In this document: in pieces, positions 1 through 64,000 of the stretch
How positions within the stretch are numbered: the stretch's first letter is position 1
How the letters are laid out: every line of letters starts with the position of its first letter
Origin: a phage
Sequence record: PZ445428.1
DNA: 64,000 bases
Reading direction: 5' to 3' (one strand)
Program-made: the position numbers and the translations under genes
Notes under the pieces: model-generated
The model's input: the letters and a program-made list of their open reading frames with translations, nothing else
The model's database searches: none
What the model was told of the DNA's origin: nothing

Positions 1-394
1 GGATATACTCTTTTCGATCTGGCAATTCCTTAATACGAACTTCTGGTAAATAACCATGAACGTGTAGAACTTCACTTTTTGGCACACCAGCCCTTTCCAG
101 TAGATCATCCACGTTAGTAGTGATGTTCAGTACAGTCTCTGGATATCGTTGGAACCACTCCCCAATGCGGAGATGCGCAATGTTAGGTTCAACAGTCTGC
201 AATTCCTGACGACGCTTGTTGTAGAACTCGTGGGTTTTCCAGTAGAACTGTCCACGGAAAGCATGAATATCACATACTTCTTCCAGATCGTATTCATCCC
301 ACATTGCCTTGCCACTAGCAGTATCTGTACGGAATGCACGGATACCACTATCAACACTTAAACCTGCACCACTAACAATAATTAGTCTACGCAT
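1..394 (-). CDS. Sir2-family NAD-dependent deacetylase-like protein (N-terminal part; gene runs off window start)
   Basis: Hand translation of minus strand from ATG at 394: MRRLIIVSGAGLSVDSGIRAFR...TTNVDDLLERAG, matching Sir2 GAG.S..SGI..FR and QN.D.L motifs; not in ORF track because truncated. Confidence 0.55.
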   Translation of the reverse strand, partial: MRRLIIVSGAGLSVDSGIRAFRTDTASGKAMWDEYDLEEVCDIHAFRGQFYWKTHEFYNKRRQELQTVEPNIAHLRIGEWFQRYPETVLNITTNVDDLLERAGVPKSEVLHVHGYLPEVRIKELPDRKEYI

Positions 395-632
395 TTTTCA
401 CCTGCTCTCGGAAATTTTGACCAATACTATCTAATAGCTCAGCTAATTCTTTATTACCTTTTTCTACTAAGGTATTAGCAATAACTTCCAGCATAGTAGC
501 ACAAGATTCAACACCATCTTTGTAACCAGTTTCCCAGTGTTTCATTAAAACACCCTGAAACTCTTCATTGAGCTTGTTTAGGTCAATGAGGCTAACATTT
601 TCACTTGGTAGCTTCTGACTCGAGAATGCCAT
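387..632 (-). CDS. hypothetical protein (81 aa)
   Basis: ORF track 387..764; start moved to internal ATG (MAFSSQ...) that overlaps stop of upstream ORF. Confidence 0.4.
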   Translation of the reverse strand: MAFSSQKLPSENVSLIDLNKLNEEFQGVLMKHWETGYKDGVESCATMLEVIANTLVEKGNKELAELLDSIGQNFREQVKNA

Positions 633-804
633 ACAGTTTGTCCTCCAGTTCCATAATACGATTTTCATAGGAAGCACGCAGCTTCTCGATGGATAAAGCA
701 CGAACCGTAACCTCATCTGAGTTAATCGCCAGTTGAGCGAGGTCTTCCGTTTCCATGCGGCCATTGTAAATTAAGCGATATTTAAGATGTTTTACGTTTT
801 TCAT
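601..804 (-). CDS. hypothetical protein (67 aa)
   Basis: ORF track; AAGGAAG RBS upstream of ATG. Confidence 0.45.
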   Translation of the reverse strand: MKNVKHLKYRLIYNGRMETEDLAQLAINSDEVTVRALSIEKLRASYENRIMELEDKLYGILESEATK

Positions 805-813
805 TCTTCTTCC

Positions 814-1095
814 TTAGTTCTGTACTGTAAATGCGTTTTTATCGGCATGAGCATTATAAGGATCATTCATGCGATAGATTTTCACAGCTTTAGTAGACCC
901 TTTTGATTCTTCATAATCAATCCAGAGCCACTTGTCTTTGCCTACATAATGTACCCGAAATTTCTTAACTTTCTTATCGTTCCACGTTGCTACAACTCTA
1001 CGATAATCAAAGCCACCTAACCAATCAAGAGCCTTACGTTCTTCACTAGGCTCTCCCAAATGTGAAACGTCCACTTTAGGAAGCAATTCGCTCAT
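814..1095 (-). CDS. hypothetical protein (93 aa)
   Basis: ORF track; GAGAGGAG RBS upstream of ATG. Confidence 0.5.
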   Translation of the reverse strand: MSELLPKVDVSHLGEPSEERKALDWLGGFDYRRVVATWNDKKVKKFRVHYVGKDKWLWIDYEESKGSTKAVKIYRMNDPYNAHADKNAFTVQN

Positions 1096-1149
1096 AGCTT
1101 TCTCCTCTCAAATTTATAAATCTATTATACACAAATTTTTAGCTGAAAG

Positions 1150-1186
1150 CAAATAAAATAAAAGCCAGGTCGACTAGCAACCTGGC
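1150..1186 (-). terminator. rho-independent terminator downstream of nrdD
   Basis: Hairpin GCCAGGT...ACCTGGC preceded on plus strand by A-run (U-run on minus transcript). Confidence 0.6.
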
Positions 1187-1194
1187 TGATTCAC

Positions 1195-3069
1195 TTATTT
1201 AGCGCGAACGTCTCTATGTTTCACTCGACCCATAACCTCATGTTGTTTACCAGGGTTAAAAGGACGTGCTCCTGGGTTCCCAAGATAACCACAAACTCGA
1301 CGAGTTACCTCTAAAGTTTCAGGATCATGGTTTCCACAGATAGGACATTTGAATCCATCCTCAGAAGCGATAGTCTCACCCAAGAATCCACACTCACCAC
1401 AGGAATCTACGGGGGTATTAATACCGAAGTAATGAACCTTACTTGCAGCATAATTAATAACCCATTCCAATGCATCAGGGAATTTCTTCATATCAGGTAA
1501 TTCCACATAGGAAATGCACCCACCAGAAGCAATTGGGGTAAAGTTAGACTCATAATCAAACTTCACGTTTGGAGCAACCTTACGTTCCACATCAAGGTGA
1601 TGTGAGTTAGTATAGTATCCTTTACCAAGAATATCTTCATGCTCTGGGAAATATTCACGGTCTAGACGACAGAAGCGATCACATAGGGATTCAGAAGGCG
1701 TTGCATACAAACTGTACCCTAACTGAGTTTCTTCCTTCTTCTGATCTGCACGATCACGCATATATTGTAAAACACGCTGTACAAACTTAATGCAGGTGTC
1801 AGACATTGTATCTACATCCTTACCAAACATAAACTGTAACATTTCATGGCAGCCAATGTACCCTAGTGATACAGAAGCACGCTTGTAGAAATGATCAAAC
1901 ACATATTCATCGGGCCCCAGACGTAATCCAAAGGCTCCTGACATATAGAGGATGGGCGCAGCTTTAGCTTGAATGTATTTTAAGCGATCAACCCTCCACT
2001 CCAATGCTTTAAGTGCAGTATCAACACGCAGCTCAAGCAGATCGAAAAACAGATCAATATCTCCATCGGCTTCGATAGCGATTCGAGGAAGGTTTACAGA
2101 AACGACACCTAAGTTATTACGACCTGATGTTTCTCCATCTTCCGCAGCAGCTAAGAATGAGCGGCAGCCCATAGAAACTTTGTAGTCTCCAGTAACTTCA
2201 ACTACCTTATCATAGCTGATATAGTCAGGATACATACGTTCGGCAGTACACTTCATAGCTAACTTCTTGATATCGTAGTTTACATCACCAGGTTTCATAT
2301 TAACGCCATCACGAAGTACAAATACCAGTTTAGGGAAGATTGCAGTACGTTTATTGATACCCAGACCATCCATACGTACTTCTAGGATTGCTTTCTGTAC
2401 AAGACGAGCTTCCCAAGAAGTTCCTAAACCAAAGCCAAAGGTGATAAAAGGACTCTGACCATTAGAGTTGAACATCGTATTGATCTCATACTCTAGACCC
2501 TGACAGGCGTCGTAAACTTCTTTCTCAGTCATTTCCGTAGCCATTACAGATGCTTTGGCTTCGTCCTTAGTCCAACGCTTAGCGAACGCATGGTTCTTAT
2601 CATAAGATTTACGAACGTAAGGGGCTAATACTTCATCAAGACGGTCAACAGAAGTACCGCCATATTGATGGGAGCTAACCTGAGTAATAATCTGAGCTGT
2701 AATAGCAGCCGCAGTAGTGATAGAATTTGGCGTACTGATTTCAGCATTACCAACCTTCATACCATTCTTCAACATATCTTCCAAAGCAACGAGGCAACAG
2801 TTAGTCATACCTAAAGCTGCATAGTCAGCATCGTGGAAGTGAATATCACCAATCATATGAGCATTTCGAATCTGAATCGGCATTTCTTCTAGAATCAGAT
2901 ACTTACTCAACTCACCTGCTAGCATATCCCTTTGAGTAGGGAAGCGTTCTGAAGGTTTATTGGCGTTATTAAACAGCAGCTCTTCATCTGCTGAACCTTC
3001 GATAATTTCCTTGCAGTTTGTAATTAAAGACTGCATTCTTTTAATCTTCATCTGATCATTGTGATTCAT
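1195..3069 (-). CDS. nrdD: anaerobic ribonucleoside-triphosphate reductase (class III RNR)
   Basis: 624-aa ORF; C-terminal glycyl-radical motif RVCGYLG and CxxC zinc site (CGECGF...CPICG); AGGAGAAT RBS. Confidence 0.9.
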   Translation of the reverse strand: MNHNDQMKIKRMQSLITNCKEIIEGSADEELLFNNANKPSERFPTQRDMLAGELSKYLILEEMPIQIRNAHMIGDIHFHDADYAALGMTNCCLVALEDMLKNGMKVGNAEISTPNSITTAAAITAQIITQVSSHQYGGTSVDRLDEVLAPYVRKSYDKNHAFAKRWTKDEAKASVMATEMTEKEVYDACQGLEYEINTMFNSNGQSPFITFGFGLGTSWEARLVQKAILEVRMDGLGINKRTAIFPKLVFVLRDGVNMKPGDVNYDIKKLAMKCTAERMYPDYISYDKVVEVTGDYKVSMGCRSFLAAAEDGETSGRNNLGVVSVNLPRIAIEADGDIDLFFDLLELRVDTALKALEWRVDRLKYIQAKAAPILYMSGAFGLRLGPDEYVFDHFYKRASVSLGYIGCHEMLQFMFGKDVDTMSDTCIKFVQRVLQYMRDRADQKKEETQLGYSLYATPSESLCDRFCRLDREYFPEHEDILGKGYYTNSHHLDVERKVAPNVKFDYESNFTPIASGGCISYVELPDMKKFPDALEWVINYAASKVHYFGINTPVDSCGECGFLGETIASEDGFKCPICGNHDPETLEVTRRVCGYLGNPGARPFNPGKQHEVMGRVKHRDVRAK

Positions 3070-3327
3070 TATATTCTCCTTCTCTAACTAAGACTACTAT
3101 TATAGCTCATTTGAAGGCGTATGTCAATATAAATTTTCTAAAGAGCTAAGTAACTTGATCTGGCTCAATTTTTGGAAAATTGTTGTTGACACCTTACCCT
3201 ATTTTATACTATAATCCCGCGCCCATGTACGCGATATAAAATGATTATCTAGTATCATACATCTCCCTCTATAAGCAAGCAAATTTTTTATTTAACTGCA
3301 ATGTCATAGGCTTATTTAAAATTGTAG

Positions 3328-3356
3328 TTGCTTTTTACTGTAGATATTGGTATAAT
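3328..3356 (+). promoter_or_regulatory. sigma70-type promoter (-35 TTGCTT, 17-bp spacer, -10 TATAAT)
   Basis: Hexamers read directly upstream of phoH. Confidence 0.55.
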
Positions 3357-3429
3357 ATATTTGTAAGTTGATAAACAAGATCTTTTTGTTGATCCTCTGT
3401 TAGCGAAGTACACTATAGGAGTGTTATTT

Positions 3430-4179
3430 ATGGGAAAACTGCGTCAGAAAAGAGAAACCCGTAACGGGTCAAGAAAGCGTAACAGCAACTACGAAGATAA
3501 CATTATTCAGGGAAACTTCTCTGATTTTGCTATTCCCGTTGCTAAGTCCCTAGAAGGTAAAAACAAAGAGCAAAAATCATATATCAATATGATCAAGAAC
3601 AACACCATTACCGTTGGTATTGGTGAACCAGGTACGGGTAAGACTTTTATCCCTTCCGTTCTTGCTGCTCAGGAACTTACTAATCCTCGCTCTAATATTG
3701 AGCAAGTGATTTTAGTGCGTCCTAACGAACCTCTAGGCAAATCTCTTGGGATGCTACCGGGTGACCTGGCTGAGAAGCTAGAACCTTGGCTGGAACCGAT
3801 TGCAGATGGCATGAAATGGGCTATAGGTGATCAGGCATATAAAGGGTATGTAGAACGTCAGAAAGTTAAATTCCTGGCTATCGAGCATGCTCGTGGACGA
3901 ACTTTCAACAACTCCTATGTGATTGTCGATGAAGCTCAGAATATCTCAGTCGAAGCAATGATCTGTCTCCTAACTCGTGTAGGACAAGATTGTCGCTTAG
4001 TCATTTGCGGAGATATCGCTCAGAAAGACATTAAGGGTGACTCAGGCTTAGCACTTCTAATGGAAGTGTATAAGAGGTATGATTACTCTCCATTCTCAAT
4101 GATTGAACTTATTGAGAACGTACGTTCCCGAGAATCTAAAGCATTCTATGACATCTTTAAAGAGATGGGGCTGGTGTAA
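3430..4179 (+). CDS. phoH: PhoH-like ATPase
   Basis: ORF track 3421..4179, start moved to ATG 3430 after TAGGAG RBS; Walker A GEPGTGKT and VIVDEAQN motifs. Confidence 0.85.
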   Translation: MGKLRQKRETRNGSRKRNSNYEDNIIQGNFSDFAIPVAKSLEGKNKEQKSYINMIKNNTITVGIGEPGTGKTFIPSVLAAQELTNPRSNIEQVILVRPNEPLGKSLGMLPGDLAEKLEPWLEPIADGMKWAIGDQAYKGYVERQKVKFLAIEHARGRTFNNSYVIVDEAQNISVEAMICLLTRVGQDCRLVICGDIAQKDIKGDSGLALLMEVYKRYDYSPFSMIELIENVRSRESKAFYDIFKEMGLV

Positions 4180-4180
4180 T

Positions 4181-4423
4181 ATGGGAAATGTCGTACATCT
4201 ACATCGCAAAACTAAAATTCACCGCACTTCGCTGAGTGCTGCAAACATGATTACCCGTAAAGAGGGTGAAGAAAGTCCTAAGACTTCTCTAGCATGGAAA
4301 ATTGTAGCCTCTAATCCAAATCGACCGTTCAACTATAATGAATTGAATACTTCCGTAGATATTTTAATGGCTAAGGAAATACGAGAGAAATTAAGAGATA
4401 TGGCCGATAAAATTAAACGGTAA
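4181..4423 (+). CDS. hypothetical protein (80 aa)
   Basis: ORF track 4103..4423; start moved to ATG overlapping phoH stop (TAATATG). Confidence 0.45.
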   Translation: MGNVVHLHRKTKIHRTSLSAANMITRKEGEESPKTSLAWKIVASNPNRPFNYNELNTSVDILMAKEIREKLRDMADKIKR

Positions 4424-4430
4424 GACAGAT

Positions 4431-4465
4431 GAGCCTGGGTATGAAAATATCCGGGCTCTTTTTAT
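4431..4465 (+). terminator. rho-independent terminator
   Basis: Hairpin GAGCCTGG...CCGGGCTC followed by TTTTTAT. Confidence 0.6.
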
Positions 4466-4546
4466 CTGTAAAATTGTACTTGCATAATGACTCAAAACAA
4501 AGTAGAATATTTCCTAAATCCTGAGAACTACAAAAAGGAAACTGCA

Positions 4547-6880
4547 ATGGACTTTCGAATCACAAAAGTAATTAAACGCGACGGTACGATCCAGGACTTT
4601 GCTCCTGAAAAACTCAACGACTGGGCTGCGTGGGCATGTAAGAATGCTAACGTTAGCTGGTCTGCCGTAGTTATGGCTGCACTGAAAAATCTACCTAAAG
4701 GGGTTGTAGATTCCGATACACTTCAAGATGTATTAATCAAAGCAGCAGAAGGTTTGATCAAAGATAACCCTGCGTATGATGAAGTAGCGAAGGAATTACG
4801 TCTTGCACAGATGCGTAAACGCCTGTATGATTCCTATGAACCACCTTCTTTACGTTTCTTCCATGACCACATGGTTAAAGTTGGGGCTTGGGAAGATATG
4901 AGTGCATGGATTTCCGATGAACAGTTTGACGCTTTGAATGGTGTTATTGATCATGAACGTGATCGTCTCTTCACTAGCGGTGGTCTGAAACAGTTCTTCG
5001 ATAAGTATTCCCGTCGTAATATCGCAACTGGCGAAATTTACGAAACCCCGCAATTTGCCTACATGGGTATGGCAATGGCGATGTTATCTCAACCTAACTG
5101 GACAATTCTGGATGCAATCGACCTCTACAATGCAATGTCGCTCCATAAAATCAACGTTCCTACTCCGCCACTGGTTGGTCTGCGCTCTAGTGACCGTGGA
5201 TTTGCTAGTTGCTGCCTCGTGGATTCCACGGACACGCTGGATTCAATCGACACAGCCGAGCACATCGTTTTCAAAATGGTCGCAGCCAGAGCGGGAATCG
5301 GGTATCATCTTGAAAGCCGATCAATTGCTGATCCGGTGCGAAATGGGGCGTTCCCGCATTCCGGAAAACTGCCATATTATAGACACATCGACCGTTCAGT
5401 AAAAGCGAACACTCAGCAAACCCGTGGTGGTTCTGCTACTGTATCTTATCCGTACTTCGATCCTGAAATCATTCAGTTGATGCAGGTTAAACAGCAACGT
5501 GCTACAGACGAGAACAAAATCGATAAGATGGACTACTCTCTGAGCTTTAACAACCTTCTATTGAAACGTTATCTGAAAAACGAAGATATTACGCTCATGT
5601 CTTACTTCTATGCACCAGAAGTCCACGAAGCGTTTTATGGGGAAGATGAGGCTAAGTTTGAAGAAATCTATGTGGCAGCGGAGAAACGTGTGGCATCTCT
5701 TACAAAGATCGACCACGAAGGAAAAACAATTCCAGCAGCTCCTAAAATCCCTGCAAAAGAAATCCTAGATACTTGGTTACGTATCCGTATGGAAACAGGT
5801 CGTATGTACGCTCATCACATTGGGGAATCTAACCGTCATGGTAACTTCCTTGACCCGATTCGTATGACCAACCTTTGTGTAGAGATTACCCAGCCAACTC
5901 GTCCATTCCAGCACATTACGGAACTGTACAAAACTCCAGATCAACTGGATGATATGCGTCCAGAAGATATTGGTGAAGTATCTCTGTGTAACCTGGGTGG
6001 TGTTGTTCTAGGCCGTATGAGTTCTCTGGCAGAATGGGAGAAAACTTGCTACATCCTTCTGAAATTCGTTGATACTATCATTGAAATTCAGGACTATCCG
6101 TTCCCAACTATGGAATACACGGCTAAGAAGCGTCGTAACGTAGGTATTGGTCTGATGAATGCAGCAGGTGCAATGGCAGCAGAAGGTCTGGCTTACGAAG
6201 GTGAAGAAGCTCGTAACTGGATTCACCGTGAAGCTGAGAAGCTCTCTTACTTCCTGCATAAAGCCTCTGTACGTCTGGCAAAAGAACAAGGTGCATGTGA
6301 TTGGTTTAACCGTACCAAACCTTCTCAAGGAACTCTGGTAATCGACACCTATAAGAAAACTGTTGATGAACTGGTATCCGTAGGTCTAGAAATGGATTGG
6401 GAATCTCTGCGTGCAGATATCCTGAAATACGGTATGCGTAACTCTGTTCTGACAGCTCAGATGCCTGGTGAAAGTTCTTCTGTACTGTTAGGTGTTACCA
6501 ACTCAATTGAGCCACCTCGTAAGATTGTATCTATCAAGGGTAGTGCAGTGAACAAAGTAATTGCAATTGCTCCAGGTGCAACTGATTGGGATACTCTCAT
6601 GAGCTATAAACTAGCCTATGATGTAGATCGCATTGAGTGGATCAAGTGGGTAGCAACTATGCAGAAATTCTTCAGCCAGTCTATTAGTACGAACATGTAC
6701 TATGACTACACCAAGTTTGAGAATGAAATCATTCCTGGCCCAGTAGTAGTTCGTGATTTCATGACTGCTGTTAAGTACGGATGGAAGACTTGGTACTACG
6801 CTAACTTCAACACTGAAAACGGTGGTGGAGCAGGTGAAGAAGCCGCAGCTGGTTGTGCATCAGGTGGTTGCCAACTTTAA
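4547..6880 (+). CDS. nrdA: ribonucleoside-diphosphate reductase large subunit (class Ia)
   Basis: ORF track 4487..6880; start moved to ATG 4547 after AAGGAAA RBS (4487 possible); NLCVEI active-site region and C-terminal CASGGC tail. Confidence 0.9.
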   Translation: MDFRITKVIKRDGTIQDFAPEKLNDWAAWACKNANVSWSAVVMAALKNLPKGVVDSDTLQDVLIKAAEGLIKDNPAYDEVAKELRLAQMRKRLYDSYEPPSLRFFHDHMVKVGAWEDMSAWISDEQFDALNGVIDHERDRLFTSGGLKQFFDKYSRRNIATGEIYETPQFAYMGMAMAMLSQPNWTILDAIDLYNAMSLHKINVPTPPLVGLRSSDRGFASCCLVDSTDTLDSIDTAEHIVFKMVAARAGIGYHLESRSIADPVRNGAFPHSGKLPYYRHIDRSVKANTQQTRGGSATVSYPYFDPEIIQLMQVKQQRATDENKIDKMDYSLSFNNLLLKRYLKNEDITLMSYFYAPEVHEAFYGEDEAKFEEIYVAAEKRVASLTKIDHEGKTIPAAPKIPAKEILDTWLRIRMETGRMYAHHIGESNRHGNFLDPIRMTNLCVEITQPTRPFQHITELYKTPDQLDDMRPEDIGEVSLCNLGGVVLGRMSSLAEWEKTCYILLKFVDTIIEIQDYPFPTMEYTAKKRRNVGIGLMNAAGAMAAEGLAYEGEEARNWIHREAEKLSYFLHKASVRLAKEQGACDWFNRTKPSQGTLVIDTYKKTVDELVSVGLEMDWESLRADILKYGMRNSVLTAQMPGESSSVLLGVTNSIEPPRKIVSIKGSAVNKVIAIAPGATDWDTLMSYKLAYDVDRIEWIKWVATMQKFFSQSISTNMYYDYTKFENEIIPGPVVVRDFMTAVKYGWKTWYYANFNTENGGGAGEEAAAGCASGGCQL

Positions 6881-6889
6881 TAAAACTAA

Positions 6890-6916
6890 GGAGATCTTCG
6901 GGTCTCCTTTTTCTTT
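6890..6916 (+). terminator. rho-independent terminator after nrdA
   Basis: Hairpin GGAGATC-ttcg-GGTCTCC followed by TTTTTCTTT. Confidence 0.6.
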
Positions 6917-6926
6917 GAAATTTTAC

Positions 6927-6955
6927 TTGCTAATCGCGACCTGATTTGCTATAAT
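6927..6955 (+). promoter_or_regulatory. early promoter cassette (-35 TTGCTA, -10 TATAAT)
   Basis: Consensus hexamers with 17-bp spacer upstream of HNH/nrdB. Confidence 0.6.
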
Positions 6956-6979
6956 ATCTCTATATTAAGGAGATATACT

Positions 6980-7498
6980 GTGAAACCTCAATTAACAAAA
7001 GAATTTCTAGAGAAATACCTAGAACTCAGAGAAGATACACTCTATTGGAAGCCAAGAGAAACTAACAAGGGTGGATTTAACACTAGATTTGCTGGAAAAC
7101 CTGTAGGAGCCGTCAATGGAAATGGCTACCTATGCTTCCGACTTAATGTGGAAGGTTATAGATGGGAGTTAAGAAATCATGTAGTAATCTTCTGTCTCTA
7201 TTATGGATATTACCCTACTAAGACAGTAGATCATAAAGATACAAATAAACTTAATAACCACCCTTTAAGTCTAAGGGAATCAACCGATGCTGGTAACGCC
7301 CAAAATAGAGGAGCTGGTAAAAACAATACTCATGGGCATAAAAACCTAGAGCCTCTTAGTTCAGGAAACTGGAGGGTTAGGATAACACACAACGGTACTG
7401 TTTATAGATCTTCCGCAATGCCTTTAGAAAAAGCTCTAGAACATAGAGATATTAAACTTAAAGAATTTCATGGTGAATACGCTAATAATGGAGAATAA
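6980..7498 (+). CDS. HNH homing endonuclease (free-standing, between nrdA and nrdB)
   Basis: GTG start after AAGGAG RBS; HNH core VDHKDTNKLNNHPLSLRE; stop 3 nt before nrdB ATG. Confidence 0.7.
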   Translation: MKPQLTKEFLEKYLELREDTLYWKPRETNKGGFNTRFAGKPVGAVNGNGYLCFRLNVEGYRWELRNHVVIFCLYYGYYPTKTVDHKDTNKLNNHPLSLRESTDAGNAQNRGAGKNNTHGHKNLEPLSSGNWRVRITHNGTVYRSSAMPLEKALEHRDIKLKEFHGEYANNGE

Positions 7499-7501
7499 TT
7501 A

Positions 7502-8647
7502 ATGACAACCTTACTAAATCTGAACTGGAATCCTGATTCTGAAGAGCTATTTCTGGGTGATGCTTTGGGAGTAGCAGACTATGTTCGTGTTGCTCATCCA
7601 GAGCTAGAACGACTTGCACTATTGCAGAGGAGCCAGTTTTGGACTGAAACAGAAATCAGTCTAGAAAGTGACAAAAAGCAATGGCCTAATCTCCCAAGAG
7701 AAATACAAGAAATCACTCTGCTGAATTTAGCTTGGCAGGTTCAAACAGATTCATTTATTAGTAGAGCACCAGAAGCCGCAGTACTTCCTTTGGTTAGTCG
7801 CCCTGAGTTAGAGGGAATGCTAAAGCAGTGGAGCTACTTCGAAGATCTGCACAGCCGTGCTTATAGCAACATTATCCGTAACGTTCTGACTGATCCAGCA
7901 GAATTTATCGATTCTGTTACAAAAAACCAAGAAGCATTCGCACGTATCGCTGATTCCGTAGAACTGTTCGATGAACTGTATCAATTAGGTCAGTATTTCA
8001 TCGCAGTACGTGACCATCGTGGTGACAATACTTATCCAGAAACCGAGTTTCCTGAAGTTAAACGTGAAACTCAGGCTAAACTGTTAGATGCCTATTTTGC
8101 AATCTATGGTCTGGAAGCAATGCAGTTCTACGCATCTTTTGCTTGTACCTTTGCTCTAGCAGAAAACGATATTCTGCAAGGTATTGCTAAGAACCTGCAA
8201 TTGATTGCTAAAGATGAAGCTCTGCATACTCAAATGTCCAAAGCAGTTATCCAGATCATGTTCCAGCAGTTCGACCAAGATCTGATTGATGAAGCTCTGG
8301 CTAAAGCACCAGCGCAGCTTTTGAAAACTCTGCAAACTGAAATCAACTGGGGCCACTTTATCTTTAAAGGCCGTAGTCTGATTGGTCTGAACGCAGAACT
8401 TCTGGAAGAATACCTTTACTTTGTAGGACGTAACGCATTTATGCATATTGGCGTAGAATGGCCGAGCAATCTGCCAGTAATTACTAAGAACCCAATTCCG
8501 TGGATCATGAACTGGCTGGATACTACCTCTTTACAACCTGCTCCACAGGAAATCCAGATTGGTGCAGCTTATCGTGTAGGTCAGGTAACTGAGACTTCAA
8601 CTGATACCTTGAAAGACCTGGGTAATGAATTTGAGGGCATGTTCTAA
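7502..8647 (+). CDS. nrdB: ribonucleoside-diphosphate reductase small subunit (class Ia)
   Basis: 381-aa ORF directly after nrdA/HNH; di-iron/tyrosyl-radical subunit-like sequence. Confidence 0.85.
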   Translation: MTTLLNLNWNPDSEELFLGDALGVADYVRVAHPELERLALLQRSQFWTETEISLESDKKQWPNLPREIQEITLLNLAWQVQTDSFISRAPEAAVLPLVSRPELEGMLKQWSYFEDLHSRAYSNIIRNVLTDPAEFIDSVTKNQEAFARIADSVELFDELYQLGQYFIAVRDHRGDNTYPETEFPEVKRETQAKLLDAYFAIYGLEAMQFYASFACTFALAENDILQGIAKNLQLIAKDEALHTQMSKAVIQIMFQQFDQDLIDEALAKAPAQLLKTLQTEINWGHFIFKGRSLIGLNAELLEEYLYFVGRNAFMHIGVEWPSNLPVITKNPIPWIMNWLDTTSLQPAPQEIQIGAAYRVGQVTETSTDTLKDLGNEFEGMF

Positions 8648-9183
8648 TGATAGCAGCAATCTATGCAACTGGGCCGAAAGGGGAGTTCGGCCTCAATGGT
8701 AGACTCCCTTGGGGTTCCTTCAAAGAGGAACTAGATATATTTTATGCCACACTAGATTCTCTAGCACCTGATAACATCATCATTGGTGCAGGTACGTGGT
8801 TGGGCTTTCCTGAAACGCTTCAAAAGCGGATTTTAGGGGATTCTGATCTGTTTATTTATGCCAATGCCCACAAGCCTTTACCAGAAACTATTGGGTGCCC
8901 TACTCGAATTACTAGCATTGGGTATACTTTGCCTGAATTCTTTAAGGAAGAAGTAACAGTAGTATTGGGCGGAGCAGCTTTGCTCCTAGAGATGTATGCT
9001 AAAAATCACTTAGACATGGCATATGTTTCGACAATCGCATCAGCAACACCATTATCAGCTGATGTACACTTGCATCCACATATTACTATGACTAACTCGA
9101 TGGCAACCAGAATGGAGTATGCATCAGGGGAGAATGCGGATAAAACCCTTTCCTTCCTACAGGAGCTGGTAACGTTTAAATGA
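8647..9183 (+). CDS. frd: dihydrofolate reductase
   Basis: 178-aa ORF between nrdB and thyA; N-terminus IAAIYA..G..G.LPW DHFR-like; start overlaps nrdB stop. Confidence 0.65.
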
Positions 9184-10034
9184 AACAATATATTGAAACA
9201 GGAAAACGTATTCTCGAAGAAGGTCAGTGGGTAACTAATCCTAGAACAGGTGTACGTTGCCTCACTATTATTGATGCAGATTTCACTTTTAATGTGGGGG
9301 CTAATGAATTTCCTCTTATTACTACTCGTAAGGCATTTGCAAAACAAGCAATAATGGAAATGATTGGCTATCTACGTGGTTATGACTCCGCAGCACAATT
9401 CCGCGATATCGGGGTTAATACGTGGAACGCTAATGCAAATGAAAACCTTGCATGGTTGGATAATCCATATCGTAAAGGCGAGGATGATATGGGACGGGTC
9501 TATGGTGTTCAAGGACGTCATTGGACAAACTCTGATGGTCTTATGTTTGACCAATTATCCAAGATCTATCGTAACCTGAAAAGAGGGATTGATGATCGTG
9601 GGGAAATTCTAACTTTCTGGAATCCGGGGGAGTTCTCAAAGGGCTGCTTGCGTCCTTGTATGCACACCCATCAGTTCTCTATTCTAGGTGATACCTTATA
9701 TCTGAATTCATTTCAGAGGTCTAATGACTTCCTGCTAGGCCAGGTATTTAACATGGTTCAATGCTACGCTTTGCTTGCAATCATGGCTCAAATCACTGGA
9801 TATAAACCTGGGATCGCTCGCCAAAAGATCGTGAATCTTCACATCTATGAGAATCAGTATGAAGTTCTAATGGAACACAAACAGTTTGATCGTGAACCTT
9901 TTGAGCCGCCTCATCTGATTATTAATCCAGATATTCGAACTTTGGATGATGTATTAACTTGGGTAAGTAAGGATGATTTTACTGTTCGTGGCTATGAACA
10001 TCATCCTGCTATTGCATATCCATTTACGGTGTAA
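9180..10034 (+). CDS. thyA: thymidylate synthase
   Basis: 284-aa ORF; [10 protein letters not shown] catalytic-Cys region and QRSNDFLLG motif typical of ThyA. Confidence 0.85.
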
Positions 10035-10037
10035 CAT

Positions 10038-10391
10038 ATGTTAATTATACTATTATTTGTAATATTCTTTCTAAAACATTTTATGGCCGATTATCCTCTC
10101 CAAACACCATATATGCTAAGAAAGACTCATAAAATAGGGTGGAAACTTCCATTATTAACCCATTCTCTAGTACATGCTGTATTAACATTTGCAATTCTAA
10201 TTCTATTCACATCACTAGGGATGGCTATAGCTTTAGCTATTATGGAATTAATTTTACACTTTATTATAGATTATTGGAAAGCACAACGCTGTAAGTACGC
10301 TATAAGCGATGCTAAGTTTTGGATAGCTTTAGGATTTGATCAGTTACTGCACTATCTGACATACGCCTTAATAATCTTGATTATAATCTAA
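10038..10391 (+). CDS. small hydrophobic membrane protein
   Basis: ORF track; multiple predicted TM stretches. Confidence 0.5.
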   Translation: MLIILLFVIFFLKHFMADYPLQTPYMLRKTHKIGWKLPLLTHSLVHAVLTFAILILFTSLGMAIALAIMELILHFIIDYWKAQRCKYAISDAKFWIALGFDQLLHYLTYALIILIII

Positions 10392-10395
10392 CTCA

Positions 10396-10421
10396 AATAG
10401 CCCTTCGGGGCTATTATATTT
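10396..10421 (+). terminator. hairpin terminator
   Basis: AATAGCCC-ttcg-GGGCTATT hairpin then AT-rich run. Confidence 0.5.
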
Positions 10422-10430
10422 AAATTTCAT

Positions 10431-10459
10431 TTGCTTACTGAGTGAAATTCAAATATAAT
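10431..10459 (+). promoter_or_regulatory. early promoter cassette (-35 TTGCTT, -10 TATAAT)
   Basis: Hexamers with 17-bp spacer. Confidence 0.55.
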
Positions 10460-10483
10460 ATATTTTATAAATTGGAGACACCT

Positions 10484-10738
10484 ATGGGACTCTTTAAAAA
10501 GAAAGTTTATTTAACACAAAGTCAAGAACGCAGGTTCTTAACTCTGTCTCAGTATTATCACTTACCTTTCGATCATTTCGTAGAACGGGCGATAGAACAA
10601 TTCCTAGAAAAGGAACTAAGGGCAATAAGACCCGAACCGCCAAGAGTACCCAATGATGCACAGAGAGGCCACCCACGTATTCCTCCTATGCCGCCAATTC
10701 CTCAGGCGACTAGGGTCATTGTAGAGGGCGAAAAATAA
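10484..10738 (+). CDS. hypothetical protein (Pro-rich C-terminus)
   Basis: ORF track 10442..10738; start moved to ATG after GGAGACACC. Confidence 0.5.
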   Translation: MGLFKKKVYLTQSQERRFLTLSQYYHLPFDHFVERAIEQFLEKELRAIRPEPPRVPNDAQRGHPRIPPMPPIPQATRVIVEGEK

Positions 10739-11007
10739 TGTCTATTCTTTTATCTGCTTTAGAAGCAAAACAAAATACTATTGCTGTTATTAAACAGGAA
10801 GTAATTGACCTAGAATCACTTATTGCCGTAGAGATTGATAAAGCAATCAAAGAAAAAGAATTTAACTGCCATATTCAGGGATTAACTGAATATTCAGAAA
10901 ACGCCAGAAACAGCGTTATGCAACGACTTACTAAACTAGGCTATATCGTAGAGGCTAAGTATGAGCAGCGTGAAGGTTTTTGGCTTGAAATTGACTGGAG
11001 CAAATAA
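10738..11007 (+). CDS. hypothetical protein (89 aa)
   Basis: ORF track; start overlaps upstream stop (TAATG). Confidence 0.5.
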   Translation: MSILLSALEAKQNTIAVIKQEVIDLESLIAVEIDKAIKEKEFNCHIQGLTEYSENARNSVMQRLTKLGYIVEAKYEQREGFWLEIDWSK

Positions 11008-11483
11008 TGTCGGTTTTCCACATATATACAGATGGTGCATGTAAAGGTAATCCTGGGTTAGGCGCTTGGGGTTTTGTAGTATATGATCCTACTGATGAAC
11101 GTTTAGGTTCTAAATCCGGTTTTAATCCAAAAACCACAAATAATGAGATGGAACTCACAGCTATTGTTGAAGTTCTACGTTGGGCTACTAAAAATGATAA
11201 GCGCCCAGCTATGATCTACACTGACTCTACATACTGTAAAAATGGCATGGAAAGCTGGGTTTTCTCCTGGCAGAAAAAAGGCTGGAAGAAAGCCGATGGA
11301 GAAGCCCCTCTTAACCTAGAGTTGTGGAAAGAAGCATTCTCATTACTACAAAAATACATAAACTTCCACGACACCACACCGACCTTCGTTAAAGTCAAGG
11401 GGCACTCAGGTGGTCCTAGAAATGACGAAGTAGACGCTCTATGTAATACAGTTATAACAGAGCAAGAGTTAGCTGAGATGTAA
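11007..11483 (+). CDS. rnh: ribonuclease H
   Basis: N-terminus IYTDGACKGNPG typical of RNase HI. Confidence 0.8.
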   Translation: MSVFHIYTDGACKGNPGLGAWGFVVYDPTDERLGSKSGFNPKTTNNEMELTAIVEVLRWATKNDKRPAMIYTDSTYCKNGMESWVFSWQKKGWKKADGEAPLNLELWKEAFSLLQKYINFHDTTPTFVKVKGHSGGPRNDEVDALCNTVITEQELAEM

Positions 11484-11503
11484 TAAATAAATTAAAAATT
11501 CAG

Positions 11504-11532
11504 TTGCTTAAAGCCCTCGATTTTAGTATAAT
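11504..11532 (+). promoter_or_regulatory. early promoter cassette (-35 TTGCTT, -10 TATAAT)
   Basis: AAAAATTCAGTTGCTT...TATAAT; conserved leader with GAGGAGG RBS. Confidence 0.65.
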
Positions 11533-11559
11533 ATTCATATTGAAAGTGAGGAGGGCTTT

Positions 11560-11838
11560 ATGCGAATTTATAACTCAAATTCATTAGGTTTCAAACCATT
11601 GAGAAAACGTGCACAATCTCCGCGTCAGATCAGAAAGGCTAATATCGGAGAACCAGAAACGCGTCTTCCGCCACCTCCTGAACAACGTTTAGTTTATCTA
11701 GACGAGGAATTGGCAGAACGTGAACGTAAAGCTCAAGAAGAAATTGAGCGTAAGAAGATGTGTACTGCTCCGGCATATAATAAAGGTGCATATCAATACG
11801 TTTCTGATGAAGAACAAGCTAAGATGGTCGGCAGATAA
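11560..11838 (+). CDS. hypothetical protein (92 aa)
   Basis: ORF track; cassette promoter and RBS. Confidence 0.5.
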   Translation: MRIYNSNSLGFKPLRKRAQSPRQIRKANIGEPETRLPPPPEQRLVYLDEELAERERKAQEEIERKKMCTAPAYNKGAYQYVSDEEQAKMVGR

Positions 11839-11854
11839 TTTTTAAAAAATTCAT

Positions 11855-11883
11855 TTGCTAAACGCTTCAAAATCTCGTATAAT
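11855..11883 (+). promoter_or_regulatory. early promoter cassette (-35 TTGCTA, -10 TATAAT)
   Basis: Hexamers with 17-bp spacer. Confidence 0.6.
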
Positions 11884-11921
11884 ATACTTCATAAATTGAT
11901 CAACAAAAAGGAAAATAAATA

Positions 11922-12437
11922 ATGGCTAAGCAGAAAAACGCAAAAACTCAGGCAGCTCCAGCAGTTAAGACTTTCCCGCAGACCGAAGCTAATCGTAAGG
12001 CTCGTCTGGAACGTCATCTGCGTAAGCATCCTGAAGATGTTCAGGCTGCACAAGCTCTGGGTCGTCCGGCTCCTGTTCGTCAGAAACCGAAGGCTAAAAA
12101 CTCAACCCGAGCTGTAGCTAAACAGGTTGTGTTCATCAAAGGTGAAGGCCACAAGTCTGTACCTGTAACCCTGGGCTTCAACGGTGGAGCTGAAATGTTC
12201 TCCCGTAAGGACATGTCCCCGAAAGAGTACGAAAAAGCAGTTAATCAGAAACGTAAGCCAATGGCCGACGTATTCCGTGAAACTCGCGGCCAGTTCGGCT
12301 CTGTTAAACCGAATATCTTCGGTGTAGAGTATAGCCGTGACAACGTTCGCGCTCTGTGCTACGGCATTGGCATCAAGTTCACTGGTGCTTCTGATCGTAA
12401 ATCCGCTAAACCGGCTCGTAAGCGTAAAGCGAAGTAA
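11922..12437 (+). CDS. hypothetical basic protein (171 aa)
   Basis: ORF track; Lys/Arg-rich termini. Confidence 0.55.
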   Translation: MAKQKNAKTQAAPAVKTFPQTEANRKARLERHLRKHPEDVQAAQALGRPAPVRQKPKAKNSTRAVAKQVVFIKGEGHKSVPVTLGFNGGAEMFSRKDMSPKEYEKAVNQKRKPMADVFRETRGQFGSVKPNIFGVEYSRDNVRALCYGIGIKFTGASDRKSAKPARKRKAK

Positions 12438-12443
12438 TGATTG

Positions 12444-12460
12444 ATGGGGCGAAAGCCCCA
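12444..12460 (+). terminator. GNRA-tetraloop hairpin (TGGGGC-GAAA-GCCCCA), putative terminator/processing site
   Basis: Perfect 6-bp stem with GAAA loop right after stop codon; weak U-run. Confidence 0.4.
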
Positions 12461-12495
12461 TATACTAACTCTCTTTCTAACTAAGGATATTTTTT

Positions 12496-12711
12496 ATGTT
12501 CTCTAAGAAACCACGTTCCGTTACTGAAATCGTTGCTTCCTTTACCACAATTACTGACGAACTTCAAGCTCGTATTGATGCTGATCAGAAAACCGCTGCT
12601 GAAATTCAGAAACAGCAGGAAGAACTTGCTCTGAAATTGGCTGAAACCAATAAGAGCGAAAAATCTGCTCAAACTATTAAGGAAAACATCCTTAAACTGC
12701 TGGGTAAGTAA
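12496..12711 (+). CDS. hypothetical protein (71 aa)
   Basis: ORF track. Confidence 0.45.
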   Translation: MFSKKPRSVTEIVASFTTITDELQARIDADQKTAAEIQKQQEELALKLAETNKSEKSAQTIKENILKLLGK

Positions 12712-12712
12712 T

Positions 12713-12973
12713 ATGAGACATAATAACTCACGTATTATGTCTGGTATGCTTCAACGACTATTTAACGATGGAGCGGTGAGGGCTTATCGGACAGACATTA
12801 CCAATATTTGGAAACTAGAGTTTAGGTTATCAGATGATTCCGAAGCCATAAACAACCGTACCTTTACTTGGTATGAATTTGAAGATGAAGTTCAGCAGTT
12901 TAGCGAGGGTTACTTTGTAACACCTGGAGAAGCTCAGGCTGCCCTAGAGCACTACTGTAGGACTTATCTCTGA
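12713..12973 (+). CDS. hypothetical protein (86 aa)
   Basis: ORF track; start overlaps upstream stop. Confidence 0.45.
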   Translation: MRHNNSRIMSGMLQRLFNDGAVRAYRTDITNIWKLEFRLSDDSEAINNRTFTWYEFEDEVQQFSEGYFVTPGEAQAALEHYCRTYL

Positions 12974-13012
12974 TATACTAGGGGGCGAAAGCCCCTCTCA
13001 TTTGGAGAAACT

Positions 13013-13228
13013 ATGCGTAACTTCGTTGCAAAGAATGATTTTAACCGTGCTAGCACTCATAAGTCTGCTAGAGATTATACTCGTCTTTCTAAACATGAGC
13101 TTCTAGAAGAAATCATGGAAGAAAACTGGGATGTTAATGAAAATGGAACAGACCTGTTTGAAGAAGAAGAAATTCCCTTGAAAGACCCCAAGCAGTGGGA
13201 GTCTAACAAAGAGACCACTCTTTGTTAG
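13013..13228 (+). CDS. hypothetical acidic protein (71 aa)
   Basis: ORF track. Confidence 0.45.
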   Translation: MRNFVAKNDFNRASTHKSARDYTRLSKHELLEEIMEENWDVNENGTDLFEEEEIPLKDPKQWESNKETTLC

Positions 13229-13252
13229 TTTTCTACACAATAAGGATAAGTT

Positions 13253-13954
13253 ATGAAAGTAAAACCATTTGGTATGCTGGACATTGAATCCCTAGGGACT
13301 CCAGATAACTGTGGAACAACCCATATCGCAATGCCGTCTTTCGCTTTCGTAGCCATGCACGGAATTGATACAGACCCTGACCTGATCTTCGTAACCCTAG
13401 ACGTTCAAGATCAACTTAATGCAGGTGCTAAAGTTACTGCATCTACATTTGCTTTCTGGATGGATCAGGCTAAAAATAGCCCATCTGCCCTCCACATTAT
13501 GGAAGCTTTACAAAGCAAAGGTGCAAAACTCATTGCATTCCGTGATGGTAAACACCAGTGCACTAATGAACTAGGTTCAAACTATGGAGCTTACCTCATG
13601 GCTAAGAACATGATGGAAATCTTCCTAGACGAAAATGCACTGTACTACGGCAATGGCCCAGAATTTGATATGACTATCTACTCTGCTAATACGTTCCATG
13701 CTGGAACTAATGAAGCAGTCGTTCCATGGAAATTCTGGAATCTGGGTAACGTTCGTTCTTTCCGTAATCTGTGGATGCAAGCAGGTTATAATTACAAAGA
13801 ACTGGAAGCCGAAGGTGCTAGCTGGGCTAAGGCTAAAATGGAGAAGATGGACACCATTCGTTATGGAATCTATCCAGTTAAGCATGATCCAGCATTCGAT
13901 GCATTAGTTGAAAGTTACTGCGTTGCGCGCATGATCGAAAAAATCAAAATTTGA
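13253..13954 (+). CDS. putative DEDD-family 3'-5' exonuclease
   Basis: N-terminal LDIESLG resembles Exo-I (D.E) motif; 233 aa. Confidence 0.4.
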   Translation: MKVKPFGMLDIESLGTPDNCGTTHIAMPSFAFVAMHGIDTDPDLIFVTLDVQDQLNAGAKVTASTFAFWMDQAKNSPSALHIMEALQSKGAKLIAFRDGKHQCTNELGSNYGAYLMAKNMMEIFLDENALYYGNGPEFDMTIYSANTFHAGTNEAVVPWKFWNLGNVRSFRNLWMQAGYNYKELEAEGASWAKAKMEKMDTIRYGIYPVKHDPAFDALVESYCVARMIEKIKI

Positions 13955-13955
13955 T

Positions 13956-13984
13956 TTGCTTTCAGCTCCAAAATTCTGTATAAT
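13956..13984 (+). promoter_or_regulatory. early promoter cassette (-35 TTGCTT, -10 TATAAT)
   Basis: Hexamers with 17-bp spacer. Confidence 0.6.
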
Positions 13985-14024
13985 ATATTCATAAATTTGA
14001 GAAAACAAACAAAAGGAAAACACA

Positions 14025-14207
14025 ATGCCAGTATCTAAAAACACTCGTAAAAATGGTAAGAAAGCTACTCGTAACCTGGGCCTGCGTCGTATGGCTGAAC
14101 GTCAGTCCGGCATCCAGAAAATCTTTAACGTGCTGAATCGCGCTAATCCAAACATTGATAACAGTTCTGATACTGTTCTGCGCACTCTGCTGGCAATCGG
14201 TCTGTAA
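14025..14207 (+). CDS. hypothetical protein (60 aa)
   Basis: ORF track. Confidence 0.45.
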   Translation: MPVSKNTRKNGKKATRNLGLRRMAERQSGIQKIFNVLNRANPNIDNSSDTVLRTLLAIGL

Positions 14208-14220
14208 TAGACCGCTTTTA
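14199..14220 (+). terminator. hairpin terminator overlapping stop codon
   Basis: GGTCT-gtaat-AGACC followed by GCTTTTAAAA. Confidence 0.45.
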
Positions 14221-14260
14221 AAACAAATTCAAATCTCAAACTTCATATAAGGAAGAAATA

Positions 14261-14899
14261 ATGACTACTCGTATGTCTAAAACTCGTGCTCTGGCAACCA
14301 TCAAGTCTCTGGAAGCTAAAATCCGTAAAGCCACTGAACAACAGCTTCTGGTTGCAGTTGGTGAAGGTAAAGACCACAACCAAGTTGTTGTTGGTGCTGC
14401 AATCGAAGTAGATGCTCTGTCTACTCGTATTGCGAATGACTTCCAGTCTCTGCTGGATATGATGTCTCAGCGCGATCGCATCAAAGCTGCCCTGATTCAG
14501 AGCAACGCAGAAACGATTGTTGAAATCGGTTCTCGCAAAATGACCGTAGCGGAAGCTATCGAAGCCAAGCGTTCTATGGAACTCAAGGCACAGCTGTTGG
14601 CTAACATGCGTAAGCAGTTCCATGCTGCAACTGTTAAGTTCAACACTCAGAAAGCTCAATTTGATGCTAAGTACGAACGTCTTCAGGATAATATGTCCAC
14701 CCGTGACAAGAAGACTTCCGAAGATGAAATCAAAATGCAGATCAACCTGCTGGAACTGAAGCACACTCCGTTCCTGATCGATCCTCTGGGTCTGGAAGCG
14801 TTGATCAAGCAGCATGACGAAGACTATCAGGACTTTGCAACTAACGTTGACTTTGTTCTGTCTGAGTCCAACGCCTCTACTTTCATCGAAGTAGAGTAA
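14261..14899 (+). CDS. hypothetical protein (212 aa)
   Basis: ORF track; AAGGAAG RBS. Confidence 0.55.
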   Translation: MTTRMSKTRALATIKSLEAKIRKATEQQLLVAVGEGKDHNQVVVGAAIEVDALSTRIANDFQSLLDMMSQRDRIKAALIQSNAETIVEIGSRKMTVAEAIEAKRSMELKAQLLANMRKQFHAATVKFNTQKAQFDAKYERLQDNMSTRDKKTSEDEIKMQINLLELKHTPFLIDPLGLEALIKQHDEDYQDFATNVDFVLSESNASTFIEVE

Positions 14900-15282
14900 T
14901 GAATTAAAAGTCTAGCAAATCGGTAGACGAAAGCCCAAGCATCTTACCTCGCAGCAGCGGTTGAAATACGAGGTTAAATAAGACCGCTGACCATACTATA
15001 AAGTATAATCTATTGGAGATTATGTTTATTACATCAGACTCTTAATCTGACACGTAAAAACAAAGGTCGTTGGTAGTACCAACACAACTTCAAAGATCAA
15101 CGCTCAAGTATGAAAGCTGAAAAGTTAAAAGCACTCAAACTTCTAACCTTCTAAAGCTAAAAGATGCAAAGTATTCGTTGATGATTCAAACCCTAGGTCA
15201 AAGGTACATGGCTCATAAGATATGGCCTGTGGCGCCTCTAGGCTGTTTATCGGTTTGCTAGTCTCTCAATCTAAAAATGTAT

Positions 15283-15311
15283 TTGCGAAAACACTTTCAC
15301 TTCTGTATAAT
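15283..15311 (+). promoter_or_regulatory. early promoter cassette (-35 TTGCGA, -10 TATAAT)
   Basis: Hexamers with 17-bp spacer. Confidence 0.55.
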
Positions 15312-15341
15312 ATATTTTTAAATTGATGAGACGAGGCTATT

Positions 15342-15659
15342 ATGACTTTCCATATTCTGATTGATGATGTTCGTAACTTAAATGGAATGGATATTATCAT
15401 TCGAACCCCCGAAGCCGCTGTTGAGTTTCTGAATACAACCGATACCACTGGTCATTTCGTTTATATGGACAACGATCTGGCTGTAGATGGTATGGAAGGT
15501 TATCAAATTCTTCGTTTACTCTTAGAATTTGGCCAGAGACCCAAGAAAGTGGTACTAGTAACCTCTAACCCGGTAGCTAAAGAGACCATGCGTAATGATC
15601 TCCTAGACGAAGGGTATCAAGAAAGCCCTAATCGTATTGAGTACGATTGGCCGGAGTAA
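15342..15659 (+). CDS. hypothetical protein (105 aa)
   Basis: ORF track. Confidence 0.5.
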   Translation: MTFHILIDDVRNLNGMDIIIRTPEAAVEFLNTTDTTGHFVYMDNDLAVDGMEGYQILRLLLEFGQRPKKVVLVTSNPVAKETMRNDLLDEGYQESPNRIEYDWPE

Positions 15660-15666
15660 ACAAAAG

Positions 15667-16116
15667 ATGAAGGCAGCACTGCTACTAACTGCTGCCCTAG
15701 CCTTTAGCTTTAATAGTCATGCCACACATGATGCAAAAGAAATAGAATGTATTGCTAAAAACATCTATTTTGAGAGCCGAGGTGAGGGCACGAAGGGAAT
15801 GCTCGCAGTTGCACAGGTTACTAAAAACCGTGTTAACTCTGGTAAGTTCCCTGATACTTACTGTAAAGTAGTATATCAGTCTAACCAGTTTTCTTGGGTA
15901 TCCAAGAACCCAAAAGTTGATAAAACCGATGAGGCTTGGCAAGTTGCTAAGAATTTAGCTAGAGTGATATACTACGTTGATTTACCACAAGATCCAACAC
16001 ATGGAGCGTTATACTTCCATAGTGGTAAAGACAAACCTTATTGGACTAAAGTATTTAAGAAAACAACTAAGATCAAAGGACACACGTTCTATAAACCTGT
16101 CTCCCAAGAAACTTAA
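15667..16116 (+). CDS. putative cell-wall hydrolase (SleB-like), signal peptide
   Basis: ORF track 15637..16116, start moved to ATG 15667; N-terminal signal MKAALLLTAALAFS; GMLAVAQVTKNRV resembles SleB-family hydrolases. Confidence 0.5.
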   Translation: MKAALLLTAALAFSFNSHATHDAKEIECIAKNIYFESRGEGTKGMLAVAQVTKNRVNSGKFPDTYCKVVYQSNQFSWVSKNPKVDKTDEAWQVAKNLARVIYYVDLPQDPTHGALYFHSGKDKPYWTKVFKKTTKIKGHTFYKPVSQET

Positions 16117-16124
16117 AAATTCGG

Positions 16125-16153
16125 TTGCTTAATGCTTTAAAAACCTGTATAAT
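16125..16153 (+). promoter_or_regulatory. early promoter cassette (-35 TTGCTT, -10 TATAAT)
   Basis: Hexamers with 17-bp spacer. Confidence 0.6.
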
Positions 16154-16184
16154 ACTTTCATAAATTAATGAGAGGAAGCGAAAC

Positions 16185-16355
16185 ATGAAATCAGTTGTAA
16201 TTATTGGTGTTAATACTCGTGGTATTCGTACTACTAAAACTGTTAAAACTGCTAAGATTTCTGATGTTACATCAAACCCTAGCAAGTTTGATTTCGCTAA
16301 AGTCTCGGCAGTTATGACTGAAAAATCTTTTAATCAAACACTGGAAGCAAAATAA
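16185..16355 (+). CDS. hypothetical protein (56 aa)
   Basis: Hand-translated ORF below track cutoff (MKSVVIIGVNTRGIR...); GAGAGGAAG RBS; stop overlaps next ATG. Confidence 0.4.
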   Translation: MKSVVIIGVNTRGIRTTKTVKTAKISDVTSNPSKFDFAKVSAVMTEKSFNQTLEAK

Positions 16356-16798
16356 TGGAAGAGAATATCCTAGACGTTCTGCGTAGAGCTTTACAAGCAT
16401 CTAAAGTAAATGGTTCTGATAAAGAAGTAGTGAAGAGCTACCAGACTATAATTGGCGATCTTCAGCGGGTAGATAAAGACTTTATCACTTCTGAACAATT
16501 TGTAAATTATCTGAAAGCTCAGTTAAAGAGCATTGAAGCAACTAAAGCAAAACTGCAGGGTGCTGATCTGCAAAACTATAGTCTGCAATCTGCTCAGTAT
16601 GAATATGTACTTAACAGTTATTTAGAGAAGTATCTGCCTCCGCAGATGTCCTCTACTGAAATACGCAATTACTTTGCAGAATTAGTTAAACTGAATCCAG
16701 GTATTACCAAAGGTACCCTGATGAAAGCGATTAAGGAAGAATTTTCTGGTCGTTATGATGGTAAACTTGCAGCTCAAGTTGCTGGCGAATTTAATTAA
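16355..16798 (+). CDS. hypothetical protein (147 aa)
   Basis: ORF track. Confidence 0.55.
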   Translation: MEENILDVLRRALQASKVNGSDKEVVKSYQTIIGDLQRVDKDFITSEQFVNYLKAQLKSIEATKAKLQGADLQNYSLQSAQYEYVLNSYLEKYLPPQMSSTEIRNYFAELVKLNPGITKGTLMKAIKEEFSGRYDGKLAAQVAGEFN

Positions 16799-16806
16799 AA
16801 ATTGAT

Positions 16807-16835
16807 TTGCTAAATGCTTCAAAAGTTGATATAAT
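16807..16835 (+). promoter_or_regulatory. early promoter cassette (-35 TTGCTA, -10 TATAAT) driving an ORF-free region
   Basis: Hexamers with 17-bp spacer; no start codon or ORF follows for about 1.1 kb. Confidence 0.6.
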
Positions 16836-17963
16836 AGTTACATAAATTAGAGAGAACAGCGAGCCGATTACGCTGAGTGCAGAATCCCAACCGGAGCGCA
16901 TTGAATAGAGTCGGTGAGTTGTACTAGGATTCCTGATTAGAGAGGTTCCAGGCACCGCAGGGTTTACTCTGTACCGCTTCCAGCTATCGATATCAGGAAT
17001 GAATAGTGCGCAAAACTCGGGAGCTGTCCCGAAACCTCGTAAACTCTTCTCTCTAATTTAATTAAACGATGGATCTCAGCACGAGCCAGTCACAGTGTGA
17101 AACATGGTGCGTGACCCAGGGGTAGAAGACTAGGAGTTGGCTTGAGAAACCCATGTAACTCCTAACGCTGACCCGTCTAGGTTGCAAATCGAGACATGTG
17201 TATATCACAATGAGGTAAGTGACCATCAAATAGTGGGTAGCGTAATTTTTAGGTGAATGATGGAGGTCTAACGACTGAGGGCATCATCTCGGGATTACCA
17301 GCCACGAAATAGTGGGGTGTCGAACTGACTTATGTAATAACACTGCCGTCCTAGTATAAACGGTAATATCAAGCCGTAACTGGTGGAAGATGTAGGTTCG
17401 AATCCTACGGTCGGTAAGAATTAGATAACTCGGGCTTATACCGGATAAGCATTCGCTGCGGAAGTACATACTATGACGGTTCAGGAGGTACGCCGCCTGA
17501 TCAGTATGAGGTTAGAATCGAAACCGCTAAACCACGAGGAAACCTGACGGCCTCAGCCAAACTCGGAAACTCAGGATCGCTGCTTAGTGCGTGCCCTGTT
17601 TTAACCTAGAGACTAAGCACTCCAGCTTCGCATCGAAAATCGGAGGTGCGATTCTACTAGACCGCGTAACTATGAGAGGGGGAAATGCTCACATGAAACA
17701 TGTGACTAATGGTGCACAATAGAACAGGTAAACGCGATAAGTCCTGTTGAGTAGCAGCAGAAGGCTGGGAGTCATGACCTGAGCCTAACCGAGTTCTCCA
17801 CATAGGGAGGACATAACCACGAAGTCACCTTGACTTAAACTGGAAGATATTGTCTGACGGCAGGGCTGAAGAGCTTAATCTGAGGGGGCTGACCCTACCT
17901 ACCGCCGGGTATCTTTAAGAGCTTTTGAGAGAGTTCTTAAAAATACCTAACAAAATCTATTTT
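16836..17963 (+). ncRNA. candidate large structured non-coding RNA / tRNA-like precursor region
   Basis: 1.1 kb with stops in all plus frames, higher GC than surroundings, promoter upstream, tRNA-like T-arm (GTAGG-TTCGAAT-CCTAC near 17392-17408), canonical tRNA-Arg directly at 3' end. Confidence 0.3.
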
Positions 17964-18038
17964 CGGGGTGTAGTCTAAGGGATAGGCAGGAGTCTTCTAA
18001 ATTCCTTTATGCAGGTTCGAATCCTGTCACCTCGGCCA
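17964..18038 (+). tRNA. tRNA-Arg (anticodon TCT)
   Basis: Cloverleaf read by eye: acceptor CGGGGTG/CACCTCG, anticodon loop CTTCTAA, T-arm GCAGG-TTCGAAT-CCTGT, CCA encoded. Confidence 0.7.
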
Positions 18039-18064
18039 ATTTTATTAACTAGTAGGAAAATAAA

Positions 18065-18265
18065 ATGAAAACACGATATATAGTAAAAGCAGTAGGTGAA
18101 CATTCTCAAGTAAATACCACTGATGTTACAGCACTAGCGTTTGAAGTAGTCTCCGGTATAGTTATATTTCATAATGGAGATATTAAAGCACCTGAATTTG
18201 CTGTGGATTCTGGCCTGTTTATTTCTGCCACTAAAGTAACTGTAGTATCTAACTCTTCTAAATAA
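18065..18265 (+). CDS. hypothetical protein (66 aa)
   Basis: ORF track. Confidence 0.45.
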   Translation: MKTRYIVKAVGEHSQVNTTDVTALAFEVVSGIVIFHNGDIKAPEFAVDSGLFISATKVTVVSNSSK

Positions 18266-18276
18266 TAAGGAAATAT

Positions 18277-19221
18277 ATGTTTACTAAAAACACTAAAGAA
18301 CTAACTTCTGAACAAAAAGTAATTCGTACTATTAAACGTTGGGGTGTTGGTGCTGTAGTTGGTCTTGGTGCTCTTATTCTGGCTCTCAATTCCTATACAG
18401 TTGTTCAGGACGGTACTGTAAAGACTCAGACATTCTTGGGTAAAGTTAACCCGAACCCTGTACTGCCAGGGTTTCACATTGTCAACCCATTCGCTTCTTT
18501 TGATACTTTTAGTACGAAAGATATTTCCATGAAACTGGATAAGCTTCAGGTTCCTAGCCAGGATAAGTTTAAGTCCACTGTTGATATTACTGTTATGTTG
18601 CAGTTCGATGGTGCTAAAGCTCCGATGAACCGTGTTAACGCAGGTACTCAGGATCAGGCGCTGAACAAGTATGTTGAAGAGAAGATGCTGTCTACTATCC
18701 GTGAATTTGGTAAGTCTGTACCGAAAGCACAGGATCTGTTCGACGCTAAGATTCAGGCACAGCTGCAAACTGCAATTCAGCAGGAAGTTGAAGAATATGC
18801 TCGTCCTTATGGTTACACCGTGAAGCAAGTATTCCTTCAGGATATTACACTTCCGCCAGTAATCATGGAACAGGTTCAGAACACAAAAGTTCGTGAAGAA
18901 CAAGTTAACGCCGCTAAAGCTGAACTAGCTCGTGTTGAACAAGAAGCACAGCAGAAAGTTAAGCAAGCTGAAGCAGATCGTTCTGCTCGTGAAAACATGG
19001 CAGTAGCTAACGAACGTGACGCAGATGCTAAACTGTACGCAGCTAAGAAAGAAGCTGAAGCTAACGCCGCACTGCAACGTACCATTACCCCTGAAATGAT
19101 TCGTTGGAAACAGCTGGAAGTTGAAATGCTTCGTGCTGAGAAATATCAGGGTGGTGTACCGCAGACTGTAGTTGGTACTGGTTATGATGGCCAGATGATC
19201 ATGGATATGCGTAACAAGTAA
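18277..19221 (+). CDS. putative SPFH/band-7 (prohibitin-like) membrane protein
   Basis: N-terminal TM helix, central SPFH-like region, long Ala/Glu/Gln coiled-coil tail. Confidence 0.5.
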   Translation: MFTKNTKELTSEQKVIRTIKRWGVGAVVGLGALILALNSYTVVQDGTVKTQTFLGKVNPNPVLPGFHIVNPFASFDTFSTKDISMKLDKLQVPSQDKFKSTVDITVMLQFDGAKAPMNRVNAGTQDQALNKYVEEKMLSTIREFGKSVPKAQDLFDAKIQAQLQTAIQQEVEEYARPYGYTVKQVFLQDITLPPVIMEQVQNTKVREEQVNAAKAELARVEQEAQQKVKQAEADRSARENMAVANERDADAKLYAAKKEAEANAALQRTITPEMIRWKQLEVEMLRAEKYQGGVPQTVVGTGYDGQMIMDMRNK

Positions 19222-19245
19222 TAGACATACGTAACATCTGAAGTA

Positions 19246-19330
19246 AGCCCGCGTTTCCTCCGAGAGCGCGGGCTTTTCTGTATTTAAGGCAAAAGAAAAG
19301 CCCCTTACCTTTCGGCAGGGGCTTTGTTTT
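19246..19330. terminator. bidirectional terminator region between convergent genes
   Basis: Two hairpins (AAGCCCGCG...CGCGGGCTT and GCCCCT...AGGGGC) flanked by T-runs on one side and A-runs on the other. Confidence 0.6.
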
Positions 19331-19539
19331 TGGTTTAGAACCATACTCTCTTGTTACAGCAACCACCCATACGGGAGACCAATCTTGACTGAAAATCTAC
19401 TCTAGGGGGCAGGATAAGAGTAGGCTTAAAGGCAAACGGATTGAACACCGGTATTTGCGTAAACATTGCTGGAGAGCAACAACGTGCTACAGGCATTGGG
19501 CAGCATGATGTAGGCTTTCTACAACACATTTAAACCTCC

Positions 19540-19968
19540 TTAGGAGTTATTCCCATTGTTTTGAGCTTTTGCAATCTGACTCTGGCAGTAGCTGTTAAAC
19601 TTCCCCATGTAAGAGACAAGAAGCTTTCCATCCTCTGTTTTAGCGAATTCTTCGAAAAGGGACAATACGGCCTGTCCCTCAGCAGAAACTTGCTGTTGTT
19701 GAGGTTGTTGAACCTGCTGCTGTTGAGGCATTTGCATCTGCTGCTGAGGCTGCATTTGTTGAGGCATTTGCGGCTGCCCGCTCATTTGCTGCATCATCTG
19801 CATAGGGTTTACACTTCCAGGATTCTGCTGGAATTGCTGTTGCATATTCTGAGCTTCTGCCAAACGCTGTTGCAACTGCTGTAGGTAAGGGTTATCCAGA
19901 CCCGGAACGGGCTGCTGGGAGCCCATTGGTTGATTAAATCCGTTGTTTACAAAACCATATTTACTCAT
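19540..19968 (-). CDS. Gln/Pro/Met-rich low-complexity protein (142 aa)
   Basis: ORF track; GGAGGAG RBS; poly-Q/QQMQ repeats. Confidence 0.5.
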   Translation of the reverse strand: MSKYGFVNNGFNQPMGSQQPVPGLDNPYLQQLQQRLAEAQNMQQQFQQNPGSVNPMQMMQQMSGQPQMPQQMQPQQQMQMPQQQQVQQPQQQQVSAEGQAVLSLFEEFAKTEDGKLLVSYMGKFNSYCQSQIAKAQNNGNNS

Positions 19969-19989
19969 AATGGGCTCCTCCCCTTAATA

Positions 19990-20976
19990 TTAAGCTGGCA
20001 GCTTAGCTTGTAGGCCAGCCAGCGTCTGAGTGATAGCACCTAGGCTAACAGCGATCTGGTTGATTACCTGACCGTTTGCACCACTACCCTGAGCGATTGC
20101 TTCGCGTAGACGACATTCGTTCAGTTCGTCCTGGATACGCGCAGTAGTTACACCAGCGATCGCAGACTGAAGTTCACAGCAGCACTCAGCAATCTGACGT
20201 TCCAGAGAGTTCTGGTTAGCACACATCTGAGCCTGAACAGCGGCGAACTGGTTGTTTGTCTGGATAGACTGAGCAAAAGAGATCTGTGCAGCATCAAACT
20301 TGTCCTGTGCACGAGCGATCTGGTTAGCAGCGAAAGCTTGATCCATCTGACGAGAAAGATCGAACTGACCCTGAATAACGTTACGAGTTTCCTGACAGAT
20401 CTGGTTGGACAGGTTAGCACCAGTACCATACACAGTAGTCAGAATCTGTTGAGTGCTAGAAGCTTGAGCAGCACCTACACCATTAACAGCGTTTAGAACA
20501 GCACCAGTACCTTGATTTGCTTCAGTACGAGTAGTGTTGATTGCAGCTAGAATACTTGCAGTATCCTGGTTGGAAAGGATAGCGTCCACAGCAGTTCCCT
20601 CAGTGGCAACACCAGCACCACGACCTAAACCACCGAAACCACCGAATCCGCCTGTTAATAGAGCACCAATCAGGATAGCTCCGAATAGACCCATACCTTC
20701 ACCACCGAAAGCACCCTGTGCAGCAGCTGGGTAACCACCCATCAGACCTGGGAAGCCGCTAGTGAATACGTTTACTGGTTCTTGCATTTTATGTTTCCTA
20801 TGTTTATGACAGCCCTCATGGTCGTCATCTTCTTCATCGTCATCATCGTGATCACGATGTTTCTTTTCGTAGGCTTTGACCTTCTCCCACTTATGTTTGT
20901 CTGATTCCTCATGACGTCTCAGTTCTGCTGCGACTTCACTTACGGTCTCAGGTTTCTTAGTTACTTCATCTGTCAT
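19990..20976 (-). CDS. hypothetical protein with His/Asp-rich N-terminal segment and Gly-rich hydrophobic core
   Basis: ORF track 19990..20985, start moved to ATG at 20976 after AGGAGG RBS. Confidence 0.55.
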   Translation of the reverse strand: MTDEVTKKPETVSEVAAELRRHEESDKHKWEKVKAYEKKHRDHDDDDEEDDDHEGCHKHRKHKMQEPVNVFTSGFPGLMGGYPAAAQGAFGGEGMGLFGAILIGALLTGGFGGFGGLGRGAGVATEGTAVDAILSNQDTASILAAINTTRTEANQGTGAVLNAVNGVGAAQASSTQQILTTVYGTGANLSNQICQETRNVIQGQFDLSRQMDQAFAANQIARAQDKFDAAQISFAQSIQTNNQFAAVQAQMCANQNSLERQIAECCCELQSAIAGVTTARIQDELNECRLREAIAQGSGANGQVINQIAVSLGAITQTLAGLQAKLPA

Positions 20977-21182
20977 TTTTGACACCTCCTAGTATATAGA
21001 AAATGTGTGTCTCTTTGATCACTCATCCATAACATATACTTTACACTACCCCAGCGAAAATGTCAAGGGGTCTTTAAAAATTGCCCCCGGATTTTTATTG
21101 GGGTAATAATTTTGGGGTCTGCCCACTCACCTGCTACCCTTAAGTGCCCTACTATTTTCCTACAAAAAGTTTAAAAATTCGA

Positions 21183-21211
21183 TTGCTTGAACGCTAAATT
21201 CTCTGTATAAT
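21183..21211 (+). promoter_or_regulatory. early promoter cassette (-35 TTGCTT, -10 TATAAT)
   Basis: Hexamers with 17-bp spacer. Confidence 0.6.
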
Positions 21212-21242
21212 ATATTTATAAATTAATGAGAAGGAAGTAAAT

Positions 21243-21707
21243 ATGAACAAGTTCAAAGGCATTCGAGTTATTCCTTGTCTTATTCCTAAAACCTTCAAAA
21301 GATTCGCTGAATGGCGTGGTGATGAAGAAGAACTTAGTCATTGCTTCCATAAATATAAAGAAATAGAGTGTGAACCACGTTTCAATCGTCCAGGTCTTTA
21401 CATGGATCGTATTAACAAAGAAGCATGGTACGAACTAGAAATGCTTGATGGTACTATTCGAGCTTTCAGCACAGAATATGAGCATCAAGAATGGGTCTGG
21501 AAGTATAAGTACTCTCACGGTGATCGTATTCTGAACAAAGGCGAATATGAAGAAATGCGCCGTATGTTCCAACTATATAACGTGCCTCTAGAGCAGCAGC
21601 CAGATGTATACAGAGCTAGCCGTGAATACTGGCATGATAAAGCAATAGGACGAGATATGGAGTTGTGTTTACTTCGTTCTTCTAAACGAAAAGCTGAGAA
21701 GGAATAA
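21243..21707 (+). CDS. hypothetical protein (154 aa)
   Basis: ORF track. Confidence 0.55.
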   Translation: MNKFKGIRVIPCLIPKTFKRFAEWRGDEEELSHCFHKYKEIECEPRFNRPGLYMDRINKEAWYELEMLDGTIRAFSTEYEHQEWVWKYKYSHGDRILNKGEYEEMRRMFQLYNVPLEQQPDVYRASREYWHDKAIGRDMELCLLRSSKRKAEKE

Positions 21708-21712
21708 AAATA

Positions 21713-22003
21713 ATGAAACACTACGCAGAACGTGAAATTGATGAATTAGACTTTGCTGGCGGGTTTTATTCCACCCATGTTAGTGCTATGACCGCAGAAG
21801 GACTTAATTCTAAGTCGGCTATTGCGGCAGAATTAGCATTTCGTGATTTTACTATTGCTGAAATGCAAGAGCATATTATGCGACTAGAGAATCAGGTGGA
21901 TGAACTCCTGAAGCACAATGAGGAACTAGGTGAAGATCTCCATGAACTCACAGAAGAACGTGATACTCTTTACATGAAGTTAGCCGGTCATGAATCTTTT
22001 TAA
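21713..22003 (+). CDS. hypothetical protein (96 aa)
   Basis: ORF track. Confidence 0.5.
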   Translation: MKHYAEREIDELDFAGGFYSTHVSAMTAEGLNSKSAIAAELAFRDFTIAEMQEHIMRLENQVDELLKHNEELGEDLHELTEERDTLYMKLAGHESF

Positions 22004-22009
22004 ATTTAT

Positions 22010-22038
22010 TTGCTAAATAACTTGAATTTCTATATAAT
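22010..22038 (+). promoter_or_regulatory. early promoter cassette (-35 TTGCTA, -10 TATAAT)
   Basis: Hexamers with 17-bp spacer. Confidence 0.6.
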
Positions 22039-22068
22039 ATACTTATAAATTTGAGAGAGGAAGCAAAT

Positions 22069-23133
22069 ATGATTAAGACTGGTCTAGTAATTGGTAAATT
22101 CGCACCATTAACTCGTGGTCATATCAACCTTATTAATACTGCGGCGACAATGTGTGAGCGCGTTATCGTTGTAGTTAGCCACGACAATCGTTGGCTGGAT
22201 AAGCAAAACTCTAGGGATCAAGAAGTCCTACAGTTGAAGAATCGTTTACGATGGCTTGAGCAGACTTATGCAGATATTGAGCATGTGGAAATCCACGATC
22301 TTATCGAAGATGATATTCCTGAGTACCCTAATGGATGGGAAGCATATACCAAGATACTCCAGGAGTGTTATGGTATGTATCCTGAAATCACTATCTTTTC
22401 TAGTGAAATTGGGTATGATGCGGAGTACAAAAAGTATCTGCCAAACTTCGGCCATTATATTGTAGACTCGGAACGCACTCGTGTACCAATCTCTGCTACT
22501 ATGATTCGTGAGAATCTGATGAAGTATTGGGAGTTCCTGCCTAGCATAGTTCGTAAAGACTATGTTCGCAAGGTAGTTGTTATCGGTACTGAAAGCTCTG
22601 GCAAGACAACTTTAACAAAGTATCTTGCGAAGTTATATAATACTTCATGGGTTGAAGAGTATGGTCGTACATACTGTGAAGTTGACTTAGTAGGCAACGA
22701 AAGCCTACTGACTAGCGACGACTACACGAAGATTGCATTTAGGCACAAAGAGCTAGAGTTTGAAGCAGAATGTACTGCAAATAAGATCATGTTTGTGGAT
22801 ACCAATGCTTTCATTACTGAGTTCTACCATAGACTCTACGAACATCGTAAGAATCCTGTGGTTACGGCTATTGCGAAAGAAGAACATTACGATTTAGTTA
22901 TTGTTCTAGCACCTACTGTGAAGTGGGTAGATGATGGTTTACGTATTAACTCAGATCGTTCTATTACTTCAGAACTATTCGAGCAGATGAAGGAGGAGTT
23001 CCCTAACCAATTCCCAGAGGGACGCACTGTTTATATCGACTCACCGGACTACAAAGTTCGTATGGACGAAGCTGTAAATGCTGTAGACTGGTTAATTCAT
23101 TATGTTGACGCGGGAGCTATCCAATATGACTAA
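22069..23133 (+). CDS. nadR: NadR-like bifunctional NMN adenylyltransferase / ribosylnicotinamide kinase
   Basis: ORF track 22051..23133, start moved to ATG 22069; N-terminal nucleotidyltransferase motif GKFAPLTRGH and C-terminal Walker A GTESSGKTT. Confidence 0.65.
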   Translation: MIKTGLVIGKFAPLTRGHINLINTAATMCERVIVVVSHDNRWLDKQNSRDQEVLQLKNRLRWLEQTYADIEHVEIHDLIEDDIPEYPNGWEAYTKILQECYGMYPEITIFSSEIGYDAEYKKYLPNFGHYIVDSERTRVPISATMIRENLMKYWEFLPSIVRKDYVRKVVVIGTESSGKTTLTKYLAKLYNTSWVEEYGRTYCEVDLVGNESLLTSDDYTKIAFRHKELEFEAECTANKIMFVDTNAFITEFYHRLYEHRKNPVVTAIAKEEHYDLVIVLAPTVKWVDDGLRINSDRSITSELFEQMKEEFPNQFPEGRTVYIDSPDYKVRMDEAVNAVDWLIHYVDAGAIQYD

Positions 23134-23803
23134 TTATCTTGTAAATGACTTTAAAAACTGGAAACCTCTGGAATATCTGTGGCTGTTCATTGCAGTGGCC
23201 TTCATTAGTTTGGCTAACTATAATGGTACAGCACTAGATTGGGCAACAGCAATCACCAACGTTGTTTGTGTTATTCTGGTTGCAAAGGGGCGTGTTTCTA
23301 ACTATGTCTGGGGTTTGGTAGGTGTTCTGACCTACGGAATTACAGCTCTAAATGCTGATCTTTATGGTAACGCAGCGCTAAACCTGTTGTACTACGTCCC
23401 TATGCAGTTCTACGGAATGTACTTGTGGCATAAAAATAAGCCAAGTAATCTGCCGGATGTTCCAACTAAAGTTCTGACAAAAGCTCAAGCTTTGCTGACT
23501 CTAGGGATTTTAGCAGTAGCAACATTAGGTTATGGTAGTTTCCTTGCTACTACGGCTGATCCATTCCCAATGTTAGACGCATTTACCGCGGTTGGCAGTG
23601 TGATTGCTATGTGGCTTATGGTTAAGCAGTATGCTGAACAGTGGCTGATCTGGATTGCCATTAACTTTGGTACTGTGTACATCTGGCTTGTAACTGCCCA
23701 ATCTACGGGTGCATCTTACGCAATCCTGGCAATGTGGCTGGTATTCTTAGGTAACTCTATTATGGGAGCCTATAAAGGCTACTTTGTAAGAGTTAACAAG
23801 TAA
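23126..23803 (+). CDS. putative PnuC-like nicotinamide riboside transporter
   Basis: Multi-TM 226-aa ORF overlapping nadR-like stop (ATGACTAA); PnuC is the usual NadR partner (inference). Confidence 0.45.
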   Translation: MTNYLVNDFKNWKPLEYLWLFIAVAFISLANYNGTALDWATAITNVVCVILVAKGRVSNYVWGLVGVLTYGITALNADLYGNAALNLLYYVPMQFYGMYLWHKNKPSNLPDVPTKVLTKAQALLTLGILAVATLGYGSFLATTADPFPMLDAFTAVGSVIAMWLMVKQYAEQWLIWIAINFGTVYIWLVTAQSTGASYAILAMWLVFLGNSIMGAYKGYFVRVNK

Positions 23804-23813
23804 TTGAATTTAT

Positions 23814-23838
23814 AGCCCTCTACCTGAGGGCTATTATA
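23814..23838 (+). terminator. hairpin terminator
   Basis: AGCCCTC-tacct-GAGGGCT after stop codon; weak U-run. Confidence 0.4.
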
Positions 23839-23851
23839 CAGAAAATTTCAC

Positions 23852-23880
23852 TTGCTAATTGCCGAAATTTTCTGTATAAT
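23852..23880 (+). promoter_or_regulatory. early promoter cassette upstream of tRNA genes (-35 TTGCTA, -10 TATAAT)
   Basis: Hexamers with 17-bp spacer; next feature is a tRNA. Confidence 0.6.
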
Positions 23881-23894
23881 ATATTCATAAATTC

Positions 23895-23988
23895 GGAAGA
23901 TTAACCCTAAAGGTAAGGGAGTTGTTTGCTAAACAACCAGTAGCTGTGGAGACACGGTGTATCAGTTCGAGTCTGGTATCTTCCTCCA
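23895..23988 (+). tRNA. tRNA-Ser (anticodon GCT)
   Basis: Acceptor GGAAGAT/ATCTTCC, anticodon loop TTGCTAA, long variable arm, T-loop TTCGAGT, CCA encoded. Confidence 0.75.
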
Positions 23989-23995
23989 AATTCAT

Positions 23996-24073
23996 GGTTC
24001 CTTAGCTCAATCAGGTTAGAGCATTCCCCTCATAAGGGACAGGTTCTCGGATCATACCCGAGAGGAGCCACCA
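23996..24073 (+). tRNA. tRNA with CAT anticodon (Met/fMet/Ile2 class)
   Basis: Acceptor GGTTCCT/AGGAGCC, anticodon loop CTCATAA, atypical T-loop ATCATAC, CCA encoded. Confidence 0.55.
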
Positions 24074-24090
24074 ATTAACTAGGAGACTTT

Positions 24091-24279
24091 ATGTCTAAAT
24101 TCCAAGAACTAATGAGAGAGTTGGGTGAGCATCGCTGCAAGGATTGTTATGGGTCTGGAGAGCAAAACGATGCAGAGCCTGGAGATACTCGATTCAATAA
24201 GTGGACTTGTCCTACCTGCGAAGGTACAGGTATCAACCCTCTTTACACTATTTCTATCTACGTGGGAATTGCTAAATAA
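24091..24279 (+). CDS. small zinc-ribbon protein (62 aa)
   Basis: ORF track; AGGAG RBS; CKDC...CPTCEGTG Cys pairs. Confidence 0.5.
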   Translation: MSKFQELMRELGEHRCKDCYGSGEQNDAEPGDTRFNKWTCPTCEGTGINPLYTISIYVGIAK

Positions 24280-24617
24280 TGGATATTTTTACTACTCCAG
24301 CAGTCAACCTTTTAGGTGTAGGTCTGTTCCAAGCTACCATCTATCGTACTGATGATTCTACTGATGTGGTAATGTTCATCGTACCTGAATTCTTCCTAGA
24401 AAAGTTCTTTGAAGAGTTTGAGCAGTTCCGTGAAGAACATAATGCTCACTCCGATATGGAAGATCTAGCAGCTATGTTCCCTGCAGTTTACGGCTATATC
24501 TTTGAAAGTAATGGTCTGGATCTTAATAAATCTGAGCTGGTCGAACTTAATTGGGGAATTAGTTTTGAAGTTGGCTCTCCATTCCCCCGATACTTCCAGG
24601 GTTTAGAGATCCGCTAA
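24279..24617 (+). CDS. hypothetical protein (112 aa)
   Basis: ORF track. Confidence 0.5.
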   Translation: MDIFTTPAVNLLGVGLFQATIYRTDDSTDVVMFIVPEFFLEKFFEEFEQFREEHNAHSDMEDLAAMFPAVYGYIFESNGLDLNKSELVELNWGISFEVGSPFPRYFQGLEIR

Positions 24618-24625
24618 GATTACAT

Positions 24626-24702
24626 GGGGGTGTAATCGAATTGGCATAGGTACTGGACTTAAAATTCAGGTTTTGTGGGTTCGAATCCCACCACCCCTAC
24701 CA
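24626..24702 (+). tRNA. tRNA with TAA anticodon (Leu-like D-loop, short variable loop)
   Basis: Acceptor GGGGGTG/CACCCCT, anticodon stem CTGGA/TTCAG loop CTTAAAA, T-arm GTGGG-TTCGAAT-CCCAC, CCA encoded; D-arm imperfect. Confidence 0.5.
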
Positions 24703-24719
24703 AATAAAAGGAAACTGAT

Positions 24720-24887
24720 ATGTATCAGAGACCGTCACCACCAGCTCGAAGATCAAGAGAAACTCTTTTGATGGAGTTGGCGAAAAACTTCAAGGCTAAA
24801 CTTGAAGACGATAATTTTACTACAGATGAAGATATTGACTTCATTTGCAAACTATTAAAAATGAAATTGGAGAAAAAACATGGCTAA
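24720..24887 (+). CDS. hypothetical protein (55 aa)
   Basis: Hand-translated ORF below track cutoff; stop overlaps next ATG. Confidence 0.3.
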   Translation: MYQRPSPPARRSRETLLMELAKNFKAKLEDDNFTTDEDIDFICKLLKMKLEKKHG

Positions 24888-25086
24888 TCCAGAAGTAGTT
24901 ACACAGCGTTTGCTGATTAAAGGTGTAGTAGCTGAAGCAGGTCTTACCGAAGCTGTTGCAGATTTTCAGGCACAGTTCACAGCTATTCTCACCCAAGCTA
25001 AAGAAACTGGTGCGGAGGAGTATGCTGCTGCAACTCTAGCGCTCACGTTAGCTGGACTTGATCTGGCAGAAGAAGCCGGAGTTTAA
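24880..25086 (+). CDS. hypothetical protein (68 aa)
   Basis: ORF track. Confidence 0.45.
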   Translation: MANPEVVTQRLLIKGVVAEAGLTEAVADFQAQFTAILTQAKETGAEEYAAATLALTLAGLDLAEEAGV

Positions 25087-25116
25087 CTCCTCCAAGCAGA
25101 AATTTTAAAAATGTAC

Positions 25117-25146
25117 TTGCTTTTTACTTAAGATTTCTGCTATAAT
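25117..25146 (+). promoter_or_regulatory. early promoter cassette (-35 TTGCTT, -10 TATAAT)
   Basis: Hexamers with 18-bp spacer. Confidence 0.55.
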
Positions 25147-25175
25147 AGTTATATAAATTGATGAGAGGAATCAGA

Positions 25176-25451
25176 ATGTCAAAACGTGTTACAGCAACTG
25201 GTATTGAAAGCTCAGTATGTAAATCCTGGGGTGGTTGGGAAGGTGAGATTGAATGGCTTTATTTCTACAATGTAGAACTTCTGCCTGAAATTAAAGCCCA
25301 CTGTATCGAAGCTGGTATGTCTCCTGATGCTAAAGCAGATATCGAAATTACTATGACTAAACTAGAAGGTCGTGTAATTACTGTTAGTGATGAAGGTGAA
25401 GAGGTCTTCGAACTTCCATTCACCTTGAAAGTCACTCCTTCGTTTGATTAA
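25176..25451 (+). CDS. hypothetical protein
   Basis: ORF track 25158..25451; start moved to ATG 25176 after GAGAGGAA. Confidence 0.5.
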   Translation: MSKRVTATGIESSVCKSWGGWEGEIEWLYFYNVELLPEIKAHCIEAGMSPDAKADIEITMTKLEGRVITVSDEGEEVFELPFTLKVTPSFD

Positions 25452-25460
25452 CTGATACAG

Positions 25461-25499
25461 CACTGAGCAAGTTCTTTAAAATTTGACTTGCTCAGTGCC
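25461..25499 (+). terminator. 13-bp inverted repeat hairpin overlapping the next promoter -35
   Basis: GCACTGAGCAAGT...ACTTGCTCAGTGC, perfect stem. Confidence 0.5.
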
Positions 25500-25516
25500 T
25501 TAAAACTTGATATAAT
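25488..25516 (+). promoter_or_regulatory. early promoter cassette upstream of tRNA cluster (-10 TATAAT)
   Basis: TTGCTC / TATAAT with 17-bp spacer; -35 lies in the 3' arm of the upstream hairpin. Confidence 0.5.
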
Positions 25517-25641
25517 AGTTATCTAATTTGGAAAACATATCTGAATGAGAAGTAACTAAGCGAGTTGCTTTGAGGGGTAAGGTCAGGATAGCCTGAAATA
25601 TTCCACCTTGAGTTTAACCGACTTACTTTTCATTCAAATAT

Positions 25642-25732
25642 GTTGGATTAGTATCGTAGAGGTAGCGAAGCAGACTGTAAATCTGCCGACTCGGAAGGGT
25701 CTCGGGTGGTTCGACTCCATCATCCAACACCA
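25642..25732 (+). tRNA. tRNA-Tyr (anticodon GTA)
   Basis: Acceptor GTTGGAT/ATCCAAC, anticodon loop CTGTAAA, long variable arm, T-loop TTCGACT, CCA. Confidence 0.75.
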
Positions 25733-25740
25733 AATTTAAT

Positions 25741-25815
25741 GCACCTATCGTCTATCGGTTAGGACATCAGGTTTTCAACCTGAGAAGCTCGGTTCGATTC
25801 CGTGTGGGTGTACCA
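25741..25815 (+). tRNA. tRNA-Glu (anticodon TTC)
   Basis: Acceptor GCACCTA/TGGGTGT, anticodon stem TCAGG/CCTGA loop TTTTCAA, T-loop TTCGATT, CCA. Confidence 0.6.
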
Positions 25816-25822
25816 AATTAAT

Positions 25823-25899
25823 GTTCTGCTAGACAAACAGGTAAAGTCCCTACCCTTTCAAGGTAGGGTTTGCGGGTTCGATCCCCGCACAGAACGCCA
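25823..25899 (+). tRNA. tRNA with TTC anticodon (second Glu-type)
   Basis: Acceptor GTTCTGC/ACAGAAC (one mismatch), anticodon stem CTACC/GGTAG loop CTTTCAA, T-arm GCGGG-TTCGATC-CCCGC, CCA. Confidence 0.55.
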
Positions 25900-25907
25900 T
25901 ATTCTGC

Positions 25908-25984
25908 ATTCCTAGAGTGTTACTGGACAGCATGTCGGTCTCCAAAACCGTACGGTCTAGGTTCGAGTCCTAGTAGGTTTGCCA
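25908..25984 (+). tRNA. tRNA-Trp candidate (anticodon CCA)
   Basis: Anticodon loop CTCCAAA, T-arm CTAGG-TTCGAGT-CCTAG, CCA encoded; acceptor stem has two T-T mismatches. Confidence 0.4.
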
Positions 25985-25990
25985 ATATTT

Positions 25991-26065
25991 GCACCTTTAG
26001 CTGAGATGGATTAGCGCTTGCCTGAAGAGCTTGAGAGGTTGGATCGTTACCAACGGGGTGCACCA
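25991..26065 (+). tRNA. tRNA candidate (anticodon GAA, Phe?)
   Basis: Perfect acceptor GCACCTT/GGGGTGC and D-arm; anticodon stem imperfect, loop CTGAAGA; atypical T-loop ATCGTTA; CCA. Confidence 0.45.
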
Positions 26066-26082
26066 ATTTGAAGGAGATGCTG

Positions 26083-26355
26083 ATGCATCCTGAAAACTTC
26101 TTTATATACTGTACTAGTCCTTTGCTTAAACGCCGGATTAATAAAGTATATCACTACAGAGCTAGTCAACAGCCTTATATTTATGATTCTAGTGGAGATC
26201 ACATTCCACTTGAGCAACTAGGGACTGATTATATGGTTTTGAAGCACTTTAATGAGGCAAAGATCTCAAGCGTTCATAACCGACAAAACTCTAAAACGTG
26301 GTGGTATAAGAAGCGTAAGAAAGGCATCAAATTTCTGAAAAATGTAGTTGCTTAA
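26083..26355 (+). CDS. hypothetical basic protein
   Basis: ORF track 26068..26355; start moved to ATG about 6 nt after AAGGAG. Confidence 0.45.
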   Translation: MHPENFFIYCTSPLLKRRINKVYHYRASQQPYIYDSSGDHIPLEQLGTDYMVLKHFNEAKISSVHNRQNSKTWWYKKRKKGIKFLKNVVA

Positions 26356-26376
26356 ATCCTTAAAGTTCTGTATAAT
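26348..26376 (+). promoter_or_regulatory. early promoter cassette (-35 TTGCTT, -10 TATAAT)
   Basis: Hexamers with 17-bp spacer; -35 overlaps upstream stop codon. Confidence 0.55.
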
Positions 26377-26404
26377 TATTACATAAATTGAACTGGAGAA
26401 CTAG

Positions 26405-26593
26405 ATGAAAGCACCTAAACCGAAATTAGTTAAGTTCGACTGCTGTGACACTGAAATCTTATTTACTAAGTTTGGTGAATTTAAGATGTGTGAATGTGGA
26501 ACATGTGGTTACGATCATGGTGATGGATATTATTGCAGAACCCTCGGGCCTTCTGAACTAATCCACTTCTCATGGCCGGAAAGTAAAGAATAA
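26405..26593 (+). CDS. small Cys-rich protein (62 aa)
   Basis: ORF track; CCDT...CECGTCGYDHGDGYYC. Confidence 0.45.
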   Translation: MKAPKPKLVKFDCCDTEILFTKFGEFKMCECGTCGYDHGDGYYCRTLGPSELIHFSWPESKE

Positions 26594-26595
26594 TA

Positions 26596-26671
26596 CGACC
26601 GTTGGCTGAATGGCTTAGGCGGGGGCCTGCAAAACCTCCTTATGTGAGTTCGAATCTCATGCGGTCGTCCA
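26596..26671 (+). tRNA. tRNA-Cys (anticodon GCA)
   Basis: Acceptor CGACCGT/GCGGTCG, anticodon loop CTGCAAA, T-loop TTCGAAT, CCA. Confidence 0.6.
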
Positions 26672-26678
26672 AATTTAT

Positions 26679-26761
26679 GGGTCGTTAGCCAAGCGGTTTG
26701 GCGGTGGACTGTTAATCCATGTCGAAAGACAACGTAGGTTCGAATCCTGCACGGCCCGCCA
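26679..26761 (+). tRNA. tRNA with GTT (Asn) anticodon and 13-nt variable arm
   Basis: Acceptor GGGTCGT/ACGGCCC, D-stem GCCA/TGGC, anticodon stem GTGGA/TCCAT loop CTGTTAA, variable hairpin GTC-GAAA-GAC, T-loop TTCGAAT, CCA. Confidence 0.55.
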
Positions 26762-26789
26762 TTTTTCACTAAAAACTGAGGAAATAGAT

Positions 26790-26975
26790 ATGACAACTCA
26801 TGCAATTGCTCGACTAGAAGCTGATCGCGATAGTATTAAGAACAATATTAAAGTTCGTGATCAAATCATTAAGGTTTTAAAGGCAGAACTGCTTGAAGAA
26901 CTTCAACATCAAGTAGATCGTCGTGAGTCTTTAAAAGAAGTCGAGGAAGCTCTGTCTAAACTCAAAGCTGAATAA
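26790..26975 (+). CDS. hypothetical coiled-coil protein (61 aa)
   Basis: ORF track. Confidence 0.45.
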   Translation: MTTHAIARLEADRDSIKNNIKVRDQIIKVLKAELLEELQHQVDRRESLKEVEEALSKLKAE

Positions 26976-26984
26976 ACAAATTAT

Positions 26985-27061
26985 GCGATCGGGGCTGGCT
27001 TGGTAATGGTACTCCCCTGTCACGGGAGAGAATGTGGGTTCGAATCCCATCGGTCGCGCCA
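26985..27061 (+). tRNA. tRNA-Asp (anticodon GTC)
   Basis: Acceptor GCGATCG/CGGTCGC, anticodon stem CTCCC/GGGAG loop CTGTCAC, T-loop TTCGAAT, CCA. Confidence 0.7.
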
Positions 27062-27067
27062 AATTAT

Positions 27068-27143
27068 ACATCCATAGCTCAATGGTTAGAGCTACCGCCT
27101 CTTAAGCGGAGGGTTCTAGGTTCAAGTCCTAGTGGGTGTACCA
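27068..27143 (+). tRNA. tRNA-Lys (anticodon CTT)
   Basis: Acceptor ACATCCA/TGGGTGT, D-arm GCTC..GAGC, anticodon loop CTCTTAA, T-loop TTCAAGT, CCA. Confidence 0.65.
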
Positions 27144-27149
27144 AATACT

Positions 27150-27237
27150 GGGGTCTTAGCTAATCGGTTAAGCGTCATGGATAGCGGTGAATTCCGGCCT
27201 ATGAAGGGAGTAACACGTAGTCTCCCAGACTCCACCA
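27150..27237 (+). ncRNA. tRNA-like element (88 nt) with canonical acceptor and D-arm but no canonical T-loop
   Basis: GGGGTCT...AGACTCC-A-CCA acceptor pairing; D-arm GCT-AATCGGTTA-AGC; remainder does not fold as standard cloverleaf. Confidence 0.3.
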
Positions 27238-27487
27238 AATTTCAGTGCAGAACACGGAGCTAGCAATTCGGAAGTGCTGACGCGCGATAAGCTGCCTATG
27301 TACTTGCAAAGCGGACGTGTCCTAGACTCGGACTCTTGCACTGAAACCAATTAAACATTCTAGCGTGGTGGAGAGGGGACACCAGCTTGCCGAGGGTAGA
27401 AGCTCGTTCGATTCGAGTGAAAGAATGGTTCTCGTAAATCCGCACAAGTGATAGTAGGTTCAAGTCCTGCCTAGATTGACTTATTAT

Positions 27488-27561
27488 GCGTCCATAGTTA
27501 AAAGGTATAATTTCTGGTTGCCAACCAGATGTTGAGAGTTCGATTCTCTCTGGCCGCACCA
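27488..27561 (+). tRNA. tRNA-Gly (anticodon GCC)
   Basis: Acceptor GCGTCCA/TGGCCGC (one mismatch), anticodon stem TCTGG/CCAGA loop TTGCCAA, T-arm GAGAG-TTCGATT-CTCTC, CCA. Confidence 0.65.
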
Positions 27562-27808
27562 AATTTAGGTTTATGCTTCCTAGAGAACGTACTCCTAAAT
27601 AAACAAGGCGATGAGTTTCCGGCCGGTTCTAGTCGCTGAAAATCCTCCCGACCAGGTAGGTGTAGGTAAACGAAAGTTTACTTATTAAGTAAGTCCGACA
27701 CATCGGCGGGTGTGTTCTAGTATTTAAAGAAGGTCTCGCAAACTTTCTCGCTAGCATGAGTTCATAGCTCGGTGACTTACCTAATAAGTAAATTTATTAA
27801 AAATGTAA

Positions 27809-27837
27809 TTGCTATTTAGCTTAATTCTCTGTATAAT
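27809..27837 (+). promoter_or_regulatory. early promoter cassette (-35 TTGCTA, -10 TATAAT)
   Basis: Hexamers with 17-bp spacer. Confidence 0.6.
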
Positions 27838-27869
27838 ATATTTTATAAAGTGATGAGAAGGAAAGCAAA

Positions 27870-28028
27870 GTGAAATTAAAAATTGCAGATGTACTTATGT
27901 GTACTTGGGTAATTCCAATCATAATTGTTGGTTTTAACGCAGATATACTTTCCACAGCGTGGAAGATTGTAGGGCTAAGTACAGGGTTCACAATGCTAGG
28001 GTTAAGCATGTTGTGGACGAAAAACTAA
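27870..28028 (+). CDS. small hydrophobic protein (52 aa), GTG start
   Basis: Hand-translated ORF after cassette RBS GAAGGAAAG; below track cutoff. Confidence 0.3.
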   Translation: MKLKIADVLMCTWVIPIIIVGFNADILSTAWKIVGLSTGFTMLGLSMLWTKN

Positions 28029-28032
28029 TATT

Positions 28033-28109
28033 CTCCGATTAGCTCAATTGGCTAGAGTACACCGTTTGGGGTGGTGGGGTTGAAGGTTCGAGTCCTTCAT
28101 TGGAGACCA
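28033..28109 (+). tRNA. tRNA-Pro (anticodon TGG)
   Basis: Acceptor CTCCGAT/ATTGGAG, anticodon stem CACCG/TGGTG loop TTTGGGG, T-arm GAAGG-TTCGAGT-CCTTC, CCA. Confidence 0.6.
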
Positions 28110-28124
28110 AATAAGAGGTTAATA

Positions 28125-28277
28125 ATGCGTCATTTAAATAGGCAAAAAACAAAAGCACCTAAAAGGTTTAAGACTTGGTGCGGTTGTGATAGAGAACTCG
28201 TTTCTCTAGGAGAGAAATGTTCTGTTTGTGGTGTACGCTTTGTTAAGTTCAAACAAAGATTTAAATTTGCGAGTTAG
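28125..28277 (+). CDS. small zinc-ribbon protein (50 aa)
   Basis: ORF track 28071..28277 trimmed to ATG after AAGAGG (track 5' part overlaps tRNA-Pro); CGCD...CSVCG. Confidence 0.4.
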   Translation: MRHLNRQKTKAPKRFKTWCGCDRELVSLGEKCSVCGVRFVKFKQRFKFAS

Positions 28278-28345
28278 ATCTCTGGTAGAGATCACTAGTC
28301 TCATAAGCTAGTAAGAGGTCGGTTCGATTCCGACACTCGCATCCA
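28268..28345 (+). tRNA. tRNA with CAT anticodon (Met/fMet/Ile2 class)
   Basis: Acceptor TGCGAGT/ACTCGCA, D-stem GATC/GATC, anticodon stem CTAGT/GCTAG loop CTCATAA, T-loop TTCGATT, CCA. Confidence 0.65.
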
Positions 28346-28356
28346 AAAAGTATTAA

Positions 28357-28434
28357 GGGTTGCTAGCTCAACTGGTTTAGAGCACTGGTCTTTTAAACCA
28401 TAGGTTACAGGTTCGAGTCCTGTGCAACCCACCA
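28357..28434 (+). tRNA. tRNA-Lys (anticodon TTT)
   Basis: Acceptor GGGTTGC/GCAACCC, anticodon loop CTTTTAA, T-arm ACAGG-TTCGAGT-CCTGT, CCA. Confidence 0.7.
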
Positions 28435-28438
28435 AATT

Positions 28439-28512
28439 GCTCGGTTAGTTTAATGGGAGAACCCCGTCTTTACACGGCGGTTGCGATAGTTCGATTCTAT
28501 CACCGAGTACCA
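28439..28512 (+). tRNA. tRNA-Val (anticodon TAC)
   Basis: Acceptor GCTCGGT/ACCGAGT, anticodon stem CCGTC/GGCGG loop TTTACAC, T-arm GATAG-TTCGATT-CTATC, CCA. Confidence 0.65.
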
Positions 28513-28536
28513 CTTAACTAAAATAAGGAATTGCAA

Positions 28537-28896
28537 ATGCAATTATCATCTAAAGTTCAAGGTTTCTTCACACATGCAACAGCAGAATTTGCTATTAGCA
28601 AGGGTTGGGACTTTGAGCAAGAACTTTCTGAGTTCTATAAAGATATAGATATGAATACACCATACATGGCCTTAGCTTCTGGACAAGAGTTCTCAGAAGG
28701 TGATCTTTTCAAGGCAAGTCAAGGCGAGGTAACGCCTGGTTTTGCCGCTTTTTGGAGTGGCTTCACAATTAAAGAAGAAGCTCCAGATGATGATGTATTT
28801 ATGCAAAGCATGCACTCTGGGAGTTCTGATATGTTATTCGTTAAAGATGTACGACATATCCAAGAAGTGGTAAAAACGTATTTGCAAAATGCTTAA
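28537..28896 (+). CDS. hypothetical protein (119 aa)
   Basis: ORF track 28531..28896; start moved to ATG after TAAGGAA. Confidence 0.55.
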   Translation: MQLSSKVQGFFTHATAEFAISKGWDFEQELSEFYKDIDMNTPYMALASGQEFSEGDLFKASQGEVTPGFAAFWSGFTIKEEAPDDDVFMQSMHSGSSDMLFVKDVRHIQEVVKTYLQNA

Positions 28897-28910
28897 TTTC
28901 TTGTTATAAT
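28882..28910 (+). promoter_or_regulatory. early promoter cassette (-35 TTGCAA, -10 TATAAT) driving ORF-free leader plus tRNAs
   Basis: Hexamers with 17-bp spacer; -35 overlaps upstream stop. Confidence 0.55.
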
Positions 28911-29150
28911 ATTTATATAAATTGATGGGGAGAAATCCTCATCAAAGTTCACTAAGGTATTAGCTCGACCTAGGACTGGCTGCCACCAAGCACGATCCCT
29001 ACGACTCGGGAGAAGTTCTAGATTAGTCCACTAGATTCAGCGGCAACTGAATAGTGTATCGGGTTTGTGAAGAGCGGGTATCCAAGCCTGGCTAATGGCA
29101 CTGGGTATTACGCACACCGAGCTAATAGCCTTAGTAAACTTGAAGAATTT

Positions 29151-29225
29151 GGGCGAATAGTGTCAGCGGGAGCACACCAGACTTGCAATCTGGTAGGGAG
29201 GGTTCGAGTCCCTCTTTGTCCACCA
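29151..29225 (+). tRNA. tRNA-Ala (anticodon TGC)
   Basis: Acceptor GGGCGAA/TTTGTCC, anticodon stem CCAGA/TCTGG loop CTTGCAA, T-arm GAGGG-TTCGAGT-CCCTC, CCA. Confidence 0.65.
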
Positions 29226-29231
29226 AATTTT

Positions 29232-29307
29232 GGGGTCATAGGTTATTTGGTTAAACTTACTGCCTTGCAAGCAGTAGAACTCAGTTCAATTCTGAGTGAC
29301 TCCACCA
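29232..29307 (+). tRNA. tRNA with TGC anticodon (second Ala-type)
   Basis: Acceptor GGGGTCA/TGACTCC, anticodon stem ACTGC/GCAGT loop CTTGCAA, T-arm CTCAG-TTCAATT-CTGAG, CCA. Confidence 0.6.
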
Positions 29308-29326
29308 AACAAATTAAGGAAATAAT

Positions 29327-29545
29327 ATGGTATTCTTAGCAGCCTCTGTAGTTCTTGCATCTTTAGCGTTAGCTATCTATTTTAGAACTGCTAAAGATTT
29401 ATCTAAAGAAAAGAAAACTTTCTTTACTGATTACTCTTGGGGTGCTCCATACGCTATCAATTCTATCAGTCTAGAAGCTATGTTGATAATGGTATTCAGT
29501 GGTATAGGTTCTATCGTTGCTGGATTACTTTTTATTTCTAACTAA
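29327..29545 (+). CDS. small membrane protein (72 aa)
   Basis: ORF track; two hydrophobic helices. Confidence 0.45.
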   Translation: MVFLAASVVLASLALAIYFRTAKDLSKEKKTFFTDYSWGAPYAINSISLEAMLIMVFSGIGSIVAGLLFISN

Positions 29546-29552
29546 ACAAAAT

Positions 29553-29633
29553 GGGGATGTGGCGAAATTGGCAGACGCGCTAGATTTAGGTTCTAGTCTT
29601 CGGGTGTGGGTTCGAGTCCCTCCATCCCTACCA
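29553..29633 (+). tRNA. tRNA-Leu (anticodon TAG)
   Basis: Acceptor GGGGATG/CATCCCT, Leu-type D-loop GAAATTGGCAGAC, anticodon stem CTAGA/TCTAG loop TTTAGGT, extended variable region, T-loop TTCGAGT, CCA. Confidence 0.65.
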
Positions 29634-29653
29634 TTTTAAAATAGGATTAATTA

Positions 29654-29818
29654 ATGTTAAAGATGCCAGTAAAACATATTTGGTTAGCTAGAAATAGGGC
29701 TACTAATGAATTTGTCTTTATTGATACAGGAATGACATATGATCAACGAATATATGATCTTCTGTATTCCGTGTCTGCTGAAGAAGTACACAAATTAATT
29801 CTAAAAGATGCAACATAA
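29654..29818 (+). CDS. hypothetical protein (54 aa)
   Basis: Hand-translated ORF between two tRNAs; weak RBS; below track cutoff. Confidence 0.3.
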   Translation: MLKMPVKHIWLARNRATNEFVFIDTGMTYDQRIYDLLYSVSAEEVHKLILKDAT

Positions 29819-29820
29819 TT

Positions 29821-29913
29821 GGAAGAGCAAATCGACTTGGTGACGAAAACCGCTTGGAAAGTGGCTGACTTGTGAAAGCAGGCTTGAGAGTTCGAATCTC
29901 TCTTCTTCCGCCA
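29821..29913 (+). tRNA. tRNA-Ser (anticodon GGA)
   Basis: Acceptor GGAAGAG/TTCTTCC, 3-bp D-stem, anticodon loop TTGGAAA, long variable arm, T-arm GAGAG-TTCGAAT-CTCTC, CCA. Confidence 0.65.
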
Positions 29914-29920
29914 AACAATT

Positions 29921-30010
29921 GGAAGTACGGGCGTAGTGGTATGCAACTAGTCTTGAAAACTAGCCCGCTGTAGCGATATGGTGATGGTTCGACTCCATGT
30001 GCTTCCGCCA
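29921..30010 (+). tRNA. tRNA-Ser (anticodon TGA)
   Basis: Acceptor GGAAGTA/TGCTTCC, anticodon stem CTAGT/ACTAG loop CTTGAAA, long variable arm, T-loop TTCGACT, CCA. Confidence 0.7.
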
Positions 30011-30016
30011 AATCTT

Positions 30017-30145
30017 GGAATATGCCGGAATTGGTAGACGGGACTGCCGAATAGGTTTACTAGGAACATCCACTCCTAGAAATATACCTTAAAAGCGGTT
30101 GAGTTAAATGGTCTAACTCGTGAAGGTTCAAGTCCTTCTATTCCT
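30017..30145 (+). tRNA. oversized tRNA-Leu(TAA)-like gene (~129 nt) with ~40-nt insertion in anticodon arm; possible intron-containing or disrupted tRNA
   Basis: Acceptor GGAATA/TATTCC, Leu-type D-arm CCG-GAATTGGTAGA-CGG, T-arm GAAGG-TTCAAGT-CCTTC, variable hairpin GAGTTA...TAACTC, anticodon stem ACTGC/GCGGT enclosing CTTAAAA loop plus inserted hairpin CTAGGA...TCCTAG; no CCA. Confidence 0.35.
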
Positions 30146-30395
30146 TGATACATCAATGGCTCAAAGAGTAACGGTGCACCTTTCTAGAGAATTTCCTGGG
30201 CGAGAATCCAGGTGTAATCAACTAGTCGTTAGTGTGATGAGTTTCGGAGAGCCGCCACAATTGAAGATCATTGTCTGTTTGAGTCTACCATTTAGGGTCG
30301 TTACTTGTAGCGCCTATCTGCTAGGTCTAATCACTAGGTAAAGGCATGCAAGCTTCTAGTGTAGAGAGTTCGCTACTCCTCGATGGTTTTCAATT

Positions 30396-30472
30396 GTGGC
30401 TATATCATAATTGGTTAATGATCCTGATTGTGAATCAGGCCTATGTGGATTCGAGTTCCACTAGCCACCCCA
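30396..30472 (+). tRNA. tRNA-His (anticodon GTG)
   Basis: Acceptor GTGGCTA/TAGCCAC, anticodon stem CCTGA/TCAGG loop TTGTGAA, T-arm GTGGA-TTCGAGT-TCCAC, CCA. Confidence 0.75.
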
Positions 30473-30478
30473 AATATT

Positions 30479-30553
30479 GCGTCCTTATTTCAACGGAAAG
30501 AATGTAAAGCTACGAACTTTACGATCGGGGTTCGATTCCCTGAGGATGCACCA
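30479..30553 (+). tRNA. tRNA-Arg (anticodon ACG)
   Basis: Acceptor GCGTCCT/AGGATGC, anticodon stem TAAAG/CTTTA loop CTACGAA, T-loop TTCGATT, CCA. Confidence 0.7.
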
Positions 30554-30577
30554 ATTAACTTAAACAGGAAAATAATA

Positions 30578-30778
30578 ATGGCTGATTTCTGTAAAGAATG
30601 CTCTATCGATATGTGGGGCAAAGATACACAAGATCTTTCTGGTCTTATCACTGAAGCTGAAGTTAAAGAAGGCTATGGTGCTGTAGTAATCTGCGAAGGT
30701 TGTGGTATTATCCGTGTTGATCATGAAGGCAAACGCCTTGAAGAACCTGAGCCAATCGCAACGGTTCCTGTAGAGTAA
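30578..30778 (+). CDS. small zinc-ribbon protein (66 aa)
   Basis: ORF track 30443..30778 trimmed to ATG after AGGAAAATAATA (5' part of track ORF overlaps two tRNAs); CKEC...CEGCG. Confidence 0.5.
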   Translation: MADFCKECSIDMWGKDTQDLSGLITEAEVKEGYGAVVICEGCGIIRVDHEGKRLEEPEPIATVPVE

Positions 30779-30786
30779 CAAATTAT

Positions 30787-30862
30787 TGGGATGTAGATCA
30801 ATTGGCAGATCGTCGGCCTCTGACTCCGAAGGTTCCTGGTTCGATCCCAGGCATCCCAGCCA
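30787..30862 (+). tRNA. tRNA-Gln (anticodon CTG)
   Basis: T1-A72 acceptor TGGGATG/CATCCCA (Gln-like), anticodon loop CTCTGAC, T-arm CCTGG-TTCGATC-CCAGG, CCA. Confidence 0.65.
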
Positions 30863-30868
30863 AACAAT

Positions 30869-30944
30869 TGGAGAATAGTGTAGTGGTTCGCACAACGGCC
30901 TTTGACTCCGTTAGTGGTAGGTTCAATTCCTCCTTCTCCTGCCA
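30869..30944 (+). tRNA. tRNA-Gln (anticodon TTG)
   Basis: Acceptor (T)GGAGAA/TTCTCC(T), anticodon loop CTTTGAC, T-loop TTCAATT, CCA. Confidence 0.6.
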
Positions 30945-30950
30945 ATTTAT

Positions 30951-31025
30951 GCGTGATTAGTTCAGTGGCTAGAATAACTGGCTTCCAACCAGTAGACACG
31001 AGTTCGACTCTCGTATCCCGCACCA
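30951..31025 (+). tRNA. tRNA-Gly (anticodon TCC)
   Basis: Acceptor GCGTGAT/ATCCCGC, anticodon stem ACTGG/CCAGT loop CTTCCAA, T-arm ACGAG-TTCGACT-CTCGT, CCA. Confidence 0.7.
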
Positions 31026-31039
31026 AATAAGGAAACGTT

Positions 31040-31261
31040 ATGCACGTTTTTGAGTTTCGTAATAAAAGCCCCAATAGACGCGTTTTGATTATTGGTGAAA
31101 CATATCGAGCTTACGAGCAAGAAGATGGTTCAGTTTTACTAAACGATGAAAAGCAAGGTTATAGCTTTCATCCAGAAGAAACGTATGAAGAGTTTCGTAC
31201 TAAGTTTCTTTTACCAGACTGGCTAGCAGTAGCCGAGCAACGAGAATCCGAAGATGGCTGA
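31040..31261 (+). CDS. hypothetical protein (73 aa)
   Basis: ORF track; AAGGAAA RBS. Confidence 0.5.
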   Translation: MHVFEFRNKSPNRRVLIIGETYRAYEQEDGSVLLNDEKQGYSFHPEETYEEFRTKFLLPDWLAVAEQRESEDG

Positions 31262-31427
31262 TAACCTGAAACTAAAGGTTGACAAACAGAAGAAACGTGT
31301 AGAGATTGAGCTTGGTGACGAACGCCTAGCACTATCCTTCGAGTTTCTTCAGCAGTTGGCGATGACAGTAATGTCTGATAAGTCTCCTGTATTTGAAAAA
31401 GAAATCCCGTTGAAATGACGGGTTTAT

Positions 31428-31502
31428 TGCTCCTAAAGCATTGCTGGCGATGCAGTTGCCTTGTAAGCATCTGAACCGGGTTCGATTCCTGGTGGGAGCA
31501 CC
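31428..31502 (+). tRNA. tRNA-Thr (anticodon TGT)
   Basis: Acceptor GCTCCTA/TGGGAGC, D-stem GCAT/ATGC, anticodon loop CTTGTAA, T-arm CCGGG-TTCGATT-CCTGG, CCA. Confidence 0.65.
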
Positions 31503-31517
31503 AAATTTAAAAATTCA

Positions 31518-31546
31518 TTTGCCTTCTCTCTTATTTCTTGTTATAA
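31518..31546 (+). promoter_or_regulatory. early promoter cassette (-35 TTGCCT, -10 TATAAT)
   Basis: Hexamers with 17-bp spacer. Confidence 0.55.
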
Positions 31547-31577
31547 TATTTATATAAATTAATGAGAGGGAAACCAA

Positions 31578-31871
31578 ATGAAACGTTATCTTTCTGTCGT
31601 GTTCCAAACTGGTGGTCAGCGTTATACCTACGAATTTCCAGAGTCTTGGAAAATCAAAGAAGGTGATCAGGTTGTTGTACTGACACCGCGTGAAGGCTTC
31701 AAAGTGGTTACGGTTAAACAAGTATTTCCTAAAGATCACGAACCATCTAAATCTATTAATTATAAGATGATTCATGGTCTGGTACGAAAAGTACCACGGA
31801 CGGAAGTTGAAGTAGATAAAGATGGTGAAGCTAAATACCAGTATACTTCTTACCTAGACGAGATGCGATAA
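31578..31871 (+). CDS. hypothetical protein (97 aa)
   Basis: ORF track; cassette RBS GAGAGGGAA. Confidence 0.55.
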   Translation: MKRYLSVVFQTGGQRYTYEFPESWKIKEGDQVVVLTPREGFKVVTVKQVFPKDHEPSKSINYKMIHGLVRKVPRTEVEVDKDGEAKYQYTSYLDEMR

Positions 31872-32095
31872 TGAGAATTACCTTTACTGAGAAGATAATA
31901 TGTAATGGGATTATGATCATTACAGCGTGGGAAGGTAAACAATGGTGCAGTATAACGGGTCTTAAAGCAGAAGATCAAACACCAGAAAACATTCTCAAAA
32001 TAAAACAAAACATGGCAAAACATGCTAAACGTCCTGGTGCTCCTAGGAATGGCATACGTTTTGCAGCAAAATGCTCCGATAGTTCAAACGGTTAG
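31871..32095 (+). CDS. hypothetical protein (74 aa)
   Basis: ORF track; 3' end overlaps tRNA-Ile by about 20 nt, so the call is uncertain. Confidence 0.35.
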   Translation: MRITFTEKIICNGIMIITAWEGKQWCSITGLKAEDQTPENILKIKQNMAKHAKRPGAPRNGIRFAAKCSDSSNG

Positions 32096-32148
32096 AACAG
32101 GCGACCGATAATCGTCAAATCTTGGTTCGATCCCAAGTTGGAGTACCA
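32073..32148 (+). tRNA. tRNA-Ile (anticodon GAT)
   Basis: Acceptor GCTCCGA/TTGGAGT, anticodon stem GGCGA/TCGTC loop CCGATAA, T-arm CTTGG-TTCGATC-CCAAG, CCA. Confidence 0.65.
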
Positions 32149-32192
32149 AAACAACGGAGAGTCACTACCGTAAGTGTGAAGTTGAAAAATAT

Positions 32193-32268
32193 AGTTAGTT
32201 GGCAGATCGGTTATGCACCTCCTTCATACGGAGCGATCAGAGTGGTTCGATTCCACTACTAACTACCA
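32193..32268 (+). tRNA. tRNA with CAT anticodon (Met/fMet/Ile2 class)
   Basis: Acceptor AGTTAGT/ACTAACT, anticodon loop TTCATAC, T-arm AGTGG-TTCGATT-CCACT, CCA. Confidence 0.6.
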
Positions 32269-32637
32269 AACAGAAGATCAGGCCATAGTGCCAGATCCTG
32301 CTGAGAAGAGAGTCCACATTCTATAAATGGACGGGCGTGACAGCAGGAAGTAGACTGCAACTCGATGCTATCTAAGAGTATAAATGTAGAAGCTAAGACT
32401 TTAGATAGTCATTGTCTTAGCGTGAGTAATCACGTAGTTGCAACAGACCAGGAAGATCGCAACGTTAAAATCAAAGCTCCTGTGCTTTTCTTCTTAATCG
32501 AGACCATCAATCTCACCGGAATGCTAGCACCCCAACAGTAGCTAGTGATTAAGAGAAAAGCAAACCTGCCTTCCAGTTTTTATCTTGCTTCTGGGTTATC
32601 AAAAAGCTGAGCCAATTTCTAACATCAGGGAGATCTA

Positions 32638-33006
32638 ATGAAAGCATATCAAAGTCTTAAATCCGGCGTAATTAACCTTGTTCATGACAATCAGATCATT
32701 CAGCTATACTCTAAAGACGGCGAACTTAAACAGAAAGTTCTAGTTGAAGATCTAGAAGGTATCACACCTCACTTTGATCCTGAAGCCTTCCGCATCGTGG
32801 ATGTTAAAGTAGTTCCTCAAGTCGAGGGTGGTCAACACCTAAATGTCAACGTATTAAGTCGTGATCAGCTTTTGGATGCTCAGAAACATCCTGAAAAATA
32901 TCCTCAGTTGACCATTCGTGTCTCTGGTTATGCTGTTCGATTTAATGCACTGACGCGTGAACAACAGAACGACGTTATTAGTCGTACATTTACTCAGGCG
33001 ATCTAA
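32638..33006 (+). CDS. grcA: autonomous glycyl-radical cofactor (GrcA/YfiD-like)
   Basis: 122-aa ORF ending [11 protein letters not shown]...[36 protein letters not shown], nearly collinear with E. coli YfiD glycyl-radical domain (RVSGY motif). Confidence 0.8.
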
Positions 33007-33087
33007 TGGGGTTTGGATACGATTTCTCCCAGCTACGCAAGGTAGTCGAGCAAACTCCATTTATCTCCGAAGTTTTAGGAGAACTTA

Positions 33088-33387
33088 GTGGACAGAGCAT
33101 TAAGACGTCACCACCGTCAACGTGTCAAGAACAATCGCAAGAAGTATTGGACAGTCTTCCCTCATGAAGAAAGTCCTAAACGGTTAGGTATTATTACTAC
33201 CACTCCTTGTATTTGCTCTTGCTGGATGTGTGGCAACCCACGCAAATACTATAAAAATAGTAAAGCAGCAATGAAAATCTCGGAGATTAAAAAGATGGAT
33301 TCAGGATATAATGAAATCACGTTTACAGGTGGTATCTCTGATGAGTTCGATGGTTTTGTATCACAAGACGTTATCGAAATTATCTAA
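33088..33387 (+). CDS. hypothetical basic Cys-rich protein (99 aa), GTG start
   Basis: ORF track; AGGAG RBS. Confidence 0.45.
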   Translation: MDRALRRHHRQRVKNNRKKYWTVFPHEESPKRLGIITTTPCICSCWMCGNPRKYYKNSKAAMKISEIKKMDSGYNEITFTGGISDEFDGFVSQDVIEII

Positions 33388-33396
33388 TTAAATAAC

Positions 33397-33432
33397 AAAC
33401 CCCGGCTATTGAATAAGTAGTTGGGGTTTTCT
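33397..33432 (+). terminator. rho-independent terminator
   Basis: AAACCCCGGCTA...TAGTTGGGGTTT hairpin followed by TTCTTAT. Confidence 0.5.
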
Positions 33433-33453
33433 TATATACACAGGATTTTCAAA

Positions 33454-33639
33454 ATGAAAATTTTTAAAGTGAACTACCGTGGACTATGGTTAGGTGGTAC
33501 AGCTATTGTTGTTGCGGAAACTGCGGAAAAAGCAATCGAACTGGCTAGAAACCATAGATCTTCTATAGAGTTTGAAGGTGTGACAGTAGAAGAACTCCCT
33601 AGCAGTGGGGTAGTATACAACGATAACGGGAATTACTGA
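33454..33639 (+). CDS. hypothetical protein (61 aa)
   Basis: ORF track 33421..33639 trimmed to ATG downstream of terminator. Confidence 0.45.
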   Translation: MKIFKVNYRGLWLGGTAIVVAETAEKAIELARNHRSSIEFEGVTVEELPSSGVVYNDNGNY

Positions 33640-33696
33640 TGTTATATTTTAAAGTTCGACCACATTAAGTTAATTCACAGACTTAATGGAGAAAAT

Positions 33697-34092
33697 ATGA
33701 GCCGTACTTATCGCAAACAATCTGGAAATCATTACTGGCGTGACAAACATCGTTGCACTTATAACTTCCACAGCACTAATGTGCGTATTCCCTATGTTTA
33801 CACAGATCGTGAAGGTAAACAGTGGAAATACTACAAAGTTCGCTCTAATGAAGCATGGGCTATGTCTTGGGATGAAGTTGATGCAGAAATTCAGGAAGGC
33901 ATCCTGAATAACGAAAAGAAAGATGGTCACTGGTGGGATTCTATCAACCAGAGTGTTAAATGGCACTCTAACAAAATGGTTCGACAGGGAAATCGCCGTG
34001 AGTTACATCGTGTAATGAAAGATCCAGAAAATTACGACTACAATCGAGATCACGACCTTCGTAAGAAAGGCATCTGGTGGATCTACGACTAA
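33697..34092 (+). CDS. hypothetical Trp/His-rich protein (131 aa)
   Basis: ORF track. Confidence 0.55.
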   Translation: MSRTYRKQSGNHYWRDKHRCTYNFHSTNVRIPYVYTDREGKQWKYYKVRSNEAWAMSWDEVDAEIQEGILNNEKKDGHWWDSINQSVKWHSNKMVRQGNRRELHRVMKDPENYDYNRDHDLRKKGIWWIYD

Positions 34093-34109
34093 TTTCGTAA
34101 ATAATTCAT

Positions 34110-34138
34110 TTGCTAAAACCCTCTCCTTTTGATATAAT
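34110..34138 (+). promoter_or_regulatory. early promoter cassette (-35 TTGCTA, -10 TATAAT)
   Basis: Hexamers with 17-bp spacer. Confidence 0.6.
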
Positions 34139-34168
34139 ATTTATATAAATTGATGAGAGGGCTTTGAA

Positions 34169-34441
34169 ATGAAAGAAGCAGAAATTAATGAAATGGCTAG
34201 GGTTTTCGTAGTTTCCTATATGCAAGGTAGCTGCAATAGTCTTTTCGATTCAGCAGTAGTATTTCAGGAAGAATTAGCTGAGAAAGGTATACATATGGAA
34301 GATACTGAAATTGAGGATCTTCTGATGGAAGCTGCAAGTAGTGCAGAAGTATTCTTGTGTGATAATTGTGGTTGGTGGTGTCCTGAGCATGACCGTTCTG
34401 AAGAAGGCTCTTACTGTTCTGACTGTGAGGGAGAAGAATAA
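34169..34441 (+). CDS. hypothetical acidic Cys-cluster protein (90 aa)
   Basis: ORF track; CDNCGWWCPEH...CSDCEG. Confidence 0.5.
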   Translation: MKEAEINEMARVFVVSYMQGSCNSLFDSAVVFQEELAEKGIHMEDTEIEDLLMEAASSAEVFLCDNCGWWCPEHDRSEEGSYCSDCEGEE

Positions 34442-34737
34442 TGAATAAGTTTACTATTGCACTGATGATTTCCGCAGTTAGTTTCAGTTCTCTGGCATCC
34501 ACCAAAGTTTCTATGAAAAATGGTAATGTTAAAGTTCAGCAGAACGGCATTACCACTGAGTATGGTAAAGTCAGATTAGTAAAGGAGCGTAATGGTAATA
34601 TAGAAATTATGACCAATAAAAACTTCTCTACTCCAGCTATTACCATTCAGCGTAACGGTAATATTACTACCCAACGTTCCAACAATTCTGACTCGTTTAC
34701 TTGTCGTTATGATTGTGGTGTGGAAGTAGAAGAATGA
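34441..34737 (+). CDS. secreted small protein (signal peptide)
   Basis: ORF track; N-terminal MNKFTIALMISAVSFSSLAS. Confidence 0.5.
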   Translation: MNKFTIALMISAVSFSSLASTKVSMKNGNVKVQQNGITTEYGKVRLVKERNGNIEIMTNKNFSTPAITIQRNGNITTQRSNNSDSFTCRYDCGVEVEE

Positions 34738-35261
34738 TTACTCAAGAAAGGTTAAAAGAACTGCTAGAGTATAATCCTGAGACAGGACAATTTACTAATA
34801 AAATCCTAAGAGGTAGACTAAAGGTAGGTGCATTTGCAGGCACGTTAAGGTCTGATGGGTATATCCAAATAAGGCTTGATAAAAAAGCATATTATGCACA
34901 ACAACTAGCTTTCCTATATATGACAGGTATACTTCCAGAGGAAGTTGATCACATTAATAGGATTAGGTCGGATAACAGATGGGTTAATCTTAGAGAATCT
35001 AACAGACAAGAAAATAGTAGAAATCGTAAATCCACTAGTAACTCTGGATACTTAGGTGTGTCTTGGAATACAAAGGCACAGAAATGGCAAGTAATGGTGC
35101 GAAATTCCACGGGAAATAATATATTTGGTGGTTATTTTAACTATGAAGATTTAGATTATGCCGTTGCTAAAGCTAATGGATTACGACTAGAATTGCATGG
35201 AACTCTAGCAGTTATCGAAGAGTTTAGCGGTTTTCCACAAGAAAGAGAGAGAAGAACGTGA
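34734..35261 (+). CDS. HNH homing endonuclease (second copy)
   Basis: ORF track 34713..35261, start moved to ATG 34734; HNH core EVDHINRIRSDNRWVNLR plus AP2-like GYLGVSWNTKAQKWQ. Confidence 0.7.
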   Translation: MITQERLKELLEYNPETGQFTNKILRGRLKVGAFAGTLRSDGYIQIRLDKKAYYAQQLAFLYMTGILPEEVDHINRIRSDNRWVNLRESNRQENSRNRKSTSNSGYLGVSWNTKAQKWQVMVRNSTGNNIFGGYFNYEDLDYAVAKANGLRLELHGTLAVIEEFSGFPQERERRT

Positions 35262-35551
35262 AAGAAATAAACTTAAACAGTTACGCGAGGATTCTAGCGA
35301 CGGAACCAGTTCTGGAGTTCCTTCGTAAAGAACATACTGAATTCTGGCAAGAGTACAGCTTTGAGCATGGTTCAGAAGCAGCCGCAGCCTTTGCTAGAAA
35401 AAGAATTGACGAGTATGTTGACCCAGTAATTACTGATGGATTTATCAAGATGCCCCTTTGGGATCTGATGCAAAAATTCGGTGACACAATGGTAATGGGA
35501 CGAGTTCCTTACTTCACTGAAATCTACTTTGACGAAAAGGATATTAAATGA
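35258..35551 (+). CDS. hypothetical protein (97 aa), GTG start
   Basis: ORF track. Confidence 0.45.
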   Translation: MKEINLNSYARILATEPVLEFLRKEHTEFWQEYSFEHGSEAAAAFARKRIDEYVDPVITDGFIKMPLWDLMQKFGDTMVMGRVPYFTEIYFDEKDIK

Positions 35552-35832
35552 TTGTTTCTCCGTTTGCTCTTTGGTTTATTATTGGTGCAGTCGTTGCGAT
35601 TTACAGCTGTGTTGACGATGTGTTCTTCTCGAAAAACAAGGCTGTATTGTTAGAGCATATGCGGCGAACTTCCTCAGATATCTTAACCTTCTTTGGTGAG
35701 GAAAAGGCATACAAGATCGCTCTAGCAATATTTATTATATTTGACACATTATTCGGGCCGGTAGCTCTCTACGGATTCTATCGTAAAACCCGCAAGATGA
35801 AACAACTCAAAGCTGAATACTTTGGGAAGTAA
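35548..35832 (+). CDS. small membrane protein (94 aa)
   Basis: ORF track. Confidence 0.5.
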   Translation: MIVSPFALWFIIGAVVAIYSCVDDVFFSKNKAVLLEHMRRTSSDILTFFGEEKAYKIALAIFIIFDTLFGPVALYGFYRKTRKMKQLKAEYFGK

Positions 35833-35949
35833 AGAACTCGCGTAGGACCGAGTTAGTGTCACCTACTAACGTTACGGAGGGGAGTCGTGCCCCCGACAGG
35901 CAAAAGTGGTGAGTTGGTCGCTGACCTCAATTTTAACTTAGGAGCTAAC

Positions 35950-36294
35950 ATGACTTTTCTTTTAATTATTCTTGTTGCATGGCTGTTGATCGGAGCTGGT
36001 TATGCAATTGCACTTACTCGTCATCTTGATGAATACTCCGCTGAGTGGTTTGTAAAGTATCTACGACTAGACGATAAAGCTGAATCTTTTTCTAGTGAAG
36101 ATGAACGAAAAGCTGTTATGGAAATGACCCCGAAGCAATGTTTACGTTACATGCGTGTTGTTGGCTTCTTTGGTCTATTATTCCTTGGGCCGATTGGTAC
36201 TACAATCGCCCCGTACAAAGAAACAGTTGCCGACATCAAACTATGGAGAACTGCTGGATCGCTACGTCGTGCTAGAGAATTGAGTACCAAATAA
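35950..36294 (+). CDS. membrane protein (114 aa)
   Basis: ORF track 35887..36294, start moved to ATG after AGGAG. Confidence 0.5.
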   Translation: MTFLLIILVAWLLIGAGYAIALTRHLDEYSAEWFVKYLRLDDKAESFSSEDERKAVMEMTPKQCLRYMRVVGFFGLLFLGPIGTTIAPYKETVADIKLWRTAGSLRRARELSTK

Positions 36295-36335
36295 GATTGA
36301 TCTCAAATCAACTTACTAGCAAAACAATAATGACA

Positions 36336-36370
36336 AAGCCCAGCCTGCACTTTTGCGACTGGGCTATTTT
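36336..36370 (+). terminator. rho-independent terminator
   Basis: AGCCCAG...CTGGGCT hairpin followed by TTTTT. Confidence 0.6.
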
Positions 36371-36386
36371 TGTAATAAAATTTCAG

Positions 36387-36415
36387 TTGCGTAGATGCCC
36401 AAAGTCTTGTATAAT
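36387..36415 (+). promoter_or_regulatory. early promoter cassette (-35 TTGCGT, -10 TATAAT)
   Basis: Hexamers with 17-bp spacer. Confidence 0.55.
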
Positions 36416-36446
36416 ATGTTTATAGATTGAGGCAAAAGGATAATTT

Positions 36447-37145
36447 ATGAGAATCATTTCAAAGTTTAATGATGTTTATGATTTACAGAACAGTTTATTT
36501 GACCCCGACCGTGTTTGGGAACGTAAATCAGACGAGATTCTGGTAAAAGTAACTGAAGATGTAGAAAAGAACATCGTTCATGATCGCCAAGTATTTCAAG
36601 AAGGCTCTATGTCCTTCCGCGGTGACTTCGAGTATCATGTAAATCCACTATTCGTTGCAGGTGAAGTGTACTGGTTACATGGGTTATACTGCTGGCATCC
36701 AAAATTCAGCTTCAAAACGTTTAATCTCGATGCAGTGTTCGACAAAATGGAAGAAATGGGATTACACGCTCGCTCTTACTTACTAGACAAAAGTCGTGGT
36801 GATGTTCGAGAATCCATGCGAGATATGCTGATTGAGGCAAAACCAAAAGCAGAACGTATCTTATCTGAGCTGAGAGTACCGATTGCGTATGTGAAGGGTA
36901 TTAAGAAGAACGACAACGATGATATTCGTAACTTCGTTATTCAGACCAACATTCGTTTCCATCAGTCAGGTATTCCGTGGCAGGAAATTGAAAGTAACTT
37001 ATATCGTTTACACCAAGTTCTCGAACAGTATATCTTCGGAGTGCTAGGAACTGGTGAGCCTGATATGATCACCGTATCAGATAAAGACAGGTTAGCAGCT
37101 CATGGTTTCGATACAAAAACTTCTTTCAGGAATATGGCAAGGTAA
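36447..37145 (+). CDS. hypothetical protein (232 aa)
   Basis: ORF track. Confidence 0.55.
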   Translation: MRIISKFNDVYDLQNSLFDPDRVWERKSDEILVKVTEDVEKNIVHDRQVFQEGSMSFRGDFEYHVNPLFVAGEVYWLHGLYCWHPKFSFKTFNLDAVFDKMEEMGLHARSYLLDKSRGDVRESMRDMLIEAKPKAERILSELRVPIAYVKGIKKNDNDDIRNFVIQTNIRFHQSGIPWQEIESNLYRLHQVLEQYIFGVLGTGEPDMITVSDKDRLAAHGFDTKTSFRNMAR

Positions 37146-37551
37146 GTGGTATATTCTGGGAGCTGGACTAGCGATAGGCATCGGATTTGGTGCTTATCAT
37201 CTAGTAAATAAGGTAGAGACTTTAGCAGGAGATCTAGCGGTAGCTACTAAAAAGATCTCAACTCTAGAAACTTCCTTAAACAAGGTGAAAGCAGAGAGTG
37301 AACAGCGTGAAACACGCATGAATCAATACTTCACTTTCCACAACATTTCACAACAAGATCTTGATAAAAAGATCGCCCAGCTTGATAAAGCTCTTAGTCG
37401 TCAAGACATTATAGCTGCAAAGCCTGGACTGGTAACATTAATAGCTAAAAAGCAGAGTAAAGAGTTCGAGGAAAGATTAGCATGTTTAACTGGAAACTTG
37501 GAATACTGCTCGCAGCCGCAATCACCGTCACAGGCTGCGCAGAAACGGTAG
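37102..37551 (+). CDS. membrane-anchored coiled-coil protein (i-spanin-like?)
   Basis: ORF track; N-terminal TM then coiled-coil; overlaps downstream lipoprotein gene. Confidence 0.3.
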   Translation: MVSIQKLLSGIWQGKWYILGAGLAIGIGFGAYHLVNKVETLAGDLAVATKKISTLETSLNKVKAESEQRETRMNQYFTFHNISQQDLDKKIAQLDKALSRQDIIAAKPGLVTLIAKKQSKEFEERLACLTGNLEYCSQPQSPSQAAQKR

Positions 37552-37835
37552 TACCAGAGCCGTCACATGAGTTAAAGCAAGCCCATGTGGATTGGCCTAA
37601 AGGACTTCAGCCTTGTAGCTTTGATTTCAAATTCGAAAAGAAACTAGCTACAAATGGTGAAGATGGCGTAGTAGTTGTTGTACCGTATAAAGATTGGAAT
37701 ATGTTAGCGAAATGTCGTGAGGCAGAATTTTCGTATATTTCAAGACTGACTAGTATGGTTTGCTTCTACCGCCAAGATTTACAAGAACAACGTTGCTTAG
37801 TTTACTATCCACCCATTACAAATAGGAAAGATTAA
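37482..37835 (+). CDS. lipoprotein (o-spanin-like?)
   Basis: ORF track; lipobox ...AITVTGC; embedded in 3' end of preceding ORF in another frame. Confidence 0.4.
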   Translation: MFNWKLGILLAAAITVTGCAETVVPEPSHELKQAHVDWPKGLQPCSFDFKFEKKLATNGEDGVVVVVPYKDWNMLAKCREAEFSYISRLTSMVCFYRQDLQEQRCLVYYPPITNRKD

Positions 37836-38581
37836 TGTCAGTATTAGTCGGTTTACATGGTGAGGCTGGTGCGGGGAAAGATACCGTAGCAAAATTGATG
37901 TTAGAATGGTGCAATGATACGTTCCCAACGTATTTAGCCCGCCAATACAGTTTTGCTAAACCCGTTTACGAACTTGCATCCGTAATCCTCGGGGTAACTC
38001 CAGAGTTTCTGGGAGAGCGCAGGGGAAAAGAGGTTAGTCAATGGTTTAATGTGACTCAATCTCAATTGGAGCGAGCTAGGGATGTGTGGTTTAAATACGG
38101 AATCGACAAATATGAAGACTTCTCGTACGTTTGGCCGATTTTTGAAGGAAAATACCTTGATCCTCAGCAGCTTATCAGTCAGGAGGAAGCACTATATAGT
38201 GTATTTATCTCCCCAAGAAAGATGCTACAGCTTGTAGGTACTGAGTTAGGAAGGCAGCTGGTGCATGAACGCATTTGGCTCATAATTCTGGAGCAATCCA
38301 TCGCTAAAGACGACCCAGACGTCGCCGTAGTAACAGATGTGAGATTCCCTAATGAAGGAGAGTTGATCAGAGAAACAAATCGTCTAGATATGGATTCTCT
38401 GTTAGTAAATGTCGTACCCGCGGAACGTGAATATACTATAAAGACAAACCATCCGTCAGAAAATGGTATTCCCGTTAAATACATTACTCACGAATTTGTT
38501 AATACATTCGAGGGTATGCACAACCTTAAACTAGAAGTAAATAACTTCTGTGACTTAGAGCTAGAACCACTAGTTGGATAA
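37835..38581 (+). CDS. dnk: deoxynucleoside monophosphate kinase
   Basis: N-terminal P-loop GLHGEAGAGKDT resembles phage dNMP kinases. Confidence 0.6.
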   Translation: MSVLVGLHGEAGAGKDTVAKLMLEWCNDTFPTYLARQYSFAKPVYELASVILGVTPEFLGERRGKEVSQWFNVTQSQLERARDVWFKYGIDKYEDFSYVWPIFEGKYLDPQQLISQEEALYSVFISPRKMLQLVGTELGRQLVHERIWLIILEQSIAKDDPDVAVVTDVRFPNEGELIRETNRLDMDSLLVNVVPAEREYTIKTNHPSENGIPVKYITHEFVNTFEGMHNLKLEVNNFCDLELEPLVG

Positions 38582-38594
38582 TTAAAGGATCACT

Positions 38595-39194
38595 ATGACT
38601 AATAAGAAAGAAGAGAAGACTAACCTGTTTCACACTGTTCGCCAATCTAACGAATATACCTTTTTCTTTGACGAAGAATTAGGTTCACCAGATGAGTATC
38701 GTGATCTTTCAATGATACTGATGCAGGCTGGTGAAGAAGATGAAATTAATCTGATGATTAATGGGCCTGGTGGTTATGTTGATACTGCTGCACAGCTATC
38801 TAACCTGATTGCCAACTGTCGTGGAACGGTTATTGGACACCTGCTCGGTCCTAGTGCCTCTGCTTACTGCACAATCTTCCTGTCTTGCCACGGTTGGGTT
38901 GTACATCCACATGCTACGCTTATGGGACATACGTTCTCTGGCGGATTCTGTGAGAAAGGTCAAGAAATCAAGAAAGCCTATGAATCTTACAACCAGTTCG
39001 TAGAAGATATGATGCTCGATGTTTACTTCCCGTTCTTCTCCATCGATGAAATCGAGGATATGGTAAAAGAGAATAAAAATATCTATCTCGACAGCAAAGA
39101 AATCAATAAGCGTATTGAAGTATTGGCGAACTATCGCAAAGAGCAGTACAGTAAAGCTCAATGCCCTCATCCAGAAGAACATGGAGAAGTGTAA
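38595..39194 (+). CDS. ClpP-like serine peptidase (putative)
   Basis: INGPGGYVDTAAQLSNLI resembles ClpP INSPGG... segment. Confidence 0.4.
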   Translation: MTNKKEEKTNLFHTVRQSNEYTFFFDEELGSPDEYRDLSMILMQAGEEDEINLMINGPGGYVDTAAQLSNLIANCRGTVIGHLLGPSASAYCTIFLSCHGWVVHPHATLMGHTFSGGFCEKGQEIKKAYESYNQFVEDMMLDVYFPFFSIDEIEDMVKENKNIYLDSKEINKRIEVLANYRKEQYSKAQCPHPEEHGEV

Positions 39195-39203
39195 GTAATT
39201 TTA

Positions 39204-39235
39204 AGCCAGAGTTTAACGACTCTGGCTTTTCTTTT
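39204..39235 (+). terminator. rho-independent terminator
   Basis: AAGCCAGAGT-ttaacg-ACTCTGGCTT followed by TTCTTTT. Confidence 0.6.
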
Positions 39236-39297
39236 GCCTAAAATTCTTCTTGACAACGATAAAAAATTGTGCTCCAGAAGTGAACTTTAAAAACACG

Positions 39298-39326
39298 TTG
39301 TAATTTTCCTCTAGACTTAGTATAAT
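39298..39326 (+). promoter_or_regulatory. promoter (-35 TTGTAA, -10 TATAAT) for lysis genes
   Basis: Hexamers with 17-bp spacer; additional TTGACA at about 39250. Confidence 0.45.
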
Positions 39327-39350
39327 GGTAATGGTTAGAGGAGGTTACAA

Positions 39351-40007
39351 GTGGAAAAGTTTCTACAACTATTAACGGTACTGCTCCAAGAAGCGAAAGA
39401 TCCAGCTTCGCTTCTAAAACGTCTGCTAACTATCTTAGTTGCTGTCATTATTTTCTTATTTGTTAGTAATACTAGCGAGGTGATGTCATTTTTAAAGACT
39501 TTCTCCACGTCTGCGGTTTTACAGGATGTTCAAACCCAAAGGATCGATAACTTTCCTAATATAGCTCGAGAAAAGAGTATGGTGCTTTTCTCGCAAACGG
39601 GTGCGGATGCTGTTTTTGTAGTCAAGTATAAACCCGATGCTATTAATGATTATTCCAACATTATCGCATGGGAGAGCAATGCGCAATTAGATAGGGCTGA
39701 CTTGGCCGATAAAGCAGTAAATAAGACGTCTGAAATGTATAGACGTCACCTGGAAGGCTTTAACTACGCTTCGGACTTAACTGTAAAGATTAATAAATAT
39801 ATGGGGGCAAATATCCCTACGTTTAAGAACGTTACATTTAATTATATTTACACGTGTCCGTATTTCAACCTGAATAATATCTACGCTGGATATGTAGGTA
39901 TTGCATGGAAGGATAAACCCGTAGATACAGCTGACTCGGAACAATTTAACGAGTACTTAACAAAGCTTTGCTCACCGCAGCAAAGATCATTAGGTAGATC
40001 TATATGA
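39351..40007 (+). CDS. putative holin / membrane protein
   Basis: GTG start after AGAGGAGG; N-terminal TM segment; immediately upstream of, and overlapping, the endolysin gene. Confidence 0.45.
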   Translation: MEKFLQLLTVLLQEAKDPASLLKRLLTILVAVIIFLFVSNTSEVMSFLKTFSTSAVLQDVQTQRIDNFPNIAREKSMVLFSQTGADAVFVVKYKPDAINDYSNIIAWESNAQLDRADLADKAVNKTSEMYRRHLEGFNYASDLTVKINKYMGANIPTFKNVTFNYIYTCPYFNLNNIYAGYVGIAWKDKPVDTADSEQFNEYLTKLCSPQQRSLGRSI

Positions 40008-40417
40008 GTTTTAAATTTGGTAAAAATAGCGAAAAACAACTTGCTACTGTAAAACCCGAGCTACAAAAGGTAGCTCGGAGAGCATTAGAACTGTCTCCTT
40101 ACGATTTTACTATCGTTCAAGGGATTCGTACTGTTGCTCAAAGTGCCCAAAACATTGCTAATGGCACATCATTCCTCAAAGATCCTAGTAAGAGTAAACA
40201 CGTTACTGGAGATGCAATCGATTTTGCACCATATATTAATGGTAAGATTGATTGGAACGATCTTGAGGCATTTTGGGCTGTTAAGAAGGCTTTCGAACAA
40301 GCTGGAAAAGAATTGGGCGTGAAACTTCGTTTCGGGGCTGACTGGAATGCATCTAACGATTATCGTGATGAAATTCAACGTGGTACCTACGACGGTGGTC
40401 ATGTAGAATTGGTTTAA
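40004..40417 (+). CDS. lys: endolysin, L-alanyl-D-glutamate peptidase (M15-like)
   Basis: 137-aa ORF; sequence and length as expected for T5-type endolysin; Zn-ligand-like H/D residues. Confidence 0.7.
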   Translation: MSFKFGKNSEKQLATVKPELQKVARRALELSPYDFTIVQGIRTVAQSAQNIANGTSFLKDPSKSKHVTGDAIDFAPYINGKIDWNDLEAFWAVKKAFEQAGKELGVKLRFGADWNASNDYRDEIQRGTYDGGHVELV

Positions 40418-40428
40418 ATAGTAAGGTA

Positions 40429-40452
40429 AGGCGGGGTTCTCCCGCCTTTTAA
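40429..40452 (+). terminator. rho-independent terminator after endolysin
   Basis: AGGCGGGG-ttct-CCCGCCTT followed by TTTT. Confidence 0.6.
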
Positions 40453-40492
40453 AGCAAAGGGGGCTTTAATAACTTAATGATAGGAGAAAGCC

Positions 40493-40909
40493 ATGTTTGC
40501 AGAACTATTCACAATGACGCTATTAGGTATCTGGAAAATAAGTCTGATAGTGTTCGTCTTAATGATAATTTTAACTATAGTCGCACTAGTCACCCAAAAT
40601 GACCTACTAAAAAGAGTCATCCAAGGGCTAGAGTATATAATTATGGGCACATTCGGTGTTTGCAAATGTAAATGCCAGAGGAATACGAAATATTGTTGGT
40701 TATGGATGGAATTAGAAAGCTGTCTATCTGTCGCCTTGGCTGTCTCATTCGGTATGATTCTTATGGCCCTTACTCTAGCACTGATACCATTAATGCTGGC
40801 TGGGGGAGTCACGGCTTATTTCACTCTTTTCTCCCCTATACTTATGTATTCAATCTACCCAATCACTATGTTCTTAGTGAGGAAGAGATTCCCGCATATT
40901 GCACATTAA
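40493..40909 (+). CDS. membrane protein (138 aa)
   Basis: ORF track; TAGGAGAAAG RBS; four hydrophobic segments. Confidence 0.5.
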   Translation: MFAELFTMTLLGIWKISLIVFVLMIILTIVALVTQNDLLKRVIQGLEYIIMGTFGVCKCKCQRNTKYCWLWMELESCLSVALAVSFGMILMALTLALIPLMLAGGVTAYFTLFSPILMYSIYPITMFLVRKRFPHIAH

Positions 40910-40922
40910 GATAAAAAAGTAA

Positions 40923-40951
40923 TTGACTTCCTGCTTAAATTTTTATATAAT
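40923..40951 (+). promoter_or_regulatory. early promoter cassette (-35 TTGACT, -10 TATAAT)
   Basis: Hexamers with 17-bp spacer. Confidence 0.6.
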
Positions 40952-40982
40952 ATATGTATAAATTGAATCAGAGGAGTTCACT

Positions 40983-41393
40983 ATGTCAGATCGTTTCTAT
41001 ACTCAGATGGCCAACCATTACAATATGGCTCCGTATGAATTGAACATCGCATTACGTGACCTCGATTCACCAGAGCGTCAGAAACTTGAGAAAAAGGCGG
41101 GAATTCGTATGTCTAGCAAGGGCAAAAAACTTACTCGTATTGACTTAAATACTATGCTAATGGAAGAGCTTGGCAGAAACATTGAAGGTCAAAAACTGCC
41201 TCTCAATGTGTTAGAATTGATGCTGGATAAAGTCAAGAAGAAAACTTATAAGAAAGTAGAAGTACCAGAAGGCAGGCTAAAAGCCCCTTATCAGGCTGCT
41301 GTATCCGAGTGCTTGGGAGCTACTTTAGATATGAGCACTGCGACTGTTAAAGTAATGAAGGCATTTTTGGAGGCCATTAATAAACATGAGTAA
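40983..41393 (+). CDS. hypothetical protein (136 aa)
   Basis: ORF track. Confidence 0.55.
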   Translation: MSDRFYTQMANHYNMAPYELNIALRDLDSPERQKLEKKAGIRMSSKGKKLTRIDLNTMLMEELGRNIEGQKLPLNVLELMLDKVKKKTYKKVEVPEGRLKAPYQAAVSECLGATLDMSTATVKVMKAFLEAINKHE

Positions 41394-41676
41394 ATTAGTA
41401 TATCTGTTAAAGGGATCTACCTGCAATCCGTGCAAACTTTTCGAGCCTGTGTTCGATAAAGTAGTGGATGAATACAGTTTGGAAGTCCATAAGGAAACTG
41501 ATAATACTGAGCTAATGCAGAAGTTTGGTGTACGCCAAGTTCCTGTTGTGGTTCTAGCAGATCGTCTCCCGAACGGTCGTATTGAGGCTAATCATATTAT
41601 GGTTGGTCGTCAGCTTCGTAAAGAAACTATGCACGAGGCTATCAAAACATTCCTGGAAGATAATCCAGAAGATTAA
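41386..41676 (+). CDS. thioredoxin-like protein
   Basis: CNPC active-site-like CxxC and VRQVPVVVL cis-Pro region. Confidence 0.5.
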   Translation: MSKLVYLLKGSTCNPCKLFEPVFDKVVDEYSLEVHKETDNTELMQKFGVRQVPVVVLADRLPNGRIEANHIMVGRQLRKETMHEAIKTFLEDNPED

Positions 41677-41683
41677 TAATTCA

Positions 41684-41713
41684 ACCCAGATCTTAGCTGA
41701 TCTGGGTTTTTTA
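41684..41713 (+). terminator. rho-independent terminator
   Basis: ACCCAGATC-ttagct-GATCTGGGT followed by TTTTTTATT. Confidence 0.65.
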
Positions 41714-41717
41714 TTAG

Positions 41718-41746
41718 TTGCTAAACGCTAAAATTTTTGATATAAT
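41718..41746 (+). promoter_or_regulatory. early promoter cassette (-35 TTGCTA, -10 TATAAT)
   Basis: Hexamers with 17-bp spacer. Confidence 0.6.
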
Positions 41747-41780
41747 ATACATATAAATTGATGAGAGGAGTATCAAATAA

Positions 41781-42161
41781 ATGAATTACGCTTACTTAAT
41801 AATCCATAATAACGTAGTTTGTGGTACTCGCGCTGTCGAAATGGGTATCACAGAAGAAAAGTATAACTCTTTGTCTGAATCGGAGCAAGAATACTATGTC
41901 GAACAAGCTGCTTGGGAATATGCTGAAGCTTATCCCGAAGAACGTGAAGGCCGCGTTACTATTGTTGTGTCTTTGGGCTTGGTTGGCTGTGATACCGAAG
42001 TTGATACAGATTTAGAAACGCTTGAAGAATGGGAAGAGCTAGATATTGGCGAACAAAACGCTATTATCAAAACATCTTTCTGGGAAGCAGTAGACTGCCA
42101 TGTAGTCTTTGAGCCTAACGATAACGAAGCTGAAAAGCACACTAATTGGATGACTCGATAA
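41781..42161 (+). CDS. hypothetical acidic protein (126 aa)
   Basis: ORF track. Confidence 0.5.
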   Translation: MNYAYLIIHNNVVCGTRAVEMGITEEKYNSLSESEQEYYVEQAAWEYAEAYPEEREGRVTIVVSLGLVGCDTEVDTDLETLEEWEELDIGEQNAIIKTSFWEAVDCHVVFEPNDNEAEKHTNWMTR

Positions 42162-43024
42162 TGAAAAAAGAATTTAATGTACATGAAACGCTGGTAGTTC
42201 CTGATACCGCTAACCTGTTCTTCGTAGGTGATATTCATGGTTGCCATGATATGCTGGAAGATGCACTCAAACTAGCAGGATACAAGGATCGTCGTGACTA
42301 TGTTGTTTGCGTTGGTGATCTAATCGACCGTGGTAAGCAGAATTTACAGGTTCTAGCGAAGTTCCTTTACAACCCACGTTTCCGCAGCGTTCGTGGCAAT
42401 CATGATCAGTTTATGATTGGTGGCGACTATGCCAACTGGATGTACAACGGTGGTAGTTGGGCAATGAATGATATGGATACTGATACCATTAAGGGTATTG
42501 CAGCAGATATGGCTGAAAAACTTCCAGTATTCATGACTATTCTGCATCGTGGCAAGAAGTATGGCGTAGTTCATGGTGGTGTCCCATTCCAATATAAGGA
42601 TAATGGGAATGATGTACATAAACCTAACTGGGATACTATCATTCAGACTATCGAAGCCAGCAAACTCGATAAGAATGATCATCCAGCATATTACATCGAG
42701 CCTTATCTGTGGGATCGTGATGTAATTCAGGAAATTGGGTTCAATCTGGCACGTCAAGGTGCTACAGATGAGTATTTCCAGCGGTACGCTAGCTTTAAGG
42801 CAGAATTAGTAATGGAAGTACCTCCGGTGGATGGTGTGGATTTCGTATTCCATGGTCATACTGGTGTTCCATATCCAATTCTGTACCAGAACCGTGTTTA
42901 CCTCGATACTGGCGGTGTTTTCAACGGCAAGTTGACGGTTGCGCAAGTTAGTGATGATGCTAACAAAATTATAACGTTTACCACAGATCGTGATGATAGC
43001 TGTGGTGTGCAGAGGGTTCTCTAA
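42161..43024 (+). CDS. Ser/Thr protein phosphatase (calcineurin-like metallophosphoesterase)
   Basis: ORF track 42146..43024, start moved to ATG overlapping upstream stop; GDIHGCHD, GDLIDRG, GNHD motifs. Confidence 0.7.
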   Translation: MKKEFNVHETLVVPDTANLFFVGDIHGCHDMLEDALKLAGYKDRRDYVVCVGDLIDRGKQNLQVLAKFLYNPRFRSVRGNHDQFMIGGDYANWMYNGGSWAMNDMDTDTIKGIAADMAEKLPVFMTILHRGKKYGVVHGGVPFQYKDNGNDVHKPNWDTIIQTIEASKLDKNDHPAYYIEPYLWDRDVIQEIGFNLARQGATDEYFQRYASFKAELVMEVPPVDGVDFVFHGHTGVPYPILYQNRVYLDTGGVFNGKLTVAQVSDDANKIITFTTDRDDSCGVQRVL

Positions 43025-43398
43025 TGGAACGCGAAGAACGTTACATAGTTATAAAGCTAGCCGATATTGAGAAAGCCCTAGAATTAGGGCATATCAATCA
43101 AAGCAACATTACTACGCTAGAGCATATCGTTACTAAGATATGGTATAGTCGTAATCAGCGTGGTAAAGAGGATCTCAAAACTGTCGTGGTAGAACAAGAT
43201 TGGCCTGAATATGAAAAAGTTTGGGAAATGCTTGAAGAACGGGATGAAAAAGAAGACTATGCCAACTCTGAGTATAATAGTGGGTGGGATAATGCATTAA
43301 TGCATATAGGTAGTGGCGAGAAACCTTACCTAATAAGAGGTATTAGCCCTTACGCTACAGGTTGGAATACTTATATGAAATCCTTGAGGAATGAATAA
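43024..43398 (+). CDS. hypothetical protein (124 aa)
   Basis: ORF track. Confidence 0.5.
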   Translation: MEREERYIVIKLADIEKALELGHINQSNITTLEHIVTKIWYSRNQRGKEDLKTVVVEQDWPEYEKVWEMLEERDEKEDYANSEYNSGWDNALMHIGSGEKPYLIRGISPYATGWNTYMKSLRNE

Positions 43399-44021
43399 TG
43401 AAAGTTAAATTCTGGTCGGATTTGCACTTAGACCACCCAGGGACATTACGTTTCCGTCCATGGTTTAAGAACATGAAAGAGCACGATGAATATATTCTGG
43501 ATACCCTATCCAAGCACATCGGCAAGCGTACTAAGCTCGTCCTGCTAGGAGACATTGCAGTAGGTCGTGAAGGTCTGGCAAAATTAAAATCGGTTATCTA
43601 CAACGTGCCGAACCAACTTATCCTGGGCAACCATGATGCTGAACGTCAGGGTCTGCGTATTAAAGATCTTGTAGACGTTTACGATGATATTCAGGCTCTA
43701 GGTAAGCAGACTGGTGGTGGCAAGAAGTTCTGGCTGTCACACTGCCCATTGCACGAAGCTGAACTTCGGGGTAAGGTAAACATCCACGGACACGTTCACA
43801 CCAATTCTGTACGTGACCAACGTTATATCAACGTTTCATTTGAAATGAGCAAGACACCGATTACTCTAGAAGATATCGTGTCTGGTAAGTATCAGACGTG
43901 GAACAAGATTGTTGACCCAATTACTGGTGTTGTATCTGAAATTAGCCAAGATATGGTTGATATCCTTAGTAAGGGGTTTACTTTCGCTGATGGACACCCT
44001 GTGAGGACTAACAATGTTTGA
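43398..44021 (+). CDS. metallophosphoesterase
   Basis: DLHLDHP...LGDIAVG...GNHD...GHVH motifs. Confidence 0.6.
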   Translation: MKVKFWSDLHLDHPGTLRFRPWFKNMKEHDEYILDTLSKHIGKRTKLVLLGDIAVGREGLAKLKSVIYNVPNQLILGNHDAERQGLRIKDLVDVYDDIQALGKQTGGGKKFWLSHCPLHEAELRGKVNIHGHVHTNSVRDQRYINVSFEMSKTPITLEDIVSGKYQTWNKIVDPITGVVSEISQDMVDILSKGFTFADGHPVRTNNV

Positions 44022-44123
44022 TTTTGATGGAATGGCTCGTGAAATATTTATTGCGATAGCAATAGTAGTTCTTATTTCTTTCTTCACTGGCCTAGGAATA
44101 GGCCTTTTATTTTAAAACTTCAG

Positions 44124-44152
44124 TTGCTAAAATGCTTTAATTTCTGTATAAT
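44124..44152 (+). promoter_or_regulatory. early promoter cassette (-35 TTGCTA, -10 TATAAT)
   Basis: Hexamers with 17-bp spacer. Confidence 0.6.
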
Positions 44153-44182
44153 TACTTTATAAATTGATGAGAAGGAATCAAA

Positions 44183-44614
44183 ATGCAAAAGGTTGATAAA
44201 GCACTCTTAATCGCAGCAGCAGATAAGTTTGAACAAGTTAAAGCTACTTTTAGAGCAGTCTTCCAGACCTATGTTCAAGACAAATCAAACCCTATTTCTG
44301 AACGTTTGATGATGTGGGAATGTTTTGCTTGTAATGCTCTGCTAATTTCCGATTATAAGGGAGAAGTATCTGAGGAGTTACACGAGATCTTTATTAATGA
44401 AGATACTCCACGCTATCAGTTAGTGAACTTCCAAGATCTGGCTGAGCAAGTTATTCCTGATGATCTTTGGGACAAGTATTACGGTGATCCTGAAGAAGAT
44501 GGTATGGAACCTGAGAAGTGCATCGAACTGATCTGTAAAGATCATCCGCATATTGCGGAAAAGTTTGAAGCGGTATTTGCTTCTGAGTTCTCCGGTTTTG
44601 TGAATGACTGGTAA
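44183..44614 (+). CDS. hypothetical protein (143 aa)
   Basis: ORF track. Confidence 0.55.
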   Translation: MQKVDKALLIAAADKFEQVKATFRAVFQTYVQDKSNPISERLMMWECFACNALLISDYKGEVSEELHEIFINEDTPRYQLVNFQDLAEQVIPDDLWDKYYGDPEEDGMEPEKCIELICKDHPHIAEKFEAVFASEFSGFVNDW

Positions 44615-44631
44615 TTAATTTAAAAATTCAC

Positions 44632-44660
44632 TTGCTTGATGCTTCAAAATGCTGTATAAT
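44632..44660 (+). promoter_or_regulatory. early promoter cassette (-35 TTGCTT, -10 TATAAT)
   Basis: Hexamers with 17-bp spacer. Confidence 0.6.
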
Positions 44661-44692
44661 AGCTTCATAAATTAATGAGAGAGGATTCAAAC

Positions 44693-44944
44693 ATGGAAAA
44701 CATGACTAAAAACGAAATGGCAAACGTATTGGCTATCCTGCTGGATATGCAGGGTCTGGAAGGTCAGCTGATGAAGATGTCCATTCCGGCAATGAAGAAG
44801 ATGTATGATTCTCTGAACAAGAACGCTATGGCATTCAACCTCGCTAAACAAGAAGCACGTTTTGCGAAAGAGCATCAGGCAACTGCCGAACGTCGTGCAG
44901 CTTCCTTTGAGCGTGAAGTTAAACAACTGAAAGGTAAGAAATAA
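44693..44944 (+). CDS. hypothetical protein (83 aa)
   Basis: ORF track 44675..44944 trimmed to ATG after cassette RBS. Confidence 0.5.
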   Translation: MENMTKNEMANVLAILLDMQGLEGQLMKMSIPAMKKMYDSLNKNAMAFNLAKQEARFAKEHQATAERRAASFEREVKQLKGKK

Positions 44945-45342
44945 TGACTAATGGAAAATTCTTACTTGTACTAGGGCTGAATGCTCTAGTTTCTATAGCT
45001 ATCACACTCGGTGTTACTGATTTTATGCTCAACCAACATGAGAAGAAGGAAGCACTTGAGCAAGTATATATTAGCCCTGAAATTAAAGCACAGGCAGAAC
45101 GTAATAAAATGCTCGCAGAAGCAAACCTTGTGCTTAATCAAGCAGAGTTTGATAAAGCTCTCTCGATATATTCAGGTGCTAAAATAAAAGATGCGCATGT
45201 GCTAAAGGATTTAGAAGAAATAAAGCATCAAATTGAAGAGGCCAAAAGATTTTGTAAATCAATTGACCAATCTTTAGAAAAAATCACGTTCTATAGAACT
45301 ATAAGCCCATATATTGAGTGTGGTCATGGAGTAGTTAAATGA
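44944..45342 (+). CDS. hypothetical membrane-anchored protein
   Basis: ORF track. Confidence 0.5.
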   Translation: MTNGKFLLVLGLNALVSIAITLGVTDFMLNQHEKKEALEQVYISPEIKAQAERNKMLAEANLVLNQAEFDKALSIYSGAKIKDAHVLKDLEEIKHQIEEAKRFCKSIDQSLEKITFYRTISPYIECGHGVVK

Positions 45343-45620
45343 TAACAGAAATTCTAATTGGATTGCTAGTAATTACAACGATAGCAGCAATCGGTGGTAT
45401 AATTGGCATCATTAATGCCAGTAAAAATATGGAAGCTATGAAGCTTACTAATGAAGGGTTACACAAACGTCTGGTCGAACAAGAAGAAGCTATTGAAATG
45501 GCTCAGCGAAGATCAGATATTCTTAAAGATAAACTAACAACTGTCGAGTCTCTGGCCGGAAACGTTAAACTGCCTGTTAAAATATTACGTGCACAGATTA
45601 TTACGGAGATTAAGAAATGA
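45339..45620 (+). CDS. hypothetical protein (93 aa)
   Basis: ORF track; overlapping start/stop. Confidence 0.5.
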   Translation: MITEILIGLLVITTIAAIGGIIGIINASKNMEAMKLTNEGLHKRLVEQEEAIEMAQRRSDILKDKLTTVESLAGNVKLPVKILRAQIITEIKK

Positions 45621-45862
45621 TTATGTTCCTCCTAGCGATGTATCTTGTTGTTATTGCGGTTCTGGTTCAAAAGTACCACACCTGGACTATTAAGAACGTT
45701 GCAAAAGTAGCACTGTTTATTATTCCAGTTCCGGTTCTTATCGTTGCCTTAGTTCTCACGATGATTGCGGGTAAGATCACCAAGACTAACGTTAAACGTA
45801 TTATCGACGAAATACAGCAATCTTCTGACCTAATCGAGGATATCCTGAAAGATGAAGCTTAA
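45617..45862 (+). CDS. small membrane protein (81 aa)
   Basis: ORF track. Confidence 0.5.
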   Translation: MIMFLLAMYLVVIAVLVQKYHTWTIKNVAKVALFIIPVPVLIVALVLTMIAGKITKTNVKRIIDEIQQSSDLIEDILKDEA

Positions 45863-46181
45863 TCACTTAGAAGCAACTTTACTGCACGAGTTCCTGGGTT
45901 TTGTTACTGATGGTTTCATCCAGACAGATGCCCAAACTACCGAAGTTCTCGGGCGGATTCGTGGGAAGCTAGAAGGTACGTTGGAAGATTTCTGGCGTCC
46001 ACTGTCTGAATTACCGCCACTTCAACTAAAGGTAATTGTTAAAGATATCGAGACTGGTGAAGAACGTGAAATGATCCGTAAAGAGTACGCGGATAGCTAT
46101 TCTCCAGCTTCTCTGATTATGCACCACGACGATGAACCAGAAACCCTCTGGACAGCCCATTACAAATGGCGTCTCCCGTGA
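45852..46181 (+). CDS. hypothetical protein (109 aa)
   Basis: ORF track. Confidence 0.5.
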   Translation: MKLNHLEATLLHEFLGFVTDGFIQTDAQTTEVLGRIRGKLEGTLEDFWRPLSELPPLQLKVIVKDIETGEEREMIRKEYADSYSPASLIMHHDDEPETLWTAHYKWRLP

Positions 46182-46281
46182 TTGAACTATCAACTGTTAC
46201 GGCAATCCTAGTCTTCGGTTTAGTGTTTGCCGTTTTCATTATTGTGGAGCAGGCCAAAGTAATAAGGAGACTTAAAAACAG

Positions 46282-46482
46282 ATGATCAATTTTTATAACC
46301 CTCGATTGCAAAAAGCAACATGGGATTACTTCATAATCCTGCCAGCCTTCATGCTAAGCTGCGCAATCATCAATATTATGTATCAAGAAGCTGGTTGGAC
46401 AGTTCAAGACTTCCATGTTTCGCAAGTTTTACCTTTTATGTATGAAGGCTTTATCGCAGCAATAAATGGAGTTCGCAAATGA
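46282..46482 (+). CDS. hypothetical protein (66 aa)
   Basis: ORF track. Confidence 0.4.
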   Translation: MINFYNPRLQKATWDYFIILPAFMLSCAIINIMYQEAGWTVQDFHVSQVLPFMYEGFIAAINGVRK

Positions 46483-46946
46483 CAGCACTACAGAGATTAC
46501 AAAACTACTGGTTTGATGGCCAATTTAACGATCTGTTTGTCCAGTTATTTGTCGAAACGAATGGACGCTTTAACTACCGCTTCTTCAACACATTCCACGA
46601 ATCTAAATACTCTCATACAGAAATTAACGCAGCGATTCAAGACCTCACAGGTTCTAAGGTAATTCCTTATCGTGATGTAGATTTCGCTCCTGATTGTTTC
46701 GGTTTTGAACTGTTTAAGAAAGCGTATAAATTCGGTAAGTTCGAGGATGCACGTCAATGGGTTCATGACTTTTGGTACAATACCGATATCGTTCCTAGTC
46801 GTGTTCTGATCCTCAACTGGATTGCAAAACAACATCCACCTAAGCAGCAAAGTTCGTTCCTCCCAACTGATACAAGGAATCTATACCATGACTCAAAAGA
46901 AAAATCCAGTTCTAGAGCAGATGAAGCAGTTGGAGAAGCGGATTGA
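46479..46946 (+). CDS. hypothetical protein (155 aa)
   Basis: ORF track. Confidence 0.5.
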   Translation: MTALQRLQNYWFDGQFNDLFVQLFVETNGRFNYRFFNTFHESKYSHTEINAAIQDLTGSKVIPYRDVDFAPDCFGFELFKKAYKFGKFEDARQWVHDFWYNTDIVPSRVLILNWIAKQHPPKQQSSFLPTDTRNLYHDSKEKSSSRADEAVGEAD

Positions 46947-47271
46947 GGAAGGCACTCTAGAAGGTCGAGATATTGTTAATCATGCCTTTGATCTTACTAC
47001 AGACCATGCTGACCCAATCGTTGCAGGTGAAACAGCAGATCTTATTGGTCTTTTAATGGCGGTTGGCCAGTTAATGGACATTACTCAGGAAGAGATTGAT
47101 AATGGTGAAGAAGTCACTGTTCAAGATGTTCTTGGTGCTATAGATCTAGTTGTTAATGCCTATGCTTATAAGCGTCGTCACGCAATTAACGAGTATTCAG
47201 TATCTCGTGAAATGACTGAATCATTACTTGAAACTGCTGACTTAGCTCTGCAAGGCAAGAAACTCCACTAA
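46888..47271 (+). CDS. hypothetical protein (127 aa)
   Basis: ORF track 46822..47271 trimmed to first ATG; still overlaps upstream ORF by 59 nt. Confidence 0.45.
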   Translation: MTQKKNPVLEQMKQLEKRIEEGTLEGRDIVNHAFDLTTDHADPIVAGETADLIGLLMAVGQLMDITQEEIDNGEEVTVQDVLGAIDLVVNAYAYKRRHAINEYSVSREMTESLLETADLALQGKKLH

Positions 47272-47277
47272 TCCTAG

Positions 47278-47307
47278 AGGCCAGGACTTAATTGTTCTGG
47301 CCTTTTG
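47278..47307 (+). terminator. rho-independent terminator
   Basis: AGGCCAGGA...TTCTGGCCT hairpin followed by TTTTGTGT. Confidence 0.6.
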
Positions 47308-47315
47308 TGTATACT

Positions 47316-47834
47316 ATGCGTGATAAAATAAATGATTTACTTTATGAGGAAGCTCTAGCTTTCCCATATAATAAGTTCACAAAGTCTGACGGTTCTATTA
47401 ATAGAACGAAGATTAGACAGTTACACCCTGACTTCCAACAAGAAGCACTAAACCTTATATTCGTTAGAAGAGCTATTAAAGCTCATGGTAAGTTCTTTGG
47501 GTATGAGAGAGTTAAGTATAGAACTATGCAACAGCAGGTTGAGATTTATTGTCCGGATCATGATGGATATTACTTGCAGACTGCACGTTCTCACTTAGAA
47601 GGTCATGGTTGCCGATTATGTGCGCACAAAGTTGTGACACGCCTTACAGAATATGGTGTGTATACCGTACCAGCATCTCTCCACAAATTTGTAGTTGACG
47701 GTGAGCACATAATTTGGTATAATAAAGATCAAAAGTTAAAACAGGAGTTAAAGAAAGATGGAGTACGTAGTTTGGTCAAACCCCTTAGCTCTCCTGTCCC
47801 ACAAACTGTTCAAGACGACGTGGGGAAGGAATGA
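47316..47834 (+). CDS. hypothetical protein (172 aa)
   Basis: ORF track 47292..47834 trimmed to ATG (MRDKIND...). Confidence 0.5.
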   Translation: MRDKINDLLYEEALAFPYNKFTKSDGSINRTKIRQLHPDFQQEALNLIFVRRAIKAHGKFFGYERVKYRTMQQQVEIYCPDHDGYYLQTARSHLEGHGCRLCAHKVVTRLTEYGVYTVPASLHKFVVDGEHIIWYNKDQKLKQELKKDGVRSLVKPLSSPVPQTVQDDVGKE

Positions 47835-48045
47835 GGTTGATATAAGTCTAACACCTTACCCAAATAATCATCCTCTAGTTCCTACCTTGTTTAAGGTAAG
47901 GATTAATGATAAAGAATACTTACTAGATTCTTTTGGACATGAATTTGTATTGGAAGCTATAGAGGACAATAGTATCTCTATGGGCGAATTAATTAATAGA
48001 GCAGCCACGTTCGACAAGAGCTGGATGCTAATCTGGAGTAACTAA
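47758..48045 (+). CDS. hypothetical protein (95 aa)
   Basis: ORF track; overlaps upstream ORF by 77 nt. Confidence 0.4.
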   Translation: MEYVVWSNPLALLSHKLFKTTWGRNEVDISLTPYPNNHPLVPTLFKVRINDKEYLLDSFGHEFVLEAIEDNSISMGELINRAATFDKSWMLIWSN

Positions 48046-48230
48046 TGGAAACCTTATTACTAGTAATACTTGGCGGCTCACTCTTAACCATCCTAGGCTT
48101 GATACTTGTATGCAGTCGCCTAAATGTTAAGAATCTAGAACTAAATAGTGAGAACGAAATTCTTAACCGAGAAATTAAACAACATAATATCGCAGCTTGT
48201 AAGCTATTAGATAAACTGGAGAATAAATAA
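48045..48230 (+). CDS. small membrane protein (61 aa)
   Basis: ORF track. Confidence 0.45.
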   Translation: METLLLVILGGSLLTILGLILVCSRLNVKNLELNSENEILNREIKQHNIAACKLLDKLENK

Positions 48231-48862
48231 TGTTTACACAACAATCTATCCAAGTAGTAGCAGACCATGAATTAGATACATGGGACTATAGTTTTAAAGA
48301 TCTAACTGCAACGGTTCAGTTCAAATCTATGAAGATGTCGTTTTTGCACACTGATCTGCAAGGTTGCAAGGATTTCGAAAGCAAACTCATGAGTGCTCGG
48401 GCTATCTTTGGCACGGCTCGCATCCCGGCTGATAACCTCATTAATGCACTGATCGATGCTGGATACAAACTCGTGAAGACTGAGGTGAATCGTCCTAGTA
48501 ATAACAGTATGCAGCTACCATCTTTAGGTTCTGGGTACATCACAGCTATGACAAATTCTGATAAAAGATTAATGTCGGATATGCACAATGTTAAACTTGG
48601 GGGTACTATTGAAGCCTCTACACCTTACCGAATTGGGGAAGCTGGTGGCACTGGAGCTACGGAGGTATTCAGAGAAGTAGCCCAGAAACAGTTCGAGGAC
48701 TCCGGAGCTTCTAGGAACCGTGTAATACCTTTGGATGCTAAAGCTTCTGGGAAGCAGATCTATACTGTGCATCTGAGTACACCATCTAGCAGAAATGAGA
48801 GCTTTGCTGATGCAGTTATGGAAGCTCTTGTAGATCTTACCAATGACAGTGGTTTTAAGTAA
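48230..48862 (+). CDS. hypothetical protein (210 aa)
   Basis: ORF track. Confidence 0.55.
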   Translation: MFTQQSIQVVADHELDTWDYSFKDLTATVQFKSMKMSFLHTDLQGCKDFESKLMSARAIFGTARIPADNLINALIDAGYKLVKTEVNRPSNNSMQLPSLGSGYITAMTNSDKRLMSDMHNVKLGGTIEASTPYRIGEAGGTGATEVFREVAQKQFEDSGASRNRVIPLDAKASGKQIYTVHLSTPSSRNESFADAVMEALVDLTNDSGFK

Positions 48863-48931
48863 GTAACACACAAGCCTCTACGGAGGCTTTAAAATAAAAA
48901 GCAGGTCATCTGACCTTAAAAAGGAAATACA

Positions 48932-49819
48932 ATGAGTACATATAATTTCAAAGACAAACTGAGACAAAATGCCGGTAAAGGGAAAACTAAGGAAACAAAT
49001 AACATTCCAAATGCTAAGATCCTACCATTCCCTGAACTAACCCAAGAAGAAAAAGATAAACTAGCATTTATGTTTGACACCTTGCTAGGGTTGAATGGGC
49101 GTTTATATTCTACGTTATCTTTAAATGAGAAACGTTTAGTGGAGTTCTTCGGAAAACGTTATCAAGTTACATCTAAGGGTAATGCTCTTAAAGAAGGAGA
49201 GAAACCCTACACAGTTATTAAGATTAGTGCATATGCACATCGTTTTTTAATTCGTGCGCTAGAGACAGAATACTTCACGTTACCCTCATTTAGTGCATTC
49301 CATATCTTCGAAGATGAACGAATGAATATTGATGATTTATATGGAGATCGTTATCAATATTCTGGAAGTCCTTTTCATGATGCATTGAGAAGCTACCCAA
49401 ATTGTTATCTACCAATCAGAGCATCACAAGGTAAAGCAAGTGTCTTTGCAGTGTATTCAGGATCTAAAGCATCTGATATAGAAACTTATATTTATAAAGA
49501 ACGCAGATCTGCTATTCCTGAAGAAGCACGTTATGAAAATCCAATCCTACCAACTAAAGAAGTCAAGGAAACCAAAACTTCTACTACTCAAACAGAATCT
49601 CCTTATCTGAAATTTGAGAAACAAACTGGATGGGTTCTAGAAATGGGTATAGCTTCACCGCTTGCTGCAGCATTCATCAATAGATATCTAGAAATTCCTG
49701 ACGAGTTCCACTCACGTTATAACACGAATATTCAGATCACTGATGAATTAATTGCAATTGCAAAAGATACACCTACAGATACCGAGGCGTATCAAAAAGC
49801 GTACCAAGAACTACTGTAA
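48932..49819 (+). CDS. hypothetical protein (295 aa)
   Basis: ORF track; AAAAGGAAA RBS. Confidence 0.55.
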   Translation: MSTYNFKDKLRQNAGKGKTKETNNIPNAKILPFPELTQEEKDKLAFMFDTLLGLNGRLYSTLSLNEKRLVEFFGKRYQVTSKGNALKEGEKPYTVIKISAYAHRFLIRALETEYFTLPSFSAFHIFEDERMNIDDLYGDRYQYSGSPFHDALRSYPNCYLPIRASQGKASVFAVYSGSKASDIETYIYKERRSAIPEEARYENPILPTKEVKETKTSTTQTESPYLKFEKQTGWVLEMGIASPLAAAFINRYLEIPDEFHSRYNTNIQITDELIAIAKDTPTDTEAYQKAYQELL

Positions 49820-49829
49820 ATATCTGCAT

Positions 49830-49858
49830 GTCTCGGTACACAATACCTGTACCGAGAC
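49830..49858. repeat. perfect 11-bp inverted repeat hairpin (GTCTCGGTACA...TGTACCGAGAC) at end of early gene array
   Basis: Read directly; no U-run follows. Confidence 0.6.
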
Positions 49859-50189
49859 AACAATACAAACTCTCGTTGACAGATAGATTAATGTATGTTA
49901 TCATAACTCTATGAGTTAATAAAATTAACCATTTAGAGTTGCCACACAGAAGGTGTGGTGGTTCAGGAATCTTAAATTACTGACTTGTAGCGTAGGATAC
50001 GGAGCGACAGGACAAGTCAACAGGTAATTTAATAAAGATTACTAGAAACATCACGAGACCTTCTGGCGGGGGCAAAGCTCTATATGAGAACCCTGGGGGA
50101 TCTTATACTTATATAAAAACTGATACTGTCAAATAGGTAAATTAACGTTCAAGATGATACACCGGTTGCCGCTCATCTGCTAGGATGGC

Positions 50190-50470
50190 TCAACACTTTC
50201 TTCTAGACTCCTAAGTTTCTAGGAAAACTCTCGATATCCAGGGCAGTTTTCATTATTCCTAGAAACTCTAGCAATAGGCGGTTAATACAGTAAACTGTCA
50301 TTTCAGTCGCTACCCTCCTTCAATGACAGGGCGGTTATAGGGAGGGCGGTTATTTCTAGGAGACATTTTTTGAAAACACATTTCTGGAAATTCTCATCGG
50401 ATTTGCACATTACATTTCTAGAAATTTATGGTCGGATTTGCACATTGATAGAAGACTCCAGAATTTCTAT
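50190..50470. repeat. cluster of TTTCTAGRAA-type palindromic motifs (about 6 copies)
   Basis: AGTTTCTAGGAAAACT, TTCCTAGAAACT, CATTTCTAGGAGA, TACATTTCTAGAAATTTATG, CCAGAATTTCTATG read in sequence. Confidence 0.5.
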
Positions 50471-50996
50471 GAACATTGAAAATAGCAGCATTATTTCGGG
50501 CCGAAGGCCCATGTTTGCCTGAGTTTTTAGAGCCACAGGAATTTTCACTTGTCAAGCAATTTTGCCCCCTTTAACTAATAAAATTTCACATAATCTCCAC
50601 CTATCTCAAATCTCCCCAAAACATCCCACATTATCCCCAAAAACGCAGCAAATAAGGCGTTTCACGCCATTTCCGCTGCCCCTTCCGTTTCTCCTCTTAT
50701 TTTCTCTCACTGCGTCAACTCTCACACAAACTCACACAATCACACACTCTCTCATCGAACTCACAAAAACTTCATCGGATTCGCACATCTTAACCCTAGA
50801 AAAATCATGTCGTATTTGCACATATGCGGCTGGATTTGTGCGCAGCACGAGTCTGCCCGAGTTTTTAGGAAAATTCATTGTCGGATTTGCACAATATAAA
50901 ATATTTTCGGGTCGGATTTGCACACTACCAAAAATTGTCGGATTCGCACATACACGCCCACGCGTAATTCATGGCGGCAAATGTCGGATTTGCACA
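50394..50996 (+). repeat. array of about 9 direct copies of 14-bp motif GTCGGATT(T/C)GCACA with irregular spacing
   Basis: Copies near 50397, 50431, 50775, 50809, 50830 (degenerate), 50880, 50911, 50937, 50983, all same orientation. Confidence 0.8.
50570..50760 (+). repeat. CA/CT-rich low-complexity tract (CTCACACAA repeats)
   Basis: Strand-biased pyrimidine+A composition; generates spurious Pro/Ser/Thr/His ORFs. Confidence 0.6.
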
Positions 50997-51039
50997 AAAG
51001 CGCAGGGCAAAATGAAAATGCCCTGCTGGCCGAAATGCG

Positions 51040-51175
51040 AATGATAATGAGAACGATTCGCATTTGAGAAGTTGAATGCGAATGAGAATGAGTCGCGTTT
51101 GGAAAGTGGAATGAGAATGGTTATTATTTACAGAGTTGAATGCGAATGAGTCGCATAATGAGAATGATTTGCATT
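51040..51175 (+). repeat. tandem GAATGCGAATGAGAATGA-family repeats
   Basis: GTTGAATGCGAATGAG twice plus several GAATGAGAATG units. Confidence 0.7.
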
Positions 51176-51204
51176 TAGGGAGGGAAGTGAGAAACACTGC
51201 TATT

Positions 51205-51305
51205 TAAGTTATCCACAGGTTTATCAACAGCACGATTTGACTTGACAAAACCCTAGCGATTTTGAGGCGTTTTCAACAGACTTATCAACAGGTTATCCTA
51301 CTGGA
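51205..51305. promoter_or_regulatory. cluster of DnaA-box-like 9-mers (one perfect TTATCCACA, plus TTATCAACA x2 and TTATCCTAC)
   Basis: Consensus TTATCCACA at about 51209-51217; related boxes at about 51221, 51282, 51293. Confidence 0.5.
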
Positions 51306-51345
51306 TAAATATACAGTATTCCTGCGTAGGGAATAACTCTAATAT

Positions 51346-51385
51346 AGCGTTTAAACGCTCTCAAACGCATTCTAAGCGGTTTAAT
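51346..51385 (+). repeat. copy A of ~30-bp repeat AAACGCTCT..AA.GC.ATTCTAAGCG.TTT
   Basis: Near-identical to copy at 54931-54968; inverted related copy at 54393-54430. Confidence 0.55.
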
Positions 51386-51691
51386 TTTGGAGGAGGTATT
51401 TTAATAAGGGGAAATTTGTTTGCAGGCAGAAAAGGCGGGGCCGATAGTTGCGCCCCGTTATTATTAGAGGAGTGGGCAATTATCCCGCTTTGCCATTTCG
51501 CGCCACTCCTCCCACTGTTTCACCTTGCGGCGATGTTCCAAAAACTTTTTAAACCACTGTTTCATAATGCCATCGCACCTAGAATGAGAATGATTATTAT
51601 TAACATTGCAAAGCCGTTCCCAAATCGTAAACGCTGGGAATGTTTCCCAGCGGTATTATTAGATTTATGGGATTGCGTTTTACGCCACCAG

Positions 51692-51877
51692 CTATTCACG
51701 GTAGACACGCCAGCCGTCATTAAACATTTCACGGCTGTAAAATTCATGATTGAATTTGTAACCGTCCTCAGTGGTGATCACTTCATATTTCATGAATAAA
51801 TATTCATGGATAGAAAAATAACGATGGGTTACTTTTTCACCTTCTAGCATAGCCTTTACAGCTTCATTTCTAGTCAT
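51692..51877 (-). CDS. hypothetical protein (61 aa)
   Basis: ORF track; start overlaps stop of upstream gene (ATGA); AAGGTGG RBS. Confidence 0.45.
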   Translation of the reverse strand: MTRNEAVKAMLEGEKVTHRYFSIHEYLFMKYEVITTEDGYKFNHEFYSREMFNDGWRVYRE

Positions 51878-52218
51878 TGCGCCACCTTTCGAAACGCTGT
51901 TTCAATACTTTCAGCGGTTGATTGAATATACGCGCCTTTCATAATCAGGCGCTCTGTACATACTTTGCGGAAAATATCAATAAATTCATCTTCATTTTCT
52001 GCAATCAAAGGCTCACCCATAACCTGAATATCGCATGAGTTAAAAGTAAGAAACTGAAAGGCAAGCTCGCGAGCGACAACGGCATTAATCTTATAATGTG
52101 CTTTTCCTTCATAGATGTTAACCACGCCTTTATAAACTGGTGAAAGCTGATTTAAATAGTTTGCTAACAATGCCGGACGGCAATTAGTTACAAAGCGGTT
52201 GCCTTCATAAATAACCAT
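51874..52218 (-). CDS. hypothetical protein (114 aa)
   Basis: ORF track 51874..52317 trimmed to ATG after AGGAG RBS. Confidence 0.5.
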   Translation of the reverse strand: MVIYEGNRFVTNCRPALLANYLNQLSPVYKGVVNIYEGKAHYKINAVVARELAFQFLTFNSCDIQVMGEPLIAENEDEFIDIFRKVCTERLIMKGAYIQSTAESIETAFRKVAQ

Positions 52219-52354
52219 TAGAAATATACTCCTGTTACCAGATTGTAGCACAAACGGACGGTAGCAGATATTGACAGCGCCACGGCACAAACGCCCCCAA
52301 ACGCCGCCACTATACAAACAACGGTTTCACAAGTTTTTTCAAAATCGCTTTTCA

Positions 52355-52567
52355 TTATAATACCCCACGAAAAGCAGCGTAAAAAGTAGCAAAGTGTTTA
52401 ACCGTTTCCGCTATCAAATTGCCGCGCTTATCAAATTTCTTTTCTGTAACACGGAAAGCGTTTTTGTTGCGCGGTACATATTCAATTTTGCAGTCGTCAC
52501 GCTCAAACGTGTTAACATCCACCAGCTTAAAACCTTTAGAACGGGCAAGGGATACATTTTTCAACAT
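52355..52567 (-). CDS. hypothetical protein (70 aa)
   Basis: ORF track; strong AGGAGG RBS. Confidence 0.5.
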   Translation of the reverse strand: MLKNVSLARSKGFKLVDVNTFERDDCKIEYVPRNKNAFRVTEKKFDKRGNLIAETVKHFATFYAAFRGVL

Positions 52568-52624
52568 TTTACTTCCTCCTAGTAAGGGAATTTTTTACTC
52601 CACCATTTCGGTGTAAAGGCATTA

Positions 52625-52657
52625 TAACAAAAAAGGCCGCCGATTAGGGCGACCTTT
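52625..52657 (-). terminator. hairpin terminator (minus strand)
   Basis: AAGGCCGC...GCGACCTT hairpin with A-run on plus strand to the left. Confidence 0.45.
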
Positions 52658-52670
52658 ACAAAACTTTACA

Positions 52671-53144
52671 TTACGCTATTTCTGTGACTTCAATACTGTA
52701 TAACTCTCTTAAAGCCTGAATGAGAACGTTGTACTCTTCCCATTCTTTCCCCTCGGGAATATATACAAGTTGCTTTAATCGGTTGGCGTATAATAACGCC
52801 TTGTTATCATTAATAGCTACGCCGCCGTGTTTAACAATCCATCGTGTAACAGTTCCAATCGGATCACCGCCATTAACATAAATACCTGATTGCGTCAACT
52901 GATATTTATAGAGGCTGCCTTCAATACTATTATCTTCAATGCCGCTTTCGAAATCCTCATCATTTTCGAAACGAGAAGCATTATCATATGCTAGTTCTTG
53001 GGCGAAAGCGTCCAGATCACAGCCAGCAGGAATAAAATGTTCCTCCGTCCAGTTCTCTCCGCAATAGCCCGTATTGCAATCTGATATAACGATCATATCG
53101 TGGTTAGCTTTCCCGCTAACAGGTAAACCGTATTTCTCTGACAT
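52671..53144 (-). CDS. hypothetical protein (157 aa)
   Basis: ORF track; AGGAGA RBS; CG-rich codon usage unlike the early region. Confidence 0.6.
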   Translation of the reverse strand: MSEKYGLPVSGKANHDMIVISDCNTGYCGENWTEEHFIPAGCDLDAFAQELAYDNASRFENDEDFESGIEDNSIEGSLYKYQLTQSGIYVNGGDPIGTVTRWIVKHGGVAINDNKALLYANRLKQLVYIPEGKEWEEYNVLIQALRELYSIEVTEIA

Positions 53145-53160
53145 TAATTAGTCTCCTAAC

Positions 53161-53193
53161 TAAAAGGGAAAAGGCGGGGCAAACTACCCCGCC
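53161..53193 (-). terminator. rho-independent terminator (minus strand)
   Basis: GGCGGGG-caaacta-CCCCGCC hairpin with A-run on plus strand to the left. Confidence 0.55.
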
Positions 53194-53202
53194 CGATTAT
53201 TA

Positions 53203-54210
53203 TTACTCGCTTTCGGCGTTTTGGGTAAAGGTGGAAATGTCAATGCCTTTTACCATTTCGTCGATCATTTCAGCGATGTTAAAAGATTGTACCATTTCTA
53301 ACATTGCCGCTTCCATTGCCGCGCCTGCTACTGCTTTAGCTTTTGCGTTAGTCGGGGCGTACTGGTCAACCGCTACGCTTAACAGGTTAGCGATCACTAC
53401 GCGGCCAATCGGCGTATCAATATAACCTTTAATCATAAACGGTGCTTTTTTCGCCGCTACTTTTGTGATTTGAGTCAAAGCAATTTTACCCGCTTCCAGT
53501 TTAGCAGCGTTTACAACGGCGGATTTATTAGCGGCGATGATAGAAGTTACTTTAGACATAGTGTTATTTCCTTTATTTTCAGTAGTTTGCGCAATTGCGC
53601 TTGAAGTTTGAGTGTTAGAGCTTACAGCTTGTTTAGCTACGTTGTCAACTGGTTTTAATGTAAATCCAGATTTTGCGACATTCATCACATTATCCTCATC
53701 CTCAAAATAACTTTGAGGAAACAACATGTTACCTGTCGAACGTTCAAAACACAATACGCCGGTAGTAGAAATTGAATCATCTTTCGCGCGGCTAATATGT
53801 GTACCACACTCGCCCCAAATGCTAGACAATAAATCTTCTACACTGCTAGAGTTAATATTAGATACCCGAACGCCGAAAACTTGATCTTTATCCTGTACAT
53901 TATAACCACGGGCAAGATAACCGCGATCGTCATGACCTACAATGATAAAATCAATATTGTTTTCACGGCGATTATTAAAGATGAAATAATCACGGTTATA
54001 TAATACTAAAATCCGCGTAGGATCAAGTAATTGTGTGAAATCATCAATTGAATAATCCACCTCACAATCATCTAAAATCATGCTGTGGATTTGTTCAACC
54101 TTTGCCGCCGTATGGTGAACGCTTGCCGCGCTACTACCATCTAGCAGATTGCGCAAACTACCTTTTAAAATAGTTGCGTTTTCTGGTACTGCAATTCTGG
54201 TCAAAGACAT
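53203..54210 (-). CDS. hypothetical protein (335 aa)
   Basis: ORF track; GAGGGAG RBS; Ala/Lys-rich C-terminal half. Confidence 0.6.
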   Translation of the reverse strand: MSLTRIAVPENATILKGSLRNLLDGSSAASVHHTAAKVEQIHSMILDDCEVDYSIDDFTQLLDPTRILVLYNRDYFIFNNRRENNIDFIIVGHDDRGYLARGYNVQDKDQVFGVRVSNINSSSVEDLLSSIWGECGTHISRAKDDSISTTGVLCFERSTGNMLFPQSYFEDEDNVMNVAKSGFTLKPVDNVAKQAVSSNTQTSSAIAQTTENKGNNTMSKVTSIIAANKSAVVNAAKLEAGKIALTQITKVAAKKAPFMIKGYIDTPIGRVVIANLLSVAVDQYAPTNAKAKAVAGAAMEAAMLEMVQSFNIAEMIDEMVKGIDISTFTQNAESE

Positions 54211-54392
54211 TTCTTTGTCTCCCTCGTTAATCGGTGAGTGAATGATATAGATATTTGTTCACTATGGGCAACGTTTATTTTACCTTTTTATTTTTCTTGC
54301 TCAAATCGAAAAAGTATGCTAACCGCGCGTTTTCTATTTCTAGCTCTCTGTAAGCGTACACAAGGCTTTATTATAATAAGGGTAACAGTGAG

Positions 54393-54430
54393 AAAACCGC
54401 TTAGAATCGATTCTAGACCGCTTAAAATTG
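54393..54430 (-). repeat. inverted copy of TTCTAAGCGG-family repeat
   Basis: AAACCGCTTAGAATCGATTCTAGACCGCTTAAAA. Confidence 0.45.
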
Positions 54431-54930
54431 ATTGCGGTTGTTAGTGCTACCTATTTACCCTGTATATTTATACAGTAGGATAACCTGTTTATAAGTCTGT
54501 AGATAAGTCCTCTTATCTCTGCCTATTGCGTCAAGTTATTTTGTGCTGTGTATAACTTTGGGGATAAGTTAAATGATAGTGGTTCTCACTTAGCCCGATA
54601 GTTTCTCATAGTTATTATTTCTCATTAATTTATATGTATATTATATATTATGGAATAGTTAGTTGGCTAATAGGATTTTCCGTGATTAATAGTCTGCTAA
54701 TGATAACGCATGTTACAATCCACCAGCGCGATTACCATCCTAGCGACTGTTAGCGTGCTAATGATCCATAACGTTACCAATTCTTAAATGATACTCATTC
54801 TCATTGTAGGAAAGTTACGAAATGCTGTTATAAAGCAACATGTCAATAGCAAAGCGGGTAAGGCATAAAAATAAATTTTGTCAATACCCGAAAGTTATTA
54901 AATGTGGTGTGAATAAGTTATCAACAGGGT

Positions 54931-54968
54931 CTAAAACGCTCTGTAAGCGATTCTAAGCGCTTTTGATG
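54931..54968 (+). repeat. copy B of ~30-bp repeat, preceded by DnaA-box-like TTATCAACA
   Basis: CTAAAACGCTCTGTAAGCGATTCTAAGCGCTTTTGATG; TTATCAACA at about 54918. Confidence 0.55.
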
Positions 54969-55377
54969 AAAAGCTATCCCATCATAAGGGGACTATACCG
55001 AACGCCTCACCACGAGGATTTTAGATTTTGTCAAGTACCCTAGAGCAGATATAAATGAAAAAATTACTTGCTTAAATGGTTGTTTTCGTGTTATTCGCGC
55101 GCCCGTTTCATTAAATTTAGTGCCTTGCTGGACGTTTGCGGAGACTGGTTTTCTTTACGTTTCTTTACAAAAATAAGGTTGCGCCATTTTCGGGAATAAC
55201 CTATTATTTATCTCGTAGGACGGCAAGACGGAAACGAAAGGCCAGAATACACGGTAAGGATAACAGCGATTGACAGTCTGTATGACCTTTCAAAACCTTA
55301 CCACGCTCTTTAAAAATCAGGTACAAGATACATATTAAAGCCTATCGGCTTACTCCACTAAACAAGGATAAGACGAT

Positions 55378-55569
55378 ATGAGAGAAAAACTGTATGATGC
55401 GACTATTTCAAATGAAATCAGGACGCTAGATAAAATTACAGTAGAACAAGCCGAAAATGTGATTAAATTTGTTGAAAAATATGATGGTGAATGTTTCTTT
55501 ATAAGAGACGATATCTACGCATGTTGTTACAAATCACATAATTTTTCAGTTACTCATAAAGGTTTATAA
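55378..55569 (+). CDS. hypothetical protein (63 aa)
   Basis: ORF track. Confidence 0.45.
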   Translation: MREKLYDATISNEIRTLDKITVEQAENVIKFVEKYDGECFFIRDDIYACCYKSHNFSVTHKGL

Positions 55570-55570
55570 T

Positions 55571-55780
55571 ATGAAACAATCTCTTTTGCTAACGGGTAAA
55601 CCTGCTAGCCCATTAAACAGCAGAACAAAAAAGCTCTTGACAGTAGCGCAACAATCCGTAAAATACAGATTCAAGCAATACAAGAAAGGCAAGCAACAAG
55701 GTTTAGAAATGGTGTGGCGTAATATAATGATTGATTTATATAACTCACATCAAATCGAAAAAAGTTTAAAAAACGCTTGA
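55571..55780 (+). CDS. hypothetical basic protein (69 aa)
   Basis: ORF track. Confidence 0.45.
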   Translation: MKQSLLLTGKPASPLNSRTKKLLTVAQQSVKYRFKQYKKGKQQGLEMVWRNIMIDLYNSHQIEKSLKNA

Positions 55781-55962
55781 CGCTCCAGCCGATAGGCTCT
55801 AATATGTATCTCGTACCACGGCGAATGACAAAACGCCCTGCTCTTTAAAAATTTGGATAACGGTAATGTTTAGGCTAACTCCTAGCGGATTATAATCTAA
55901 TACCGATTTAAAACATCAAATCGGTATTGTGGAATAATCCCCAATAAACCGGAGTATTAAAA

Positions 55963-56214
55963 ATGCAAAACGTTATTACCGCGCCGAAAGTTGGTCAATC
56001 TGTATTCATTCCTTTTGTTACTAAAACGGATGAATTAACCGGAAAAGCCGAACGTATTAAAGGTGCGGCGCTTGATCCTTTCGATAAAATCGAAGCGGTC
56101 TATGCGGAAACGGAACGCAGTAACCACGGCAAGCCGATTTATAACGTCCGTGTTAAATCAGGCGACGTTGTAAAGATCATTCAAAAAGATGATAAATGGC
56201 AAGCTATCGCATAA
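55963..56214 (+). CDS. hypothetical protein (83 aa)
   Basis: ORF track; GGAGTATTAAAA before ATG. Confidence 0.5.
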   Translation: MQNVITAPKVGQSVFIPFVTKTDELTGKAERIKGAALDPFDKIEAVYAETERSNHGKPIYNVRVKSGDVVKIIQKDDKWQAIA

Positions 56215-56470
56215 TAAGCGGTAACGATTTTAAATTAAAATATCATGCTTAGAGCGGCAATTATGAGCTAACTCGAAGTAATAGCGAGAAATTACCATAC
56301 CAGTGAAAGTGATAAAAGCTATCGGTTATAACCTTTAGCGCCTTAATTGGCTTTAAATTGAAAACTATAATCTAGAGTTTTCGTTATATATTTCGTGACT
56401 ATATACCGGAATATATAGCGGCTAATTCTAGCCATAATCCCTTAATTAAAAATTGAATGGAGTATTAAAT

Positions 56471-56887
56471 ATGTCTAACGTTAAAACCGAAAAAACCGCA
56501 AAATTCTCTTGGAACGAAGAAAACACCGAAAAAGCGGTATCAATGTATAATACTTTCGTAAAAGATAGCGGCATTGAATTTGCTAACACTGACGGCTTAA
56601 AAGAAATTGCCGCCGCCGTTGGCGCTGCAAGTCCTGTTTCTGTACGTTCTAAATTGACAAGCGCGAAAGCGTATCAGAAAAGCGATAAACCGCGTAAAGT
56701 TGGCGGCGGGTCTAGTGTCCGTAAAGCTCACTATGTACGCGTCATTGCTAAACACGCCATTGATTCAGGTATCGTAAAAGATGCTGACGATCTGGCATCG
56801 CTGGAAAGTGCAAAATTGGAAACGCTGGACGCGGTAGCGCAATTGCTCGGCGTAGCGGAGGAAGTAAAACAGGCCGCAGGTGAATAA
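56471..56887 (+). CDS. hypothetical protein (138 aa); possible A2-like pre-early protein
   Basis: ORF track 56453..56887 trimmed to ATG after AATGGAGT; size and position relative to A1-like gene fit T5 A2 (inference only). Confidence 0.4.
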   Translation: MSNVKTEKTAKFSWNEENTEKAVSMYNTFVKDSGIEFANTDGLKEIAAAVGAASPVSVRSKLTSAKAYQKSDKPRKVGGGSSVRKAHYVRVIAKHAIDSGIVKDADDLASLESAKLETLDAVAQLLGVAEEVKQAAGE

Positions 56888-56936
56888 ATTTTAATTAGCG
56901 GGGAATATTCCCCGCTATCCCTGAAAGGAGAATAAA

Positions 56937-57164
56937 TTGATTTTCTATCCTAGCGAGTCGCTAATATTAGGTTTATTCCTGATAGCGGTTATATTTATCT
57001 TTAATTACGGTAAATATATAATTGCAATAATCGGTATTAATTCAGTATATGCCGCCGATAAATTTAAACGATCGGCAAATGTGCAAAAGTATTTAGCCAT
57101 TATCTTTTTAACGCTGGCTATAGCTTGCGGTTTTAGTTCTAGTCTAGTGCCTATATTAGAATAA
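56937..57164 (+). CDS. small membrane protein (75 aa), TTG start
   Basis: ORF track; AAAGGAGA RBS. Confidence 0.35.
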   Translation: MIFYPSESLILGLFLIAVIFIFNYGKYIIAIIGINSVYAADKFKRSANVQKYLAIIFLTLAIACGFSSSLVPILE

Positions 57165-57270
57165 TATTGCAAATTATAACGCCTTTAAAAGTCCCCACTT
57201 CGGGTAAGGCGTTATATTTGGCAATATTGCCAGTATTAATAATTATCCCTTTAATGGAGTTGAATTAGTT

Positions 57271-58935
57271 ATGAATATTTCCGCTGAAAAACAAGCTCAA
57301 ATCGTTAAACTTGCTGCTGATTTTAATTTCTACGGTAAACGTTTACGCGCTACTAAGCTGGAAGTGTGCGACGATATTTCAAAAGCTGTTTACGATACAA
57401 CGAAACATTCAACCGCAATCTGTGACTGGCTGGAAGCAAACAAGCCAGCAAAACCAAAAGCGGCAAAAGCTGAAAAGGCGATTAAAAATGATGATCGCCC
57501 CGAAGCGGCAGGGATTGTTTCTAGTACCGTTGAACAATGGGAAGTTAAATCCGGTCGCCGTTTTATTCTAACGTCGATTCAAAATAACACTTTCCCGCAT
57601 AAAAACTTTTTAGCAAGTCTGGAAAAATTCGCTGATTATATCGGCGCTGAATTGCTGATTAGTAAATTCATTTACAATAAAAACGGCTTCCAGAATGGTG
57701 AAGGTAGCGACGGCATTAAATACGATCCCGCATTTAATAAATATATTTGCGAGAAAAACGTATTTTTGAATAATCGCCGCTTTGCTTTCATGGCTGAAAT
57801 TAACGTATTACCAACGGCAGATTATCCGCTTTCAGGATTCGCAGAAACCGCCACGGCTTTAAATATTGAAGGTTTGGCAATCGGTCACGCTAAAATCACC
57901 GCTGAAAGTGTGCCAGCGTTAAAAGGTGAAATTGTGCGCCGTATGTATTCAACCGGAACGGCTACGCTTAAAAACTACATCCAGCAGAAAGCAGGTCAAA
58001 AAGCTGAAGCGTTACATAATTTCGGCGCTTTGCTGGTGGAGTTCGACGACGACGGCGAATTTTTTGTTCGCCAGCTTGAAACAATGGATGAAAGCGGAAT
58101 GTTCTATGATTTGAATATTTGCGCCACTCCTAGCGGTTGCAAAGAAATTACAGGACACGTTTTAGGCTTGCAATATGGCGATATTCATGCCGAAAAATTA
58201 GATGATGAATGTGCCGTTGCGTCATGGGCTAGTGAAAATTCATTGCTGGATATTCTTAAACCGAAATATCAGTTTATTCATGATGTGCATGATTTTACAT
58301 CCCGCAATCACCATAACCGCGCAAGTGGTGTATTCCTTGCTAAACAGTACGCCGCAGGACGTGACAAAGTTCTGGATGATCTAATTGATACGGGTCGCGT
58401 ATTGGAATCAATGGAGCGTGATTTTAGTCAGACAATCATTGTTGAATCTAACCATGATTTAGCGCTTTCACGCTGGCTTGATGATCGCAACGCTAACATT
58501 AAGGACGATCCCGCAAACGCCGAACTATATCACCGCCTGAATGCAGCCATTTACGCCGCAATCGGTGAACGTGATGAAACGTTTAACGTGTTAGATTACG
58601 CGCTTAGAAACGTTGCTGGCTGCGAATTTAACGCCATATTCCTGACTACTGACCAGTCGTTTAAAATCGCTGGCATTGAATGCGGCGTACATGGTCACAA
58701 CGGCATTAACGGCAGTCGTGGCAATCCTAAGCAGTTTAAGAAACTTGGACGCCTTAACACTGGTCACACTCACACGGCTAGTATTTACGGCGGCGTTTAT
58801 ACCGCTGGCGTTGCTGGTAATCTTGATATGGGCTACAACGTCGGCGCTAGTAGCTGGACGCAAACGCATTTAATTACCTATGCAAACGGTCAAAGAACAT
58901 TGATTGACTTTAAGAATGGTAAATTCTTTGCATAA
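57271..58935 (+). CDS. A1: A1-like pre-early protein (metallophosphoesterase-type nuclease domain)
   Basis: 554-aa ORF with GDIHAE and HD..H metallophosphatase-like motifs; size close to T5 A1 and adjacent to dmp-like gene. Confidence 0.6.
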   Translation: MNISAEKQAQIVKLAADFNFYGKRLRATKLEVCDDISKAVYDTTKHSTAICDWLEANKPAKPKAAKAEKAIKNDDRPEAAGIVSSTVEQWEVKSGRRFILTSIQNNTFPHKNFLASLEKFADYIGAELLISKFIYNKNGFQNGEGSDGIKYDPAFNKYICEKNVFLNNRRFAFMAEINVLPTADYPLSGFAETATALNIEGLAIGHAKITAESVPALKGEIVRRMYSTGTATLKNYIQQKAGQKAEALHNFGALLVEFDDDGEFFVRQLETMDESGMFYDLNICATPSGCKEITGHVLGLQYGDIHAEKLDDECAVASWASENSLLDILKPKYQFIHDVHDFTSRNHHNRASGVFLAKQYAAGRDKVLDDLIDTGRVLESMERDFSQTIIVESNHDLALSRWLDDRNANIKDDPANAELYHRLNAAIYAAIGERDETFNVLDYALRNVAGCEFNAIFLTTDQSFKIAGIECGVHGHNGINGSRGNPKQFKKLGRLNTGHTHTASIYGGVYTAGVAGNLDMGYNVGASSWTQTHLITYANGQRTLIDFKNGKFFA

Positions 58936-58987
58936 TTAAATTTAATCGGCGGTTGAAATATACCGCCATTAATAAAAGGATAATTAA

Positions 58988-59260
58988 ATGTCTATTAAAA
59001 TTAATATTCCATCTAGTAAAAACGTGTCAGATGTTTACGATATTAGCCAGATAAGGCAGGGCACTGTATATCAAAATATTAAAGATGGTGAATGTTATAT
59101 TTACCAGAATGAATTAAACGGTCATTCATATATTATTGAATCACACGATTTTTATTCTTTTGAAACTGACCACGAGGCAAGGGAATTTATTTCTGATAAT
59201 GATTTGCCTGACGCATGGAAAGAAACAAATCTAAACTTTGTTGTAAGTTTAGAAAAATAA
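58988..59260 (+). CDS. hypothetical protein (90 aa)
   Basis: ORF track. Confidence 0.45.
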   Translation: MSIKINIPSSKNVSDVYDISQIRQGTVYQNIKDGECYIYQNELNGHSYIIESHDFYSFETDHEAREFISDNDLPDAWKETNLNFVVSLEK

Positions 59261-59296
59261 ATTAATCCCGTAATTAAATAATCTGGAGTTATAAAC

Positions 59297-59689
59297 ATGA
59301 AACAATCAAACATTCCTTTTGATCGCGCCGCTTCTTCAATCGTTCTGGTTTATTCTAATGGTGAACGCTATCACGTTGAATCAGGTCATGTTATCGACGA
59401 TTTGCTAAACTATAACGAAGCGTTACAGGTTACAACGTTTGCATATATGACAGGGAAAGCGGCAAGCCATATTAAAGCAAAAGGCGTTTATGTCGATACA
59501 ATCAAACAAGAAACGATTATTATCGATGCTGTTAAATCCGGTCTAGCGTTTGCAGTTGTCGCGCCGTGTCTCGGTTGCCTTGATGATCAAATGGTATCGG
59601 CAAAGGTCTACACTTGCGCGGGGATTCGTTCTAGCGTATCCGGTGAAGATGTTAGCTTTATTGCTGATGCTCTCGCTTTTGGTCTGTAA
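59297..59689 (+). CDS. hypothetical protein (130 aa)
   Basis: ORF track. Confidence 0.5.
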   Translation: MKQSNIPFDRAASSIVLVYSNGERYHVESGHVIDDLLNYNEALQVTTFAYMTGKAASHIKAKGVYVDTIKQETIIIDAVKSGLAFAVVAPCLGCLDDQMVSAKVYTCAGIRSSVSGEDVSFIADALAFGL

Positions 59690-59778
59690 TAGTTAATTGA
59701 ACATTGCCAGCTAATCTAATATAATTAGCTGGCAAGATTGAATTAATAACCCAGTCCCTTAAATGGAGAAAGTAACAA

Positions 59779-60513
59779 ATGAATCAAGTTAACATGAATA
59801 TTACCCGCACTTTCCCGCATATTTCCCGCGTTATGATTTGGGATTTAGACGGAACGGTTATAAATAGTTTTCATCGTGTAGCGCCTTGCTTTGATGATAA
59901 CGGGAATTTAGATTTAGTTAAGTATTCCCGCGAAGCCTGCAAACATGATTTAATTATGCAGGATTCTTTATTGCCATTGGTTGAATATATGCGCCAATGT
60001 ATGAATGATGCTAATACATTAAACATCATTTGCACCGCTCGCTTAATGTCTAAAAGCGATTATTTCTACTTACGTAAACAAGGTCTAAGAGGGCGCGGAA
60101 ATAGTAACATTCGCGTGTTTTCCCGAGATACATTACATAAATACTTTGAAGCGGAAAAGGTTAGCGATATATATCACAGCAAAGACGCTGTATATAAATC
60201 TTATTACTTTGAACTGTTTAAACAGCTATATCCGAACGCTGATTTTACGATGATTGATGATCATAAAGGCGTATTATCAGCAGCAGCAAACGCAGGATTT
60301 AAAACACTGGACGCTCAAGCCGTTAACGATATCCTATCAATCGGGGTAACATTGATCGGTGAAACCTTTATTGATGAATCGCTTGATGATGATAACGATT
60401 ATCAATTCCTAGCCGAACGTTTAAAAATGTGTTGGGAAGGTATGACCGAAGAAGAACGCAGCGAATATAGTACCACGCCGCAACAGTTCATTGATAAATT
60501 AAAAGTTGCCTAA
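59779..60513 (+). CDS. dmp: 5'-deoxyribonucleotidase-like HAD-family hydrolase
   Basis: 244-aa ORF; HAD motif I IWDLDGTVI near N-terminus; size matches T5 dmp. Confidence 0.6.
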   Translation: MNQVNMNITRTFPHISRVMIWDLDGTVINSFHRVAPCFDDNGNLDLVKYSREACKHDLIMQDSLLPLVEYMRQCMNDANTLNIICTARLMSKSDYFYLRKQGLRGRGNSNIRVFSRDTLHKYFEAEKVSDIYHSKDAVYKSYYFELFKQLYPNADFTMIDDHKGVLSAAANAGFKTLDAQAVNDILSIGVTLIGETFIDESLDDDNDYQFLAERLKMCWEGMTEEERSEYSTTPQQFIDKLKVA

Positions 60514-60677
60514 CAATTAAAAATAAAATAGTCACGGTGTGTAATGATAACATGCCGTGACTATTAGCTTGCTAAGTACCGGGGCGGTAATGAGACTCAT
60601 TCTCATCTGGGGAACCACTGGGCCCACCTCCATGTGTAATCTTATGAAATTTGGCAAAAAGGTAATTAGCGCTAAAC

Positions 60678-60923
60678 TTAGGAGGAACGCCTATCTACTG
60701 GCTTATCTCCCGATTCTGACATACGAAATCTCCTCCGAGAACTTCTTGAGCCATCGCTCCACTCCCGCTCGAACTCCTCCCGTTTCTCCGCAAACCTCCT
60801 CTCTCTTTCCGAAAGCTCCCGCATCAGCCCCGAGACATATTCACGATGCCTGTTGATTGCCGCAGCCGTCCCGAAAATACCTGCAAGCACCCCGATAATA
60901 AATATGATTACTAAAGTTGACAT
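60678..60923 (-). CDS. small membrane protein (81 aa)
   Basis: ORF track 60678..60959 trimmed to internal ATG (MSTLVIIFIIG...). Confidence 0.35.
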   Translation of the reverse strand: MSTLVIIFIIGVLAGIFGTAAAINRHREYVSGLMRELSERERRFAEKREEFEREWSDGSRSSRRRFRMSESGDKPVDRRSS

Positions 60924-61031
60924 TATCCCACACACCCCGCCATTGCCGCAATAAACCAAACTACGAAAATTAGAAATAGTACAGTCCCGAATCCGAAACT
61001 ATTTATCCAACTCTCGTACACTTCCCCTCTT

Positions 61032-61310
61032 TTATTTCTTCTGTTGTCGTTTGACATCTCTTTGCTTCTCCTGTAAGCCTGGTATTTGGAAGATCCTAGA
61101 TATTGCACGAACCATTACGACTGTCCCGATAAGATCCATTACTTCATCGAAGCCGGATTCTTCTAGTAAGAAGGATGTTCCCATAACATCTTCCATTGTA
61201 TCTTGTATGACGTCTTGAATAATTTCGTTTATTGCATCATGTATTGCCTTTGTCTTGGGATCTAACTCTAGAGGTAGAGGTTCCTGAAAAGGCTTATCAT
61301 TTTCTTGCAT
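61032..61310 (-). CDS. hypothetical acidic protein (92 aa)
   Basis: ORF track. Confidence 0.4.
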   Translation of the reverse strand: MQENDKPFQEPLPLELDPKTKAIHDAINEIIQDVIQDTMEDVMGTSFLLEESGFDEVMDLIGTVVMVRAISRIFQIPGLQEKQRDVKRQQKK

Positions 61311-61384
61311 TGTGTTTGCTACCTGTACCTCATCCCAAAAATAAAAATTTTTGTTTACTTCGAGATCTTTTTAATTTATACTAA

Positions 61385-61651
61385 TTACAAGTATCCAGAT
61401 TGTTCGAGATTAAATTTACAATCACCGTATTTTAAATCGAATTGTGATAAGTCCCACCAACCAAATTTAGTACGCATCTGTACTTTAGGGAAACGATATC
61501 CTACTTCACGAACATCTCGGATTGTTAAGCTATAGTGACCCGACCCTGCTGCCCACGAAGTTTTCACATATGAAGTACAGAATGGTTTCGGTTGTGGTGC
61601 ACAGCCAGATAATAGTGTTATAGTAGCTAAAGCGATTAGTAACTTTTTCAT
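61385..61651 (-). CDS. llp: lipoprotein, Llp-like (putative lytic-conversion / receptor-blocking lipoprotein)
   Basis: ORF track 61385..61669 trimmed to ATG (MKKLLIALATITLLSGC...); lipobox LLSGC; divergent from adjacent receptor-binding protein gene as in T5 llp-oad. Confidence 0.5.
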   Translation of the reverse strand: MKKLLIALATITLLSGCAPQPKPFCTSYVKTSWAAGSGHYSLTIRDVREVGYRFPKVQMRTKFGWWDLSQFDLKYGDCKFNLEQSGYL

Positions 61652-61734
61652 TTTAGTTCTCCAGTTCAATTTATAAATATATTATAACAAAATAATAGGA
61701 ACAGAGCAACTACATTTTTAATTTAGGAGATTGT

Positions 61735-63507
61735 ATGGGTTTTTTCGCAGGAAAGTTTAGTGATGGTAAAACAGTATTATCACTAACAAACAATAATGGT
61801 GGAGACACCAATGAACATTACAGTCCTGGTGGTAATACAATATTTCACTCTGATATGCCCTTCGTTCTAGTAGACGGGACATATGAGGCTGCTCTAGGTA
61901 ACGCCGGTAATGGGTATTTTGTTTGTGCGATGCCTTCTGATATCATTAATATGAAGTCTAATGATCCTGGTAGAGTAATCCTTACTGCTATTGAGATTAA
62001 TGGTACGCATAGGGGGTTCCTCAATGGTACACAATCGCAAGTAGGTCAGTATCTTACTTTTGCAGAAGAGCCATCACGCGCATTTGCTGCTGTTGGATTA
62101 AGTTCAGCTTTTGCTATTGGGGATAGTTTGGCTAGTGGTACATATATATACAATAGTTTAATAGGTCATGAAGAATCTATAGCGCGTCAAGGTACTGGTG
62201 GTACACTAATTCAGGGTTCTGATTTTGGTATAGTAAGGCCAGGTGGATTTGTACCTGCAGGTGAAGCTATTGCAGGGGCTTATGATTTACTAGGCTTCCC
62301 CAAAGGGTCTAGTACTGTACCTTTGGATGGTGGAAATGCTAAATACTGGGATCCGAACTGGTATAACCCTATTGGGTCTGCTGGTAGGGGGCATAATCAT
62401 TTTTATGTGTGTAGCTCTAACATTCGTAGCTACATCGGAAAGAAAAGAGAAGTTCCTGCGAATACTAACGTATTCTATAACCCTAGTACTCTAGTTTACG
62501 CATGTAGGGGATCCGCTAGTAACATGGCTAGTCAGTCTGTTAACACCGTTTATGTTCAGGATTGGTATAATATTACTCCGACCAAAGTTATTTGGTATGT
62601 ACTGAATCTACGTTATTCAAATGGTAATATGGGAGTTTCTGGAACTCCCTTTACTGGTTCTGATATACTTATTTCCCCCTCTAATTTTACTATTAAAGGT
62701 GTTAGTCTCCCTAACACAGGATATAAGTTCATTAACCAGAATGCTTTTGGGAACTTGGGTTATCGTCCTGACATGGAGTACGTGGGTAATAATGCTGCGT
62801 ATACTGGAGTTTTTGGCGATACAACCGCTAGATGTGAGTTCATTGGCTCTAATAATGGTAGTCTATGGTCCCCTGTAAACTACGGAGGTGCTGCCTCCCA
62901 GATTAGTATATACAAGTTTAATGCGGGTAAACAGTGGTACGTAGATACTAATACTAACTCTATTGGCAACGAACATGGGGCTGTGTGGAGTCCAAGTACA
63001 GTTCCTCTCAGATTATTTCCAAATAACGTGGCTAGTACGTATGTTGGGGATGATATTACTCCTTCGTACCCAGGTACTGGAGATTACTATCTTCCTCTAT
63101 CAACTGTTTGGTTGGGGCTACCTAATGCCCATTCTACTATCATCCTAACTACTGAAGTTATTATGGGTAATATTAATACTGCCGGACAACCAATACGTAC
63201 GTATGGTGGTAGTGCTTGGCAGGTACAGGGTAGGCGTCAACAGAGCTATACTGCGGGTGATGGAGTATTCCACCAAATATTGACTTTGCCACCTGGTTAC
63301 TTAGTACCTTATCATGGAACTTCTTCTTATAGCTATTGGCAATTATGGGGTAGTAGACCAGATATGGAATTCCGTAGAAACGGATATATCTACACAGTAA
63401 AGAACCTGGGTAATGGTAATGTCGAGTTCGGTGTAATTATACATGCTGGATCTCAGGCTGCTATATTCCTACCAAGACTACGTGTAACTGCACAGCGCCT
63501 GACCTAA
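61735..63507 (+). CDS. receptor-binding tail protein (pb5/Oad/Hrs-like)
   Basis: 590-aa Gly/Asn/Ser/Thr/Tyr-rich ORF next to llp-like gene; GGAGATTGT RBS. Confidence 0.55.
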
Positions 63508-63518
63508 AGGAGGTAATT

Positions 63519-64000
63519 ATGGCAAATGATGTTTTAGTACCTGATCTCATGTCTCCTGAAGGCATGGACGTAATTGAGGCTTATCTACAATGTGGTAGTG
63601 ATGTACGAATGGCCTCACGTACTCTTGGAATGTCGGAAATTGCATTCCGCGATATTATGAATCGTGGTGAGGTAAAGAATTATCTCAACGACATATTTAT
63701 GGAGAGTGGCTTCCGCAATCGTGACAAGTTATTTGGTGTACTCGATGAAGTCATCAAGCGCAAGTTGGAAGAACTCGAAGAAACTGGTATGGGATCTGAC
63801 CAGGATATCATGGATATTCTGTGGAAAGCCCATAAAATGAAGATGGAAGAAATGAAGATGATGGTAGAGCTGGAGAAAGCGAGAGCTGCTACACGTGCTC
63901 CTACTAATCAGACTAACATTCAGAACAACATTATTGCTGGCTCCGGTGATCAGAACTACATGGACTTAATTACTTCGCTAGCAACTGGAGGTAGAAAGTA
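63519..64000 (+). CDS. HTH DNA-binding protein, possibly terminase small subunit (3' end beyond window)
   Basis: AAGGAGG RBS; helix-turn-helix-like [16 protein letters not shown]; no stop before window end. Confidence 0.35.

What the first reader, a model, noticed from the sequence alone, without database searches (positions are those of the whole stretch)
16807..18038. Promoter-driven 1.1-kb ORF-free locus ending in tRNA-Arg: candidate large structured RNA
A full early-promoter cassette (TTGCTA, 17 bp, TATAAT at 16807-16835) is followed by about 1.1 kb with no start codon in cassette position and no plus-strand ORF of 60 aa or more (only a 61-aa antisense ORF at 17284-17469). In a genome that is otherwise almost gap-free this is conspicuous. 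GC content is visibly higher than in flanking coding DNA. The block contains a perfect tRNA-type T-arm (GTAGG-TTCGAAT-CCTAC near 17392-17408) with pairable acceptor-like 7-mers but no canonical cloverleaf, a repeated AAATAGTGGG motif (about 17228 and 17307), and terminates in a canonical tRNA-Arg(TCT). This fits a large ornate ncRNA of the kind found next to phage tRNA genes, or a multi-domain tRNA-like precursor.
Basis: partly seen in the sequence, partly recalled or inferred. Interest (0 to 1): 0.75.

Follow-up and report, generated by a model that had tools for sequence, protein, structure and literature searches.

The report
T5-family large structured RNA, RNAX
This 1.1-kb stretch without genes encodes a large, intricately folded non-coding RNA that T5-like phages transcribe from an early promoter just upstream of a tRNA gene. 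Two 2004 database records label its counterpart "RNAX, stable RNA with unknown functions", but no RNA family library holds it and no paper I could find describes it.

Summary
A strong sigma-70 promoter (16807-16835) is followed by about 1.12 kb with no conserved ORF on either strand. GC is 0.45-0.49 against 0.32-0.36 in the flanks, and the stretch ends at tRNA-Arg(TCT).

The window is Escherichia phage TrudiGerster (Bas27). GenBank records for phages BF23 and 5 annotate the homologous interval as "rnaX, stable RNA with unknown functions". So the RNA's existence is already on record, although TrudiGerster's own record instead annotates three antisense hypothetical proteins here.

Homologs occur in more than 500 T5-like phages of E. 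coli, Salmonella, Klebsiella and Yersinia. More distant ones occur in Proteus, Providencia and Pectobacterium phages. In Markadamsvirinae, Novosibvirus and Priunavirus they sit between a YqeY-like gene and tRNA-Arg(TCT). In Sugarlandvirus a cell-wall hydrolase gene lies upstream instead.

Base-pair covariation supports about 90 pairs, including a 5' pseudoknot. Every indel between close relatives breaks the reading frame.

The RNA is modular (645-1300 nt):
- a terminal helix P1 found in every T5-like and Pectobacterium form examined;
- an optional 5' domain, which probably also occurs alone in unrelated phage tRNA islands;
- an optional embedded tRNA-like element;
- a 3' three-way junction and a long terminal hairpin.

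Rfam's GOLLD, ROOL, HEARO, OLE and intron models do not match. It resembles those RNAs in setting but is not a member of any of them. Its function remains unknown.

The parts
16807..16835 (+). Early sigma-70 promoter (TTGCTA, 17 nt, TG-TATAAT). The inferred transcription start is near A16842.
   Evidence: The homologous promoter is annotated 'P16-17' in AJ604531 and AJ604530. The start site is inferred, not mapped.
16842..17963 (+). The whole non-coding RNA, about 1,122 nt. It is the long-form ortholog of RNAX.
   Evidence: It is 100% identical to TrudiGerster 67503-68624. It is homologous in three blocks to the annotated rnaX of phage 5. There is no conserved ORF. Covariation is shown.
16842..17061 (+). 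5' domain, closed by helix P1 (16843-16856 pairs with 17047-17060).
   Evidence: The fold has z = -4.8, and none of 200 shuffles fold as well. P1 is kept in every T5-like and Pectobacterium My1-type form examined, with compensatory changes: L034 AGAUG/CAUCU, My1 UAGUAGAGAA/UUCUUUACUA, and a 2-nt insertion on both strands. The domain is absent from T5 itself, where P1 becomes a plain 5' hairpin.
16857..16915 (+). Pseudoknot element. S1: CAGCG 16857-16861 pairs with CGCUG 16871-16875. S2: GCCGAU 16863-16868 pairs with GUCGGU 16910-16915. Hairpin P3: 16876-16902. Conserved joiner GAAUAGA: 16903-16909.
   Evidence: On A8, 90.6% of cells are paired against 23-44% when slid. 7 of 16 pairs change on both sides, reached by 0 of 500 shuffles. 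S2 positions 3 and 4 show all four Watson-Crick combinations across genera. Model R2 recovers the unseeded Pectobacterium homologs at 39 bits and L091/L114 at 30 bits.
17062..17306 (+). Optional middle module. It contains the first AAATAGTGGG repeat (17228-17237).
   Evidence: It is absent in oselot, phage 5 and T5 and partly absent in SH9. The fold z-score is only -1.3.
17312..17347 (+). Most conserved block: GUGGGGUGUCGAACUGACUUAUGUAAUAACACUGCC.
   Evidence: It is nearly invariant in 33 homologs. It is recognisable in Proteus, Providencia and Pectobacterium phages.
17345..17416 (+). Embedded tRNA-like element with acceptor, D and T arms and a degenerate anticodon arm.
   Evidence: 36.2 bits. 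The acceptor and T arms covary. The anticodon is not conserved: ACT, CGA or TAG. An unrelated hairpin on the same basal stem replaces it in Eps7/SH9, Proteus and Providencia.
17434..17450 (+). Hairpin Ha (GCUUAU-ACCGG-AUAAGC), preceded by the conserved AAGA..GAUAACU.
   Evidence: Two pairs each show two or three Watson-Crick types, and 97% of cells are paired. Further variants are GGUUC/GAACC, GCUUA/UAAGC and GCGUA/UACGC.
17762..17786 (+). Hairpin whose invariant loop AGUCAUGA carries the 8-nt palindrome GUCAUGAC (17771-17778).
   Evidence: The stem covaries (AGGCU/AGCCU, AGACU/AGUCU, AGGU/ACCU, GUGAC/GUCAC, AAAUU/AGUUU) while the loop is invariant. The same palindrome sits in a GGG/CCC-closed loop in Proteus phages.
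17823..17907 (+). Hairpin AGUCA-CCU-UGACU, conserved AACUGGAA, and a three-way junction (h1 17856-17860/17902-17906, h2 17863-17866/17873-17876, h3 17883-17886/17893-17896) around the conserved CUUAAU.
   Evidence: Model R1 and alignment A7: 90% of cells paired against 34-50% when slid, and 6 pairs change on both sides.
17908..17947 (+). Terminal 3' hairpin of 18 bp (GGUAUCUUUAAGAGCUUU...AGAGUUCUUAAAAAUACC).
   Evidence: 96-98% of cells are paired. One pair switches between U-A and C-G, and G-U pairs fit only the + strand.
17964..18038 (+). tRNA-Arg(TCT). Cutting at its 5' end by RNase P would create the 3' end of the RNA.
   Evidence: 49.3 bits. In BF23 and phage 5 rnaX is annotated as ending at the base before this tRNA. 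RNase P processing is an inference.

Best explanation
Window 16842-17963 is the TrudiGerster ortholog of RNAX, in a long form of about 1.12 kb. RNAX is a large non-coding RNA of T5-like phages (Demerecviridae).

Shown:
- It lies behind a strong early sigma-70 promoter.
- It is not protein-coding.
- Its sequence and many helices are conserved with compensatory changes across at least six phage genera.
- It is modular. A terminal helix P1 encloses an optional pseudoknotted 5' domain. Then come an optional middle module, a highly conserved core carrying either a tRNA-like element or a plain hairpin, and a 3' three-way junction with a long terminal hairpin.

Inferred:
- It is co-transcribed with tRNA-Arg(UCU), since no + strand terminator appears before 19245.
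- RNase P cutting at the tRNA's 5' end releases it.
- The 5'-terminal helix and the 3'-terminal hairpin protect its ends, which would explain why the BF23 and phage 5 depositors called it a stable RNA.

My working model is that it acts in trans as a structural RNA: a scaffold, a decoy or a self-assembling particle that engages the tRNA or translation machinery or a host defence. I put this at about 0.5. It would not be a message or a tRNA precursor. In setting it resembles GOLLD and ROOL, which are phage-encoded, lie beside tRNA islands and have variable regions that can hold tRNAs. It does not belong to their families.
For: Identity and prior annotation:
- The window is 100% identical to MZ501108.
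- The homologous interval is annotated misc_RNA rnaX 'stable RNA with unknown functions' in AJ604531 and AJ604530. It runs from promoter P16-17 to the base before tRNA-Arg.

Non-coding:
- ORFs are short and unconserved on both strands.
- Between close relatives (same sequence group), every indel has a length that is not a multiple of 3. Between groups 10 of 13 and 16 of 17 do.
- The three annotated antisense ORFs have no Pfam hit.

Structure:
- The 5' domain folds with z = -4.8.
- Core: 79.9% of cells paired against 36-46% when slid. 24 of 55 pairs change on both sides, reached by 0 of 500 shuffles.
- 3' region: 90% paired against 34-50% when slid.
- Pseudoknot element: 90.6% paired against 23-44% when slid, with 7 of 16 pairs changed on both sides.
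- Many G-U pairs fit only the + strand.

Breadth:
- 527 phage records hold a match.
- Distant homologs in Proteus, Providencia and Pectobacterium phages keep the same neighbourhood of YqeY-like gene, promoter, RNA and tRNA-Arg(TCT).

Promoter and terminator.

Analogy: properties of GOLLD and ROOL are taken from PMC12286853.
Against: - No expression data could be examined. 'Stable RNA' rests on depositors' notes in two GenBank records, and I found no paper describing RNAX.
- There are few independent lineages, so covariation counts are inflated by shared ancestry.
- Long-range architecture is unresolved. RNAalifold on MAFFT alignments gave inconsistent global folds.
- Fold z-scores of the middle module (-1.3) and the core (-1.8) are unremarkable.
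- Large parts are dispensable in nature. T5 lacks the 5' domain. Eps7 and SH9 lack the tRNA-like element. Proteus and Providencia phages lack the E. coli-type 3' domain.
- An ORF is inserted inside the Providencia RNA. This argues against one rigid global structure.
- Nothing in the data points to a specific partner or function.
Confidence: 0.78

Rival explanations
1. It is a polycistronic precursor rather than one functional RNA. The transcript would be an array of independent structured modules (5' domain, tRNA-like element, core, 3' domain). These would be cut apart, for example by RNase P at the tRNA-like element and at tRNA-Arg or by RNase III or E at the closing helices, and would act separately.
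For: - Modules are gained and lost independently.
- The 5' domain is closed by its own helix. A copy of about 140 nt probably stands alone in unrelated metagenomic phage contigs, between repeated hairpins and, in L091, inside a tRNA island (L091, L114).
- The tRNA-like element has the acceptor and T arms that RNase P recognises.
Against: - GenBank annotates a single stable species of 784-785 nt spanning all modules.
- The tRNA-like element is absent from several variants, which still keep a stem at that position.
- L091 and L114 score only about 30 bits with R2, close to the 23-28 bits of chance matches that were pre-selected by the same 20-nt pattern.
Confidence: 0.3
2. It is a cis-acting leader. 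The structured RNA would exist only to control transcription, processing or stability of tRNA-Arg(UCU) and the downstream genes (a 66-aa ORF and an SPFH/band-7 protein) in the same operon.
For: - There is no + strand terminator between the promoter and 19245.
- tRNA-Arg(TCT) is the first tRNA downstream in every lineage examined.
Against: - At 650-1300 nt with about 90 supported pairs, it is far larger than any known leader.
- In oselot, HMD-P2, Klebsiella and Providencia phages, ORFs separate the RNA from the tRNA while the RNA stays conserved.
- The depositors call it a stable RNA in its own right.
Confidence: 0.12
3. It is a graveyard of decayed tRNA genes or other non-functional spacer at the edge of the tRNA region.
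For: - One degenerate tRNA-like element is present. Annotators label it tRNA-Pseudo, OTHER, Sec or Ser.
- The GC content is close to that of tRNA genes.
Against: - Rfam's tRNA model finds nothing else tRNA-like in the interval even at E <= 10.
- Long blocks are invariant across genera.
- Compensatory changes preserve helices.
- A dedicated strong promoter is conserved.
Confidence: 0.03
4. It is protein-coding: either the three antisense 'hypothetical proteins' annotated in TrudiGerster (bas27_0080-0082) or a frameshifted pseudogene.
For: MZ501108 annotates CDSs at window 16791-16955, 17062-17226 and 17284-17469 on the minus strand. Klebsiella phage K7_rec20 annotates four + strand CDSs in its homolog.
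Against: - These ORFs are not conserved in position, strand or frame among homologs.
- Indels break the frame.
- They have no Pfam match.
- Most records of the same sequence annotate nothing here.
Confidence: 0.02

Closest known systems
RNAX (gene rnaX) of phages BF23 and 5, GenBank AJ604530 and AJ604531
   Same: - Same locus: promoter P16-17, then the RNA, then tRNA-Arg(AGA).
- Homologous sequence in three blocks: the 5' pseudoknot element, the core with the tRNA-like element, and the 3' domain. These are 80-89% identical.
   Different: - The window's copy is about 1,122 nt against 784-785 nt.
- It has an enlarged 5' domain, an extra middle module of about 245 nt and a different segment between the core and the 3' domain.
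- It is not annotated as an RNA in its own record.
GOLLD RNA
   Same: - Phage- or prophage-encoded and often beside tRNA islands.
- More than 800 nt long, with a conserved part plus a variable part.
- tRNAs are sometimes embedded in the variable linker.
- Function unknown (PMC12286853).
   Different: - Rfam's model does not match, even at E <= 10.
- Sequence and helices are different.
- GOLLD's hosts are Lactobacillales, Mycobacterium and lake or marine phages.
- Its 14-mer cage assembly has not been tested for RNAX.
ROOL RNA
   Same: - Phage-encoded and near tRNA islands.
- Large, with pseudoknots.
- No protein partner is known.
- Kissing loops build a multimer. RNAX has an invariant palindromic loop that could form such a contact.
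   Different: - No Rfam match.
- Unrelated sequence.
- Self-association of RNAX is only a hypothesis.
Phage T4 stable RNAs 'species 1 and 2' (rnaC, rnaD) in the T4 tRNA cluster (from my own knowledge, not checked here)
   Same: - Phage-encoded stable RNAs of unknown function.
- Co-transcribed and co-processed with tRNAs in a tRNA gene cluster.
   Different: - The T4 RNAs are only about 120-140 nt long.
- I know of no sequence relationship.
RNAs with a tRNA-like domain: bacterial Y RNA (YrlA) and tmRNA
   Same: They contain a tRNA mimic with acceptor-like and T arms but without a working anticodon arm (abstracts of PMC4201824 and bioRxiv 10.1101/312249).
   Different: - Y RNAs are about 100-200 nt long and are linked to Ro60.
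- In tmRNA the two ends of the molecule form the tRNA-like domain.
- Neither Rfam family matches.
- In RNAX the tRNA-like element is an optional cap on an internal stem.

Membership tests
RNAX (rnaX of BF23 and phage 5) | Lies between early promoter P16-17 and tRNA-Arg(AGA codon) at the edge of the tRNA gene region | tested here: met
   Promoter at 16807-16835 and tRNA-Arg(TCT) at 17964-18038. The layout matches AJ604531 and AJ604530.
RNAX (rnaX of BF23 and phage 5) | Sequence homology to the annotated rnaX | tested here: met
   blastn finds three collinear blocks at 88%, 89% and 80% identity, covering the 5' element, the core and the 3' domain. Model R1, built without T5-type sequences, scores them at 66-76 bits.
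RNAX (rnaX of BF23 and phage 5) | Accumulates as a stable transcript during infection | not testable with these tools
   Only the depositors' note is available. I found no paper.
GOLLD / ROOL / HEARO / OLE / raiA (Rfam large RNAs) | Match to the family covariance model at or above the gathering score | tested here: not met
   cmscan of 16700-18100 against all 4227 Rfam 15 families at E <= 10 gives only two tRNA hits and three chance-level hits. The same holds for Proteus, Providencia, Pectobacterium and L091 loci.
GOLLD / ROOL (what they work like) | Phage-encoded, adjacent to a tRNA island, large, with variable regions that can hold a tRNA | tested here: met
   compared with PMC12286853.
GOLLD / ROOL (what they work like) | Homo-oligomeric RNA-only assembly | not testable with these tools
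   The only hint is the invariant GUCAUGAC palindrome in a hairpin loop.
tRNA (for the element at 17345-17416) | Rfam tRNA model at or above 29 bits, with acceptor, D and T arms | tested here: met
   36.2 bits. ARAGORN also calls it.
tRNA (for the element at 17345-17416) | Intact anticodon arm and a conserved anticodon | tested here: not met
   The model skips 18 nt at the anticodon arm. ARAGORN calls the element in only 3 of 11 homologs (the window plus ten loci), with anticodons ACT or CGA, and TAG in a Pectobacterium My1-type phage. The element is absent in Eps7 and SH9.
Group I / group II introns and self-cleaving ribozymes in Rfam | Match to the covariance model | tested here: not met
   No hit at E <= 10.
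Protein-coding gene or pseudogene | An ORF conserved among homologs, with frame-preserving indels | tested here: not met
   and (no Pfam hit).

The most novel reading that the evidence does not exclude
RNAX is a third class of large 'ornate' phage RNA, and one that can be studied in E. coli. On this reading it is assembled from portable structured modules, since its pseudoknotted 5' domain also occurs alone in the tRNA islands of unrelated phages. It would self-associate through the invariant palindromic loop GUCAUGAC into an RNA-only particle, or a particle with few proteins. That particle would act on tRNAs or ribosomes, or blunt a host defence that targets tRNA.
Probability: 0.15. Interest if true: 0.85.

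Novelty: new member of a known kind. Interest (0 to 1): 0.6.

Why it matters
- Tractability: GOLLD and ROOL are large phage RNAs that sit beside tRNA islands and form striking cages, yet their function is unknown and their hosts are hard to work with. RNAX shares their setting but lies in T5, BF23 and the BASEL phages, which infect E. coli K-12. Deletion, complementation, pull-down and structural experiments are therefore straightforward.
- What this analysis adds: the RNA is conserved and covarying across at least six Demerecviridae genera. It is built from exchangeable modules, one of which is a new pseudoknot motif probably shared with unrelated phages. It is absent from Rfam.
- Annotation: hundreds of deposited T5-like genomes leave the region blank or fill it with spurious small ORFs or pseudo-tRNAs. 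A curated RNA family would correct these records.

Tried and rejected
- Rfam at the gathering threshold and at E <= 10, on the window and on distant homologs, gave only tRNAs.
- RNAalifold on MAFFT alignments of the whole 5' domain and the whole core was misled by swapped, non-homologous modules. Its long-range pairs differed between sequence groups, so I did not use them.
- A candidate pairing between the four bases after GAA in the core block and the four bases before GAUAACU works in the Epseptimavirus group. It fails in the T5, Klebsiella and Proteus types, so I dropped it (sequences).
- The post-Ha CGCUG could pair with the 5' CAGCG. T5-type RNAs have CCGAGG there whether or not they carry the 5' domain, so I dropped this too.
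- There is no similarity in 5,426 E. coli genomes. The RNA is therefore not a copy or mimic of a host sequence detectable by blastn.
- The tRNA-like element is not a recent copy of any of the 28 phage tRNAs.
- The SPFH protein was a poor synteny marker because T4-like phages share it. YqeY worked.
- Metagenome and IMG/VR pattern scans returned only the already known sequence groups, plus chance hits.
- A bacterial-genome scan for the pseudoknot pattern gave about 120 mostly chance matches. None scored above 28 bits with model R2.
- Eight literature searches found no paper on RNAX. One search was rejected and another was badly posed.
- The published viable T5 deletions do not cover the locus, so they say nothing about whether it is dispensable.
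Full report
**What the window is**

Window 16800-18040 is 100% identical to Escherichia phage TrudiGerster (Bas27, MZ501108.1, Epseptimavirus, Demerecviridae), positions 67461-68701. That record annotates three minus-strand 'hypothetical proteins' and the tRNA-Arg in this interval, and no RNA gene.

**Checking the observation**

- The promoter TTGCTA-17-TATAAT, with a TG extension, lies at 16807-16835. It is the best + strand sigma-70 match in 16300-19400.
- It is one of 15 copies of the T5 early promoter cassette (TATAAT-N5-CATAAATTnGAGAG) in the window, against 0.02 expected by chance.
- Downstream, the only + strand ORF of 30 aa or more before the tRNA is 43 aa. The minus strand holds ORFs of 48-61 aa.
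- GC is 0.42-0.49 across the block and 0.32-0.36 on both sides.
- The T-arm, the two AAATAGTGGG copies (17228 and 17307) and tRNA-Arg(TCT) at 17964-18038 are all present.

One correction is needed. Both ARAGORN and Rfam's tRNA model (36.2 bits, cut-off 29) call 17345-17416 a tRNA. The model skips the 18 nt of the anticodon arm. It is therefore a degenerate tRNA-like element, not a sequence without a cloverleaf.

**It has been seen before**

blastn finds the interval in 495-527 phage records, all T5-like. Two of them are the tRNA-gene-region records of Salmonella phage 5 (AJ604531) and BF23 (AJ604530). The feature is 784-785 nt long. It starts inside promoter 'P16-17' and ends at the base before tRNA-Arg.

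The T5 record AY587007 marks only a tRNA pseudogene there. Other records carry nothing, small ORFs, or 'tRNA-OTHER/Pseudo/Sec/Ser'.

Eight full-text searches found no paper on RNAX (plus the GOLLD/ROOL search 33). The existence of the RNA is therefore on record. Its structure, distribution and function are not.

**Not coding**

Across 12 homologs, ORFs of 45 aa or more are short and differ in position, strand and frame. Every indel between members of the same sequence group has a length that is not a multiple of three (6 of 6, 4 of 4, 1 of 1, 1 of 1, 4 of 4 and 3 of 3). Between groups the counts are 10 of 13 and 16 of 17. The three annotated antisense ORFs have no Pfam match.

**Not a known RNA family**

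cmscan of 16700-18100 against all 4227 Rfam 15 families at E <= 10 returns only the two tRNA hits and three chance-level matches. GOLLD, ROOL, HEARO, OLE, raiA, introns, ribozymes, tmRNA, Y RNA and RNase P RNA are all absent. The same is true of the distant homologs.

blastn finds nothing similar in 5,426 complete E. coli genomes. The tRNA-like element is not a recent copy of any of the phage's 28 tRNAs.

**Architecture**

Aligning 11, then 33, then 41 distinct homologs shows a modular RNA. Its length from the -10 box to the 3' hairpin falls into these classes:

| Length (nt) | Phages |
|---|---|
| about 645 | several T5-like phages |
| 728 | T5 |
| 793-809 | phage 5, BF23 |
| 869-1112 | Epseptimavirus (window: 1112) |
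| 1265-1297 | Klebsiella Sugarlandvirus |

(1) **Helix P1.** The very 5' end, AUAAAUUAGAGAGAA (16842-16856), pairs with UUCUCUCUAAUUUA (17047-17060).
- Every T5-like form and the Pectobacterium My1-type phages keep this helix.
- In T5 and other minimal forms the two strands are joined by a short loop, giving a plain 5' hairpin.
- Compensatory changes occur in L034 (AGAUG/CAUCU) and in My1-type phages (UAGUAGAGAA/UUCUUUACUA).
- The window and the Klebsiella phages carry a 2-nt insertion on both strands.

(2) **5' domain.** Inside P1 the window has a domain of about 190 nt. The whole 222-nt segment, P1 included, folds with z = -4.8.
- Its conserved heart is an H-type pseudoknot: S1 is CAGCG/CGCUG and S2 is GCCGAU/GUCGGU.
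- It also has a hairpin P3, whose sequence is entirely different between groups, and the joiner GAAUAGA.
- On a 14-sequence MAFFT alignment that includes Proteus and Providencia phages, 90.6% of cells pair, against 23-44% when partners are slid.
- 7 of 16 pairs change on both sides, and no shuffle out of 500 reaches this.
- S2 positions 3 and 4 show all four Watson-Crick combinations: CG+GC in E. coli-type phages, AU+GC in Proteus and Pectobacterium, AU+UA in Providencia, and CG+UA in L091.

(3) **Optional middle module** (17062-17306).

(4) **Core.**
- The nearly invariant block GUGGGGUGUCGAA...ACUUAUGUA..AACACUGCC comes first.
- A stem follows. It is capped by the tRNA-like element or, in Eps7, SH9, Proteus and Providencia phages, by an unrelated hairpin.
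- Then come AAGA..GAUAACU and hairpin Ha, whose stem occurs as GCUUAU/AUAAGC, GCUUUU/AAAAGC, GGUUC/GAACC, GCUUC/GAAGC, GCUUA/UAAGC and GCGUA/UACGC.

(5) **Variable stretch** with further covarying hairpins.

(6) **3' domain.**
- A hairpin has a covarying stem and an invariant loop, AGUCAUGA, that holds the 8-nt palindrome GUCAUGAC.
- Then come hairpin AGUCA-CCU-UGACU, the conserved AACUGGAA, and a three-way junction around CUUAAU.
- An 18-bp terminal hairpin closes the domain.

**How strong the covariation is**

For 55 local pairs defined on the window sequence and counted on the sequence-only MAFFT alignment of 33 cores:

| Measure | Observed | Partners slid |
|---|---|---|
| Cells paired | 79.9% | 36-46% |
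| Pairs changed on both sides | 24 (0 of 500 shuffles reach this) | 3-10 |
| Covariation score | 0.192 | 0.03-0.09 |

For the 36-pair 3' region, 90-93% of cells pair, against 34-53% when slid.

Many pairs are G-U, which would be A-C mismatches on the other strand. The folded molecule is therefore the + strand transcript.

Three cautions apply:
- There are only four to seven independent lineages.
- The structures were derived from the window sequence.
- The long-range organisation could not be resolved.

**Wider distribution**

Using the upstream YqeY-like protein (Pfam YqeY, E = 9e-6) as a synteny marker, I found the same arrangement in two more genera. The arrangement is YqeY gene, early promoter, 700-760 nt without ORFs, then tRNA-Arg(TCT). 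It occurs in Proteus phages (Novosibvirus) and Providencia phages (Priunavirus).

blastn from the window had missed these. They share the pseudoknot element, (C)GUAAACUCU/CACUAAACUCU, AUGAUGGA, the core block and AAGA..GAUAACU with Ha. Proteus phages also keep CUUUAAUCUG.
- They lack the E. coli-type 3' domain.
- In Providencia phages a DUF7448 ORF is inserted inside the RNA.

A pattern scan for the pseudoknot element added Pectobacterium My1-type phages, which carry a full homolog.

It also added three metagenomic viral contigs (L091, L114 and a truncated copy in L079). There, a copy of about 140 nt of the 5' domain alone sits between repeated hairpins. It has its own closing helix UUCAAAA/UUUUGAA, plus S1, S2, P3 and a CCUCUAAAC motif. 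In L091 it lies inside a 20-tRNA island.

A model built without those sequences scores My1-type copies at 39 bits and L091/L114 at about 30 bits. Chance matches pre-selected by the same 20-nt pattern score 23-28 bits. The stand-alone copies are therefore probable, not certain.

**How it most likely works**

Shown: the promoter, the lack of coding capacity, the conserved and covarying structure, the modularity, and the linkage to tRNA-Arg(UCU).

Inferred:
- The first + strand terminator-like site is at 19245-19275. The RNA would therefore be made as the 5' part of an early transcript that continues through tRNA-Arg and two ORFs.
- RNase P cutting at the tRNA's 5' end would release it. This fits the annotated end of rnaX, one base before the tRNA.
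- A base-paired 5' terminus and an 18-bp 3' hairpin would make it long-lived.

I commit to a trans-acting structural RNA (scaffold, decoy or self-assembling particle) as the most likely role, at about 0.5. The reasons are its size, its conserved unpaired blocks, and the parallel with GOLLD and ROOL. Those RNAs are also phage-encoded, lie near tRNA islands, have variable regions that sometimes hold tRNAs, and assemble through kissing loops (PMC12286853).

The invariant palindromic loop is a possible self-association site. A 6-nt palindrome in an 8-nt loop is expected about 5% of the time by chance, so this is only a lead. The same 8-mer does recur in a GGG/CCC-closed loop in Proteus phages, and it occurs only twice in the 64-kb window.

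The main rival, at about 0.3, is that the modules are separate RNAs cut from a polycistronic precursor. The stand-alone 5' domain and the free gain and loss of modules favour that view. The single annotated species of 785 nt speaks against it.

Published viable T5 deletions (30661-38625 and 29191-32442) do not reach the locus at 40701-41537. They are uninformative about its function.

**Verdict**

This is a real, large, structured non-coding RNA gene. It is the long-form ortholog of the little-known RNAX. It is not a member of any curated RNA family, and it resembles GOLLD and ROOL in setting only.

It is new as a described structure and family. It is not new as an entity.

Noticed in passing
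window 16791-16955, 17062-17226, 17284-17469 (minus strand): TrudiGerster's record annotates three antisense 'hypothetical proteins' (bas27_0080-0082) inside the RNA gene. They have no Pfam hit and are not conserved as ORFs in homologs, so they are probably spurious calls.
   Followed up: yes
window 16355-16798: The upstream gene is labelled 'recombination-related exonuclease' in this record and 'tRNA amidotransferase' in others. It matches only the Pfam YqeY/GatB-type domain, at 26.3 bits, just under the 27-bit cut-off. Its position upstream of the RNA is conserved as far as Proteus and Providencia phages, but not in Klebsiella Sugarlandvirus.
   Followed up: partly
L005 (T5, AY587007) and L022; equivalent to window ~17845: T5 carries an 86-87-nt insertion in the RNA. 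It is flanked by a 22-nt direct repeat (AGTCACCTTGAC[T/A]TAAACTGGAA) and contains a long inverted repeat, which resembles the footprint of a small mobile element or a duplication. The metagenomic contig L041 has it too.
   Followed up: no
L004 2423-2932 (oselot), L003 2663-3172 (HMD-P2); L010 1640-2175 (phiR201): In oselot and HMD-P2 a 169-aa ORF with no Pfam match is inserted between the 3' hairpin of the RNA and tRNA-Arg; phiR201 has a ~540-nt gap there whose content I did not confirm (my one translation attempt hit 21 stop codons). TrudiGerster keeps only a 16-nt spacer there (17948-17963).
   Followed up: partly
L065 4973-5380 (Providencia PSTCR5), L073 1398-1796 (PR1): An ORF is inserted inside the RNA gene, splitting its 3' tail. 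In PSTCR5 it matches DUF7448 (85.9 bits). Proteus phages PM135 and RP7 also carry an insertion of about 400 nt in the RNA.
   Followed up: partly
L091 2840, 2975, 3290, 3545; L114 ~480 and ~655: A repeated hairpin, CCGCTGGCACACCGGTTAAAGTGTGCC, punctuates the tRNA island of an unrelated metagenomic phage and brackets the stand-alone 5'-domain motif. It could be a processing or terminator signal.
   Followed up: no
window 25991-26062: Rfam's tRNA model reports a hit of 33.4 bits here that ARAGORN does not call. It lies directly after tRNA-Trp and could be another degenerate tRNA.
   Followed up: no
window 23875-23899: Another copy of the early promoter cassette ends inside the start of tRNA-Ser(GCT) at 23895. 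The same cassette therefore drives RNA genes directly elsewhere in the tRNA region.
   Followed up: no
window 17907-17984 (minus strand) and equivalents: Model R1 also gives weak reverse-strand hits (29-35 bits) over the 3' hairpin. This is an artefact of the long, AT-rich, near-palindromic hairpin. It contaminated alignment A6, so I discarded that alignment.
   Followed up: yes
L009 / L028 / L015 / L064 (Klebsiella phages), tRNA-like element: Some Klebsiella versions of the tRNA-like element carry an extra GC-rich arm (GCGGGGAGCUAUCCCCAG) at the position of a variable arm. Others, such as L008 and L011, do not.
   Followed up: no

What the first reader, a model, noticed from the sequence alone, without database searches (positions are those of the whole stretch)
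19540..20976. Convergent minus-strand gene pair encoding low-complexity proteins inside the plus-strand early region
Two genes run antisense to the surrounding gene array, each with a strong RBS, separated from the upstream plus-strand genes by a bidirectional terminator. One is a poly-Gln/Pro/Met protein. The other has a His/Asp-rich metal-binding-like N-segment (HRDHDDDDEEDDDHEGCHKHRKH), a Gly-zipper hydrophobic core and a Gln/Ala-rich tail with a CCCE motif. The function is not obvious; the composition suggests membrane association or condensate formation.
Basis: seen in the sequence. Interest (0 to 1): 0.45.

Follow-up and report, generated by a model that had tools for sequence, protein, structure and literature searches.

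The report
Dispensable T5-type membrane-rod accessory operon
These are real, conserved phage genes, the copy of the T5.077-T5.079 operon in a T5-like coliphage: a self-contained, dispensable three-gene unit of unknown function whose main protein is a membrane-anchored long helical rod from a large, uncharacterised virus-wide family marked by a Cys-Cys-Cys motif.

Summary
The window is Escherichia phage TrudiGerster (Bas27), a T5-like phage. Both reported minus-strand genes are real. They are under purifying selection (dN/dS about 0.1-0.2 against 25 relatives) and are orthologues of T5.077 and T5.078.

The unit has three genes, not two. A 64-aa Cys-rich gene (19335-19529, T5.079) lies between the second gene and the terminators. 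The unit has its own conserved sigma-70 promoter (T5 'P12'), an invariant leader and tandem terminators, so it is built like a moron (a self-contained inserted transcription unit). Published CRISPRi-ART knock-downs score all three T5 genes 'Not Fit', meaning dispensable in the laboratory.

The His/Asp tract and the poly-Gln/Pro/Met tract are the least conserved parts and behave as variable spacers. The conserved parts are a Gly-zipper hydrophobic segment and one unbroken helix of about 187 residues carrying the CCCE motif.

A profile search places gene A in a superfamily of at least 186 clusters (PHROGs 8119, 16490, 9288; no Pfam family). Members occur in crAss-like phages, Firmicutes, Negativicutes and Treponema prophages, and a giant-virus-like contig, often in a conserved cassette beside lysis genes.

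Function is unknown. My best guess, at low confidence, is an envelope-level accessory role such as superinfection exclusion. Membrane topology is unresolved. The genes are already catalogued; interest is moderate.

The parts
21038..21066 (-). Sigma-70 promoter of the operon (TTGACA, 17 nt, TAAAGT) with an upstream A/T-rich tract. Equivalent to T5 promoter 'P12'.
   Evidence: Consensus scan gives 10/12 matches. The -35 and -10 elements are conserved even in the ~40%-identity relatives L005 and L006. T5 annotates promoter P12 at the homologous position.
20977..21037 (-). 5' leader, about 99% invariant across T5-like phages over 21001-21060, ending in the AGGAGG ribosome-binding site.
   Evidence: Identity is 0.99 in 21001-21060 and 0.91 in 20941-21000, against 0.67-0.9 in most of the coding sequence. 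Alignment. The reason for the invariance is unknown.
19990..20976 (-). Gene A (328 aa; bas27_0089; T5.077 orthologue; PHROG 8119). Encodes a membrane-anchored helical rod protein.
   Evidence: ORF. dN/dS 0.12-0.26. PHROG 8119 at E 3e-192. AF2 with a 149-sequence alignment gives pLDDT 79, with helices at aa 12-44, 96-108 and 139-325.
20791..20859 (-). His/Asp/Glu-rich tract of A (aa 40-62). A variable, disordered spacer.
   Evidence: Not conserved in distant orthologues. pLDDT is below 50 for aa 50-65.
20608..20697 (-). Gly-zipper hydrophobic segment of A (aa 94-123, 13 Gly, followed by a conserved Arg). The membrane anchor.
   Evidence: Composition. The 20641-20700 block is 96% nt-identical. 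Conserved across the family, with a median uncharged segment of 28 aa and Arg as the first charged residue afterwards in 34/53 members.
20002..20562 (-). Helical rod of A (aa 139-325). One uninterrupted predicted helix, about 28 nm long if straight, rich in Gln/Asn/Ala/Ser/Thr and poor in charges.
   Evidence: AF2 helix 139-325, pLDDT above 90 over most of aa 141-270. Over aa 129-325: 22% Q+N, 18% A, 12.7% charged; over aa 139-325: hydrophobic period 3.6.
20173..20184 (-). CCCE motif (aa 265-268). Hallmark of the superfamily (Q-x3-CCC-[ED]).
   Evidence: C265 and C266 nearly invariant, C267 invariant. 110 of 145 family representatives carry CCC.
19540..19968 (-). Gene B (142 aa; bas27_0088; T5.078; PHROG 7894). 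Conserved N-terminal helix (aa ~26-46), variable Gln/Pro/Met spacer (aa ~47-94, window 19687-19830), conserved C-terminal domain (aa ~95-136). No signal peptide or transmembrane segment.
   Evidence: ORF. dN/dS 0.09-0.19. PHROG 7894 at E 1.7e-69. Conservation pattern. Found only in T5-like phages.
19335..19529 (-). Gene C (64 aa; bas27_0087; T5.079). A small peptide with four Cys-Cys pairs and an FNPF motif, probably translated. Its core (19381-19500) is also under unexplained nucleotide-level constraint.
   Evidence: AAGGAGG site 5 nt before the ATG. An ORF of 63-69 aa starting MCC is kept directly after B in L005 and L006. 89-97% aa identity, but pS is only 0.05-0.17. 97-99% nt identity.
19291..19333 (.). 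Proximal terminator hairpin (GCCCCT..AGGGGC, GAAA loop) with T-runs on both strands. Ends the operon and is potentially bidirectional.
   Evidence: Read from the sequence. T5 annotates an 'efficient bidirectional rho-independent transcription terminator' at the homologous site. Sepoy annotates a terminator on each strand.
19245..19285 (+). Second hairpin, the terminator of the convergent plus-strand SPFH/Band_7 gene. It contains an A|GCGC sequence that matches the T5 nick consensus.
   Evidence: Terminator scan finds a 12-bp stem with a T-run. T5 places the major single-chain interruption between the terminator and T5.080.

Best explanation
Shown:
- The locus is a self-contained three-gene transcription unit: own sigma-70 promoter, invariant leader, genes A, B and C, then tandem terminators. 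It is inserted antisense into the early/tRNA region of a T5-like phage, which is the architecture of a moron.
- It is conserved throughout Markadamsvirinae-type T5 relatives but dispensable for T5 growth in laboratory E. coli.

Inferred from sequence and the model:
- A is tethered to the inner membrane by a 30-residue Gly-zipper segment that probably also drives self-association.
- A short charged helix and an acidic/His spacer lie in the cytoplasm.
- A single helix of about 187 residues (~28 nm) projects away from the membrane and oligomerises into a rod. The conserved Cys-Cys-Cys cluster cross-links or caps it.
- B has no export signal. It is a cytoplasmic partner specific to the T5 clade, with two conserved ends joined by an expandable Gln-rich tether.
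- C is a small Cys-rich peptide that is probably co-translated.

Most speculative step:
- The complex acts at the cell envelope as an accessory device in competition between phages, or between phage and host. Examples would be hindering genome entry by superinfecting phages or stabilising the infected envelope. It is not part of replication, morphogenesis or the core lysis pathway.
For: - Real genes and a conserved trio.
- Own promoter, conserved to ~40%-identity relatives, and terminators.
- Dispensable: CRISPRi-ART scores T5.077, T5.078 and T5.079 as 'Not Fit' and 'unknown function' (PMC11879866, supplementary files 8 and 16).
- Not the lysis machinery: T5-like phages have their own holin, endolysin and inner and outer spanins (PMC4342426, PMC6256483).
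- Architecture: AF2 pLDDT 79 with helix 139-325. Conserved Gly-zipper and CCC motif.
- Rod composition is low in charge and rich in Q/N/A/S/T, as in extracytoplasmic coiled coils.
- Family homology: profile search finds 186 clusters. hhalign of T5-type against prophage-type gives probability 99.3%, E 2e-20.
- In prophages the A-containing cassette lies at the prophage edge beside host genes and after the lysis genes, which is the usual position of lysogenic-conversion or exclusion genes. It is preceded by a small GerE/sigma-70-region-4 HTH gene that may be its own regulator.
- In T5 the neighbouring gene T5.076 is an anti-retron factor, so this is an accessory neighbourhood.
Against: - No experiment or homologue of known function links any of the three proteins to exclusion or any other activity. 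Pfam, NCBIfam, PADLOC, PDB sequence and fold searches are all empty.
- Topology is unresolved. Family-wide, the N-tails are short, acidic and free of K/R, and an Arg follows the hydrophobic segment. That favours a cytoplasmic rod or a re-entrant hairpin.
- B and C have no export signals.
- TM-less homologues exist, including one on a giant-virus-like contig.
- T5-like phages already exclude via Llp (PMC4342426).
- The promoter class (early or late) was not determined.
- 'Not Fit' is also what a decaying or redundant gene would give, although purifying selection argues against decay.
Confidence: 0.3

Rival explanations
1. Lysis-associated accessory. The A family modulates or assists envelope disruption, for example as a holin regulator, or as a fusogen- or spanin-like envelope disruptor. 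The T5 operon would be a relocated copy that tunes lysis timing.
For: - A homologues lie next to holin-like and endolysin genes in many unrelated phages and prophages: L034 (two-TM holin-like gene directly upstream), L039 and L038 of crAss-like Suoliviridae (holin, endolysin, LysB-like), and L047, L048, L051, L054 and L062 (GH25, Amidase_2, Phage_lysozyme, Glucosaminidase).
- The architecture, a hydrophobic Gly-rich segment followed by a long helix, recalls i-spanins and class I fusion proteins. There is a marginal match of GLFGAI to the HA2 fusion peptide (E 0.6).
Against: - In T5-likes the operon is far from the lysis cassette, and T5 already has holin, endolysin and both spanins.
- Knock-down has no fitness effect.
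- In Clostridium phage XP41-N3 and Bacteroides phage C3_41T2LP the gene sits among early or recombination genes.
- Adjacency to lysis genes is expected for anything placed at the end of a prophage late operon.
- The family occurs in phages of both monoderm and diderm hosts, so it cannot be a spanin as such.
Confidence: 0.2
2. Cytoplasmic, membrane-tethered scaffold. The Gly-rich segment is a monotopic or re-entrant anchor, or an N-out anchor in short-N-tail relatives. The rod, B and C are all cytoplasmic. The CCC motif of A and the CC pairs of C hold reduced thiols or a metal. The assembly would organise or sequester something at the inner face of the membrane, such as phage DNA, a host factor or a defence protein. 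This would be analogous to the membrane-anchored coiled-coil protein p16.7 of phi29 (analogy from memory).
For: - Positive-inside statistics across 53 members: K/R-free acidic N-tails and Arg after the segment in 34/53.
- The uncharged segment has a median of 28 aa, and AF2 models only a 13-residue helix there.
- B and C lack signal peptides.
- TM-less homologues exist, including one on a giant-virus-like contig.
- The CCC motif is conserved in phages of strict anaerobes, where periplasmic disulfide formation is doubtful.
- The T5 neighbour is an anti-defence gene.
Against: - The rod has only 12.7% charged residues and 22% Gln+Asn, which is atypical for cytoplasmic coiled coils.
- No DNA-binding or enzyme domain is detectable.
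- No PADLOC hit.
- The metal-like His tract is not conserved.
Confidence: 0.2
3. Virion or fibre component. A would be a trimeric coiled-coil fibre shaft, as suggested by the crAss-phage annotations 'outer capsid protein/viral fiber' and 'spike protein'.
For: - Database labels on crAss-like homologues.
- Fibre-like composition of the rod.
- In other phages the next gene encodes a beta-rich protein with a weak BclA_C (TNF-like knob) match, and the cassette can lie among tail genes.
Against: - Those labels are remote-similarity guesses.
- In T5-likes the operon lies in the early/tRNA region with a full -35/-10 promoter.
- A carries a membrane-type hydrophobic segment.
- The T5 version lacks the Pro/Tyr/Gly/Cys tail and the beta-rich partner.
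- Knock-down is neutral.
- To my knowledge T5 virion proteomics does not list T5.077-079 (from memory, not checked here).
Confidence: 0.05
4. Gene C is not a protein-coding gene but a conserved RNA or DNA element (part of a 3' UTR, or a signal near the T5 nick) that happens to be open.
For: - Synonymous divergence in C is 3-10 times lower than in A and B.
- The core 19381-19500 is 97-99% nt-identical.
- dN/dS in C is higher than in A and B (0.17-0.54).
Against: - C has a strong ribosome-binding site and is tightly spaced after B.
- An ORF of 63-69 codons starting MCC, with an internal CC and an NPF-like motif, persists in L005 and L006 although the sequence has diverged to about 30% identity.
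- No Rfam or tRNA hit.
- Folding is not unusual (z -1.6) and there is no pairing with the leader.
Confidence: 0.15

Closest known systems
Phage T5 genes T5.077, T5.078 and T5.079 (the promoter P12 unit, AY543070 38064-39671)
   Same: Orthologues: A is 86% identical by BLASTP over the ORFs (76.5% by tblastn), B 83% and C 91%. Same order, same antisense placement next to the SPFH gene, same promoter and terminator.
   Different: Nothing material. The T5 genes are themselves 'hypothetical' and 'unknown function', and 'Not Fit' in CRISPRi-ART. The T5 upstream neighbour (T5.076, anti-retron) is replaced in TrudiGerster by two other small genes.
PHROG families 8119, 16490 and 9288 (all 'unknown function'), referred to here as the Gly-zipper/CCC-rod superfamily
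   Same: Shared architecture and the Q-x3-CCC-[ED] motif. The profile search finds 186 clusters. There are cross-hits between the PHROGs. hhalign gives probability 99.3%.
   Different: T5-type A has a long charged N-terminal extension and two copies of the motif region. It lacks the C-terminal 'PxPAY..NPY' plus Gly/Tyr/Cys tail of the prophage and crAss types. Its partners B and C have no supported homologues in the other cassettes.
i-spanins (lambda Rz type)
   Same: A single membrane segment followed by a long helical domain with conserved cysteines. The predicted length is enough to cross the periplasm.
   Different: No o-spanin lipoprotein partner. Not in the lysis cassette. T5-likes have their own spanins. 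A has a ~90-aa cytoplasmic extension. The family also occurs in phages of monoderm hosts. No sequence similarity.
Superinfection-exclusion membrane proteins encoded by morons or accessory genes (HK97 gp15, T4 Imm/Sp, P22 SieA; recalled from the literature)
   Same: A small autonomous unit with its own promoter and terminator, a membrane protein, dispensable in the laboratory, and located at the prophage edge in relatives.
   Different: No homology. No functional test here. Those proteins are much smaller and lack a ~28-nm rod.
Class I viral fusion glycoproteins (influenza HA2, coronavirus S2), the source of the 'spike protein/glycoprotein' labels on crAss-like homologues
   Same: A Gly-rich hydrophobic peptide (GLFGAI...) followed by a long Gln/Asn/Ala-rich helix.
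   Different: The match is not significant (E 0.6). There is no fold match, no signal peptide, no HR2 or C-terminal anchor, and no cleavage site.

Membership tests
T5.077-T5.079 orthologous operon (PHROGs 8119 and 7894) | Full-length sequence match to the family profiles | tested here: met
   PHROG 8119 at E 3e-192 over aa 1-328. PHROG 7894 at E 1.7e-69 over aa 1-142. 223 phage records match by tblastn.
T5.077-T5.079 orthologous operon (PHROGs 8119 and 7894) | Same gene order A-B-C, antisense to the flanking genes, with promoter P12 and a bidirectional terminator | tested here: met
Gly-zipper/CCC-rod superfamily (PHROGs 8119, 16490, 9288) | Gly-rich uncharged segment of about 28 aa followed by a helical domain with Q-x3-CCC-[ED] | tested here: met
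   aa 94-123 and CCCE at aa 265-268. 110/145 representatives carry CCC. hhalign probability 99.3%.
Moron (autonomous accessory transcription unit) | Own promoter and own terminator flanking the genes | tested here: met
   TTGACA-17-TAAAGT, conserved in distant relatives. Tandem terminator hairpins. T5 annotation. Activity in vivo was not measured here.
Moron (autonomous accessory transcription unit) | Dispensable for lytic growth | tested here: met
   Published CRISPRi-ART on T5: all three genes 'Not Fit'. This was measured on the T5 orthologues, not on TrudiGerster.
Moron (autonomous accessory transcription unit) | Base composition different from the neighbours, or patchy distribution | tested here: inconclusive
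   GC is 0.47-0.50 against 0.36-0.41 on the promoter-side flank (21000-23400), but the SPFH gene on the other side is also about 0.45, and a Gly/Ala/Gln-rich protein biases GC. The operon was found in Escherichia, Salmonella and Klebsiella T5-likes and a few metagenomic relatives.
Two-component spanin (i-spanin) | Cognate o-spanin lipoprotein gene (signal peptide plus lipobox Cys) embedded, overlapping or adjacent | tested here: not met
   B and C have no hydrophobic signal sequence or lipobox (translations; alignments).
Two-component spanin (i-spanin) | Located in the lysis cassette and needed for lysis | tested here: not met
   The flanking genes carry no holin, endolysin or spanin annotation: Band_7/SPFH and a tRNA on one side, hypothetical genes and nicotinamide-nucleotide genes on the other. 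A 'putative cell wall hydrolase' gene (bas27_0077) lies about 3.4 kb away and was not examined. T5-likes have separate spanins. Knock-down is neutral.
Holin | Small membrane protein, usually with at least one full transmembrane domain and a charged C-terminus, encoded next to the endolysin | tested here: not met
   A is 328 aa with a ~190-aa helical C-terminal domain, and its flanking genes are not annotated as endolysin. A 'putative cell wall hydrolase' gene lies about 3.4 kb away and was not examined.
Class I viral fusion glycoprotein ('spike protein' label of crAss homologues) | Significant sequence or fold similarity to a solved fusion protein; signal peptide; HR1/HR2; C-terminal anchor | tested here: not met
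   PDB profile search best hit is HA2 at E 0.6. Foldseek against the PDB finds nothing. No N-terminal signal peptide or second anchor is present in the sequence.
   The His/Asp tract is variable and is absent from orthologues P0020-P0028. Metal binding by the CCC motif was not testable here.
Known anti-phage defence or anti-defence protein families | Match to a PADLOC model | tested here: not met
   No hit for A, B, C or three distant A homologues.

The most novel reading that the evidence does not exclude
Gene A would be the coliphage representative of an unrecognised superfamily of membrane-tethered, Cys-Cys-Cys-marked alpha-helical rods about 28 nm long. The family spans tailed phages of at least five bacterial phyla and reaches giant viruses.

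In most members it lies in a conserved cassette of 5-6 genes, all of unknown function: a GerE-like HTH gene, a Gln/Pro-rich beta-domain protein, a small helical protein, the rod, a Cys-rich beta-protein, and DUF7841.

The cassette would then constitute a new kind of phage accessory envelope machine, for example for exclusion, lysis timing or cell-surface remodelling. T5 and the BASEL phages would be a tractable genetic system for working out what it does.
Probability: 0.3. Interest if true: 0.7.

Novelty: already known. Interest (0 to 1): 0.38.

Why it matters
The genes themselves are catalogued. They are annotated as hypothetical proteins in TrudiGerster, have been annotated in T5 together with their promoter and terminator, and were included in a genome-wide knock-down screen. 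As a discovery the finding is therefore ordinary.

What is worth carrying forward is the context. T5.077 turns out to be the model-phage member of a large, uncharacterised family with a striking CCC hallmark. That family is abundant in human-gut phages (crAss-like phages and prophages of Negativicutes and Clostridia) and is usually embedded in a conserved cassette of unknown function.

Because the T5 and BASEL versions are dispensable and genetically tractable in E. coli K-12, they give a direct way to test what this piece of phage 'dark matter' does. The operon also contains two unusually invariant nucleotide blocks, the leader and the core of gene C, which may mark an unknown regulatory or DNA-level signal.

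Tried and rejected
- **Family libraries.** Pfam, NCBIfam and PADLOC scans of A, B and C gave only sub-threshold low-complexity hits. The GenBank label 'cAMP-dependent protein kinase catalytic subunit' on some B orthologues has no support here and is probably a low-complexity artefact.
- **Solved structures.** A PDB profile search found only HA2 at E 0.6. Foldseek of the good AF2 model found nothing. A single long helix is not searchable by fold.
- **First AF2 run.** With 30 close sequences the model was poor, pLDDT 48.6.
- **Spanin and holin ideas.** Both rejected.
- **B homologues elsewhere.** An HMM search over all fetched loci found no B homologue near distant A homologues. hhalign against the compositionally similar 'NPM-rich' small proteins gave probability 13.7%.
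- **C as a detached N-terminus of the downstream beta-rich proteins.** hhalign gave probability 0.1%. The FNPF/NPY motif resemblance, and the idea that C is the detached Cys-rich tail of ancestral A, remain untested leads.
- **RNA explanations for the invariant C core and leader.** No Rfam or tRNA hit. Folding z-scores were -3.0 with the terminator and -1.6 without it. There is no leader-core complementarity.
- **Locus scans.** The viral-contig scan with the T5-type alignment returned only T5-likes. The first genome contigs attempt failed for lack of a conserved stretch.
- **Literature.** No full-text hit for T5.077, T5.078 or T5.079. HIDEN-SEQ does not cover T5-like phages.
- **Names of distant members.** The cluster look-up of ten distant A relatives found only metagenome and sequencing-run assemblies (Logan, ENA), none with a name.
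Full report
**Identity of the window.** The region is 100% identical to Escherichia phage TrudiGerster (Bas27, MZ501108; Demerecviridae, Epseptimavirus). It is about 90% identical to many Salmonella and Escherichia T5-like phages. In TrudiGerster the two ORFs are bas27_0089 and bas27_0088, both annotated 'hypothetical protein'. In T5 the orthologues are T5.077 and T5.078. They are followed by a third small CDS (T5.079), preceded by an annotated promoter 'P12', and followed by an annotated 'efficient bidirectional rho-independent transcription terminator'.

**Checking the observation.**
- Gene A is 19990-20976 (minus strand, ATG, 328 aa). Gene B is 19540-19968 (minus strand, 142 aa). Both are there, with strong ribosome-binding sites.
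- I built codon alignments against 25 distinct T5-like sequences. A has dN/dS of 0.12-0.26 and B has 0.09-0.19, with variation concentrated at third codon positions. These are genuine genes under purifying selection.
In two metagenomic T5-like genomes whose A proteins are only about 40% identical (L005, L006), the frames, the order and the antisense placement are all kept.
C is 19335-19529, 64 aa, sequence MCCRKPTSCCPMPVARCC...GGCC. It has its own AAGGAGG site and lies between B and the terminators. Its homologues in L005 and L006 are 63-69 aa, start with MCC directly after B, and are only about 30% identical. That argues for translation.

**The transcription unit.**
- A TTGACA-17-TAAAGT promoter lies at 21066-21038 on the minus strand. 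Its -35 and -10 elements and an A/T-rich upstream tract are conserved even in L005 and L006.
- The leader from the -10 element to the ribosome-binding site is about 99% invariant among T5-likes.
- Two hairpins follow gene C. The proximal one (19300-19322) has T-runs on both strands. The distal one (19245-19275) terminates the convergent Band_7/SPFH gene.
- The unit is therefore a complete promoter-genes-terminator module inserted antisense into the early/tRNA region, which is the architecture of a moron.
- Klimuk et al. [quoted passage not shown] This promoter has ATATG there. I did not determine its temporal class.

**Is it needed?** The CRISPRi-ART screen of T5 (PMC11879866, supplementary files 8 and 16) lists T5.077, T5.078 and T5.079 as 'unknown function' and 'Not Fit'. 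Knock-down does not reduce T5 fitness on laboratory E. coli. T5.076, the T5 neighbour, is listed there as an anti-retron factor. Together with the strong purifying selection, this makes the operon a conditionally useful accessory module.

**Anatomy of the proteins.**
- Alignment of A with orthologues down to 35% identity shows which parts are conserved: a short N-terminal helix (AAEL..HE.SDK), the KMQEPVNVF motif, the Gly-zipper segment (GMG.FGGILIGALL.GG.GGFG.GRG) and the C-terminal two-thirds, including CCCE and the NGQVINQIAVSLGAITQTLAALQAK end.
It is a spacer, not a conserved metal site.
- AlphaFold2 with only the 30 close sequences gave a poor model, pLDDT 48.6. With a 149-sequence family alignment it gave pLDDT 79. 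That model has a helix at aa 12-44, disorder at aa 45-95, a short helix at aa 96-108, and one unbroken helix from aa 139 to 325, with pLDDT above 90 over most of aa 141-270. If straight, this is about 28 nm long.
- Over aa 129-325 the rod is 22% Gln+Asn, 18% Ala and only 12.7% charged. Over aa 139-325 its hydrophobic periodicity is 3.6 rather than a clean 3.5.
- In B, most of the 38 invariant columns lie in an N-terminal helix (NPYLQQLQQRLAEAQ) and a C-terminal domain of about 40 aa (EGQAVLALFEEFAKTEDGKQLVSYMGKFNSFCQS). The Gln/Pro/Met tract between them varies in length and nearly disappears in one orthologue. B has no signal peptide or transmembrane segment.

**The wider family.**
- Pfam, NCBIfam, PADLOC and the PDB give nothing. 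PHROGs places A and B in families 8119 and 7894, both of unknown function.
- A profile search over 1.8 billion representative proteins found 186 clusters at E <= 0.001. 110 of the 145 representatives examined carry a CCC triplet, typically as Q-x3-CCC-[ED] about 75 residues after a Gly-rich uncharged segment of about 28 aa.
- These proteins fall in PHROGs 16490 and 9288 as well as 8119. No Pfam family covers them.
- hhalign between the T5-type alignment and a prophage-type alignment gives probability 99.3%, E 2e-20.
- Members occur in:
  - crAss-like Suoliviridae, where they carry the unsupported labels 'spike protein/glycoprotein' or 'outer capsid protein/viral fiber';
  - a Bacteroides phage and a Clostridium perfringens phage;
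  - a phi29-like contig;
  - prophages of Dialister, Phascolarctobacterium, Megasphaera, Clostridia, Gastranaerophilales and Treponema;
  - a contig with an mRNA-capping enzyme, a Pox_A32-like ATPase and a kinase-cyclin gene, which is giant-virus-like; this version has no transmembrane segment.

**A conserved cassette outside the T5 group.** The A homologue there lies in a recurring cassette, in this order:
1. a GerE/sigma-70-region-4 HTH gene;
2. a protein of about 150 aa with a Gln/Pro/Tyr-rich N-terminus (phrog_21718);
3. a helical protein of about 75 aa;
4. the rod;
5. a beta-rich protein of about 115-145 aa, often with a Cys-rich N-terminus and in one locus (L036) a weak BclA_C match;
6. 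DUF7841.

Every member is of unknown function. The cassette often lies beside holin and endolysin genes. In three prophages it lies at the prophage edge next to host genes such as lepB. T5-type B and C have no supported homologues in these cassettes.

**What it most likely does.**
- Shown: this is an autonomous, conserved, dispensable three-gene unit. Its main product is a membrane-anchored protein with a very long helix and a conserved Cys cluster.
- Inferred: the Gly-zipper both anchors and oligomerises A. The rod forms a homo-oligomeric coiled coil stapled or capped at the CCC motif. B is a cytoplasmic partner specific to the T5 clade. C is a small Cys-rich co-factor.
- Committed, at about 0.3: an accessory role at the cell envelope in competition between phages or between phage and host, of the superinfection-exclusion or envelope-protection type. 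This rests on the moron architecture, the dispensability, the membrane anchoring, the prophage-edge position of relatives, and the accessory neighbourhood.
- The main rivals are a lysis-associated role, favoured by the frequent adjacency to lysis genes, and a cytoplasmic membrane-tethered scaffold.
- Topology is undecided. The long charged N-terminus of T5-type A and the charge-poor rod favour N-in/C-out. The family-wide charge pattern is K/R-free acidic N-tails with Arg after the segment in 34 of 53 members. That pattern, the TM-less homologues, and the lack of export signals on B and C favour a cytoplasmic rod or a re-entrant anchor.

**Comparison with known systems.**
- It is not a spanin. 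There is no lipoprotein partner, it is outside the lysis cassette, T5-likes have their own spanins, and the family occurs in phages of monoderm hosts.
- It is not a holin.
- It is not demonstrably a fusion glycoprotein. The best hit is HA2 at E 0.6, and there is no fold match.
- It most resembles, in logic only, membrane exclusion proteins encoded by morons.

**Unexplained.** The core of gene C (19381-19500) is 97-99% nt-identical across phages whose A and B genes differ at 35-59% of synonymous sites. The pS of C is only 0.05-0.17. I found no Rfam or tRNA match, no unusual fold, and no pairing with the equally invariant leader.

**Verdict.** Interest is moderate, and comes mainly from the family and cassette context.

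Noticed in passing
It encodes a 64-aa peptide with four Cys-Cys pairs (T5.079 orthologue). Its core, 19381-19500, is 97-99% nt-identical across T5-like phages and has 3-10 times fewer synonymous changes than genes A and B. This points to an extra constraint at the nucleotide level.
   Followed up: partly
window 20977-21060 (minus strand): The 5' leader of the operon, from the -10 element to the ribosome-binding site, is about 99% invariant among T5-likes, more conserved than most of the coding sequence. It may be a regulatory element. I found no complementarity to the gene C core.
   Followed up: partly
window 20976-20985: GenBank annotates bas27_0089 with a GTG start at 20985, which lies inside the AGGAGG Shine-Dalgarno sequence. 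The ATG at 20976, as in T5.077, is the more plausible start.
   Followed up: yes
window 19199-19366 (minus strand): The annotated 55-aa CDS bas27_0086 runs across both terminator hairpins and overlaps the end of the SPFH gene. It is probably a spurious call.
   Followed up: no
window 19262-19270: The distal terminator hairpin contains GA|GCGC|G, which matches the consensus quoted in the T5 record for its single-strand interruptions. T5 places its 'major' nick between the terminator and T5.080 at the homologous spot.
   Followed up: no
window 18277-19221 (plus strand): The gene convergent with the operon encodes a single-TM SPFH/Band_7 protein (Pfam E 4e-19; T5.080 orthologue). The pairing with the operon is kept in Markadamsvirinae but not in the distant relatives L005 and L006.
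   Followed up: partly
L046-L048, L051, L054, L062, L038, L039, L034, L036, L040, L043 (loci around A homologues): A conserved cassette of 5-6 genes, all of unknown function, in gut phages and prophages: a GerE/sigma-70-region-4 HTH gene, a phrog_21718 protein, a small helical protein, the CCC rod, a Cys-rich beta-protein (weak BclA_C match in one locus, L036) and DUF7841. It usually lies next to holin and endolysin genes or at the prophage edge.
   Followed up: partly
L044 9001-9534: A version of the CCC domain without a transmembrane segment (…QNALQRQLAECCCTLKQEI…DEL.E.R, close to the T5-type motif). It lies on a contig with an mRNA-capping enzyme, a Pox_A32-like ATPase, a kinase-cyclin gene and XPG, which is apparently a giant virus.
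   Followed up: no
gene A aa 192-201 and aa 264-273 (window 20374-20403 and 20158-20187): hhalign aligns the CCC motif of the prophage-type proteins with NQICQETRNV of T5-type A, not with its CCCE. T5-type A therefore seems to hold two copies of the motif region, one of them degenerate. It also ends (…LQAKLPA) exactly where the other types continue with a Pro/Tyr/Gly/Cys-rich tail.
   Followed up: no
GenBank records of relatives (e.g. Sepoy_121, ESCO40, STWB21): Several B orthologues are annotated 'cAMP-dependent protein kinase catalytic subunit'. The Pfam scan of the TrudiGerster B orthologue found no kinase domain. The label is probably a low-complexity (poly-Gln) artefact that has spread between records.
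   Followed up: yes
window coordinates versus MZ501108: The offset found (window 19300 = record 69961) would put window position 64000 beyond the 114,179-bp end of the record. The window may therefore come from a differently permuted or longer assembly, possibly including the terminal repeat.
   Followed up: no
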